A stretch of 58,907 nt of DNA, the filler included, from Sluysia triapertura (taxonomy: Eukaryota), in assembly GCA_046118255.1 (NCBI GenBank). It is 4 parts of 4 records of this genome, joined end to end, with 100 filler letters (N's around TTAATTAATTAA, not from the genome) between each part and the next. Parts side by side here need not be neighbours in the genome. Positions count along the whole stretch, not along the records: positions 47,346 to 58,907 come from JBJNIA010183402.1; 3 more parts are not named here. One strand, given 5' to 3'. The position numbers and the translations under genes are program-made. How positions within the stretch are numbered: the first letter of the stretch is position 1; the number at the start of each line of letters is the position of its first letter. Of the stretch, positions 1-58,907 are shown in pieces. Below the pieces are notes generated by a model that did no database searches, was not told where the DNA came from, and saw nothing but the letters and a program-made list of their open reading frames with translations.

Positions 1-526
1 TTAAAAAATAAATCTACTATTAATGGAATTTAAAAACAAAATATGTAACTAAAAAGTTGAGTAATATGAAATCTTAAAATAGTCTTATTAAGCATTAAAT
101 TAATTTTTTTGTTTATTGACAAAATTACTTATTTTACATCGACAAATACTTATTTCCTTTTTTTCACGAATATTTAACTTTGTCCATTCTTTATCTTTTA
201 GGATTGGTTATGCGAAAATTTGTTTTATAAATTACATCCACTTAACTTGTCTCTGATTGTAGATATGGAGTGTATATTTTGATAAAATTAAATCTATATA
301 TCTTTTATACTCAAAGGGACCTAATTAACTAAATATGGCAAATTTATTTTGAAAAGAATGCAATAATGATACAAATATGATTAACAAAATAATGATATAT
401 ATAATAAATTATTTATTACATTTACTTATTGTATTAGGTCAGTTAGGATGAAATTTATAGTTATTAATATTGCTAATTTTAACAGCAATATAAACTCAAA
501 AAAATATTAAAATCTTTTTATTGAAA

Positions 527-748
527 ATGGAATGGTAGGAACTTCGCACTATTTTGAAATATCTGTACCTACGTGGAGCTACGACATCGCATACTGTGCG
601 AAATAGCATATTTGGCTCAAGTATCACTCGCATCAGACAGAATCACTTGGTTCGCCAAGTTTCATATATGTAACTTTGACCACACAAATGAAACGTGTAG
701 TCACCGAGAATCGCCAAAGCTCACCACTGAGTCTAACCCATCTCTGAG
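527..748 (+). mobile_element. mariner transposase N-terminal (HTH) relic, cecropia/Hsmar1-like
   Basis: Translates MEW*ELRTILKYLYLRGATTSHTVRNSIFG...(frameshift)WFAKFHICNFDHTNE, matching the mariner N-terminal pattern IR.I..YEF..G.....T.RNIN..FG...WF.KF..G.F.L.NE. Confidence 0.7.
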
Positions 749-954
749 TTTTGTAATTCTGAATTTCATAACTAATAAACAAAAATAAAACCCTACAACA
801 AACATTTGTCATACACAATTCTATGCATAAAACTCAAGTTATAAAACATTAAAAATTGTAGTTCAAATATAATTATAAACACATTATGTTTGGTATTGTG
901 GTGATTGTTAAAGCTAAATCAAATAAACGTATTCAAAAGACAAATGTGTTGATG

Positions 955-3200
955 GTACGCCAATCATCAAGTGTGATGCGGCTAATTGGAATTTATCTGA
1001 ATCCACGTTATTATTACAAATATATTTCATGTAATTGTTACTTTTAGGAGATCTAGAAGATTATCTTTTGTAGAATCGAATTCATGCCAATAAATAAAAC
1101 TGTACTCCCTTAAAACTGACTTCATTTATCAACGATATAGCAAATGGAATTAGTTACGTTCACAGTCAAATGTTTACGTATATGAAGGACAATTAATTTT
1201 GATTTATTTAACAATGTTTATTTAACACTAAATGTCGATCTAACTTTATCATTTATCATTATTCGTCATATTTTAATTAATGTTTTTTGTAAACTTCTTT
1301 AAAGCTGATTTTCATTTAAGACTTCACATGCTTACTACATGGATCCGTTATCGCGCACATCAAAATGCAAACGCGTATTTAAATGGTAATAAAGACACTT
1401 ATTACTACTGGAAGCAAGAAAATAAATCTCGCATTTTCTAAAGCAGTTAATGCGTTAAAATCTGTCATTATAATCCTTTATTTGTCTTATAAATTGAAGC
1501 GTAAGTCATATTCCATATGATTGTATTTTTGTATTTTGTATTTATTGTCTAAAAAAGGTATTCAGGATGTTTGTCATACTTTATATTGTGTATTGATCAT
1601 GTTAAATATAAATTCATATTGCTAGACATATGCAAACATTTCCTAAACAATATGAAATTATGTGAAGTTAGGAGATTCTCAAGCATTGTCAGTATTCTCT
1701 GAATAATAAAATATTAGATATCTTGTTTGTCAATCTAGTCTAGTATGTACGACGTTGTATTAGTGTTTTGTCTAAACTAGATAATATTAATGAATTTTTT
1801 TTGTTTTTATTTTTAATATAACGTTTTATGTTTAATTTTTAACCTATTAAATTTTGTAAATTTTTTAAACAACAATTGTTAATGAACAATTTTATAAATA
1901 TATATTCATTTTATTATAAGTCAATAAAATTCCCATTTGCTACACTCACTCAATAAATCGCAAGATATTTCAATTACTTCTACAAATTAAACTGATATTT
2001 TAAATATTATTTGTGTTAAATTCAACTATTGCATATATTCTAGCGTTATTAATTTTCATCAGAATCATAATTATTCTTATGGTTTTATAAAGAAAGAATT
2101 GTATTAAGAATACTTTTAAGAATACTGATGCAAAAATAAATTCAGTACACAAAAATAATAAAATATTATAATTAATTAATAAAATATTCTAATTATGAAA
2201 ATATTTTTATAATCCATTAAGGAAATTGATTTTTAATGTAAATATAAATGCATTCATTAAGTATAAACTGAAAATATTTTTAATCCATTAAAATAATTGA
2301 TTTTTAATGGAATTACATGGAGTTAATAAAAGTACATATTTTTAACAAAATGATTATAATGAAGAAAATAATTGATGTAAATATTTTTAATGAATTATTA
2401 GAATAAAACTATTTTAATGGAATTAATATAATAAAACATTATAATTGCCAAAGTAAGTGTATATGAAAGTTGATAAATTCAAGTTAAGGACCATTTAGTT
2501 AACAGAGTCTAACTTCATAAGGCAGATAAACTGACATCGATAAACAAAATTAATTTACAGAATTATTCTACAGCATAACGATAGCATAAGCAATTGTCAA
2601 ATTTTGCACAACCCTTACATTTGGTTCTGCCACAAAAACATTATTCGATATTTATTTTGTATCTAGTATCAAGTACTAAGTTTCTTTGTATTAGGAATCC
2701 TCTCGTTTTTCGCAGGAGATATAAAATCACACTTCAATTCTTTAATAACACTTGGTCCTAGATCAACTACAAAATAATTTATTGAAAAGAAATGAACCCT
2801 CCTAAAGTTATTTAATTGACAAATTGATAATTAATTTATACATATTTAATTGATACTTTAATTGAATGTTTAATAAATAAACTTTTACTAGATATTGGTA
2901 CTCTTTCTATTAATAAACATTCATGTGGTTTGGAATTTATTTTTTGAGAAAGATTAATTAAGGAAATAAAATTGAGAATCTGTTCAAGAAGACAAGAGAT
3001 ATAGAATTAAGAAAAGAGAACCTCATATTATAAAAATTAAAATAATTATAAATTTTTCTGTAGATACGCCTCAATGAGCCGTGCACTACAAACGAACCCA
3101 GTGTATTTTCCTGAGATTATCATTAAGAAACATAACATATTTCATGCAAATGGACAAATCTCCTTCATTCAATGAAACCGATGATAATATAATTTTAACA
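955..3200 (+). pseudogene. decayed tyrosine-kinase domain (receptor Tyr kinase-like), spread over several exon remnants
   Basis: Kinase motifs appear in the expected order, with stops and frameshifts: VMRLIGI (~973), GDLEDYL...SFINDIANGISYVHS (1047-1167), ADFHLR for ADFGLSR (~1304), YR...FKW (~1350-1386), a DV(W)SY-like stretch (~1566), then IRLNEP...SPSFNE for RL..P...RPSF.E (3064-3176). Confidence 0.5.
2190..2425. repeat. degenerate ~70-75 bp tandem repeat
   Basis: AAAATATTTTT(A)TAATCCATTAA...ATTGATTTTTAATG recurs at ~2197 and ~2271, and partially at ~2365-2420. Confidence 0.45.
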
Positions 3201-4807
3201 CGTCGTGCTTTTTTAAACGAACATTTGAGTTATTTGTTTATAACTAAACTTTATACAAGTTATTCGCCGTTAATAAAAGCAATAACTAAATTTGAAAATT
3301 AAATTTAATAAAATAAAGTCTTTAATTAATTCATTTAATTATTTGCGGTTACATTAATTATGTTATTCTTTTGTTAATCGTATTTATATCTTTATCGCAT
3401 TCTTTTCATAATAAATCTTGGTGTATTAACTTAATTAGTTAACTTTCTGAGTAAAAGGATGTATATATTAATTATTGATTAATTATTAAAAATATGAACA
3501 CCTAGACCTCTACAATTAGAAACATGTTAAGAACTAATTATAAAGTAGTTTAAACGAAGTTATTTATAAAAATAATCCCGAAACAAAATAAAAGAATATG
3601 AAAAATTAAACATCCTTAGAAAAAGGGAAAGAAATAAGATTAGATTTATTTTGAGTAAGACAATATGATTAAATATGAATAAATATTTTTTATTTCTACA
3701 AACTCTTAATTTCTTCGTTTTTGGTTAAATTCCAAACTTATTTTTATAAAAATTGGTATTGACAGTATTTCTCAAAAACACTAAAATTAATGATTATTCT
3801 GATTTAACATAATTTACTTTATTTGATATAATTTTAGAAATTATAAAACTTTTTCATACGCCATATTTGAGTTTTATATACTTTAAATGGCGTATGGTTA
3901 AATGGTTTATAAATATGACTATAATAATAAAGGTTGCCCTCCATTAGTTTCACAAATCGCTTGTAATTTGTGTAAATGAAAATAAATAATGCGATATTTT
4001 CTATTGATTTATCAACAGTGACGATCAAAACATATCACTTAAATTATTGTTTTGACATTATAATACCCTAATTTCGTAACTTCAAAATTTCGTTTTGAAA
4101 TAATTGCATTTATAAAAAATACACTTAAATATATGTTATTTATTCAATTGTTTATAAACATCAACATTATCTTTTATCTAGCTTATCATCAATTTATTTT
4201 TGTGTCTTTGGAAAGCAACATTCTTAGTTTGTTCATTAATTTTAATAATTAATTACAGCATATGTTTAGAGTCTTCAGACTTATTTTATTTGTTTAAACG
4301 AATTTTAATAAATGGAATTAAAGTTTGATATCAAATTCATTTACACAAATACAATCAATTTATATATTTTATTTGATTTAGATGTTAAATAATTTTTATA
4401 AAAAAATAATCATAATCATAATCGTAATAGCAATAATAGAAATACAGTAATATCACAATACTTAGCATTTGATTTATTTATTATCACTGACTAACGTAAA
4501 GTTTTATAAAGTTTTACTTGTTGCTTTTATTTTTATAAATATTTCTTAAGAAATTTATTAAAATATTTTATTTAGACAATTCTCTTTATTTATTTATATT
4601 TAATGTAGAAAAATATAAATTTAAAAGTACTTTTGTTAAATAATCATTATTTTAAGGAAAACAATGATTGAATGCAAAGTTTAAAGGCAGAGACATCAAT
4701 AATATAAAAGATAATAAAAACTAAATGGCGCATATATTATTAGACTAACTATTGTTTGATAAAATAACTTTTATAAATTTGTATGAAGTATTATTACTTT
4801 TATTCAG

Positions 4808-4918
4808 GCAATTGTTTTCATTCTTATTTTACTACAAACAATGAATGGTGGCTCATAGATTTTAAAAGAATTGTTCAAATTCAAAGAATTGAACTTATTT
4901 CAAGAGTTGACTGCTGCG
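4808..4918 (+). CDS. isolated exon encoding part of an F-type lectin (fucolectin/FTP) domain
   Basis: ttttattcag acceptor and G|gtaagt donor bound a 111-nt phase 1-1 exon. It encodes GNCFHSYFTTNNEWWLIDFKRIVQIQRIELISRVDCC, matching C.H.....WW.vD......I..i.i..R.DCC. No partner exons were found. Confidence 0.65.
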
Positions 4919-5036
4919 GTAAGTTATATAGTAAAATAAACTTTTCTTCCGAAAACTTAGAACTGTAAAATTAATCAAAAATTTAAATAATTTATTTTAA
5001 AATTTATGTAATTATATTTTGATATTACGAGAAACT

Positions 5037-5969
5037 TGTTAGTTCGTTATTACAGCCCTCTATAATCATCTAAAATGCTTTACAAATTTTTTAAAAACTT
5101 TAACATCACTTAAAAAATATTTATTTTCCAAAAAAGAAATTATTTTTAGAGATAAAAAAATTAGCTTCTAAAAATAGCATAGAAGCTTCTAGAACGTTTT
5201 AGAATATCCTACCATGTCCTCTTGGCTGATGACTGGTATATAAACTAGCATCAGTTTAAGTGTTACCTTTTTGATTCTTTTAGTGTAATTATGAAATTTT
5301 AGTAATCCGTTCAAAATTAAGGGCCTATTCGATACTTAGGCAATATTCACCGAACAACAATTATTCGATGATATCTACAATCGAATTCCATGCATTGTTA
5401 AATTATATATATTGTTAGGATCAATTGCATCTTTCGAAGTTGAAATTATAAAATTGACTTAATTTGATATATCGAGGGTTAATATATATTCATTTAACAT
5501 AGGTATTAGATTAAACACGTTCGGAGCTTTAATCTCTAAAATACTGTCATTTATTATCTTTTGTTATGGTAAACAAATGAACTTTGTATATTTGATCTTT
5601 GTTATATTATGTGAACATTTGTATACTTGATCTTTGTGAACTTTAATTTTACTTTCGAATTGTATATTATGTGAAATTTATATATTATGATATAATTTTT
5701 AATATTTGAATTTTATAACTTGATTATTCTTATTAATTTTATTTTTGGAACATTTGTTTAATGCGATTTATTTAATTTTGGAATATTCGATATTTTGAAT
5801 TTTATTATTTGGAAATAAATCTTATTAAAGTGAGAAATTATATATTGTTAATTAAAAAAATTAAGAAATTAATATTAATTTTTAAACTAACCTAATAAAT
5901 AAATTTTAATATTTCGTTTTAATAAATTAAAATTTAATTTTTTGTTTTAATCTGAAGGTCGGATTAACA
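5037..5969 (+). mobile_element. LTR-like segment (probable solo LTR) related to the 3' LTR at 58395
   Basis: Starts TGTTAG. Bases 5110-5260 align with 58470-58600 (TTTATTTTC..AAAAAGAAA, ATAGAAGCTTCTAGAA, TTGGCTGATGACT.GTA.ATAAACTAGCATCAGTTTAA). Possible TAACA end at 5969; no matching TSD seen, so the end is uncertain. Confidence 0.6.
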
Positions 5970-6979
5970 CACAATTATAAATGAATTCAAATTTTCTAAA
6001 CAATTCACAATTTTTTAACACAATTTTTAACGTAATCTTTAACATAATTTCGTGGTCTACGTTTTCGGAACCAGCTCATGTTTTAAAAACTATTTTAGTG
6101 TTACGTTAGTTTAATTACTGTAAGATCCCATATTAATAATAACATCTACGTAAAATCATACTTAAAATCGTATAAATGTGAAAGCCTTAATAATTATTAA
6201 CTTACGTATTTTCGGTTTTTCAATATATAAATTTTTCGATTCGACAAATTTTGAATATCTCCGAAATCACGAATTATCGACCAGCGAGTAAATTCCGCAA
6301 TAAATTTAAATTAATCTCCAATGATCTGATTCCACAAAAATCTATGTCTTCCAAACGATTAGGTTCCACAAGAATTTAAATTAACTTTCAATGGTTAAAT
6401 TCCACACGAATAAATTCAACTTTCCAAAACAGTTCTCTCGGTTGTTTTTTGATGTGTAAAACTTTCACATAAATAAGTTCTTATATGTACGTTAACTTCG
6501 CTGTGAACCAAATTTTATGTATATTTTATAATTATATTATTATTTTTTGCTGCATTAAATTCTCATTAAAAATCACAAAAAGTTTTTTACATGTCCATAA
6601 ACTAATAAAATATAATTCTTTTGTAAATACAAAATATAAAATTTTTATTAAATTATACAAATTTAAATTTAAATTATTTAAAATTTTTTTTTACAATTTT
6701 ACAAATAAAATTAGAATTAAAATTATTTACAGTTTATAAAAAGTTAAATTTATACAAATTTAAAAATTATTTACAGTCTAAAAATATTTGATTTTATTCT
6801 CTACAGAGCCTTCTAGGGTATCTATGTTCCTTATAGTAAAATTTGACAAAATAAAAATACAGTTCATAAGGGATTGTTCACTTACGAAAATTTCTTTAAT
6901 AAAACTTTAATTCCAGTGAAACAAATAGTTCAAATATGAGTCTATCATCTTACATAATTTAATTAAAATTTTAAAATAA

Positions 6980-7500
6980 TGTTATGTTGTCATCACAACT
7001 TTCTAAAATAATTTAAGATGTTATTTTCCAAAAAAGAAAACTTATTTCTAAAAATAGAAAAAAATTTCTAAAATGTTCTAGAACATTCTAGCATTTTATT
7101 CGCTAGAATTTTATATGTTAACTCGTATATAAATAGTTGCAGCTGAATCACAAATCACAAATAAACAATCATTGTTTTGATATCGTAGATTTTGTTACAA
7201 TTTAAGAAACAATATTTGTTCAATAATATTGGTTTTAATCAATCTCAATTCTATCCGGAGTTGCTGTTAACAATACGACAATATTCAATCGGAATTCATT
7301 CTTATCTTTGTTTTTGCTTCCAATTCTATGAATTTCGTAAGTTGCTTTTGTTAAGACGATATTAACTTTCTGAATAAATATTATAAAATATATGTAAACC
7401 CTATTTTACATATTTTATTCCCAAATTTATTGAGGGCTACAATCGATTTTAAATTATATTATCACATTAAATTAAAGGCCTTAATCGGTCTTAATTTTAA
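6980..7500 (+). mobile_element. second diverged LTR-like fragment of the same family
   Basis: Starts TGTTATGTTGTCATCA (compare TGTTAGGTCTGCCATCA at 58395). Shares TTATTTTCCAAAAAAGAAA, ATGTTCTAGA and TATATAAA. The right end is uncertain. Confidence 0.5.
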
Positions 7501-8299
7501 ATTTTATTTTTATCGCTATATCTAGCATTCTTTACATGTTCATTTTAAATTTTATTGTTCTAATTGTCGGGTTTTTTATTAATACTTAAACTTACCATCA
7601 AGAATAAATGAGTTTTATGCTATGAGTTCGCTTACTATCCTAGACTTACGAGTTACGGCTAGTCCATAAATTTTTTAATCACTGTTATAAATAATTAAAC
7701 AAGCAATGGGAGTCTAATATGTTTGAATCTAAGTCTGTTAGCTTAAATCCTAATCTTAAAACTTATTTTCAAGACTATATTAATCAAATATACGTCAATT
7801 AAATACAATTCTTGGTCAGCACTGAGGCGAGATTAATAGAATTTAAACCTTATAGATTGAATGACTTAGTTTTCACTCAAAGGCGAAATTACATGATAAT
7901 TCGATTTTACTGAGGTTCTACTTAAACAGAACCTATAACAAAAGACGATTTTAAAAACTTGAATAATAATATAAGAACTGCTGTGTTTTTCTGTAAAAAC
8001 TTTACTAGCATTCTTTACTTGAATTCTTTTTTATCTTCGTTTGTAATTACTTCTTTTATCTCCTTTATCTGTTCGATTCTTTCTTCCATTGGTTGATTTA
8101 ATATTTCTCGAATTCTCACTTGGATTGGTTGGATTGTTAATCTATTTTCTTCTTTTTCTCGTTGTTTCCTTCTTTGCTAATCTTCTTGGAATTCTAGATA
8201 CCTGTCGTGCATGTAACTAATAAAACTTATTGTTTATTTTTGAATCTATTTTTGTCTCAATCTAATCCAGTGACATAAAACTCTTTAAGCATCGCATTC

Positions 8300-9456
8300 T
8301 TTTCCTATTCGGTAATTAACTTAAGATATTTGTCATCTTCTTCATCGCTACTAGTTTCTTTTCTTCTTTTCTTATTTCTTTCGTCTTCATACTCATTTCT
8401 GCTATTTCTATGGTCTTTTTGATTTCTATAATTACAATTTATTTGTTCCTATTACTTTTATTATCATCGTTAAATCTTACTTTCCTATTAGGGATTTGAT
8501 ATCTTTGTTGTCTTAGTTTTCTACAATCTCTTGCGTAATGTCCTTTTTTTATTACAGTTGTCACAGATTATCTCTCCATCTATATTAGTTTGAGTCTTAT
8601 TATTGTTTTCATATCTCATTGGACTCTTACTCCTATTCCTATTAAAATTAGAACTAGGTGGGCCTCTTGGTGCTGGTTTTTGCTCTATTATTCTGAAATC
8701 ATCTACTTTATTATTATTTCTTATTATTTGAATTACTCCTATAATTATTCGAAATGCCTCTCCATGGGCTATTAAATCTATTATTATTTCGATTATTGTT
8801 ATAATTACTGTCATGATTTGAGGAATTATTCATGTATCTATCATCAAAATTATCTTCATTTTTTGCAAATTTTGGCCTTTTATCTCTTTTATATTCATCG
8901 TCCTTACATATCTTTATCATCTTTATAAGACTTTTCTATTCTTCTTAATTTTTTAATTATTTCCTTAAAAGGTTTACCTTCCATTAATGTAACATATGTC
9001 CATAATTCCGGACAAAGATAAGTTTTTAATTTGTCTAATAATGTAGATTCCTTTTTATATTCAGGGACTTTTGCCCTGGAAACAAAAATTTTGAGAGCGC
9101 AAGCAAATTCATATATAGTTTCATTTGATTTTTGTTGCCTTACATTTAAATTAAATTTAGAATTAAAGATTTTGCCATATCATTGAGGGCTATCTCCTCG
9201 TAAAAGCCTTTGTTTGTCATTGTTACTTATTTCCTTAAAGGTTTGAATTGCTACTCCAGTTAGATAATTTTGTATTCGCTGAATTTTTTCAATTTCGTCC
9301 CAGCCGTTTGCTTCGACAATACATTCATATTCAAAAAAAATCACAGAGGTCTTATTGTGCTCCATCAAATTTTCTTATTTCAGGTAAAGTTAATATTGGA
9401 CGTATATCTTTTGCTAAATGAGCTATATATTCTCGAAAATCGTTAGGTAATGTCAT
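8300..9456 (-). pseudogene. gag: retrotransposon gag (capsid + CCHC nucleocapsid), disrupted
   Basis: MTLPNDFREYIAHLAKDIRPILTLPEIRKFDGAQ*DLCDF..EYECIVEANGWDEIEKIQRIQNYLTGVAIQTF is Ty3/gypsy capsid-like. Zinc knuckle CDNCNKKGHYARDC (with a 1-nt insertion) at ~8523-8565. Clearly homologous to the gag at 52476. Confidence 0.8.
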
Positions 9457-9707
9457 ATAATTTCTTAATTTTGCTTAGAATCGTCGTGTAATACTATTTG
9501 TTTATCTATTTTTACTCAAAACTCACTAGTAGCTAACTAATAATTAATAACTTATAACTAAATTATAGCAATTTGCTCAAATATAATTTATTCTTAAACT
9601 TATAGCTTGGGGTAAAACTTTGAAATTTTATAATTCTTATTTGCTGATCCTCAAATTGTTCTTAAAGTTTAAAAATGTGAAATTTATTATTAATTCTTAT
9701 AAGCTGG

Positions 9708-9725
9708 TCCTCACTCTGTGCACCA
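9708..9725 (-). promoter_or_regulatory. candidate primer-binding site (elongator tRNA-Met-like)
   Basis: TGGTGCACAGAGTGAGGA lies 7 nt after a CA on the minus strand and upstream of gag. It resembles the complement of the metazoan elongator tRNA-Met 3' end (TGGTGCCCCG(T/A)GTGAGG). Confidence 0.5.
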
Positions 9726-10853
9726 GTTTAAGTGTTGCATAAAACTTAACTAGTTGCTTACTAATAAAAATATCAGTGTGAGTTCACCAACGTGTCTCGT
9801 CTTACCAGTTAGGGCAACCGTTGGTAATTTATAACTACTGAGGTTTAACTTACTTTTAAATCAGCTTTTAATTACTTAGAATTTTTTTTCTAATAATCAA
9901 TGTTTAAACCTTCAGCTTAGGTTGAGTTTAGTCTGATTTATTAACTGAAAATTTTAAATAAAATGCACTTTTACTGTGGTTCTTAGAAAAGAGAACCTAT
10001 TTATATTCAATATTTTACTTTGGTTTCTTGATTAAATAGAACAAGAATCTTTAGAGAATTTTAATAATTTTTTAAAATTGATTTTGCTATAATTATTTTA
10101 CTTGGGTTCTGTACTAAATAGAACCGATAATATTCTATTAAAAGTTTATTCTGATTCCTTATTAAATGGAATCAGTGAAAGGAGTAATTTACTTCGGTTC
10201 CTCAATTAAATAGAACCGTATAAATCTTTTTTAATATTTAACAAAATTTAAACTCTTAAAAACTATGACACAATTCACTAAATAAACTTTATTAATTAAA
10301 TGATAAATTAGGTTAATGCAAGCACAAATTAAAAAACGTATAAAATACATAATAATGATTTTATCGGATTTTCTTTATATGAGAAAATCTTATACAGTGT
10401 AGAAATTAGAAATTCAAATTTTAATTCAGCTATCGCTTAAAAGATAGCAAATCTGTTACACAAATAATTTAAGTAGATTTTACTTAGCAAGCCTTTTAAG
10501 TACTTTCTTAAAAGCTTATAAAAAAGAAACTAACGATATTTTAACCAAAATTGTAGGTTAGAAAAATTTTTCCAAAAAACACTGAAATTAATAATTAACC
10601 TGTTCTCCTGCCTGCCAATTAAAAATTTCGTAGAAGCTTTTTTAGAAGTTCATGCATATAAACTCTAGTTATTACATTTTCATTCATTATATTTTTTCTT
10701 TTTGATACATTCTCCTCATCTGAATCAATATCCTTTTGTTAACTAATACCATTTCGTGTAGACATGTTTATCTAGTGAAAAATAATGTATTAATTTCAAA
10801 ATTCTAAAACTATCAACAATTAAAATATAAAATCTTTATAAAATTTTATTTTA

Positions 10854-10953
10854 NNNNNNNNNNNNNNNNNNNNNNNNNNNNNNNNNNNNNNNNNNNNTTA
10901 ATTAATTAANNNNNNNNNNNNNNNNNNNNNNNNNNNNNNNNNNNNNNNNNNNN
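10854..10953. other. assembly gap with TTAATTAATTAA linker
   Basis: N44-TTAATTAATTAA-N44; artificial. Confidence 0.98.
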
Positions 10954-11309
10954 AGTAACTCACAAAACAAGTGCTGTGCCATGGATAACAAATGAAATTA
11001 TGCATGTATAACGTCATTCATTAGATAACTATTAGCTCAGAAGTATTCGATAAGGAGAAAGTAGTTGCAGGATTTTGCATAACTTCAGTGTTTTTTATGC
11101 ATAAATTAATTCCCAAATTAGTTGAAATTATGTCAATTTATAGATGTAAATTAAAAATATTGCATGATAAATTTTTGCTTATTTAAATTTATAATCTACT
11201 TACACATTTTATTTTGCAAAATATGTAGATCCAATATATCATGCATTAGAATATTAAAGTACAAATGAAAGAACGTCATTGAAAGAAACGATCATTTGTA
11301 ATTACTTAC

Positions 11310-14300
11310 TTTATTGGTACGTATTCTTCATCTGATTTTACTGGTAACTGTACAAAATCATAAGACATATTTTCATAAGTATACTTTCGCATAACTAAGC
11401 ATGCCCCCATACATGGAGCTGGTTTCCATATATCGATTTTACCAGTACAAATTCGAATTAATTTTTGCATATGACTTAAGTTTCTTTCACCGAACTGTTT
11501 TTCTAATAATTCCATAGATAAATTGTGATCATAAGTAGTAGAATTAGACATTGAAAGATGGGTTTCTTGACAGACTGTATCAACCCAAAGAGTAGATCCA
11601 ATGCTGAAATACGTTTATGTTAGTAAATTTTAATATTTGTAAATGAAAATTATTATATAACAGTCTGAACTAAAATAAAGCTTAAACTTAAATTATGAAG
11701 TCACATTGTTTTAAAATTTCAATTAATTTATAACACTTAAACAAACCACAAAATTATTAATGCATGTAAATCGACATCTTTTAAATAATTTCTTGCAAAA
11801 ACAACAGCTTCGTCTGGATATGAGTCGTCTTGATCAAGTGGTCGAATTCCTACTAAATAAACTTCGATAGCCTGGGGAGATATTTCTGCAAGATCTGTAG
11901 GTAATTGCAACAACTCAGATTGCTCAATTTGCTTTATGGCACCATTATCGATCAATCTCACGAATACATGACCATGCTTTCGCTTTCTAGAATAGTCTTT
12001 TTCATCTTCCAAAACCAAGACACGTTCCACCATATTGTCCATTTTTATACAAGCAATCAATCCCGGCTTTATGTAACCTAAACATAAACGGATACTTTTC
12101 AGTAGACGAGAGAATCTAAGCCAAAATTATAAATGAAATCCTTAATTTTTAGTAAATCTCCACTGAAACCTCGGACTAAAAGAACATATTTTATATTTAT
12201 TCTTTACATTTTAATCTAATATCTATTAAATAAATCAGCATATGAATATTTGAAAAATTCAGAATGATTATCGGATGAATTATAATATTTAGTGAAGTTA
12301 TAACCAAAATTATCAGCAATCCATTTAAATGTAATCTTCATACTTCATATTGTATTTAACATTATCATTCATTTTACAATTGTCTGATCATTCTAATATA
12401 AAATATTCGATCGAAGACGTGAATATGAAGAAATTATTCAGAATGTTATGCCTTTGTCCAAAGCATGAGATGCATATTGCATAGAACATTTATCAGTTAA
12501 AAACAGAATAATCGACATCTCTATTTTGTTGATGTGAAGTTTAATATCCTATGGAAAATAACTTTGAAATAACGAAAACATGAAAATATTCAGATCCAAT
12601 GGCTAAGCTCGTAAAACCCCATTCTTCCGAGCATAATTATCAGAATTTGTAGTTTATTGTCTTGAAATCCAGATAATACGCAGATATCAATTATACCTAG
12701 ACTCTCGTGGGCAATAAGTAAACTAAATGATATCAAAAACATGTGACGCATTCATGAACTCAACCGAGCACGAAAATCCTTAAAAGATTTTAATATCTCG
12801 ATGTTAGATACTTTATCGTACTACATATTTTCAATCAATTTCACATTCATCTTTCTGAAATCGTCTAACCATCTAATATCTTTTAAATTTAAACTTCTTG
12901 ATTTTATCACGTTATCACCAATTACAAATTAGATCCAAAAATTTGTAATTTAAAATTTTAATTTCTTTTAAAATATAAAAATTGTGTAATATTTGATTGT
13001 TTTAAAAGTGATAATTTTATTACGTCGTACAAAACTGCTTACATTCGATTATTTAACTGTAATTGTATGATTATGATGATAATTTTTATTTTATTTAATT
13101 ATTGTCACAATTACTCAATTTATTGTAATGACTGAAGTTTATCAATAAAAAAATGCTAGATAACTTTTTACTTCCTATTGCTTTAATCTAATTTAATATT
13201 AGTCTCTGTAACGTGAAAATTAGTTCTGAACTCATCTCTAGTGGTAATGCACATTTTAGTAGTTAAAGTTTAAATCCTATTACAGAAAAATTATAGGGAT
13301 AATATTAGGCAAAACAAACATTATGCATAAAAGGAACACGTAATAACTATACTTTTTATTGGTCTAGTTTAAGCATAGTACTTGCTGAATAACTTCAAAT
13401 TGTGAACGTTTATCTAACAATTTATCAGTTTATCAAATAATAATTTACAATACCAAATTGTGAGTGTTCGTCAAATATCTGTACTCTAGGTCAACCACTT
13501 ATAAATAAATGATTACTTGCTATATTTTTCTTTTCTGAATTGTGTTCCGTTCACGCAGCAAAGACCGCTTTAAAGTGCTTTCTACCAATATTATACATAC
13601 CAATAAATTATCTTATTCCATTCTATAATAATTTTTCTATAGTTAATTTCTCCATAGGATCCATCCCTTTCTATGATTAATATAAACTATTCCAAAATGT
13701 CTTATCACGATATTTTAGTCAATTTCTTCTATGTACAAATTAATTTTCACCTACATGTTTGACCATATTATAATTTATTAATATATTTATACGCATTCAT
13801 TTGGTCCTGGTTTATATTACCTTGCACTTGATAGTATTTCGTTTTTGTTTATATTTTAACAAAATTCGGATATTTTCCCTTTTTCTAGTACTACAATCTG
13901 ATAGATAACTCTTTAAATTCGGTAATTAAGTTTGTCGAGTTCCATGTATTCTGGTTTTATTTTCTTTAGTTTTAAAATTGTATAGATATTCTTTTGCAAT
14001 AATAAAAATATTTTAGATTTTATTTATTCTTTTATTTTATTAACATGTTTTAGGTTATATTTTTTATAATTTACTAAAAAATTAAATTAATTTAAATTAA
14101 ATTACTGTTTAAAAAATAAAGGTAAATATGAAACTTAATTTTATTGTAATATTAGATTTAATAACACTTTTAAATTTTAACTAAAATTACTGTCAACTTA
14201 AATTATAAATAATAAAAATTACTTGAAGGATGAGATGATTCGAAAAGATTTATGTACAACTAGTATTAGTTACATAAACAAAAATAATGTTTTAATAGTG

Positions 14301-17300
14301 ATTAGTGTTATAGTTATAAGCCTATTTTTATCTAATTGAAAATATTACGATATATGCGTATAAATAAAATTATAAAAAGTAAATAAAATTATTATTTGCA
14401 ACTTCTTAAAATAAAACCAAGTCTAAATTAAAATTTAGTTTATCATCTTTCGTATTTTAATGTATTTTTGAGTGGAGTCGGTAAGTAAATTATAAATTAA
14501 ATCCAACGTACGCTTTCATATCCTTTTCGTGCCAATTTTTTTCAAAGAAGTCTGTGTACAATAGTGTGTACAGAGAACAATATTTCAACAAAATTTATTT
14601 TATAATTTTTATAAAAAATGAAAGTGGTTTTTTTAATAAATTCGATTTTTTAAATAATGATTGATTAAATTACCAAAAATACTTCCACTGAGTTCAACAA
14701 AATAGTTTAATTTTTAAAAATGGCAGATTTTACCATCTTTTAAAAACAAATATTGAATAAGTGTCAAGTTTAAGTTATTTATAAATCTTTTGTAATACAT
14801 TATTATGACTAACCATCAAAACATACTTAGTCGTGACCTAATCGTTAGAAAGTATAAGTTAGAAAACTAAATATATTGAAAATCACAATACATGAAACGT
14901 GGGTTATTTTAAATGACTAAATCGAAAATAATTCACTTTGCCAATAAATTTTAACCCTTTTTATTCCGAATTTACATATAAGCATTGAATTAAGATTATG
15001 CTTAGAAAATTATTTTTTTAATTTTCATTTTTGTGTAGCATCCTGGCACTTTTAGATAATTCTCTAAAAATCATGTTGGCACTCAAAGGGTTAATATACA
15101 ATTGAAATCATGAATTTTTATTAATCAGTAATATTTTTAACAAATTATTTGTAATAATTTTTATGTAATCAACACTTCAAATTCTACAGGACTAATTTGT
15201 TAAAAGTTCATCACTTAATTATTGTAATTTTGCTGCAATACAATTTTATTTAACTTTCTGTTAAATATTATTCTATTAGAAATAAAATGGGCCACCTTCC
15301 TACATGAATGAACACAACATTACAGAAACTTATAAATTTCCAAATTAGCTATATTTTCTAGCAGTCTTAAATTTTTTAAGATTGTGGAATACGAAAATAC
15401 ATATAAAACTTAGGATAGCATTTATAAACTTGAGCGTACAGTTTACCGGCTAAGTTACAAAACTGAAACATACACACGCATATGCCTCAGTCATTTTGTC
15501 AAAAACTAACTTGAAACTTACGACCGTTTAATTTGCGATGTCATGACTTTAGTAATGACTTTAGCTTTAGCCAGATATACCTTAAATGACTAAAAACTTA
15601 AAATATTAAGAACTATTATGAAATACGTAATCAAAAAATTTCAATATCATGTCAATTAAATCAACATTTTTTCCTAAAGTCAAAATGCACAACATAAAAT
15701 TTAAAATAGTTGATTCAGATAAGTTTTTATGTTCCATAGAAACAATATATTAGCCAAAACTTTTATTCATTAAGGAATATAAGTTAATATTAAATAAGTG
15801 AAACTAACGTGGATTAACACCACATATGTTGTGCTTATCATTTAAATATGAAGAAAGTCTCATTTTTAATTTTAAATAGTTTGATACATAGCCAGCTTCT
15901 GAATTATCAAATGTTTCATGTTCCAGTATTCGAATGTAAAAGTGTGTTGGGGAATCCAAGTATAAAAGTCGAAACTACATTTAAATACATATTTTATTTA
16001 GTTCAAACCTTTATTTTTCCTTTGTTTGGTAATAATGGCTTATCAGTATCTGATCTAATTAAATGTCGCTTGTCACAAGTCGGTAATTTGCATTCTCCAA
16101 AACTCTTAATTCCAGGACAAACTTCATTCATACCTTTCGTTCTTTCTTTTTTCTAAATATTTGTTCATTAAATTTTAAATAAAATTTTAAATATAAAATC
16201 ATTTAAACTTTATTATATGTTTGACTTTGTTTTAATTTCTGAAACTAAAAATAATTTCTGTTTCTAAATAATCAAAGTAACTATGGTTGGAACATCTTAA
16301 AGAAAAAATATTTTAATGTGCTTTTCTACTAAGATAATTTATTTTCACATATAAAAATTGTATATGTAAACAAATATTATGGTTTTATACTACATTTCAC
16401 TGAATTTGAATCGTGATATCAATGTATAATTTTATTTGATCCTACCTTAAAAAGTTATAAAAACAGCTATATAAAATAAAACTAACAATAATATAATCTA
16501 TAGATTTCTCTTTTAGCCAATCTGGTCTCATAACATTACAACGTCCCAAAAATTTGTAAAGGTAATTACAATCTGATAAAACCATTGTATTCGGACATAA
16601 AAACATATACGAATAACAACTTCGCTGATCAGACTTTTTCCCAATTTCTTTAGATAAAAAAGTAAGTTTTTCAAACTTGTCATGAAGACAATGTAATCTG
16701 GAAGAAAATGTCGCTTTATTGATATTGAGATGAAATAAAGTTTCTGCCTCTGTAATCATAACTTCATTTCTGCCAAGAACTTCGTCAGATATGACTGAAT
16801 TATAATAAAATTTAATATTCAGAAAAATGTGTTATATTTGCCATATTTAATTTATTATTATTGTGACATTACACTGCATTATATTATATTATAAAATTTA
16901 TCTTATATTACCACTTTGTGTTACAAATTTCCAACTTATTTACTCGATTTTTCACATAAAAATACATGCTATACATCGTTATAATTTCATATAAATTCTT
17001 AATCTAATGTGACAATAATTATAATTTATTTTATAATGCAAATTCTTAATAAAATTCATGTCAAATTAAATCAAGAATGTTTAGAGTTTACTCTAATTTT
17101 TCTTTGTCACTACCTTTCAAAAATATTTCAAGCATGTCTAAGGGCAACTGATAATGACGTGATCTCCTTATCATTATCACAAATGTTTATTTCGTAATAG
17201 AGTCCTCTGCTGTAGTGTTTTCTCATATTATAAGGTCCGACGTTCCACCAATGGAGTTTGAAATTGTATGTTTGTTAAAATACCTTACAATTATTTCTTA

Positions 17301-20300
17301 TTAGAGTTCATCAGATGCTTCTACAAACGACGAGCATATAGAGTGCAATGTAGAATTAAGGCTAATAAAAAAATGATACGTATGTTACATGGCAGCTTAA
17401 TTTTCCCACGATTTCAGAAATTAAGAGTACGCTTGCTACAAATTGTGTACTGTAGTGGATTCACTGTAGTGATTCAAACCCCTAATTCATTATTTCAAAT
17501 ACAATATAATTGCTTTTGTCACTTTCAAATTCTCATACACCTCCAAATTTCCAATAACTTTCCCTACATTAAATATTAAATTTTTTAAATGTTTTATTAT
17601 AATTATTAAATATTCTAATGTTATTATTGGTTTTATTAATTTATGTATTTAACTTTTATAATTATTTATTATATTTTTATTATTATTTTATTGTTAATAA
17701 TTTTGTATTTAAATTAAATTTTTTTGTTTTAATACTAGATATGCAAAACTTTATTTTTGTGCATGCATTTCAATACGAAATGAAAATTGACTACATTATT
17801 TTTATCCTTTGATAATCAATTATTTTTTGATAAAAATTATTTTTTTAAAGACAATTTGAGAGTATTTCGTATTTCAAATTTGATCAGTATTAAACCAATT
17901 TTCATTATATAGAAGAGCCTCATTTAGTCAATTCATTTATTGTCAATGAAAGTGCTTTTAAAAGATATTTTACAGGATCATACATTTATAAACTTTCTGT
18001 AATCCAGTATATCCAAATTATACATTTAAATAATCATATTAAAATGATAAAAATTCTGGTAACCACAAACTTCAATTAAATAGTCTAATGGATTTAATCT
18101 TCAGAGATTTAAATGTCACTTAAGTTAAAGCGTATATTGCAATGTTAAAATTGATTTATTTAAATGTTTGCATGAATATAAACAATTAAGATATTGACAA
18201 TATATTTCACTTTCTTGAACATCGAATTGAATGTATTCGCTCAAATGAGGATGACACAGTTAGTATTTTGTCCAAAAAAATTGGTGCTAATGAGAATAAT
18301 ATTTCAATTAATCCTATACAAAAAGTCAATGTAAAATGAAATTGTATAATAACAATGTATGTGTAAATGAAATGACATCATTATGCTTTAAATATGTAAA
18401 TAATCATATTAATACTCGCAATGGCTTTAATTTAGGATACTAATTTAAATTTACATGTAAATAAAGATTAAAACGAAATGCGGAATTTAAAATAAAGAAT
18501 TTAGTATTTGATTAAGCTACTTAGACTCTGGAACAAGCAACATCGATTTGATCATGCTTAAAGAAAGAGAGAAATTAAAGTTAATTCAGCTAGGATTAAT
18601 TTTTTTGTTATGTTTATAATTATCTGTAATTCTTATTTTGTCACTATGTTGGGTTCATCGATAAAATATTTTGATACGCCCTTGAATTTTAAATACTGTA
18701 AATACCCTAAACCTAAATAATTAAGTTTTTCGTAACGTATACCAAGTTTTACTTTATATTATTAATCGACATTAATGAATTTTTTTGTGTTTTTCAATCT
18801 ACACTAAACAAGTTCAAGACAGTTTACTATTAATTAATCATTAATAATAATTATTAATAATATTTATTAATAATAATTATTAATAATTAATTATTAATAA
18901 TTACCTATTAATTAATCATTAATTTACAACATTAAAATCTTTATTATTATTATCATTAACATTATTATTGTCACTACTATCATCATTACCATTATTATCA
19001 TTATCATTATCATCGATATCATCACCACTATCATTATCATTATTATCGTAATCATTTTAATCATTATCATTCTCATTATCACTCTGGTAGATTCAACTCC
19101 AAAACATATATTATAAACAAACACAAACAAAATTCAACCGTTAAACATTTATCATACACAAACTTTAACGGAACTGAACAAATCAAACAAAAAACGAAAC
19201 ACTAATAGCACAACTCAAAACTCATGGCTACCGTTATAACGACAATACTTACCTTAAATTCTACACACAACTACAATTTAAAATTTAATATTGTTATTAT
19301 AATGTGAAGTATTTGTCATCGTATTATTGTTTTTATATTTTTTATTTTTGTCGTATTATTTTTCTATCTTTCTAGTACCATTAACAATTTTATTCTTTAT
19401 TCTTCTATATTCTTATTATTTTGTGATTTTTACAATCAGTGCTTGTTTTCAACATTATTTTTTTCATTTCCCATTATTAGAAATGTAATTCGAGAAAATA
19501 TTAATATAATTCATTAACATTCTGCATTTTCAGTCCTTGGTATGGCGACTATTTTCAATAGTGACAATGGGAATTCACAATGTATTTAAGGATCATTCTT
19601 TATTTGGTCTTCTTGACTTTAGCTCAGTAATAATTAACAAGTTTTTGCATTTGATTATGATAGATGTTAATTGTTTTATGTGTACCACACACCAGCAAAT
19701 ATAATACAATTTTGCGATCACATATGATATATAGAAAGAGTTGATTTATTGTATAGCGTGATTCCAAAGTTGGTAGAAATTTTCTAAATTAAGATTTATT
19801 ATTGCCGCGCATGATCCAGAAGATTATCAATTGAATATACTGGTGCTGCTAAAAGTCACGAATTACCTCAGATACTCAATATACCCAAATTTATATCAGT
19901 GCTTCTTTAACAAAAGCATTTTGTTGCGGATTATAAGTGGTTTCTGCTGATGCTAGAGGTGTTGGTTAAGTCTTCCGATAATAATGTCAGATTCTTATAT
20001 AATTACGCATCGTTGTGATTGCTTCTATAAACGAATGCATCAATTAATTGACAGTTTTTAATGGAGATTATCATACTAATCATGCAAAAGATGTCTGGAA
20101 TCAATATGATCATGTTTCGAAGTACTACGCTTGAGCAGATGTAACCGTTATAGCACAAATCGTACATCATACTGCTGTTAAACAAAATATTCCTGATAAA
20201 TGTACGACTTGCTAGACATCGGAAAGTCAGTTTCGTTGGTGAATTTATATTTGCAATATCTGTTGTGATTCTTTTAATATTCCACAAGATTTTATGCTGT

Positions 20301-23300
20301 CACTCTAGAAAAGGATTTTCAGTATTTTTCAGAAAATGATATAAATGATAATGATATGTTGACTTAAATTTTGTATATTTATTTTATATGCATATTATCA
20401 AAATTATAAATAATCGATAAATAATGACTCTGAATATAACTAAGAATCATTTTGTGATAACAATAAAATTTGATCATTTACTGGGTAAAACGAAGAAGTA
20501 TAATTTAATTAATAAGAATCAAAACAATAATTCTCGAATACAGTCACATTAATTGACGCGCTTGATTCAATTATGATTACGTAAAACCTAATGTTCCTTG
20601 TGGTAAAATAACATACTAAAATTAATTACAATATATTGTTGAATCATTTTAATAATTCAAATATGTATGGCAAGCTTCAAACTAACGATCATATTCAACC
20701 TAATACTAAATTCACTAAGTAAGTTGATTTCATCTTTATCACAATTTTAAACAAATAAGGACAATGAACTCAAAAAAATTTATTGTTACTTTTACAATTA
20801 TGAATTTTTTTGAATCTGATGTTATCTTGACTAAATATTCAAAAAAATTACTAAAAGTTGTTTTACAGATTGAAATTAAAAATTTCCTAACTAATTTTAA
20901 TAGGAATTATAATAGTGTAATAGCTAAATGTAATGAGGTATTTCAAAGTTTTATTAATGTTTTAAGACGATTAGCATCAACAGAATCTCGATACGAATAA
21001 GTCGTATTAAAGTTTTGTTACATCACACATGATAAACAATGAATTAAATGATATTATCAAACGGCAAGTAATATATTTGCTGTTATTTTTGTTGTAAAAT
21101 TCACATTATTGTTAATTCTTGTTTATTTACTACTGGGCTCATTACCTCGATAAAAAATTCTTTATTAGTTTTGCCAAAGCTTAAGCTGGCTTTAATTTTG
21201 ATTAAAGTGTTTGATTTAAATAAAGAAATAAGAAAAAGACAAATTGAAAATACCTTTAAAAAGACATCTAAATTACACATGTAACCATAATTCGAATAAA
21301 ATCTTAAGCATTTATTCATAAAACAAAAATATGCTAATATTTCTAATGTTTGATCCACTAAGCCTTCTTCTCCTAAAATAACTTTGAACTGATATTACGT
21401 CTGCTTTTGAAACATTCAAGCCATCCACTTGAAGCTTTCCAATTTCCAAATGTTTTTTTGAGTTTATATATTCTTGAAGCGCTAATTCCACTTTTCAAAA
21501 ATGTGATGTTCGTTTATACATCATAACTATTAGGTTCACGAATTATATATTAAGTAATCAGTAAGTTACATTATACATATATTCGCAGTCGCCTCGTTGC
21601 ACAATTTTATATAATGATAACTAAACCGTGATTATTGTATTGTGATATAGCTTCAATATATCAATTGCAATTGACATTAAATCAGGTATAAATGATGTAA
21701 ATGGTTCAAAACGAAAATCGTCCAATGAATAGCGTTTTAAATTGACACTAAGCAATGATAAATTAACTTTTCCGAATCTGTTTCAACTTCATACATATTT
21801 GTTCGTTCGTTCATTAGAGTTATTTGTCATAATGTTCTTTTACTTATTGACCATAACTTAGCACAAAGTACTGGTGATAACATAGCAAAATCTTTTCGTG
21901 CTTGTTTAACTTTTTTCATGTTTATCAATTAATAATTAATAAAATAAAATTCTACTTATAAATTTAAGGAGGATATTAGTGAATAATAATTATAAATGAA
22001 AATAAAAAGATCGTACTTGTAATTACAAATAATAAAAAGGATACATTTAAAATTTTAATTGCTGCATCTTCTTCCAGTAAAGATCTTGACATTTTTTAAT
22101 AATTGCATCTTTATCAGCAAAAATACTTGCAGATTTAAGTGCATAAGTCGGAGATTTAGAAAATAGTTTTTCCATTAAGCCTTAATTTCCCAACTGTTGT
22201 TGAAAGTCCGGATTTGTTGCTTTTACATGATAAGAATAACTTGATTCTAGAGTTTATACAATGAAAGTGATTTATTACATTAAGAGTGAAGTATTTCTTA
22301 CTAAAGCCAACACTATCCACACAATTCTATCGTATCTTTTTGGTTATCATCCGTATGTTGATAATGATTATGAAGCTCCTCGTCTGTTCCCATTTTTCAA
22401 CACTTTCACTGGCACACAAACTTGCTATAATAGTGCGCATCAAATTAACACAAATTTGAGCTAAACTTTGTGTACTTCGTTATAAACTGGAGCTATTGAT
22501 GATTGGTCACAAATTTCACAATAAACATCAACAAAATTCACAACACCCTAAGCTTTAATCCAAACTCAAACATGTAAACAGTTTAACACAGAATCTACCA
22601 ATTTAAAACATCATTAAATTAATAAAACATGACGAAATTTCTTTCAATGTAATTCCATTTCCTTTCCCTTCAAGTATATTATCGATTAATGACGAATCTC
22701 CCTCAATATCTATAAAAATCGTAACAAACTTTGTAACTCACCAACATTCCATAAGCATTATCGAAAATAAACGCGATGCCTATATAAATTAATGCAATGA
22801 AGAAATTAATAATTTTGAATGCACGATTCTGATTCCAAAAAACGCGCTAATATATTAAAATCAATTATGTTAAAATAAGATCGTCGCTTAAATAAGAAAA
22901 TGAAAGTAATAAAACATAAAAATGATGCTTTGGAAGTTGTTGAGAATTCCGATAAATATGATTTGTTAAGAACTGGGACATTTAAAGGTAAATTTTTACT
23001 TAAAAAACTCTAGTTTTATTGCAAATAAATTTAGCTGAACATTTAAGCAACTTAATTACTTTAAATTCTTCAAATAACCATCTATAACATCAAGTTCATC
23101 AATTAAATAATGACCAATTAATGGCACATGAAAATTTATCATTCTGATATTTTCAATGGATTTAATAAGTTACTATTCGATATAAGTGTAGTAAACCAAA
23201 CTTATTTATCAAAAGCATCCATCAGTTAGAAGTGATGAATGCGATGAACGAATTAATGCCAATTAACTGAAATAGAATATTGTCAAAATAAAACTAAGTA

Positions 23301-26300
23301 CTTATCATCATTAAATAAAAGTATTGCAGTTTTTAATTAAAGCCTTGTTAAACCTAATTCACAAGATATTTTGTGAAAATAGCTTTAATACTCGTTCATC
23401 ATTGCAACCAAGTTTAATGTCACAAACTTTTATTGGAAATAATTCATTTAACCATTTTTTGGACATTTGTCAAATGCAGTAACACAAATATTTGAAAATC
23501 AGAAACAATAGTGGTATTAGTAGACCAATATTATTAAATAGTTTGTATTTACTTCATACGTATATGTTTTATAATAAAAATAACTTAAATAATATTAATA
23601 TAATTGTAATAAAAATTTAATAATAAATGTTCAATTAAGTGGATAAATAATATATATTTAAATAATAATAAATGTTTAATTAATATTCAAAAGAAAAATA
23701 GCAGCCAAAAACAAGAGACACTTTGTATGATATAAACCCAATTAAATGTGAATTGGCTAATTCACATTTCATTGGATGTTTATTAATAGATTGATATAAA
23801 GATTGTGCATTAATGAAGTTATTGGTACATGAGCAAAAAAAGTAAAAACCATGAGAGTATGTATGCAGTAAAGTTTTGCTAGACAAACATTTTATAAAGC
23901 AACAAATCAAAATAGAGAAGGTATTAGCAATTAAGAACAAAGCCAAGTTTTTGTAAGAAATTATAAAAATTAAAACTCAAGTTAAAAATTTAAGCAACAT
24001 GGCTACTAAAATGAAACAAAATATCTATTCCTTAAAGATGTAAATTAATAACATAAACAAAGTAACTCCATGATATAATTGTAGAGTATAAACAGTACTA
24101 AGGATATGAAATAAAAGAACTCCTCCATGAAGATATGAATGATATTAAAGGATAGAAAGTGTCAAAGGAAATAACAGAGCTTTTCAATGAAATTATAAAT
24201 GATCTTAAGTACGAATTTTGTCAAGATATCGAAACTGAAATTAAGAGATAAATATAAGAGCGATGGTATCAGATTATTATTTCCAGTTATGTTAGATTTG
24301 GTGAATTGGATCAACTGATTAGACAATTTTATAAAATGTACTAATATATTGAAAGCATCGAGACAGAAATCATAAAATGAATACTACTTAATTTTCAATA
24401 GTTCTAAAAGTGGTAAGGATCAAAATAGACGAGTTAATTCAACAATGTTGTCAAATACACTATAGTCTTGAACGTATCGCGAAAGAAAACATTAACGAAA
24501 CAAAGGATCAATGCTTAAATGGAATAACACTAAATTATCCAATACGTATCGTCTTAAACTAAGGAGACTCGAAGGTTTCATCGATTGTTAATCGTTATAA
24601 CTGTTTTTATTTATACCTTATTCTTATAGAGTAGTTCGCCTCAAAATGCGCCTTTTTTTAATTTATAAATTATACGTTAATAAAGATATTTTGTTATTAT
24701 CAAATGTTATGTTCAAGAAATTAATATTACTATATTTCTTTTAATAATTATAAAGATGAATTCAAAATCCTGTTTTTGGGTGCAAGTAAAAGTATAAGTG
24801 TAACTATAAATCTCCATTTGTTAACAATAAATAATGCATCTAGTTACTTAAAAACTTACGTATACAAATATACGCTTTGTCTCATCAATCCGATAATACT
24901 CTTATGCTTATTTAATCTAAGCTACATTGTTTTCATTGTACACAAATGTAAAGCTATACATGGGGTCAGTAGTTTTATAAATTGCGTTTCAATTAAACAC
25001 TTTAACATTCAAAATAATCTTCAGTACATTTTTGTCAGTATGATGGCTTTAATTCCTTAATTAACTACAGTTCCATTAAGCTCCTCCACGTATATAGTCT
25101 ACATACACCGACCACGCATAAACCATCACGTAAATTGTACACAACGCACAATACGTTTACTTAGAACTGAAGTTTCAATAGAATCACTAATGGTCTTTAA
25201 ATTAACATGTTGCTGTTTCACGTGGATTAATTAACATACTTACATTACTTGTGATATTAGTCACTCCATCATCAAATAAACGATTGGGTCGAATTATTGG
25301 AGAACATGAAGCACTTTCTACTAACGATTCATCATCACGTAAAGACATCTTGTTCATCTAGTATCATAATAGCAGCATCGATTGATGATGATTCTCTAAA
25401 GTGATAATGCCATGATGAACTAAAAATACGTCTAGTACTTTCCAAAAAAATTGTTTGTATAAATTTGTCAACAATTAAATAAGCATTTACTACGCCAGCA
25501 AGAGCCGTCAATTTTAATTCTAAATAATTACTTTGTAGAAGCAATAAAACACCATTTACTAAGTCTAAAAACATATGGGCGCACCAATCCAATAATTTAA
25601 AGCTATGATTCTACAACAGTATCTATTTCTTTCTTCAAGCATAATGCTACATGTATACACTTTGGAGAAAAGTTCTGATGTTTCGATTTGTAAACATGTA
25701 ATTGTCCATTAAATTTACATGAAAAATTAGTCATTGTAATTTATATATACGACAATTAACAAACTTTAGATGATCTTTAATCTGATTACATGTAATTTTG
25801 ATAGTATGAAAAATGATAGGGAGATAAGAATAAGGATAATACGGTGACAATAATGTAACAATTTAAACAATGATACAATAATAGCAATTTTAGTAATATT
25901 AAATTTAAATTTACATCTTTGTAATTGTTGAAATAAGTATCATTATGTTATTGTGGAGATATGTTTGTGTTGAATTTGTGTTCTTACGTCCTGTGAAGAT
26001 TGTTTCTGTTTATGTATGTTTATTTGTTGATTTGATGTTTTGTGTTAGATTGTGTTTATGTTTAAGATTTTGTTTGAGAAATGAGTTGGATTGTGTTGAT
26101 GTTTGTCTATGATTGTGTTTTGGTTTTGAGTTCACCACAGAGATTCTGAAGTTTATTCATCTTCGAAATGATTTAATTAATCAACATCAGATTATCCAGT
26201 AGCAAATATATAATGTTGTACAATGTTCAAGAACAGCACTTACACCAATCGTGATGAATGCTTTGGGGGGTAAATCATTTAATATTGCAGAAAATTCATT

Positions 26301-29300
26301 TATTTATAAATCAAATTGCTTTTAAAGTATTAAACCAAAAGTTGAACACGCTGCGTTTTGGGCAGAAGTTGATAATGGGTGTTTTGTCGCTTATCTGTTC
26401 TTGCCAGTGTTGTGTATCATCAAGTTGTATAATGTAGAATATATATTATTCAGGCGTAATTTATCATCAATTTTTATACAAGTTAAAATAAACAATTTTG
26501 TCTCATCAATATATTTTTACTAACTTATAAGCACACATATTGTTACTGTTGTCATTGCCGATATTATTTTGCAAAATTATTAAGTAACGATCAATAATTT
26601 ATGATCTTAATTTAGCAAAACATCATTTTATTTGATAACGTTCAAAACGAACAAAATTTATCATTCAATGAATAATCCGGTGATTCTTGGATATTAGTAA
26701 CGTTAATTAATGACAATTTGTCGGACATAAGGTTTAATTGTGATTACATAAAATCTAATAGTGAATGCTGAAATTAATGACTAAATCATTTTGATAATAC
26801 TCGAACCACTCGATACAATTCAAGTAAATACTAAATCCACTAATTCTGTTGATCGTGAAAAATCATGTTCTGTTGTCGCAATCACCGAAACCATTAACAG
26901 ATGAACTCTTGAATTATGAAAAAACTCTTTAATGAATAAATTCATTTGAATCAGATGTTTCAGTAACTAAATATGCAACAAAATTGCAAAAAGTGGTTTT
27001 GCAGATTTAAATCAAGAATTTCTTGACTAATTTTGTGAATCTAAATGAATTTGCTAGTAATAAAGATCACAGATGTAATGAAGTGTTTCAGAGTTTTATC
27101 AATGATTAGAATGATTAGATGATTAGAATCAACAAGATCTCGATAAAAATAAGTCATTAAACTTTGTAAAATCATACATCGTGAACAATGAATTAAATGA
27201 TATAATCAAACGCCAAACATTGTAGAAAAATGCAAAAAAATCGTTGCAGAATGTTAGATTTATTTGATATTATTTATGTCATAAAATTCATAGTTTTAGG
27301 TCAATTACCCGCAGGCCTTAAATTTAATAATTGAATTTTATTTTAATAAGGAATTACAGAGTAAAGGACAAAATCAAAAATAAGGAATTACAGGAGCAAT
27401 CCTAATTTGAATAAATTCTTAGACGTCAGGACCCTCAAATTTTAATAAAGTCCTACCTATAATACTAAAATCCTCATCATCATAATTATAATTATTGTAA
27501 GATTACGTAATTAATATAATAAAAAGTTTGAAATAATTTATTACATACTTAAAATTGGTATCTTCATTAATCCTCTGAAGTGTTTCCATTCTTCTTGTAC
27601 AGTTTTTAATTCATGGCTACTCATAGTTCCTTTCATAGTTCGAAGATCAAGATTCAAATTATTCATTAAATATCGATATAATGCTAATAGTTGTTGATCG
27701 TCTGTAGTAAAAATAACCATTCTTTTTAAAGATGCTTCTGTTACTTTGAGATAATCATGAATCATCTTAAATGCATGAGATATATCGTCGCATTCTACAA
27801 TTGTCTAAATTTTAATACTTTTGTTAAAATTTAATATTCTTAACTTTTTAATACATATAAAAATTAAATAAATTTATTTTAATACATTTTTAACATTTGG
27901 AATCCAAAATCAAAATTTCTAAACATATATTAATACACAGACGCAACTCGTCATAACATAACGATCATGTGTACATTAAAAATAACTACATGAGATTTTT
28001 ATAAATAGAATTAGAAAATAGGTCATAATGCAATGTTTTGGCAAATTGAATCACAATTACATACTTCATACCATAATATTCGTCAAAAGAAGATTATGGT
28101 AAGTGTTTAGTGGTCTAGCGCAGATGTGATTCATTATGACTTCATGAAACCTGGTTCATCGATCACAGCAAAAACATACTGCAACTAACTTGATTAAATG
28201 ATGCAAAAACTTCAAAACCAGCCCCTACTGATCAAAATACATATTCCTAAAAACAGTGCACAAACGATTGTGACAAAACTATAGGAAACGAAGTTGAAAC
28301 TTCATCATCCTCCATACTCACCAGACCTAGTCCCCACTTTTTAATATGAAAACAATTTAATTCCGACAAAACTATAAGACTTCAATGACTCTTATCCGCC
28401 AGAGTTTTATACCACCAGCCTGAATTAATTGTCGCTTAAATGGCAAAAGTGTAGACAATTTGTAAACAAAGTATAAACAATTCCTTATATTTGTATGTTA
28501 TCAATCAACTATGCCTTTTCTACAAATTTAATCCTTGACGATCTGATAAATAGAAGAATATTTTTGTTTAATTTTAAACTTCGCCACAATTTAAACTGAG
28601 TTGTGACTTTGATTTATTATAATTGAATCTTTAATTTAAATTGGTTTAGAGTTGAATTTTAAATTGGCTTATCATATTGACTTAATTTCCTACTGGTTTA
28701 TAATTGAATTTATTATTGAATTTATAATCTGAATTGATTTATATTAATCTTATATCTTGAATCGAGTTACCATATTTGTTATCAAAACTTAAAAATTAAA
28801 TATAATTTCAATAGTAATAATAATGCGTTATGTTTCCTGCTACAGCCATTAAACGAAGTAACGAAAGAACGAAAAGAGTAGAAGACCAAATAAGTTAAAA
28901 ATAATAATCGTCAACAATAAATGACAAAAATTAGAATAAAAATATTTTGTTCATTAATTTTAATTTTGCTTTTTTGATGTTAATTTTGTTCACAAAACAA
29001 ATTATATTATTAGATACTGTAATAATATAAATACAAATAATAATATTTTATTAAAAGTGTTTTATGTACATATTTATAAAATTGTGTGATGTTTTATAGT
29101 GGCATGGTAAATATAGCAGATTAATTTCGTTACTATCAACAGTGAATTATCTCTTCAACTTGAATACAAAATAAAGCCAAAGAATTAATATTGTCTTACC
29201 ACTTGTATTTTAACAAAATGGCTTAGGCATCATATTCAGTTTTGTGATAGTCTGTAAGCAATGTTTATAAACACTTAAAAATTTAATAGCTCAAATTTAA

Positions 29301-32300
29301 CAAAATATTAATTAAATATTTATTTTAATTATTAAAACCATCAATTCCAAAGTAAATTTATTTTAATATTTTTAGATTTTTTATAACGCTTGAATATAGC
29401 TCTTGTTTAAATCCACTGAAGGTTTTAACAAAATTTCGAAATCGTTTACAGATTCAATAAGCTTTAAAATTACTGTAAAAATTAATTTTTAATTAATTTC
29501 AATAATTAATGATTCCGTGATGTTCTACCAAACACAAAAACCCTCTTTGGGTGTAAACCATTTTGAGTATTCGGTGTAAAATGTTGACTTATAAAAATAT
29601 TGCAACATATAATACTCATTTTCATTTCAATTCTTTTCAAAAAAGGTTCAATATTCAACAACCGCTAATATGGTTTAACTTTTACTTCCACAAACCCTAT
29701 ATGATTTAATGATTTCTCTATTACCCCATTTTGGGGGTAATTTAGCCTTGTTCCCCTACCGCAGCTCTAAGGATACTGAATCTATTCCAAGACCTAACAT
29801 TAATGAAATAGACTTGACACTTGGAAACACAAATACAATCGTCTTAGATAATTTGAAATAACTTGTAAAGACACTAAAAATGAGGTGTTTTGGTTCCATG
29901 AAAAATCTCAATTGTTGAATATTGAATCTTTTTTAAGATAATAGTTACGGGAAATGAAAATGAGCATTATGTTGCAAAAGTCAACATTGTCAAGCGATTA
30001 CTCAAAATTAGTTTTTTTCACTAGAGTCAAATTATAAATTACTGAAATTGGATGAACACTATCATGTAGCATCTATTGTTAGAAATGAGACTAGAAAATG
30101 GTGCAGATCAATCAGAATTTATTGGTAGAAAGTGTAATTTTACTTCATGACAATGCAACACCACACACTTCAAAAGTCAGTCTATGTTTTAATAGAATTT
30201 ATATTTAAGATCCAAGATATATAGCGGATATTATCACTTCCAAGACAAAATTTGAATTGGCTAAAGCTGATGTTTAAATATTTCGGATCCTAATCGAAAG
30301 ATTTTTACAGCAATGTTATAAAAGTTACAAAAAATTTCGGTAACAAAAGTCACCATAATCAGGGGTTTTATTTTGATTAAATACATGTAATTTTTATGTT
30401 CCTCACTTTCGTGGTTAATCAATACCACGAAAAAAATATTGCTAAAATTTACCATATTAATTCGTAATTCAACATTTGTTGCACTATAAATTCAATTGCA
30501 AATTTGAAAGGATTAATCATAGGGTGAAATTTACTACCACTATCTTTAAACTACTAAATACCACTTTCACAAGCTCAATACATTTTTATAATGCAGTATT
30601 CCACATGATTTTTATTGCAAAAGCACTACTTTTCATAGGCTCGATTTTACGTACTTCGATATTTAAAATTCGCATTTTTGTTTAAATAATTTGACCTAGT
30701 CACTCAGTCAATAATTTCAATTTTAGTGAGTTTAACCATTATTTTTCTCGTATACTTGGGATTTAGTAAATGTAGTTTTCTTACGATTTCTCTATTTAAT
30801 TTCTAAGCACTAAATATTTTTATTATGATTTGATGGAAAAATTCTAACTATTTCTTATACACCTGCATTGTAAAAGCAAGCTTAATAAAATTTTAATTAT
30901 TTCTCATTTTTAAAATAATTGCTAAAAGTAATAATTAATAAATCAGCTGTTCATCTATGATTCAAGAAATTTAATTATTTTTAATCAGATGTTAAGAAAT
31001 AATAAAGAGATGTTTTTAATGCATCACAGATGAATTATATGCCACATTTTGAAAAAAACTTGCTCATGCTAAATATTTAATTTCGGAATTACGATCAGTC
31101 ATTAAAAAAAGGAACTACCAGTATTAACTCAATTTCATTGCCTGATCATATAGTGTAACCGGATATATTGGGCATTTATCTTATCGATGACACATTACCG
31201 ATTAACATTTTGATCCAGCATTTCTATTTTAAAGATTTCTTAAGTTTTTAATTGTATGTTCTTTCTTTACGGAAGATATAAAAACGCAATTTAACTCAAT
31301 TTTACTTTATGCTAGTAATAAAATCTTAATTTCAAATTTAAAGTAGTAAGGTCTAAACCTTTTTGGAATAAATTATACTGTACTTAACGAGAATATGTGA
31401 CTAGATAAACGACAAAAAATCAGAAAGATCCTCCCAAAACACAAGTTTTTGCCTTTTAATTCATAATAAAATCTTACAGGCACAATAGTAGGATGCAATT
31501 AAGACATAGATAACCAATTTGTAAGCATATTATGTTTAAAAATAATATATATAATATCATAGCAATTGTAATGAAAGTATTTTTTTAATTAAATACCTAT
31601 CGTTATTATTATTATACATTAAATACTAATAATTTAATTTATTTTGATTCAATTTTAATATTTAAAAAAAATATAGTCTTTGTACTCTGAATATTTAGTT
31701 TATTAATTTTTTTAATTTAAATTAACCTGATTTAATCTTTCGAAAACAGCTATTTCAAGTGGATCGTTAACAATCAACGAAAACCTATCACCCATAACAT
31801 TTTTAACAAAAGATTCGATACCAGATGTCCAGTGTGTTGCAGTAATTATTTTTTGAGGTTCATATCCACACTCAATGGAAGCCGTCTGTTTATAAAACAA
31901 TATTTCACGTAACTCATCTAAGTGATAACTAATTAATATATCTAGGTCGTCAAAACACAAGAAGCGTAAACAATCAAATTTAAAGACACTAAAAGTTTTT
32001 AACAAGCGCAATAAAGATGACGGTGTAACAATCAAAATATCACATCCATTTAAAATTGACATCATTGTTCGGTGCTCAACTTCCCCAGCATAACAATATA
32101 CTATTCTTGGTTTGCGAACTTTATCATTATCCACTTGAAATTTTAGTAACCTCGCAGCTGAATCTGACATATTCTTAACATTCTTCCACGATGAGCAAAT
32201 AATAACTGCTATTGGATTAAATTCAGTACCTCTGTTTACATTTTTTGAAGTTATCATTTGAAGAATAGGCATCAAAATACCCATCGATTTTCCTTTTTCT

Positions 32301-33651
32301 TTAGGAGCTATTCCAAGAACATTGATTCCTCTAAGAATTGTTGGAATCATATATGCCTATTACATTTCATTAATTAATTAATTTAAATTACCTGTAAATT
32401 TAATAGTGTTTTTGATTTGTAATAATCCATTGCTGACTTTATAAAACCAGCAAGATATTTATCATTTTGATAAGACACAATCGGTTGAACTGGTTTTTCA
32501 TATTTATAAGTCACCAAATCACCTTTAGTTTCTTTAATTATATACCATCGCTTAACTAATCGCTCTAAATCTGAAATATAATTTTGATTTCTGTTTGATT
32601 GCAATAGAACATCCTGAGATTCTAAACAGGAATTATTAAACAACTTTTTATACCTGATGTCACGGCAGATAACTTTGAAATTGAACTATGACTATTAATT
32701 TTAGAATCCGTAGATTCAACTTCCAAATTAGTTGTGGAATGTGAAAATGAACCTGTAATTTTAATTTCCGAGTTTTCTATTAATAAATTAGAAATAGATT
32801 CATTTGATAGGGAACCTGTGCTAAGAGTTTCAATATCTTTATAATGACATTAAAAAATATTGTAATACCTTTACCTCTAGTGTGCTTTTCATCTTCATGT
32901 TGTACTGCGTAATTTTCTGATACTAAAAGTTCAACTAAATTCCATTGTTTTCCATTGTAAGTTACATTAACTTGCACTCGAGCTTTATCAAACATTTCTT
33001 GTAAATAATGCACTATCACATTTAAATTGTTATCTGAAAGGAAACACTTTTTTTAATAACTTAATTACCTTCGAAAAGGTTAACAATGAATTTATAACTC
33101 CTATGATCCCATGAATTCCCTTTTCTATAAAATTATAATTTGAACAAACATTTTACTCTAATTCAGCTTGAAGATGAGGTCCATATTCACGAATACACAT
33201 ATTAACCGGCGTTACATTAGTGACTTTATATAATTTTGCAGCTGCATTAGCACTCATCAATTCATCATTATTAATATTATAAAAACTAACTGATTATACT
33301 TAATAATAAAAACAACTTACTTTTGTTTTTCAATATTTTCAATCCTGGCACAGTCGACAAGAACACATCTAAAGGTAATTTAAATGATTTAGAAAAATAC
33401 TTAAATGTATTAGGATTAATTTCTTTAAAAGGCCTTCCTCTATACAATTTTCGACAGACATTGACAATATAAATCTAAAACAAATAAATAGCATTTATTT
33501 TAAAAACCTTCTGTAAAGAAACTTCATTAGCACTTTTTAAATCATCTTCTGTTAATTCATCGATTTTATCAGTTACATATTTATGACGTGCTTGATCAAT
33601 ACCTAAAAATTTATCAGGAGCAGATATACTTTTGACTAATACTCTCGACAT
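11310..33651 (-). CDS. TDRD12: TDRD12 / Yb-family piRNA biogenesis factor (Tudor - DEAD-box-like helicase - CCCH-like - Tudor); 3' end not resolved
   Basis: Phase-consistent GT-AG exons: 33508-33651, 33401-33474, 33321-33368, 33157-33285, 33069-33124, 32875-33033, 32654-32815, 32392-32621, 31727-32356, 27549-27804, 16487-16794, 16009-16152, 15809-15974, 11747-12077, 11310-11603. Motifs: LQAYMIPTILRG, GKS, CDILIVTPSSLLRLL, FDDLD, IITATHW, FSSRLHCL, CPGIKSFGECKLPTCDKRH, VRLIDNG...PQAIEVYLVGIRPLD, IGSTLWVD. This is the TDRD12 domain order. Confidence 0.88.
14955..15090. mobile_element. piggyBac-like MITE
   Basis: TTAA|CCCTTT ... AAAGGG|TTAA; 136 bp with a TTAA target duplication. Confidence 0.5.
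17190..17560 (-). mobile_element. MULE-like transposase relic
   Basis: Minus strand reads ...FKLHWWNVGPYNMRKHYSRGLYYEIN, similar to the WN.......RTNN..EG.h..iN segment of MULE transposases. Heavily decayed. Confidence 0.35.
18830..19080. repeat. (TAA)/(ATT/ATC)n low-complexity microsatellite
   Basis: Runs of TAATAA and ATTATC/ATCATT; these explain the spurious Met/Ile-rich ORF at 18924-19130. Confidence 0.85.
20440..21070 (+). repeat. dispersed repeat copy A encoding an unidentified protein fragment
   Basis: Diverged direct repeat of ~26590-27220; differences between the copies are mostly synonymous in one + frame (FESDV...KVVLQI.IKNFLTNF...CNEVFQSFIN...NELNDIIKRQ). Confidence 0.7.
21400..21540 (-). 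mobile_element. MULE-like transposase relic
   Basis: RTSHF..KWN*RFK...WK resembles RTNN..E.WN.rF....W. Decayed. Confidence 0.3.
26590..27220 (+). repeat. dispersed repeat copy B (homologous to 20440-21070)
   Basis: FESDVSVTKYATKLQKVVLQI*IKNFLTNF...CNEVFQSFIN...NELNDIIKRQ. Confidence 0.7.
28080..28460 (+). mobile_element. mariner transposase catalytic-domain relic (cecropia/Hsmar1-like)
   Basis: QKKIMVSV*WSSADVIHYDFMKPGSSITAKTYC...HPPYSPDL...EFYTTSLN*LSLKWQKC, with internal deletions. Confidence 0.85.
29560..30008. mobile_element. foldback / MITE with ~100-bp imperfect terminal inverted repeats
   Basis: 29560-29663 (TTTTGAGTA..AATGTTGACTT..TTGCAACATA..CTCATTTTCATTTC..TTCAATATTCAACAA) is the reverse complement of 29909-30008. 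Confidence 0.7.
30040..30260 (+). mobile_element. mariner transposase relic
   Basis: ILLHDNATPHTSKV (HDNA motif) at ~30135-30177. Confidence 0.65.
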
Positions 33652-34467
33652 TTTTAAAATAGTACAACTATTAAAACAATAAAAGCATACCAAAAAAGTT
33701 CTCTGTTTTTTTGTTTAATTATACTAAATACATATGGTTCACTAATATTTATTTAATTTGTTAGCCTACTAATTTAATTTTAAAAAATATAGTAAATAAG
33801 AAAATAAAGAAGGATTTAATTTTCTTTCAAATTTAAAGAATGTATTATTCAAATAATATAAAGTTTAGGATTAATAGTGTTTATTTTCGAATATAATTAA
33901 TACTGAAAATTGAATATTAACATTTTAAAATTGGCTTAGTTTCTCATCTAAATGAAAAAATTGTAATTTTAATGAAAATGTAATTTTACTAATTGCGAAG
34001 TGTGAAAGCACATAATGGCCGGGTTATACTATATAAGACTTGATAGTCTTTTTTATTTTTGTAACTTAGAAAATTAAAAATTTTTTAAAAAATTGAATTA
34101 ATCTTTAATCTTTTAAGTAATTTAGACTTGAACAACTTAATTGAAAGATGTAAATCGAATGTAATAGAGTAATAATATTTTAGAGTTAGTTAGTTAAATA
34201 ATTAATTATGTTGTGTCTTTTAATACTTTTATTTTCCCAATTTATTAAATCAAAACTCAATAACTAAATAAACTCAAAACCTCAGTATATTTGTTATATT
34301 ATCAAAACTACAATCAGATTATATAAATTATAACAATACGAATTGTCTTTATAAAAATGACAATACAAACTATTCTTTATAAAAAATGAATTATTCTTTT
34401 AAAAATAAACTATAACCAGGGGTGACACAACTTATTCAAACTTTAGCACCCGTATTAATGCAAAAAT

Positions 34468-34567
34468 NNNNNNNNNNNNNNNNNNNNNNNNNNNNNNNNN
34501 NNNNNNNNNNNTTAATTAATTAANNNNNNNNNNNNNNNNNNNNNNNNNNNNNNNNNNNNNNNNNNNN
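34468..34567. other. assembly gap with TTAATTAATTAA linker
   Basis: N-run with artificial linker. Confidence 0.98.
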
Positions 34568-35329
34568 AAGGATTTTAATGTAAGTTAGAATTTTCATTTA
34601 TTCTGTAAATATATTGAAATTTAGAGGATTTAAATACTCAAGAATAGTATTGGTATAATTTTTTGTTGCATTTGAAATTTTTTAAAATGAATTTGGACGA
34701 GGCACGTTATTCAAATCACAATAAATTTCGGAATTATGTAAATGTAGCTGATATATGTCTCAAAGGCTTTGGATATTCAATACAATCGGCTGATTTAATA
34801 ACTAATTTAAAAATGTTGATTATAGTCTTACAAGCTAACGCAAAATTTATTGCTATTCGAAGAAAACAGATTATTGCAAACGTTTATCACAATGTCTTCA
34901 TCCTCTATTGCCAAGTGGGGTACATATCAAAGCATTAGAATGTTATGATATATTTCGAAATATTGGTTCTCAAAAATTATACGATGCTTTATTTTTTAAT
35001 ACAAAGGTTTATTTCCACGTATGTCACCGGCTGCAACAAAGGTAAAAAACCACTTTTTTTTGATTGCTGAAGATGCAGTGTCTTTCTTTAAAGTTATGTT
35101 CATTAGCGTCGCAGAAAGACATATTCATCATAGTGACTCTGTTATTTTAAAAGTAAAAAATAATTATGTTATTTTAAAATGTGTTTCGTTTCATAAAGGT
35201 CATAAAGATGTAATAAAAGTTCGCTTTGAGCAAGATAAAGATATTAATTTTATGGACATTTTTGAATTTATAATTATGATTTATTTTTTTTATTTATTAT
35301 TTTATTAATTATGATTTTATTTTATGATT

Positions 35330-35515
35330 TATTTCCCTCTTAACAATGCCTTCTTCTTCGCGCGCAAAAATTACGGGGGCTTAGGCTTGATCTCTTCCTA
35401 CGACGACTACATGTGCCAGAATATAGTCTGCGCTTTCCGACTTTTCAATAGTCGTATCCACCTTATCCATATCCTTTCCTTTCATGAAATTGTCCGAGTT
35501 GCTATTGATGGACTT
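35330..35515 (+). mobile_element. fragment of an RLE-type non-LTR retrotransposon (R2/NeSL/R4-like), region after the RT domain
   Basis: Local GC rise; FFFARKNYGGLGLISSYDDY...FRLFNS matches the GGLG(L/I) motif of the thumb region. Confidence 0.55.
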
Positions 35516-38180
35516 GTAATGATATTTTTATTTTTAGGTTTAGAATTTGAAATTATTAAATAAAATAATATTATTATATAATAAAGTAATATTAATATAT
35601 ATTAAAAGGTTATAAAATGAAATTATTAAAATAAATATATAAAATAGTTAAAATTTTTATAATTATAAAATATAAAATATTATTATTATTATGATAAAAT
35701 ATAAATATTAAATATTTAAAATTATTTTCATCTTTAAATAAAATCATTAAATTTAAACAAATAAAAATTTATTATTATTATATCTCCATAGTAACTATTT
35801 GTTAGTAAACAAAAAATATATATAAATAGAACGGAATTTTATAAATTTTATAGACAATTTATGGATAGAATAAAAAAAGAAAAATTTATTTAAAGAAGAA
35901 TTATATTGGAAAAATTTGCAAAAATCAGCAGTGTTGTAAAAAGCGTAGCAATTTAACTATAGATCTGGAACAAATTTATTAACTTATCGATTTAATCGTT
36001 TAATTACTTTTTAAGAAAAATTTTAAATTGATCATAAAATGCAAGTAATTTTAAATTAAGTCATTTTGTAAATTTTATTTACCACATAAAACCATTCTAA
36101 AAATCAAAATAACTAAATATTAATTAATAAAATTAATATTTTTAACTATTCTTTATATTATAATTTGTATACCACTATTAAAATCGTATATTTGACATGT
36201 TTTACTACTATTAAAGTCTAACATTTGATAAATTTTTATTTTGTATATTCTTACTAAAATCAAATATTTAAAATTTACAGATAAATTAGAGTTGAGTTGA
36301 AAAAATGAATTATAAACGAATTAATAATTTTTATCAAAGTCGATTTTTTCTATATTGTGTGTTATATCTTATACAGTTTTTTGTTATATACTTCTGATAT
36401 TTTTTGACTTAATTTACAGTCAAAACCACATTTTGTATTATTATCTTGTAGTTTAGTTTGAATATAATATTCGGTCTTTATTAATAATTAATTATAATAT
36501 TAAAACGTATATTCTCTTCTTATAAATCTTAAGTAGCTGAATTAATTCTTATACTAGTTATACCACACCGATTCACTAAATTATAATGAGCTATTTATCA
36601 GGAAGGTTTAATAATAGATAAATCTAACTAATCGGCAGAATCATAAATAATTATATGTAAGGAACCTCCAGAATTTATTTATCTTTAAAGCTGCAAAAAT
36701 CTATGTGCTGGCCCTTAAGTGAATAAGTCAAGTATCATAGAGGACTCACATTAAGATAATTAGTAATTTAATTTAATTACATTTTCATAACCAAAATTTC
36801 CACAATAATAAATGTTGAAATAACAGTAAGAATATAATAAAAATAAACAGTTTATTTAATTTTTTAAATAATAAAAAAGAAAAGAAGAAAATAATTTCTG
36901 AATTTAATTAATTTTGGAAAATTTAAATATTTTTGTGATGTGGTTCTTTAAGGAAACAATTACAATTTTTTTTCCTAATTTAAGAGTTCGTCTCTGATCC
37001 GAGTCTTACACACTTAATGGCTCATCCACTGGATTTTAAAGATGCTAGTAAATTTATGCGAAAGAAAACTATTACTTTGTTATTATGATGCACTATCGTA
37101 AACTGAATTCTTGCTGCTTAATTTTCACTTCTAACTTAGCTGGAACTTAGATTTTATTTGAGTTTAATAAACCTCGTATTGATTAAGTTTATTTATTGTT
37201 GATTTTGTAATCTTGTTTAAACAAAATTAAAAAGGTTTTTATAGCTGCATTTAAGCCCTGTGAAAATATACTTTGACTTATTTTTCTATTTTAAGACTAT
37301 ATACTTTAGTGCAGTATTTTAGATCCCAGTAAAAAGGTTTGCAAAAAACAGTACTCATATTTCAAATCCTTTTGGAAGTTTTTAATATTTAAAAATGATT
37401 TTTTGTAAAAAATGTATTGTAAAGTATACAAATTATCTGAATACGCATTGAACGTTGATGATAATAATAATAAACTTTAAGTTATTTATAGAATGATTTT
37501 ATCGACTTTTTAAAAATTTAAATTTATGAATAATAGTTCAAAATTAGTTTATAATGACTCAATTTCAGTAGAGCTTAATTCAAGGTATTAATTTTTGCTT
37601 TTTTATGATGAGCAATTGTCTTAAATAATCTTAAGTTGTTCAGATAAGCTATTTGATAAAATACATAATTAAATTGTTTAATTGAAGATGAATTACAAAT
37701 GAGAAACAAAATTTAAATCATCAAATTGTGAATATACAAATGTGAAAATAAATAGGCTCAAGCGTTTAATTTATGCATTTTTTGTCGACTACTCTTTTTT
37801 ATTGGTCGATTACACGTACATATTATTGAGTACGTGTGTACATTATTTGTATTGAGTACAATAACAATATATTTGAAATATATATACATTAATATTTTCT
37901 TTGATACTTTTGATTAAAATATTTATTACTTTGTTTGTAGTTAATTATTTAATTCTTAGGATTGATTAAGTGAATTCCTATATAAAATTATCAAAAGTAA
38001 TTGAAAACAAATTATTTTAATCGAAAAATCGATTAAAATATATTTAATTAACTGAGACTTTAGCATAAAATCCTGTATAAAAGCCTATGCTCCATGATAA
38101 AACTTTGATTGCAGGGGAACATCATAAATAAATCTTGATTGTGTAAGATTTAAAATTAATAAAAAACATTCATTCCATTA

Positions 38181-38189
38181 TCATAATCA

Positions 38190-38247
<58 letters not shown>

Positions 38248-38260
38248 TATTTTTATTATT
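38181..38260. repeat. (ATT)n microsatellite upstream of SMARCC
   Basis: Near-perfect ATT run. Confidence 0.9.
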
Positions 38261-38397
38261 AATGACAAATTAACATTAAAATCTAAAAAAATATTTTTAA
38301 ATTGTTTAAATTAAGCGTGCATTTAAAATTTGTTAGACATTTTTGAAAAAGATAATTTTTTATCAATATTAAAAAGAATTTTTAAACATTTTGTAAT

Positions 38398-41300
38398 ATG
38401 CAAATTATAAGAAAAAAGGATGGTTCTCCAAATCAAAAATTTTATGAAAATCCAGAAATAATTGCTTTATTTGATACTGTACGAACATGGTTAACGAGAA
38501 ATTGTAAGAAGTATTGGCAGAATGATCCTATGACAAATAAAAGCTTGGCTACTTTATGTAACCAATTATTGCAATTTCAAGAAGACATCTTTTGTAAAGT
38601 AACTGTGTTATAAAATTTATCTATTTTTAGTCGAATGAAAATATTTTAATGAAATTACCCACTCATTGTTTCTTCGATTTTAAACCAAGTGGTGGTTTAA
38701 GCCACATATTCTCCAGCTGTTTAAAATTTAAATCTGAACAAGGTGTAAGAAGGTTTGATTTTCAGTCTCCTGCAAGGTTAGAAAAGAATGTTGATATGTT
38801 TAAACAAATAAAGTCCGATCTTGAAGTGCACAAATGTTGGGAAACTCCAAGGATTTGGTTATCACCTTCTTTATTAGGAGTAATTTACAAATCTTATTAA
38901 TAAAATTTAGGATGTTCTTAATAATATTACTGCTGCTATTAAAAAAGTAAATTTACAAACTGTTGATAATCCGAATGATGCGACCCACTTACTTTATCAT
39001 AAGCATCCTAAAGTAATGTTTGCAGAAGATATTGTTCGAGTAGTAGTAAGGGAAGGTCGTGGCATTATGGTGCATTGGTTGTGGACTCCAGAAACTCATG
39101 ATACTTGGTTTACAGGTTATTTTTAATAAATAAATATAAGCTTTCGTATTAGGAATAAGATTAGGTTATTTTAATTATATTGTTGAGTTTGTTCCACGAG
39201 TTTTTTTAATTTTGAATGTTTCATGAATTTTTAGTGCACTACAATTGCATTACACAATGAAGAGTAAAACTTAATATTTCGTTATATTAAAACTGTAATT
39301 GGTGTGCACATTTAATTTTTTTAAATATAAAATAATTATACAGTCAATTTCACATAAGTTTCTTTTCTAGTTCGTTAAATACCCGATAAGGCTTATTCGA
39401 TATTAAAATTAAATGTCGTATTTGTATCATCAGTAAAATATAATTATGATCGGTGTTGTATTTATCGATGTTCTATAAACTGAAATAAAATGAATTGATA
39501 TTATGTTGAAGTTTTTTAAAATGTATTTCAATAATTAAAAAAATCAAAATTAAAATTTAATTGATTTTATGAAATGTTTAAAATTTAAAAATAACTCAAT
39601 TTATTAGTATATTCTTATTGTAGGAATACCAAATGATGCTCAAGTTAATCCAGAACCATCTATTAGACCTTCGGTTGGTGGCAATCAGTTATGGGAAATA
39701 GATTATAGATGGTTAACGATGTCTGTGGATAATCATGAATGGTTGTGTGAAGAAGACTTCTTGCTACCTCCAAATGATCAAGAATTTACAAAACAAACAA
39801 ATCGTAAACCTATTGTGCAGAGAAAATTTTTTACCGGTATTATGAACGTTAATTGTAAATTAAAAATTATATTTGACTATTGTAATGTATAATTTAATAT
39901 TTTATTTTGAAATAAATTTTAGAAATACTAGAATAAACCACCAAATACTTGTTTTAATAATTTTTATATTTTACATAATAATTTCAGCCGAAGAATTAAA
40001 TTCATTAGTTATGTCTCCAGCAATAGTCAATGTATCTGAAAGAAAAGATAAGAAAAAACGTAAACTATCACCTTCTCCATCTACTAAAGATGATAATACA
40101 ATTAAAAGAAGAAAGCAAACAACTGGACGCAATTCAGCTGCCAATGCAAGGCGGTCAAAAATTAAAGAAGATGAAGATTTTGAAGAAGAAGACGTAACAA
40201 AAGATTTAGATGATCCTGAAGCTCCTAATAAAGTTGAAGAATTTTCTATGAGCAGTGTTGGTGGTAAAAGCAATCAACGAAGTGGAGCAAATGCAGCAAA
40301 TAATGTATTGTTAGATTTGGATGAAGAAACTCAAGGATCAGGTTTGCAGAATAACTATTATATTTTAACTATTGTTGAATTTGATATTCATATTGTATTT
40401 AATGTAAAAAAGTTTGATGTTTAATGACAATTTAAAATTAATTTTTAAGTCATGATACGTTTTATTTAGTTATAATTATTTTAATAGAAATATTTGTTTA
40501 ATGATGTAAAAATAAGTCGAAAAGTTTTATTGTAGCCACAAATAATATATCAGCCAATGGAAACCATATAAATGCTGATGAATCGTTCAATGCTGATATG
40601 AGTGTAACGGAACAAGCTCATAGCATAATAATACCAAGTTATTCAGCTTGGTTTGATTATAATTCTGTCCACGTTATAGAGCGTAGAGCATTGCCTGAAT
40701 TTTTTAATGGTGAAAACAAAAGTAAAACGCCTGAGGTTTTTATGGCTTATCGGAATTTTATGATTGACTCTTACAGGCTGAATCCACAAGATTATCTGTC
40801 GTTTACATCATGTCGAAGAAATTTAACTGGCGATGTTTGTGCTATTTTAAGAGTGCACGCATTTCTGGAACAATGGGGACTTATAAATTATCAGGTAATT
40901 ATGATTTTACTAATTAAAGTAAACTACGCAATTCATGATTTTAGATTGATCATGAAGGTAAAGTATCTGCTGGTGGATTAGGTCCTCCAAATACTAGTCA
41001 TTTTCATGTTTTAATTGATTCTGCCACTGGTTTACAGTCACTAGGAAATCAGGCAAGTTCTAAGGCATTAAATTCAACAGACAAAATTGGTGTTCAAAAT
41101 GTCAAAGAAAATATCACTCCAGAAAGTATGTTAGGACAAAATAAGGTTTGTAATTCTTTTGGTTTAATATTAATTTAGACTGAACCAATAGAAAATTCTG
41201 TGTCTAATCAAATTCATGATCCAACATTTCAAACAGATCAATACATGAATACTGGGGCGAAACCTAGTTCTGATTCATTACACGATTCTCATTTAAATAA

Positions 41301-44300
41301 CAAAGAATTCCCCATTGGACTTCAAAGTAGATCTAAAGATTGGTCAGATCAAGAAACCTTTCTCTTATTAGAAGGATTAGAAATGTATAAGGATGACTGG
41401 AATAAGGTATCTGAGCATGTGGGTTCGCGAACACAAGAAGAATGTATTTTATACTTTTTAAGATTACCCATTGAAGATCCGTACTTAGAGGGTGATGAAG
41501 TATTAATGAAAACACTAAATTACCAACCGATACCATTTTCAAAATCTGGAAATCCAATAATGTCTACAGTTGCATTTTTAGCTTCTTGTGTTGATCCTAG
41601 AGTTAGTTTAACATTAATTTAATCAAATTAATAAAACGTTGATAATTTTATTTCATTATTGCAGCAATAATTTCTAATATCATTTAAATGAATGTAGCAT
41701 CCATATAATTTTTTTTCTTATTAGTTTGTAAATAAATTAGTGTGTTGCGCCAAAAATTTTGTAGTACAAGCCTAAGTTAGGTTTTGTAATTCAGAAAGTG
41801 CATGAACAAAAGGTTAAAGTACTACATCCAATACACCTAGTACCAAATTGGAGCTATTATGCTTTTTTCATAAGGTAGTAATGTGACAAAGGATTATATG
41901 CAATTATATGACAGTTGAAGCTTATAAAATAGTGCTGATAAAGTATGTTTTTAAAGCCTTTCTAAGATATTTGTAATGTAGTAGTGGAATTTTCAAAATT
42001 CATTATTTAAAGCACAAAGTTGGAATAATTAGGTCGTTTTTTTGTTTTTTCCTTGAACCTAATCAAAAAATATAATTTAAATGGATTCTTCAGTTTCCAG
42101 CTTGAATCGTTAAACAGGAGTACATGTTACGCAATTTTATGTAATTATTTTCTTATTAGTGTCAATAAGTATTATATAATTAAAACATCTATTATCTAAC
42201 TTAGTTGTAGCTCTTAATTCAAATTTTAAGTTTAATGTCTTGAACTATTAAGTACTTAAATTTTGTTTAAATTCAAAAAAATGATCATAAGATTTTGAGA
42301 ATGAAGTTTATGAGTAATACATTAAATTCTAAAAATTTAGGAGGGTTTGATAAATTAAAGGATTCGTTATCTAAGTCAAATATTTTGTGATTACTTATTC
42401 TGAAGTAATGATTTAATCTTATGTTTTCATTGCCAGTGTTTATGTTTAGATAGACTACCTTTACTATTTCTAATAAATTAAATCTTTTGAATTTTAATGG
42501 AATAATTCAGTAACTTAAAGTATGATGGTCGTCAAAAGATTTTGTGTGAAAATACGTTTTTAATTGATTGTTAACAAGTTATTTACGTTTGATTTGAATC
42601 TTTAAATAATTTAAACTGACATGATGTAATAAGAAATTTCTAAGAAAAGGTGCAAATACTAAAGAAGTTGTGCCGAAATATAGATATTTTTATCTAATGG
42701 CGTACTTGAAAACTTACTTGAAAATTCTATTGTGTCAGTTCTAATAAATTGAATTATCTTTTAATGTACCCAAAAAAAATCGTGTATAGTGTAGGATTCA
42801 TTTTGTGTTTGTTTCCGCGTTAGCTAAACTGATTTTTCTATAATTTTTTAAACTGCATCATGCTAATTTGTAAATAGTTTTAATCAAGCCGTTTTAATCT
42901 TGTCAATTTATATTCAAAATAATTATTTTCAAATGGGTGCTTAAGTTTTTAAAAATAAACGGAAAATGTATTTTTCTATAATTACAATTATCACGACATT
43001 TTAAATAAAGTTATTAATTTATTTTTTAGATTGCCAATGAGGCTGCTAAAGCTGCTTTGAATGAATTTACTCGGCTCAAGGAAGAAGTACCTGAATATAT
43101 GATTAAAGAGCATAAGGCGAAAGTAGAAGCAGCAGTTGAATCAGGAAAGGATGTAGATGTGAATAAATTTGGTCTAGAGAACATTGCTGGTCAAGAAAAA
43201 GACAAAGAAATAAATGAAAACAAAGAAAGTGAAGTAACATCTGATAATCAAAATAAAGAAATAACCGAAACAGTAAAATCTGAAACAGATAATAAAAGTA
43301 AAATATTTAAAACTAAATTTTTTGGATTTCAATTAATATTGTACAATTTCAGTTGAGACAGAATCTCGAACTGAATCTGAAGAAACTGAAAAGATGGATA
43401 CAGGTGATTCTCAATCTAATGTTGTTGCATCAGAGGGAGATAAACAAGTTCAAACTAATCAAATTTTAAATCAACAGCAAACTGCAACACCTGGTGAAAC
43501 TGAAGACAAAACCAATAAACAAAAAATTGACAAATTAAATGATGAACATTTAGCAAATAAAATAGAAACAACGCAAAACAAGAAAATCAATAAAGATTTG
43601 AATTCTAAGCAATTGGCAGAAGCAGCGAGTGTTGCATTGGCTGCATCTGCTACAAAAGCAAGATATCTAGCATTATCTGAAGAGAAAAAAATTAAAGGCT
43701 TGGTTGCACAATTGGTAGAAGCTCAACTAAAGAAAATGGAAGTAAAGTTAAAACAGATTCAAGTAAATTTATTATACATCTTATAATTTATTTTTACTTA
43801 GGAATTAGAATCGATAATCGAAAGGGAATATGAGGTTCTAGAACAGCAGCGTCAACAATTACTTTTAGACCGTCAGGCATTTCATATGGAATTGTTAAAA
43901 ACAGTTGAGTCACGTGCACGTGTAGTCAGTCAGAATCAGTATCATAATCCTGGTATGGTTGGAACAATGGTAGCGCAAAATCAAATGATAAATACAACAA
44001 TTCAACAAAATACAACTCTTCCACAACAATTAAGTCACACTTCTCATATTTTGATTCCTCAAACTCAGCAAACACAACAACCTCATTCACAAGGTATGGC
44101 ACCCAATGTTATGGTAGCACAACAATCGCAACATCAACAAACTACCCCATCTCAAATACAGATGCATCAACATATGCAACAGATTATTCAACAGCAATTA
44201 CTGCAGCAACAAATTTCTGGAGGTTCTGTAAACCCTGGAAGTTTACAAGCTCCACATCTCTATCCAAACAACACAACTGTACAGCGAAAACCTACAGAAA

Positions 44301-44509
44301 CCGTTATCAGTAATAATTTTTCTCTTACTAACACATCTAATACTACTCCCGTGACAAATGCAGTTTCTGATGCACCAAATAATTCTGGTGATTCTACAAA
44401 TGCTGCCAATAGCGCAGTTATCGGAAATAGTGCACAGACCAATTTAGCTGTAACTGCTAGTGTTTCCATTGAAAATACTAGTACAAATAATACTTCTACC
44501 CCATCGTAA
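38398..44509 (+). CDS. SMARCC2: SWI/SNF (BAF) core subunit SMARCC1/SMARCC2 (BAF155/170, Moira/SWI3)
   Basis: Exons 38398-38598, 38631-38879, 38911-39115, 39624-39836, 39988-40341, 40536-40894, 40945-41145, 41179-41601, 43030-43297, 43353-43762, 43802-44509 (all GT-AG, phases consistent). Motifs: N-terminal [11 protein letters not shown]; SWIRM ([12 protein letters not shown]...[15 protein letters not shown]); SANT ([30 protein letters not shown]); [18 protein letters not shown]; leucine zipper [14 protein letters not shown]; Q-rich tail. The SMARCC1 versus SMARCC2 assignment is nominal. Confidence 0.96.
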
Positions 44510-47245
44510 TTTAGTTTTAAAATGTATGATTTTATTATTTTAGTAAATTCAATTTATCGTGTATCATTTTTATGGTTCCGATGTGTAGAATGTAATTAAT
44601 TTATTTATTTTTCAGCAATAATAAATTGTTTTACTATAATTATTTCAATATTACTACAATTATAACTTAAGCTATTTATCATTTTTGTTGTACAAATTAT
44701 TATCTTATTATATTGTCCAATTAAATGATCGAGTGCTAGTTTTTATATATCGTAAATTTTAATTATCATTATCAACCATTTTGGTTTTTTGGGTAGCACG
44801 ATTTGTATATAAAACCACGCGGCTAAAGTAAAGCTTATTGTTTCTTGTGGATGTAAACTTTATATTGTTCACAAGTTTATTATATTTTTTGTCTAATGAT
44901 ATATAAGATTATGAATTATATTAATTTGTGCAATTGTTTTATTAAACAAAAAAATACTTAAGTGCAGTTACTTATTAGCTTATACTGTATGTATATTCTG
45001 AAAGGAAAGAATAAATATTTATATGAATGTAGTAATAAGGTTTTATTTTTAAATATGAAATTGCTGGATATATTTGATGATTTGTAATTTATTATTACAA
45101 ACTTTAGAATGTAAAGGAAGTTACAGTTAATGAATAGATTTATTTTAAATCTATTTGCATACTTAACAATTCCGTTGTAAGTAACTTTACAAATATACGT
45201 TGTCTTTGAATCGTCAAAATATTTAAAATTTGCTGTACCTTTGTAATAGAAAAAGTAAATTTTCAAAAATTTAGTAGATATTACATTAAATTTAATTACT
45301 GTGTTTTCTCGTCTATAGCCCGAGGGATATACATTGAAAAAAGTGTATTTTTGTGGTGATGGTTATACGTGAATAGTTTAGAAATTTATTTTTTTTGATC
45401 CTAAAGAATCAATGAATTTTCCAATGAATATAATGTTGTCTACAACCAGAAACAACATAATTTAAAGAGTAACCTTTATATTTGGTGATATAAAAGATTT
45501 TTTCAAAACACATTAAACCATATGTATTATATATGTGTGTGGGTTATTAAAAAGTTGATTTTTATGATGCGGGCTATATATTAAGTGCGGGTTATACACA
45601 AGAAAATATAGTAGTTGCATCCAAGTAGTAGGTGGACGAAAGAATTTGAAAACAAAGCAAAATGATAATTTCAAAGTTGATTTGCAATGTTTTGCTTTTG
45701 GCACAAGTGATTTATGGAATTAACTATAATTAATGAAGTCATGAAATTATAGTTTCTAGGATATAATTAAAAGCATAATTTTTGAAATGTTATGTACTAA
45801 AACCACTAAACAATTATATTTTAAATACAAAGTTGTTTCTTACGTAATATTTTTAACATTAAATTTACTTTTCTATGTGTAAATCACACCTTTTAAGATT
45901 AAAAGGTGGATTTAACATTTTATACGGCGTCACTGATACTACAGTCAATCTGAATTATAATACTCGTTTCCAAATTCAGTAGTCTAAATCAAATAGTGTA
46001 GCTTTCAAAAACAGCCTTGCTTTTTTCATTTTAATTTTTGTGCTTCATGTAAACTAAAATTAACTTTAAAGTTTTGCTTTAAAGTGAGGTTGTTGAAGAA
46101 TGAAGTAAAGTCAGAATCATGTGTATAATTAAAAATAAGCATCATGATAAATTGAACCTGTTAATTAGTTATGTTTTAGTTAAATGAGATGCATTAAAGA
46201 CAGTTAAGGAACCTAAATTTTGTTTTAAAGAAAAATCATAAATGCATTTAATTAAAATTATATTTGAAGTCATTTATATGATGCTTAATATAAGAAAGCA
46301 GCATATATAATAAAATGCACTGTTTAAATTTATTGTTACATTGATAGCATAAAAATTTTTAATTAAGTTTCTTTATAATGTTAAATTTCAATATTATAAT
46401 AATCATGAGCAATAAAGTATACTTTATGCATGCTATTGAAATTGACATGGATACATCGTTGATGTGTTGTATATTGTGTCAAAAGTTTTATATGTTATCA
46501 AATTTAAATTGTAATTTTTGAAACTCTTATGATAAATTTTGATTTTATTGTAAGTGCTACATGTGCAAAATTTATAATTAGTTCACTTAATTCTTGTCTC
46601 GCAAAATTATTCTTTAACTGTATGCCTATAGAAATCGCTTTATACTTCCTAAGAAGAAACGAGTCTATAGTATTTAGAAGATAATCTGTAGGAAATAGTT
46701 ATTCTATAGTTGGATTATATCGTAGTAAACAGTGTTATATGTTGTCAACTATATACTTATTATTTGTTCGCGCTTAACTATTTATGCGATTCAGATCTAG
46801 TTAGCGAACTTACTAAATGAAAATACCAAGGATTTATTACAACCAAAAGAACTAGTATAAAATCTTTCAACTCGTGAGGGAACATTTATGGAACAAATTC
46901 CAAACCAATTAAACCACGGTATTATCCCAACAAATTTTAAATTATTTATTGTTAAAATCAGTAATTATAGTTTTCATTTCAATTAGTCTCACTGGATCAG
47001 AACAGGAGCAACGATAATAATCTCTTTTAGTGTGATAATTGTAATGGCCGGTGATGATAGGCAGTTAACTTAAAGTTTAAATTTAGAATTATCGTTAAGG
47101 AAAATTTCATCGTTAATGAAAGGTAAGACTTAAGGTCTTTTAAAAGGTTATTATTTTCAAAATTTCTATTATTCAATGAAATAAATTTAAAATAACAACT
47201 AGACAAATTGTATTTTACTACACGTTTAATAAAAAAATAAAAGAT

Positions 47246-47345
47246 NNNNNNNNNNNNNNNNNNNNNNNNNNNNNNNNNNNNNNNNNNNNTTAATTAATTA
47301 ANNNNNNNNNNNNNNNNNNNNNNNNNNNNNNNNNNNNNNNNNNNN
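47246..47345. other. assembly gap with TTAATTAATTAA linker
   Basis: N-run with artificial linker. Confidence 0.98.
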
Positions 47346-48299
47346 TAATCATCAAACATTTGTACATAATATTCAAAAAATAAATGTATCGAAATTTCGT
47401 TATCTTTTTTTGTGTTATTGTTACATTAATGATATAATTGAATTAAAAATAAATTGCAATTTTATTAGATTTGTTATCACAGAATGTTGTAAATACAATA
47501 AACAATTTTATAATAATACAGTTCATAACAAAATGAATTATGATTTTAAATCATATAAGATAAAACCGCCCTCAAGACTATCATGTACCATAAACCGGTG
47601 TAAGGACATTACACCCATATTAATAATTCCATTTGAACTGAAATTCTAAAGGTGGACTTGCTATAACTTTAGGAACGAATTTCATTTTAGTATTCGTGAA
47701 ATACATAATAGCTTTTTAATTTAATTAACTAACATTGAATTGAAAGCAATTTAAGCAATCTGAGACTATTTTAACAATACATTATCGAAATTAGTGACAA
47801 TTTTTTAATAATATTTAATTAGTAAAATTAATTACATGTGGCTGAATTTATAAAAATTGTTCATAAATACTTTAATAAACCTTCTAAAGGACTTGCAATT
47901 TTAATTTTAGATTTAGGCGGGAAACTTGAGACCCTAATTTATAAATTTGTCGCACTTAAATATTTATAAAATAGAGACAAATTAAAAGTACTCAGGATGA
48001 AAAAAAGCAACAATTCTATAAAGTTTGATAATAATTTTTATAATCTAAGTAAAGTCAGTGTTTCTACTAACAAACATTTTTAAATAAAATTTTAAAATTT
48101 GAGTAAGAAAATTTTATATTACAAAAGTATCACTATCGAGAGCAGCATGAAAATAATAATACAATTACTGCAATTAAAACATCTAATTTATTCATATTTA
48201 TTATTGTCATCTATAAATTATGTAATGTCTTATTTTTCTTTATTCGATTGATAAAATATTAAAATTTTGACTAAAACAAATGTCATAAACAAAAATTTT

Positions 48300-48790
48300 A
48301 AAAATACAATTTCATCATGTATAACAGGATTGCTTAAATGACCACAATACGTAAAGATTTCATGATGTAGATGCCAGTTATTTCCTGGAAAAATAATCTG
48401 CAGAAAAATCGTAGAAAATACGAGTTGCTGTGGTAATTACATGCAACTTCCTATTGTAATTTAACCAATGTAAGATGATCAAAAAATTAAATTTGAAAAA
48501 GGAAACTTATTATATAAAACTTTATAGTCAGCTTATGCTTGATAATAATTTTGAGCAGCCGTAGATGCACTTGGAGCCACGATGAGATTTGTAGGACGAG
48601 CATCACTAATAGTGTAAATATGTAAGCAATACGGAAGAATGAGTTGATTAGTGTCTGAATGAATTTTTTTGAAATGGAGCAATTAATCCAGATAAAGAGA
48701 AGTATAAAAATTACAAATACTACATCGATATAGCATTTCATGTCACACCTTTTCACAACATAAGTGAATATTTCAATACAGTTTTACACA
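48300..48790 (-). pseudogene. decayed rhodopsin-class GPCR (TM3-TM7)
   Basis: Motifs in the expected order, with stops: EIFTYVV (ERF-like), hydrophobic segment ending FIW, FRIAYIFTLLVM (TM5-like), CM*LP (CWLP-like), YCGHLSNPVIH (NPxxY-like). Confidence 0.4.
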
Positions 48791-51002
48791 CATGATACTA
48801 GTTTATCTGATCTTACTCAAACAAAATGATAAATACCTTAAACAAACAAAAAAATTTGGTAACAATATTTCATAATGGCAAGCATAAAAACTAAATTAGG
48901 CATTGTTGATCATCTTTCTCTCAAGTTGTTATACATAGTGCGGCTTTTGAAGAAATTTACCTTATCAATACTATAAATCTTGAAAATGTAGAATTTATAA
49001 TTCCGATTCTACATTATTATATACTGAGTTGAAAGTTAAAAAATGTTGGAGCTAATTTACTTGATAAAGATTTTAATATTACATCAAATAAGTGTTTGGA
49101 AATTTAATCCTTCGGCTACGTATATATGCGTTTCAATGAATTTCTGAAGTAAAAATATGTTCGCATTTTATTTGCGCTTAGATGTCGCTTTTTCATTATT
49201 TCAAATATAAAAAATAATTTTTTTACAGTTTTCTCTCCAAAAATTGTATTTTTCATATGTACATATTCATCATTTCATTCATAAAATAAATATTACTTTT
49301 CAAGTGTTTTTTGAATAAATAAAAAATATTATATCTCAAAACTAATGCCTAACGATTATTTATCGGAATACAGAAATTTATTATTTATCTAGTGACGAAG
49401 AAATTTCATCACAAAACAACTTCGATTGGAGGGAAGAAAGGATACTCTATGTATGTCTAAAAACTGTACTGTTGCTTTTGTATTGGTGAATGCTTCAAAA
49501 TTTACCAAATAAAACTTCATTTTTAATTTTATGTTATATTTTACTCAATTCTATAATAAAACGAAGTCTTAAAATTTTTTATTTTTCTCAAAAAAGCTAC
49601 CAACCAAATATTAAATTTATATTGTTTATTAATTTGGATACTTAAGGTTAGTACTTTATTAATTTGATTAAAAAACATCAATTTATGATAAGAATTATTA
49701 AATTTATAAACTGTTAAAACATTTATCTTTCTAAAAATGGACTTAAGGTCCTTTAATCATATAAATTGAACAAAAACACAAAAAAGACCTTATATATTAT
49801 ATGAATTGGCAAAATAAAATGATAAAACGAGAATCATAAATAAAATAACAAACACTACTGTTTATTTGGTACCATTTCCAACCTAGAAAATCAAGTTTCG
49901 GCAATCAGCAACGTTTCCGGCAACACAACATATAGGTTTTGATATATTTTCCGAGCGATTTTCTTGCCTCATGAACAACCTAGTTACCAATTCTTCGATA
50001 CTATTAAACGCATCTATACTAAAGCTCAATAATTTAAACGACTCTAAATAAAACATAATCGTATCGTGTCCTCTAACTGACACCATGAATGGTCAAAAAG
50101 CTTGTTTCTCGCAAAACATCACAAGCATATAATCTTTTAGTCTTTAATCAACGTGAGTTCAAATTTAAAATTTTAACTAGTCTTTGTGTTTCATTTTTTA
50201 AAGGCAATATTGCTATCGACATAAGAATCTTATTATGATTAATTAATTTAATGTTACACGATGTGCTTAGTGTTTCACGTGTGGTCACACGTTTCACAAT
50301 TGTTGCCAAATGTGAAACGAACTTAACACATTTTGCTCGATAACTGTTTGTCTGATAATTTAGAAAAAAGAAACATGGAAATTCAGTAAGTAAATCACTT
50401 TGAGAACGTTTATTATAATGTTTTAATTTATCTTGAAAATTGAACAATTTGCAGCATTTATTTATTTAACATAAAATAAATATAAGCAACAGTTTTTCAA
50501 AACATTCTTTTATCCGATTAAGAACAATTTTCGAAATTACTTATATTTATTTTGAATTCCTCTAGAATCCCTCACAGATTCCATTATGATAAATATTTCG
50601 TCTCTATGAACATCATAATCTATTTTAATCTATTTAAAACTTGCATAAGAAAACTCATAATTGAAATTAAAGTCTCATACGCTTTCATTGTGAAAAATGC
50701 AACATCTTAGAAGTACTTCCAATATTTGTCTATTTTCAAAATACACAGAAAAATATAAAAATAAAAATAATATTAAATTCATTCATTTAAATTCATTATT
50801 AAATTTTATTTATTGTAATATTTTAGGTTTAAGACCCTCTAAACGTGTTAATTGTAATATTTTAAAGTAAATTAAGTAAGATTTTTTACTTTTAAGTTAC
50901 AGAGGTACCAACTACAAGTTCTAAGACGCTTACTGTAACCGGACCCTGCTCATTTTTTTATTTTGCCGTAGGTTTAGTATTAAGAAAAACCACAGCAAAA
51001 TT

Positions 51003-51020
51003 TGGCGCCCGAATTGGGAC
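51003..51020 (+). promoter_or_regulatory. primer-binding site, tRNA-Lys(UUU)-type
   Basis: TGGCGCCCGAATTGGGAC matches the canonical Lys3 PBS TGGCGCCCGAACAGGGAC at 16/18, 5 nt after a CA. Confidence 0.85.
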
Positions 51021-52475
51021 AAACATAAATGTAATTAACGTTGAATTTTTCAAGATTAAACTGCATTTAGACAGTATTAAGCGAATTTAAGTTTTAAATG
51101 TTTATGTTTTTGTCGCATAAATTGAGTTTTGACGACGTTTTTGTCATTTTTGTATTGAATTTTTAGGATTAACTATAATTACAGACTAGTAAGTGAAGTT
51201 AAACATTGAATTTATACGTTTTAACGATTTTTAAGTTACGTTTTTACGATTTGCGTTATAACTCGATATTAAAATTTGAATTTTTGACAGTTTTAAGTTA
51301 GTATTTAAGTCTTAAGTTTGAATTTATGCAAGTTTTTTGATCGATTTATATTTTATAAGTTGTTTTCTACGTTATTTCAAAAAGATTTTGATATAAGTTT
51401 GAATTTTATTGTTATTGAGATTTTTAAGCAAGTTAAAATTAAGCTTAAGTCGTTTGAGTTTGTATTTTTAAGATATGTGTAAGTTATATTGCATATTTTG
51501 TGATTACTTTAAGTTTCCACTAAATTTAAGCTTTTGAATTGTGAATTTTAATAAGTTTAAGTTATGTCCCATATTTTGATAATTAAGTCAAGTTTTCATT
51601 AAGTTTAAGTTATTATAAGTGATTATTTTGATAAGCATTTGATAAGTTTTAGTAGATTTTTATAAGTTTTCATATAAGTTTAAGTAAGAATTTATAAGTT
51701 TCTTAAGTAATTACCCTAATTTTTATAAGTTTTTTACGATTTATTTAAGTTTGACATTAAGTTATATAAGTTTAACCGTTATTTTATGTTATTTTATAAT
51801 TATTTCATTAAGTTTTGTAGTATTTTATAAGTTTCAGTTGATTGTTTGAATTTTATATAAGTTTTAAGTAAGTTATAACCCTAATTTTGATAAAAGCTAA
51901 GTTTATAAGTACGATTTTCATGCGATTTTCTTAAATTAATGTATCTTTTTGAAGTTTATCTAAGTTGTCTATAAGTTTTCTTGATTTGATAAGTAAATTT
52001 TTTACGTTTTTTGATATTTTATTAAGTTTTATACTATTTTTATACGATTTTTAACATTATCCCACGAAGTTTTACATTAATAAGTCTAAGTTTTACAGTT
52101 TATTTGATAAGTTATATAGTTTAAGTTTGATTATAAGTTTATTTCATTGTTATTAAGTTTAAGTTATTGATAAAAGCTTCCCCGATTAAGTTTCATAATA
52201 TTTTGTTAAGTTTAACTGAATTTTATTAAGTTTTTCTGATTTAAGTTTAAGATATTTGATTCCGATTTAAATTTTTACCCTTTTGAATTATTATTTAAGT
52301 TATTAAGTTTTGATATTTGACTAAGTTTATCTTTATTTTGATAAAGAAGTTTGTATTAGAAGTTTATTTTAGAAGTTTGTATTTAAGTATTTAAGTCTTC
52401 AGAATTGATACACGAGGTTTAATTGAATTTACTAAAGAAAAGAAAAAACGTAGAAGAAATCATTCTTTAAATAAG

Positions 52476-53879
52476 ATGTCTTTACCTATAGAAGAATTTA
52501 GAGACTGTGTGTCTCACTTTGCTAAGGATATTAGGCCTACTATGACACTCCCTGAAATAAGAAAATTTAACGGTGCAGAGGAAGAACTATGTGACTTTCT
52601 TTTTGAATATAATAGTGTTGCAGAAGCAAATGGGTGGACTGAAATTGAAAAAATTAAGCATATACAAAATTAACTGGAGTTGCGATCCAGACTTATAAGG
52701 AGATAGATAACATTTATAAGTAAAATTGGCAAGAATTTGTAAATGCCTTCACCGAAAAATAGCTCTCGACGATATGAGAAAGTATTACAATAAGATGCTC
52801 AATGTAAGAAGACAAAAGAGTAAGGAAACTGTATATGAATTTGCATGCACATTAAAGTCTTTAGTAGCTAGAGCTAAAATTCCTGATGATAAAAAGGAAA
52901 ACGTTTTAATTGATAAGTTAAAAAATGGCCTGAGCTCAGAGTTAAGAGCGTATGCAAGTCTAATTGATGATTGACCTTTTAGAGATATTGTTAAAAATTA
53001 AGGGGCATCGAGAAATCTCGAGCTGAAGAAAAAGATAATATAAGTTACGTAAGTGATAACGAAGATAACTATAAAAATAGAAATTTTAAGAAAATGGAGT
53101 CCCCAAGATTTGAGTTTTAGAATTTTAATGATAATCATTTAGACTATAGAGTAAATAATTGTAATCCTACCAATCCTAATTTTAGAGGAAATAATTTTAG
53201 AACAAATAGAGCTCCAAGGTATGATGATTCTCAAGGCGGTAAAAATAATTTTAGAGAAGATAACTCTCCAACTTTTAGAAATAACAATAATTTTGGTTTT
53301 GGAGGTAATAATAGAACTTCAGGCTTCAACAGTTACGAATAAAGACCTGCACCGCGTTGGCTAAGTTCGGATGGTGAATATTTTGATCGACAAAATAATA
53401 GTAGTAACACTAGAAATAGGAACCCTTTTAAATTTAATGATAATAATCACTATAAGACTCAGACAAACATAGAAGGAAATGTAATATGTAATAACTGTGA
53501 TAAGCAAGATCACTATGCCAGAAATTGTAGAAAGTTAAGGACTGACACTTTAAATCAAAATCTCACCAAAATGCAAAATTATTCGAGAGGGACAAGTTCT
53601 GATAGAAAAGTAAGATTTAATGACGTTATGAATAAGAGTAAAGGACAAATAAATTATAATTATAATAAAATGCGAAATAGTTGCAATAATTACGAAGAAG
53701 AAACGTACGGAAATTATAATTCTGATGAAGAAAACTATAGGAGAGCAATGGAATTTAATAAAAGACATAAAGACGGATTTATTAATGAGTTTTCCAGAAT
53801 AAAAGTAGATGGTGACGATGATGATGAAAAAGAAGATAGATATAACAGACAAAAAGAAGAAGAAGGTGCATTATCTTGA
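52476..53879 (+). pseudogene. gag: retrotransposon gag (capsid + CCHC knuckle), disrupted by frameshifts and stops
   Basis: PEIRKFNGAEEELCDFLFEYNSVAEANGWTEIEK..., RQKSKETVYEFACTLKSLV..., and CNNCDKQDHYARNC (53487-53528, CX2CX4HX4C). Confidence 0.85.
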
Positions 53880-55620
53880 ATATTTAAAAAGAAAAAAGGA
53901 ATTGAAAGATAAGGAGAAAGATAACACAACAGATGCGGAATCGATAAGAAGTGAATAACTCAAAACAAATTCTATAATCAGTGAAGACGAAAATTCCAAT
54001 ACAAATGTAATTATTAACGAAGTTAGCTTATAAAACGAAAGTGAACCAGGACTAATAATTGTACCTGCCAATGAAGAGAGGAAATTAAATACACCAAAGT
54101 TAACTAAAAATGAAGAAATTAAGGCATTTCACTTAGATTTAAATCAAGAAATCTCAAATACAACAAGTATTGATAAAAATCTAGATGATTTACTCGATTC
54201 ATATTTAAATATGCGAAATGGACGTAGCATTAAATCTAATTTAGTTCTATTAAGTAAAGACGACAGCCCACATAAGTTTAAAGCAAGCAAAGTATCTCAC
54301 AAAACTAGCCGACTAGAAACAGTTGAAATACCCAAAGCATTAATGAATATTAAGATAATAATTAATTATTTAATGAATGCTAATATGTAAATGCCAGTTA
54401 CTACAAAGGTTGAGGAGATTATTAAATTAATTAAGTTAAGTGATCCGCCTATGATAGATATCAGATCATATTTTCACGATATAAATTTGTTACCCGATAA
54501 ATTTTTAAATAATTACGATTACCTTATTGGAATTCATGACGAAGCATTGAAAGCTTCTACTACCTATATGACTCAGGGTAAGCCCATTGATAATTTAATT
54601 CCGTGTGAGATTGTTATTGATAATATTGATTTAGATAATTTTCCTAATTCCTTTAAGAAGCAACTGATGGTTGATAACGATAATGTAGTTAATATTATTG
54701 ATGATAATAATTATAATATGGATAAGAAATTGGATTTAAATGATAACCCTAATGTAGAAACAAGCTATAAAGAAATTAATACTTTTAAGAGAGAACCTAG
54801 TAGGTCAATAAAAGTTGAATATAATGATGATGTAACAGTTCTGAATCTATTTCATAGAAATGCCATAGATTTAATAAAATTTATTTGCGATAGATTAAAT
54901 AACAAACTTCATAACAAGCTTAATTTATGCATTATTCTCCAACAAATTTGATGATTTTGATAAGTTTAAGAAAATACTCCCTATAATAAAAGACTATGGA
55001 TTTACATTAATTAAAATAATGAAGCAATTAGATGAAATCAGAAACTTAGGCAAGTTTATAGACACAAGTCAATATAAATTAGTAATTAATAAACAAATAA
55101 ACTCTGGTCTAAATAAAGAAAGACTTAAAATTATAATTGATTATATTGTATTCCGGTACGATAAGGTTAAGTTGCTCACTGTAGAAAAACTTCACAAAAT
55201 AATAAACTTTATAGATACGAAATTTAAGTTGATGATAGACAACCGAGGTGGCTGGAGAAACATAATTAAAGAGAAAGAAAACAAGATATTAATGGTACCT
55301 TCAACATACTTAATAATAATAACAAAACATTGAGTTCTATTGTACCAAGATTAGGAAATTTTGCGAATAATATTTTTTTATCATTATACTACTCATCATG
55401 CTCAAAATAAATAAACGAAAAAGAACGAAGACATTTGAGTTTAGTCAACCATACACAGGAAGAAAATTTTCATTATTATATAATGAAGATAGTTCCGAGC
55501 CAAAATCTAATAAAATAAGGATTAAGGATAGAATGTATTTAATAGCATACCACCCCTTTTTGCGCCAACTTCTAAAATAATGTCGGTTATAACCACACAT
55601 TTTTCAGAAGATTCCGACAA
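53880..55620 (+). pseudogene. broken A-rich reading frames downstream of gag, with possible integrase traces at the end
   Basis: ORFs 54391-54951, 55019-55333 and 55398-55580 have no protease or RT motifs. LMVP...IITKH, IAYHP and YNHTF (55280-55610) loosely follow gypsy integrase motif order. Confidence 0.35.
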
Positions 55621-56291
55621 AGTGAATTTAATTATATTTATGGCTATTTATAATTAATAATAAAAATTATTTTAAATTCTTCCTTTGGTTAAAATTAATT
55701 AAACTATTAATTTTAATACAGTTTATACTTTGTATATACTTCGAAATTAAGTAGTAAAATAAAAACATGAGCAAAGCAAGCCACAAGACTAGCATTGGAT
55801 TATATGACTTTTGTACCAGTAATTACGCAATCATTACATAGGAAAAATAAACTTGATACTAAACGAGATTTAGGTACTAACAATAAAAATATCACAATGA
55901 AGAAATTAATCAATCTAATCCCAACTAATATTAAATATAGTTTCAATACTACAATTATACAAAATCCTGCTTTTTATTTCTCATGTTACTCTATCCTTGT
56001 AATGATATTTATACTTTTCACTCTGCTTGCAACCAATCTTACGGTTGGAGTTATTAGATTCCATCTTTTTTTAAATGACAACGTAAACATGTTCTAAATT
56101 TTAGGAAAAGTATATTCTTCAATTAAATAACCTGCCTGTGGCAGTGGCATCACTATTTACCTGGCCTTAATTACTCGAAAATATACAATATCTTTTCGTA
56201 GCATCACCGGCAAATACATTAATAATTTTAGGATTTTGTTAATTTTCCATTAAATTTAATGAATTTCATTTAATTCGACTTAATTCCTTTT

Positions 56292-56792
56292 ATGGTATTC
56301 ATTTTTATATCTCTTCAATTTTGCTCAATCTGCCTTAGGCCTCTACGCAAATATAAAGCTCGCGTGATGTCTTGCACCCATCGCTTCCATTTTAGGTGCA
56401 TCTTCTTTATGACAATGCGCCTACTGACTATCCAACCCGGCCCTTATGTAGATCAACTATTACGTCTTGTAAAATTTTCTACAAAAAATCGATATAAACA
56501 TCAATATATTTTTGATACAGTTCATACTTCATCTTCATCATCTCTGGCACTTACTTTACTTTCTATTACTGTTTCTCAACCTTCTGATATAACTTGTCTT
56601 CCTTCAACTTCCACTTCTAATCCGCAACTTATTAAGCCACCTGTTTCACACCCCTCTGCCCTCACAAAATCTCAAAAGCGACACAGGCGGGAAGAGAGAG
56701 AGCTGAAACGTTTCTACAAGGTCAATGGTCTTTATAAAAAACGAAGAAATAATAAAGCCAAACCTTTCTTAAAACGCACTGGTCTCTCCTAA
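56292..56792 (+). pseudogene. RING-H2 zinc-finger ORF (frameshifted) inside the LTR element
   Basis: CSIC-x13-CTHRFHFRCI, then in a shifted frame YDNAPTDYPTRPLCRSTI (CPLCR with C>R, 56438-56461). Ser/Thr-rich linker and basic tail. Confidence 0.7.
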
Positions 56793-57436
56793 TTTTCTCT
56801 TTAAATTACGTATTTAGGCTGTATATAAATGATGGTTTATTAATAAAAATAATTTACCCTTATCAATTTTTGTGTTTGTATTTTATTTTGTAATTATGTT
56901 TTTATCTTCTTTTTATGTACATGTCACGTAATTCTAGATATCACAACCCAATGAAAAAATCTTTTTTCAAACTAAACCGTTTTATGGAGGCATTGACCAC
57001 TTTTCTAAACATAATGCCCCTTCTACTTCATTTTTAAATTCTAAATCAACCCCTAACCCTCTTAAATCCGAAATTAATGAAAATTTTGCCAAACATCTTT
57101 TTAGTTTATCGTTACTATTAATAAATTATTGGGTTTTTCAACAAACCACAGTTTTATCATTTTGGCAGCCTCACGAGGTGTTCTCAAGGTTACTTTGATA
57201 AGTAATTCTTTCCCTCTTCTTTTTCGTCTTTATGAGTGTTCGTCTTTGAAACTTGACAATATTTACCCTTCTCATACTATAAAAGTGGAAGCTGACGAAT
57301 ATCCCACAACATTTGCAGCACTTTTTCCTATCTTCCCTAGGAAGTCGAAATCGTATCTTATTCCTTTGTGAAACATTTCAGCGCATGGCAAGAACATTTA
57401 ACTTTCACCCATATTTCGTTCTTGCTCACTTTTTAG

Positions 57437-57900
57437 GAGAGCAAATTAATCTTTGTGGCATTCCACCACGTCTTAGATGTCAATAATGAACATCAAATTA
57501 TTCAGTTAGGTTTCATGCCCTACCATAGGAAATTTCATTCTATTGATATCATAAGACCACGAGTTCGCGTCCAGAATTTTTACAAAGAAATACACGGACT
57601 CAATGATCAAAATCTAACATCGCCTAAGAACATTGAAGACATTAAGAGCTTTTGGCTCGCATCTCTGTACGACACATTTTTGGTTTGTATTTACCCCGAA
57701 TTGGTTGTAAAAACATTAAATATTCCTTATGGTTGGTTGAGAGGAATGGTAAACCTCACCAATACCCATATCATGTCTTTCACCCGCCGATCCCATTATC
57801 AGGAGAAAACAAGTCTTAAAGTTATTATATCCATTTTTACCTAAAATGTCTTGTATGGATCTCATTCAGAACTCGATTCTCTTGTTTGATCATCTTAGGG
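57437..57900 (+). pseudogene. DEDDh/DnaQ exonuclease-fold domain lacking catalytic acids
   Basis: KLIFVAFH...HQIIQLG...FHSIDIIRPRVRV...KEIHGLNDQNL...FLV...TSLKVII...HSELD follows the DnaQ pattern (v.iD.E; IIeiG; i.P; iHGitde.L; lVaHN; sL..l; HrAldD). Confidence 0.55.
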
Positions 57901-58380
57901 CTATAGATCCATCTTTCCTTACGAAATGTCTGTCTTTACCCCTTCCTCTTTCTTCTTTTACTTCTTCTATTCTATCATCTCCTTCATACTCTCTTCATCC
58001 TTCTCCTCTTCTTATTCAACTACTTAGCTCCACCGAATCCGAGTCCACAGGCCAATTTATCGATCAATTCAACGCGCCGTCTCCTTATCATCCAGACTAC
58101 CAACATCAAGAATCACTGGTTCCATCGTGTGCCACAAAACATCGGTCGCCATGAGTCGATCTGGATGACTCCGAAGATGAATGGCTTAGTCCAACGGACA
58201 CTTTATATTGTTGAGACGAAATGAACATAGATATTTTTTAACATTTTCAATGATTCATATAATAATATACCTGATAACATAATAAATAATATGATTTTAT
58301 AAATGAGTATAAAATGATTTTAGTGTATGTACATTTTATTTTTTTTATAAATTTTTCAAATTTGTGGACAAATTTTTTTT

Positions 58381-58394
58381 GAGGGGGAAAGTGG
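58381..58394 (+). promoter_or_regulatory. polypurine tract
   Basis: T-tract followed by GAGGGGGAAAGTGG, immediately before the TG that starts the LTR. Confidence 0.75.
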
Positions 58395-58758
58395 TGTTAG
58401 GTCTGCCATCATGACCCTTTACAATCTCAGAAAATGTTTTAAAATTATTTCTAAGTGTCAAAAAACACCTAAAAAAGAAATTTATTTTCTCAAAAAGAAA
58501 ATTTTCTTCTATAAATAGAATAGAAGCTTCTAGAATGTTCTAGATCATTCCATCGATTTTCATTGGCTGATGACTAGTACATAAACTAGCATCAGTTTAA
58601 TAAAAATCGCCATTTTAAAATAGTCAGCCATTTAATTTTTTAGTCTTTGTAATATTTCAGTCTGTCAGCCATTTTGGAAAATTCTGGTTCAGTTATGCGT
58701 CTTATTAAAATTTGGTATCGAACAACTTCGTTAAAGGATTTGTTGGGATTGTCTAGTT
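58395..58758 (+). mobile_element. 3' LTR (U3 part), interrupted
   Basis: Starts TGTTAG after the PPT; homologous to the segments starting at 5037 and 6980; contains ATTGG, TACATAAA and AATAAA. Confidence 0.75.
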
Positions 58759-58907
58759 CAGCGATGGCGAACCTATGACCCACGGGTCAGACACTGACCC
58801 ACGCAACGATTTCAAGTGACCCACAAGTTAATTTTTTTCCAACAAATTCCAAATTTTTTTTAAAATGTTTTTTCAAACAAATTCTTAATTCCGATTTTTT
58901 TTACAAA
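58759..58907 (+). mobile_element. hAT (Charlie/Buster group) transposon end inserted in the LTR
   Basis: CAGCGATGGCGAACCTATGAC..., like the CAGTGATGGCGAACCTATG ends of Charlie-type hATs, with subterminal TGACCCAC repeats. Preceded by GTCTAGTT, which fits the nTCTAGAn target preference at all but one position. Confidence 0.75.

Follow-up and report, generated by a model that had tools for sequence, protein, structure and literature searches.

The window analysed here, a stretch of 58,907 nucleotides from the Sluysia triapertura assembly GCA_046118255.1, holds the remains of an accessory gene for a RING-H2 protein. The gene is part of a Burro-like gypsy element, in which it has a fixed place between membrane-protein open reading frames (ORFs) and a last ORF, which we call ORF D. 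Across the genome it is under purifying selection and about as conserved as the reverse transcriptase (RT) of the element, and it is almost certainly a genuine functional gene of that element. The copy in the window is a dead relic that cannot make protein; the interest lies in the RING family.

The RING-H2 gene in the window

The broken gene lies on the plus strand at 56322..56792 and consists of a RING, a beta-extension, a variable linker, an arginine-rich helix and a degenerate NPF tail. The zinc ligands 1-6 (56322..56399) are C56322, C56331, C56373, H56379, H56388 and C56397, with the spacing C-x2-C-x13-C-x-H-x2-H-x2-C. An earlier sequence-only reading had pointed out this Cys/His pattern, and it is indeed present: it occurred once in the six frames of the window and in none of 60 mononucleotide shuffles. 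The unjoined piece 56292-56420 reached 34.9 bits on Pfam zf-RING_11 (cut-off 27) and 25.8 bits on zf-RING_2, just under the cut-off of 27.3.

The eight ligands of this copy do not stand in one frame. A short stretch, P-T-R-P-L-C-R from 56432, lies in a different frame from ligands 1-6. This out-of-frame piece (56432..56455, plus strand) covers the ligand-7 position, where Arg replaces Cys, followed by Pro, ligand 8 and the linchpin Arg, and it alone scores 46 bits on the family profile. Compared with the nearest copies (L004, L005 and L006, 89-90% DNA identity), the window copy has a frameshift near 56402-56408, compensated by another near 56483 that brings it back to the frame of the basic tail. 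For about 25 codons, therefore, the long ORF at 56274-56792 is out of the proper frame. The last ligand pair is frameshifted and carries a Cys-to-Arg change as the sequence-only reading proposed, with two compensating frameshifts in place of the one it assumed. Among 14 close copies with a readable last pair, nine have the intact C-x2-C. A contig of run X1, possibly the source sample itself, matches 56325-56623 without a difference or gap, which argues against an assembly error to the extent that X1 is an independent sample.

Further damage lies at both ends of the gene. Relative to the nearest copies, a 25-nt deletion near 56322 has taken away the acceptor together with the start region, and the ATG at 56292, the first position of the ORF noted before, is not the start codon of the family. 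The arginine-rich motif (56661..56730, plus strand; predicted as a helix in the model of a natural copy) is degenerate here, with a small gain near 56690 relative to the nearest copies. A basic tail resembling a nuclear localization signal (NLS) had been noted before; it is present, and it is more than a loose NLS, being a fixed arginine-rich helix under strong constraint.

The element around the gene

The RING gene had been placed inside a mobile element, and the annotation of the plus strand agrees: in the window it stands between a gag, Bcl-2-like and env remnant and the 3' LTR, and in three other loci (L093, L171 and L178) it shares a contig with pol, including RT and integrase. The 3' part of the 5' LTR is at 50650..51001, its 5' part being no longer recognisable; it matches the 3' LTR ends of five other copies, which stop at the same motif. 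The primer-binding site (51003..51020), which we take to resemble tRNA-Lys, recurs at the same site after the 5' LTR in L034. Between it and gag is a T-rich, internally repetitive leader of about 1.4 kb (51020-52470), common to L034 and L037. Broken gag runs from 52476 to approximately 54000, with a CCHC knuckle at 53487-53528 (zf-CCHC E=0.0039 in the window; Retrotrans_gag E=0.00097 in the sister copy L037). A broken region at 54643..55285, 34-48% identical to L171, ends in a Bcl-2-like BH2-type motif (GGW at 55247). This is the expected place for a Bcl-2-like region before env, and the Pfam Bcl-2 matches, at E=0.021 (L171) and 0.032, are below the cut-off. An N-terminal remnant of a viral fusion (env) protein follows at 55282..55589, found by tblastn to L171; in L171 and L173 the Monjiviricetes_fusion matches have E-values from 6.6e-21 to 2.8e-51.

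At 55590..55795 lies the junction of a large internal deletion, and upstream of about 55795 the other copies share different DNA among themselves. Missing from the window copy are the rest of env, protease (PR), RT, RNase H (RH), integrase (IN) and the membrane-protein ORFs; the L171 pol and the L134 membrane ORF gave no tblastn match to the window contig. Downstream of the RING gene come the broken ORF D (56938 to approximately 58200), with a cupin-like and a degenerate DEDD exonuclease domain, a polypurine tract (58381..58394) and the 3' LTR (58395..58907), which starts with TG, is cut by the contig end and shares 83% identity, over about 200 nt, with the beginning of the L034 5' LTR. The LTR is about 0.83 kb long.

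The missing part can be read from sister copies. In L171 the order is Bcl-2-like region (weak), fusion protein, protease, RT, RNase H, integrase and a second protease-like domain, with the env C-terminus through integrase and the second protease-like domain in one frame of 1661 aa; membrane-protein ORFs and then a broken RING gene lie downstream. In L173 the Bcl-2-like region and the env N-terminus share one frame, and no continuous gag-to-env frame was seen in the copies studied. The stretch of about 230 aa between PR and RT gave no Pfam dUTPase match at E<=0.1. With pol taken from the sister copies, the element has the LTRs, primer-binding site, polypurine tract and PR-RT-RH-IN order of Ty3/gypsy elements. 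The second aspartic-protease-like domain (DTG) continues in frame after integrase into membrane-protein units (L171:2402-7384, L093:6565-7002). Multi-pass membrane ORFs between integrase and the RING gene (L134:2-1645, L093:4901-5974, L078:8167-9998) have repeated signal-like and transmembrane segments and PPxY-like motifs, with no Pfam match above cut-off.

The neighbourhood of the RING gene is regular. Where the DNA reaches far enough, ORF D follows it in 71 of 81 loci; a membrane ORF precedes it in 44 of 61. The identities of the RING gene and ORF D co-vary (Spearman 0.88 over 19 loci; 0/999 permutations). All ten loci that lack ORF D share flanking DNA with other copies.

ORF D and a distant relative

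The predicted N-domain of ORF D is a double-stranded beta-helix, and homology of its second domain to exonucleases is supported (hhalign 96%, E=3e-9). Judged by its sequence, this exonuclease domain has lost the first acidic motif: at DEDD motif I the family mostly has A/S and H/S/Q, with D and E in P0009 and P0010. The ORF D profile found six proteins among 1.84 billion, one of which, P0010, passes the Pfam RNase_T cut-off. Possibly ORF D serves as an RNA-binding decoy. It can also be followed at L094:1369-2667, L132:871-2196 and L124:2327-3709.

The locus of P0009, the metagenome contig L183 (1-14477), is a more distant Burro-like element. One frame of 3012 aa joins its env, two protease-like stretches, RT-RH-IN and a membrane tail; downstream come an ORF predicted to form a coiled coil and one for an exonuclease whose acidic motifs are intact. 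No RING gene was found in the 14.5 kb available. Since L183 has the same env-pol-exonuclease layout, the RING gene is not needed by all such elements, and from these sequences it looks like a lineage-specific gain.

The RING family across the genome

Searched with DNA, the genome yielded 42 matches, with 40 of 72 candidates scored; searched with protein, it yielded 151, with 150 of 1,852 candidates scored. We examined 106 loci: the 30 best DNA matches, 17 extra protein matches, 19 picked because their contigs were long and 40 because their open frames were, which biases the sample to intact copies. The RING gene was matched by 104 of them. In this biased sample, 58 of the 104 have all eight RING-H2 ligands in one frame by the pattern C-x2-C-x(9-39)-C-x(1-3)-H-x(2-3)-H-x2-C-x(4-48)-C-x2-C, and 46 lack a full one-frame set. 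It had been proposed to score the gene against zf-RING_2. Three of four unbroken natural copies exceed the cut-off of 27.3 (L014 at 34.6, L093 at 33.3 and L030 at 28.7 bits) and the fourth, L024, falls below it at 20.0. Neither these scores nor the last ligand pairs of the close copies refuted the earlier reading.

The gene has about 155 codons and stands by itself. The 44 full-length frames have a common layout of RING-H2, strand-rich extension, variable linker, arginine-rich motif (39/44 by pattern) and NP[FY] near the C-terminus (35/44). The residues expected to contact an E2 played no part in choosing these frames, and they are nearly invariant: Ile before ligand 2 in 44/44, Pro after ligand 7 in 40/44 and the linchpin Arg after ligand 8 in 43/44. 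The place where a conserved Trp had been assumed is occupied by Leu in all 44; a central-helix Trp is common, though not universal, in RING-H2 ligases. P0001, a full-length relative from another assembly (42%), keeps the linchpin, the basic helix and the NPF. According to the accessible part of PMC13061254, E2 binding and activation involve the hydrophobic residue that precedes the second Cys and the linchpin that follows ligand 8, and RING domains without E3 activity exist as well (BARD1, TRAF2).

Selection on the protein

We estimated dN/dS by the pooled Nei-Gojobori method, with pairs binned at a synonymous divergence of 0.10-0.30 and 0.30-0.55; the pairs are not independent, and the copies were picked for intact ligands and open frames. 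For the RING, dN/dS was 0.08 (21 pairs) in the lower and 0.04 (27 pairs) in the higher bin. The beta-extension gave 0.13 and 0.05 and the basic helix 0.09 and 0.04, and the linker reached 0.39 and 0.23. The RT cores, 12 of which were stop-free among 30 loci, gave 0.08 (3 pairs) and 0.03 (11 pairs). Another 896 pairs lay above a synonymous divergence of 0.55 and were mostly saturated. In the two closest pairs the RING dN/dS was 0.63, as expected if copies decay after insertion. The contrast with the linker, together with the E2-contact positions that had not been selected for, indicates constraint on the protein in active lineages.

Expression signals and predicted structure

Within 50 nt upstream of ligand 1, the motif TTT[TC]AG occurred in 46 of 55 copies, compared with 13 of 138 windows taken further upstream and with 1 of 55 copies read on the reverse strand; this is a motif count in AT-rich DNA, and the acceptor is a predicted site. 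An acceptor-like site was also seen by eye before ORF D. Downstream of the site before the RING gene, 32 of the 46 copies have an in-frame ATG, at any phase. The other 14 have none, and nine of these, all from one clade (L085, L087, L102-L104, L108, L110, L111 and L116), share one phase. The fixed phase of this ATG-less clade implies, as a prediction from motifs, an upstream coding exon.

The predicted structure of the L093 frame (pLDDT 79; 82-92 in the RING) gives the family protein a RING fold, with four extra strands and, covering the basic motif, a long helix. Its structure matches in the PDB were RING E3s over about 50 residues, none of them at E<=0.001. Of the viral models, 14 match at E<=0.001. 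Those with names are ICP0/IE61 and baculovirus PE38/CG30, and several of these alignments span 70-85 columns. HSV-1 ICP0 aligned over 71 columns at 2.0 A (E=1.4e-3), past the core of about 50 residues.

The host genome

The genome is likely that of a flatworm. In a COX1 gene of the assembly, AAA stood opposite Asn in 6 of 14 cases and never opposite Lys, while ATA stood opposite Ile in 4 of 14 and never opposite Met, which is the pattern of the flatworm mitochondrial code. The two best COX1 matches in the assembly we take to be teleost-like, with 47% GC where measured. At least two such genes exist beside the flatworm-code COX1 (loci L138 and L139, at G000:C219470 and C200653, and L181), which suggests food or host DNA in the sample. 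The assembly also holds several E2 genes (L184-L191), two of them Rad6-like, as single open frames without introns.

Elsewhere in the window, 43802-44509 is the last exon of a host SWI/SNF gene of the SMARCC type (SWIRM-assoc_1, E=2.2e-6) with a Gln-rich tail. Two fragments of related elements were also seen: a gag piece at 9262-9441 (reverse), 71-80% identical to 52494-52675, and an LTR start at 5037-5259, 78% identical to 58471-58600.

What the RING protein may do

Dozens of copies keep the RING gene unbroken and it is conserved like RT, and the element therefore likely carries a ligase of its own. Retroviruses as a rule recruit host ligases by means of adaptors such as Vif, Vpx and Vpu, instead of encoding a RING ligase. 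We infer both the ligase activity and the nuclear location from the sequence; intact copies probably encode an active E3 ubiquitin ligase, and, given that activity, a role in counter-defence would be a good bet. For the full account we lean slightly towards an E3 that works through host E2~ubiquitin, is placed in the nucleus or on element RNA and removes a host silencing or restriction factor. The acceptor just upstream would give the RING gene its own spliced sub-genomic mRNA, and the clade lacking an ATG would depend for its start on a coding exon further upstream. The RING would then bind host E2~ubiquitin, the arginine-rich helix, which may bind RNA, would carry the protein to the nucleus or nucleolus or onto element RNA, and the beta-extension and NPF tail would choose its partners. 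The target would be a host defence protein by analogy with herpesvirus ICP0, which acts on such proteins. Some points tell against an active ligase: the usual helix Trp is Leu in all 44 frames, some RING domains have no E3 activity, and the PDB structure matches all stay above E=0.001.

An unlikely alternative gives the leading part to the helix: like Rev or Rex, it would bind unspliced element RNA and control its export or splicing, with the RING as a scaffold or acting only within the ribonucleoprotein. The basic helix is constrained as strongly as the RING, and with acceptor-like sites before both the RING gene and ORF D the element would need a balance of spliced and unspliced RNA. There is also a weak Pfam REV match (E=0.022, below cut-off), which may however be compositional, and the retained linchpin and other E2-contact residues are better explained by catalysis. 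The NPF tail raises another prospect, since NPF motifs bind EH-domain proteins. A ligase that engages endocytic proteins in this way could act in budding or membrane traffic by ubiquitinating Gag, membrane proteins of the element or host receptors, and the element does have a fusion protein and an upstream multi-pass ORF with PPxY-like motifs, as well as NP[FY] in most full-length frames and in the distant relative P0001. We consider it quite unlikely: NPF is just three residues, the RING protein has no membrane anchor, and its strongly basic helix suggests the nucleus.

That the gene benefits the host by keeping its stem cells alive is improbable. The family carries a Bcl-2-like region, and the BIR+RING region of Burro1 (B-IAP) is reported to be stem-cell-protective (PMC13465017, citing Lee et al. 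2026, as far as the accessible text goes), but the RING protein here lacks a BIR, and the genome has 8 BIR matches against at least 150 for the RING gene. Moreover, copies decay after insertion, and with the flanks shared by the ten loci without ORF D this means that no domesticated single-copy form is seen. The many broken copies, with the window copy among them and 46 of 104 loci short of a full one-frame ligand set, might suggest a captured host fragment riding along as a functionless passenger. This is very improbable and largely refuted by a dN/dS close to the RT value, seen across lineages whose synonymous sites are saturated, and by conservation that is specific to the motifs and spares the free linker. 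An extension of the counter-defence account is unlikely: a complex retrovirus-like lineage of flatworms that, as lentiviruses do, would produce several accessory proteins by splicing. One of them would be an RNA-guided ligase whose RING-H2 is joined to a Rev-like arginine helix, travels on the RNA of the element and destroys the silencing proteins docked there (e.g. of the PIWI pathway), with a catalytically dead exonuclease as a decoy alongside.

Comparison with known systems

The closest known systems are the giant gypsy-like elements of planarians, Burro and GYPSM1. In the accessible part of PMC6431247, planarian Burro has env between gag and pol, behind a Bcl-2-like region, Burro elements are proposed to meddle with host ubiquitination and apoptosis, and an AIR1 'RING Zn-finger' motif is listed for GYPSM1. 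With these elements ours has in common the flatworm host, gag with a CCHC knuckle, a candidate Bcl-2-like region, a mononegavirus-type fusion protein that stands between gag and pol, PR-RT-RH-IN, accessory ORFs and ubiquitin- or apoptosis-related cargo. Several features set it apart from them. Its RING-H2 gene stands alone, 3' of pol, and encodes an arginine-rich helix and an NPF tail; integrase is followed by a second protease-like domain; there are membrane-protein ORFs and an ORF that joins a cupin-like to a degenerate exonuclease domain; and the LTR measures about 0.83 kb. Their MATH and ankyrin cargo was absent from the element ORFs scanned, and with the BIR count given above the genome lacks multi-copy BIR cargo as in Burro1. 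Burro1 proper has an internal region of up to 25 kb and a total of more than 30 kb, while the element here is known from partial copies.

Capture of a RING by an LTR element has already been reported, namely the BIR+RING region of Burro1, which is said to protect stem cells in the accessible text of PMC13465017 (citing Lee et al. 2026). Burro1 B-IAP, as described there, and the RING gene here are both RINGs carried by a flatworm LTR element; the latter differs in having no BIR, an N-terminal RING-H2, a basic tail and no sign of host benefit. The literature covered, mostly without subscription papers and Repbase, showed no element of this kind whose RING-H2 stands alone and is joined to an arginine-rich helix and an NPF tail.

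Outside these elements, the best structural neighbours among viral proteins are alphaherpesvirus ICP0 and baculovirus PE38/CG30, which are also basic and likely nuclear; with IE2 they likewise have a small N-terminal RING with a strand-rich extension. Their RINGs are of the C3HC4 type, and in contrast to the protein here they are longer and come from large DNA viruses. Identity to the viral RINGs is 11-28% with modest E-values, and the likeness may therefore be convergent. By sequence, the best PDB matches are the cellular RING-H2 ligases Arkadia/RNF111, RNF165, AMFR and RLIM (E 4e-4 to 3e-3), which cover the RING core only; no match extended beyond that core, and no donor gene was identified. 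The bdelloid LTR elements Juno and Vesta, in the accessible text of PMC5408684, have extra 3' ORFs, a DEDDy exonuclease (ORF3) and membrane proteins, and the element here resembles them in having extra 3' ORFs with an exonuclease and membrane proteins. Their exonuclease keeps its catalytic residues, whereas in ORF D the first acidic motif is lost and the N-domain is cupin-like; the word RING is absent from the main text of that paper.

In Burro most of the cargo is held in one huge polyprotein, which is hard to study. The RING here is a separate gene that many lineages of the element in one genome have conserved, and its motifs are clear and open to testing, so that the question whether LTR elements encode their own counter-silencing ligases becomes directly testable. 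The family also adds to the Burro-like elements a lineage whose 3' gene cassette is different.

Follow-up and report, generated by a model that had tools for sequence, protein, structure and literature searches.

Additional ORFs coding for proteins of the DEDD superfamily are known from LTR elements of bdelloid rotifers. In the available sections of Rodriguez et al. 2017 (PMC5408684), the DEDDy ORF3s of Juno and Vesta LTR retrotransposons and of Terminons are described as having kept their catalytic residues, and Maelstrom and EXD1 are treated as inactive DEDD derivatives that have kept RNA binding; the accessible part of Arkhipova and Yushenova 2019 (PMC6431247) reports DEDDy ORFs in Terminons as well as RING-type motifs in giant gypsy elements of planarians. 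With respect to inactive members of the superfamily, the available text of Zhang et al. 2008 (PMC2628886) defines MAEL by the residues EHHCHC and provides a precedent for a dead DEDD domain that binds RNA, and that of Cruz-Gonzalez et al. 2021 (PMC7968707) gives the topology of the DEDD core together with an ECHC site common to MAEL and arenaviral ExoN. The accessible portion of PMC10123124 deals with PML-like DEDDh exonucleases through which hosts restrict LINE-1. In the literature covered, which was mostly non-subscription and lay outside Repbase, we came across no LTR element described as carrying an inactive DEDDh ORF. Exuperantia is a further protein with a DEDD fold that lacks the canonical acids.

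Compared with these systems, the gene described here, which was found in a stretch of 58,907 nucleotides from Sluysia triapertura (analysed as a whole and referred to as the window), resembles the rotifer DEDDy ORF3s in being a supplementary DEDD-superfamily ORF that occupies the 3′ end of its LTR element and has a lineage-patchy distribution. However, going by the published descriptions, the rotifer ORF3s are RNase D-like DEDDy proteins with an intact DEED, whereas the window gene is DnaQ/PolC DEDDh-like and lacks catalytic residues; in addition, it has an N-terminal half of about 190 aa that belongs to no known family, and it follows a RING ORF. With MAEL of Maelstrom and with EXD1 it would share a DEDD-superfamily fold devoid of the canonical acids and, by analogy, a possible RNA-binding role. 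Unlike Maelstrom, it has neither the EHHCHC nor the ECHC residues, gives no Pfam match, and is encoded by an element and not by the host. From the DnaQ/PolC-type DEDDh exonucleases (PF00929; 2p1j), with which it shares by profile a beta2-beta3-alphaA-beta4 core and an equal spacing from ExoI to the second strand, it is set apart by the absence of the ExoI D/E, the ExoII HN/D and the ExoIII H, by a family motif IP[FY]GW.R, and by matches below the Pfam cut-off.

The window is AT-rich (21-34% GC) and of animal type, and consists of four pieces joined by N-linkers at positions 10854, 34468 and 47246, with the pseudo-nuclease gene on the last piece. An intron-split host gene on another piece (11309-33052, minus strand) comprises a DEAD helicase exon (31715-32356; PF00270, E = 1.7e-10) and a Tudor exon (11740-12126; PF00567, E = 3e-8), and we take it to resemble the TDRD12/Yb-type piRNA factors; inside this gene a 280-base repeat is present in two copies (20800-21067 and 26936-27216) that are 75% identical. 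A second host gene (39600-44506, plus strand) has SWIRM, Myb and SWIRM-associated domains and is presumably SMARCC/BAF155-like.

On the plus strand, positions 51003-58395 have the layout of an LTR-type retroelement. A primer-binding-site (PBS)-like motif seen directly in the sequence (51003-51020), which we assume to be of the tRNA-Lys type, is followed by a long leader that is rich in T and contains many short repeats of the TAAGTTT type (51200-52400) and by a broken gag-like ORF (52479-53879) with a CCHC knuckle at about 53484-53534, whose match to PF00098 (E = 0.004) is below the Pfam cut-off. A polypurine tract (PPT), likewise seen directly, is located at 58381-58394 and precedes a TG at 58395, the presumed start of the 3′ LTR. 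The features by which LTR retrotransposons are recognised, gag with a zinc knuckle (here below cut-off), PBS and PPT, are found in this order on one strand, and multi-copy dispersal is evident from 10,245 contigs of run X1 that align on 51000-58907. These contigs span the whole element stretch at a depth many times that of the window's own contig, and as run X1 may be the window's own sample they show sister copies and do not amount to independent support. A comparison of the region before the PBS with the region after the PPT did not reveal a matching LTR pair (101 of 300 shuffles reach the score), so that the assignment to an element class is based on gag, PBS, PPT and copy number; both ends of the element may be truncated or interrupted, hence possibly no LTR pair is visible. 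From the gag motif we take the element to be Ty3/gypsy-like. The location in a retroelement given in the preliminary description, which had been made from the sequence alone, is thus borne out.

Just 3′ of the PPT there is a very high-copy repeat (58431-58600; summed depth of about 197,000) with further copies at 5130-5259 and 6965-7104 on the plus strand; this could be the LTR itself, present in many solo copies, or else an insertion that has nothing to do with it. A second copy of gag (8928-9463, minus strand) has 66% nucleotide identity to the gag-like ORF; it falls within 8200-9463 (minus strand), a gag copy that is broken, shorter and from a related family, with no RING or pseudo-nuclease ORF nearby.

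In the stretch where pol would be expected (53880-55700, plus strand), protease, reverse transcriptase, RNase H and integrase were not detected, with no Pfam match to any of them over 52479-55801 in three frames read through stops; this element copy would be deleted, non-autonomous or too decayed for its pol to be detected. Open frames of 118-186 aa, rich in Asn and Asp and none of them convincingly matched in Pfam, occupy 53880-55330 of the same strand, and the bin 55224-55487 has a summed depth of 4981 in run X1, far above its neighbouring bins. Further downstream follows an open frame of 108 aa with one long hydrophobic stretch and no Pfam match (55771-56097, plus strand), possibly a third accessory or env-like remnant. 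The next ORF is a broken RING-finger accessory ORF (56274-56792), the RING of which, at about 56322-56411, matches PF17123 over the cut-off (E = 1.6e-7). Downstream of it, the pseudo-nuclease gene is the last ORF before the polypurine tract.

Intact relatives of this gene are rare. Searching 1,835,955,588 cluster representatives with the window frame by phmmer (E up to 0.001) returned two proteins, P0003 (365 aa, E = 1.9e-13, 35% identity) and P0004 (176 aa, E = 5.4e-5), both of them unnamed singletons without a Pfam family at E up to 5; P0004 does not cover ExoI, and, being seen as proteins alone, neither of the two need be borne by a retroelement. At 35% identity, P0003 keeps both the two-part layout and the missing acids of the window gene. 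In Pfam the window frame matched only DUF603 (E = 0.05-0.07), and as a single sequence it gave nothing useful in PHROGs, the PDB sequences or a word-based protein search (0 of 9 candidates). Longer fused forms aside, a search with P0003 found only its own members (1 of 1482), as did a three-row profile (1 of 1239), and no relatives turned up in viral contigs, metagenome contigs, prokaryote genomes or phage records. One phage gene (L017:765-1745) was rejected as a chance match, having one 10-residue word in common with P0004 and matching neither P0003 nor the window; it contains one ambiguous base near its start and we take it to be capsid-like.

The frame that starts at 57437 reads as initially described, with A-F-H at 57458-57466 in place of the ExoI motif, IIQLG, IRP, EIHGL..QNL, a hydrophobic strand without HN/D, and a TAG immediately upstream (57434-57436). 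However, the start of the domain at 57437 did not hold, as P0003 also matches further upstream, and the TAG lies inside a longer gene. Both ends of the whole accessory gene, which is broken in the window copy and extends over about 56935-57969 on the plus strand, are homologous to the intact 365-aa P0003. Its N-terminal part (56950-57099), in a different frame and of no known family, has 45% identity to P0003 residues 6-58 (E = 5e-5), and residues 196-309 match 57452-57793 with 36% identity (E = 4e-18); between them there is a weak match at 57243-57299 (p = 0.04). Because P0003 matches the window in two places and frames, the frame at 57437 is the C-terminal half of a gene that is longer and that frameshifts have broken. 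In line with these borders, two contigs of run X1 join 56934 to 57970 and so omit exactly the gene, the flanks being collinear in the gene-less copies. An origin of 56935-57969 as a TA-flanked DNA transposon was rejected, since terminal inverted repeats are missing; a short microhomology is common to the two ends.

The TAG had been proposed to be either a nonsense mutation or a splice acceptor. P0003 is a single open frame across the site, and four contigs of run X1 whose alignments end at 57437 or 57442 have other upstream letters and no stop there (as judged by eye, since the difference table does not judge positions near an edge). It is therefore best read as an internal break of the window copy, and a splice acceptor is not needed.

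At the other end, the assignment of the ExoIII motifs 'SL..I' (57812) and 'H...D' (57863-57877) is probably an artefact of the wrong frame: C-terminal to the core, the frame used there runs into three stops, the spacing between its His and Asp is 4 instead of the 5 of the references, and 737 of 1500 shuffles reach the score of its match to the tails of P0003 and P0004 (715 of 1500 for the third frame). These two tails agree with each other and match 57792-57917 in the next frame without gaps (14 of 1500 shuffles; corrected p of about 0.03 for three frames compared; tested singly, p = 0.0095 for P0004 and p = 0.15 for P0003). The true C-terminus thus probably lies, with moderate confidence, at 57792-57917, following a frame change between about 57790 and about 57812. 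The frame with this domain end continues into a low-complexity, Ser-rich tail that reaches 58154 and then into an acidic stretch (57920-58224, plus strand), a tail that P0003 does not have. As judged from these breaks, the window copy itself is a pseudogene that would be unable to make the protein.

With respect to the fold, P0003 and the profile matches delimit a DnaQ/DEDDh-like core with the order beta1-beta2-beta3-alphaA-beta4-helix-beta5, plus the motif IP[FY]GW.R, at 57437-57793. A profile of the three-member family, compared with 177,635 PDB sequences, had 2p1j, the PolC exonuclease of Thermotoga, as its only match at E < 0.5 (E = 0.0013; 0.0055 in another run), the other rows being two ribosomal S15 chains with E above 0.6. 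A reference profile was built from 13 DnaQ/PolC-type proteins, three from E. coli and 10 of 84 phage hits; of five earlier E. coli paralogues three were kept, and L003 and L004, which we take to be oligoribonuclease-like and exonuclease-I-like, respectively, were dropped. In what is a targeted and not a blind test, as this set was chosen after the DnaQ lead, the window frame scored 11.4 bits, P0003 12.4 and P0004 16.2, each above 1000 of 1000 shuffles, and hhalign aligned the family profile to the 13 proteins with a probability of 87.7% (E = 3.4e-6, 53 columns) as opposed to 0.14% for a reversed control; a first hhalign run against a poor alignment of the five E. coli paralogues had given 0.1%. 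The part of the profile match that is significant is limited to about 55-70 residues of the core; ExoI and ExoIII lie outside it, and their registers are extrapolated. For ExoI, 17 codons lead from the A of A-F-H to the Gly of IIQLG in the window and likewise in P0003, a distance also found in 6 of the 13 references between the ExoI Asp and the point where the IIEIA-type strand ends.

In the ESM Atlas, the closest neighbours of the P0003 domain were Arena_ncap_C (0.92), an unnamed bacterial cluster (0.91), RNase_T (0.91) and DEDDh_C (0.89), the whole of P0003 reaching only 0.75-0.76. AlphaFold models were poor (pLDDT 30 from the single sequence; pLDDT 42 and pTM 0.37 for a later model), so that the structure searches with the latter are uninformative: the seven best PDB rows of Foldseek were all DEDD exonucleases, none of them significant, and VIA-align had a best Z of 2.9 with no DEDD protein listed. 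The order of strands and helices predicted in this model fits the DEDD core topology given in the available text of PMC7968707. Overall, the domain very probably has the DEDD fold.

The canonical catalytic residues are lost. At the ExoI position (57458-57466), D-x-E is replaced by A-F-H in the window and A-V-Q in P0003, i.e. in both members that cover the site; in a global hhalign ExoI moves by two residues, in columns of low confidence, and there is still no acid. At ExoII (57689-57706), the alignment shows no H-N-x3-D in any of the three proteins, the Asp position being taken by V, I and I, and the Asn position is Asp in both intact relatives. The His of the ExoIII motif H-x4-D is absent before the last helix in all three, where the segment is shorter or diverged relative to DnaQ/PolC-type DEDDh, and the Asp position is Glu in P0003 and P0004 (two of three, in low-confidence columns). 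Intact copies with a canonical DxE..D..H..D had been considered as the sign of an active exonuclease; neither intact relative has it at the sites covered, P0003 being without the two acids of ExoI, the Asp of ExoII and the His of ExoIII. DEDDh chemistry depends on two metals held by four carboxylates, of which, by this alignment, at most one would remain, making a canonical nuclease very unlikely. The intact domains are only mildly basic (K + R 23 versus D + E 16 in P0003 191-352; 21 versus 18 in P0004), which counts against a role in nucleic-acid binding. Membership in Maelstrom was rejected, as there is no Cys in P0003 191-352 or in P0004 1-146 and no Pfam MAEL match.

We give about an even chance to the reading that this is an accessory gene of a multi-copy LTR-type retroelement, the intact members of which code for non-cutting proteins of the DnaQ/DEDDh fold that likely bind the nucleic acid of the element. 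An ancestral element would have captured a DEDDh nuclease, the metal site and the His-bearing segment would have been lost long ago, and the fold together with a family-specific surface (P-R, IP[FY]GW.R) would have been kept as a binding module. Its likely job might be to hold or shield the RNA or cDNA ends of the element, in the particle or in the germ cell, an RNA-binding reuse of the fold that may be likened to Maelstrom and EXD1; the N-terminal half of 190 residues, which matches no known family, may give a partner or a second binding surface. Binding of the element's own RNA or cDNA ends would be the simplest use, a proposal on which the case appears evenly poised.

Alternatively, the domain might be a rewired nuclease, in which a new or weakened active site made up of other residues trims the RNA or cDNA ends of the element, comparable to the 'active site switch' proposed for Maelstrom, for which the accessible text of PMC2628886 provides the precedent. 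The Glu at the ExoIII Asp position and the Asp at the ExoII Asn position of both intact relatives would leave residual catalysis possible, and there are two invariant arginines, R232 and R292. However, neither of these acids is retained in the window copy, the invariant D269 marks the beginning of beta4, a place at which several of the references also carry an Asp that is not among the catalytic ones, and with no Cys and only two to three His the intact domains could not form a zinc site like that of Maelstrom, so that this alternative seems unlikely.

A second alternative is that of a decoy in counter-defence, a dead fold that mimics a host silencing factor with the same fold (Maelstrom, EXD1 or a piRNA trimmer). 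It would bind proteins of the host, perhaps jointly with the adjacent RING protein acting as a ubiquitin ligase. The RING ORF directly upstream in the same element would fit this, as would fold neighbours that include the immune-suppressing exonuclease of arenaviruses and, weakly, MAEL (Foldseek rank 23), MAEL and the arenaviral exonuclease being sister branches according to the available part of PMC7968707. Yet the domain has no sequence match to the MAEL or EXD1 families, the ECHC site common to MAEL and arenaviral ExoN is absent, and the top Atlas match has 141 features in common, below the 170 typical of the same family. The resemblance to the arenavirus nucleoprotein exonuclease (PF17290), the top Atlas neighbour with top Foldseek rows at E of 0.37-1.1 that are not significant, is only a lead, since that protein is an active DEDDh with a zinc site and the window family has neither. 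Nor does the Tudor/DEAD host gene lend any support by proximity, which is meaningless because the gene lies beyond assembly linkers. Taken together, we regard a decoy as quite unlikely. A more elaborate form of it is distinctly improbable: an animal LTR element would encode both a Maelstrom-like pseudo-nuclease and a RING ubiquitin ligase, and the two genes would make up a counter-defence module by which the element RNA is shielded from the germline small-RNA machinery, or parts of the latter are degraded. If true, this would be a retrotransposon-encoded suppressor built by convergence on the host's own dead fold.

The non-cutting binding module would further imply that the dead domain has been maintained, on which the sister copies are informative. 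On 57415-57525 (111 bases), 22 contigs of run X1 were compared, a set limited to copies at least 80% alike of which 13 are less than 95% alike. Among the 10 differences listed, which were filtered (8% share; about 31 or more bases from the piece end) and are not mutually independent, seven are silent (57460, 57463, 57466, 57469, 57472, 57473 and 57478) and three conservative (two at 57470, one at 57476), compared with an expected silent share of 0.18-0.31 (P = 0.0005-0.012). Within the ExoI codons every change listed for the sister copies falls on a third position: no change was listed for the first two letters of the His codon, those of the Ala codon were judged in only three to four contigs, and two divergent contigs, not fully readable, differ at its third letter. 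Neutral decay of the window copy, offered initially as the alternative explanation for the loss of the catalytic acids, is disfavoured by this silent excess and by the A-V-Q of P0003, which together indicate an ancient loss common to the family, and purifying selection acting on the dead domain during the family's spread.

The same data bear on the possibility that the gene is a passenger, captured from a host or virus, useless to the element and in the course of being lost. This would agree with the several frameshifts and the stop of the window copy, with the two contigs that omit the whole gene, and with a summed depth in run X1 of 340-1490 over the gene region as opposed to 7,500-22,000 over gag; the env-like and GDSL ORF3s of rotifers, with mostly neutral variation within a genome, offer a parallel in the portion of PMC5408684 available (section 3.6). 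However, the silent-change excess among the sister copies and the existence of an intact 365-aa relative with the same two-part layout and the same acids missing make a mere passenger very doubtful. Finally, that the core is a local resemblance of about 55 residues inside an unrelated fold is highly improbable, as the missing Pfam match and the Foldseek and VIA-align results, obtained with the pLDDT-42 model, are countered by three different methods that indicate the same clan and by the predicted strand and helix order.

Should the accessory gene indeed code for a binding module, the retention of the fold and the loss of the metal site suggest that the property useful to the element may be binding and not cutting, and P0003, an intact natural member of 365 aa, makes binding, activity and structure directly testable. 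The gene appears to be a rare, unnamed and catalytically dead DnaQ-type accessory gene on a retroelement, a variant of the known theme of extra DEDD ORFs: extra DEDD genes on LTR elements are known from rotifers, where they are assumed to be catalytic, and a dead version of the DEDDh type did not turn up in the literature covered. Next to Maelstrom and EXD1, it would represent one more case in which a DEDD pseudo-nuclease arose independently, now on the side of the parasite.
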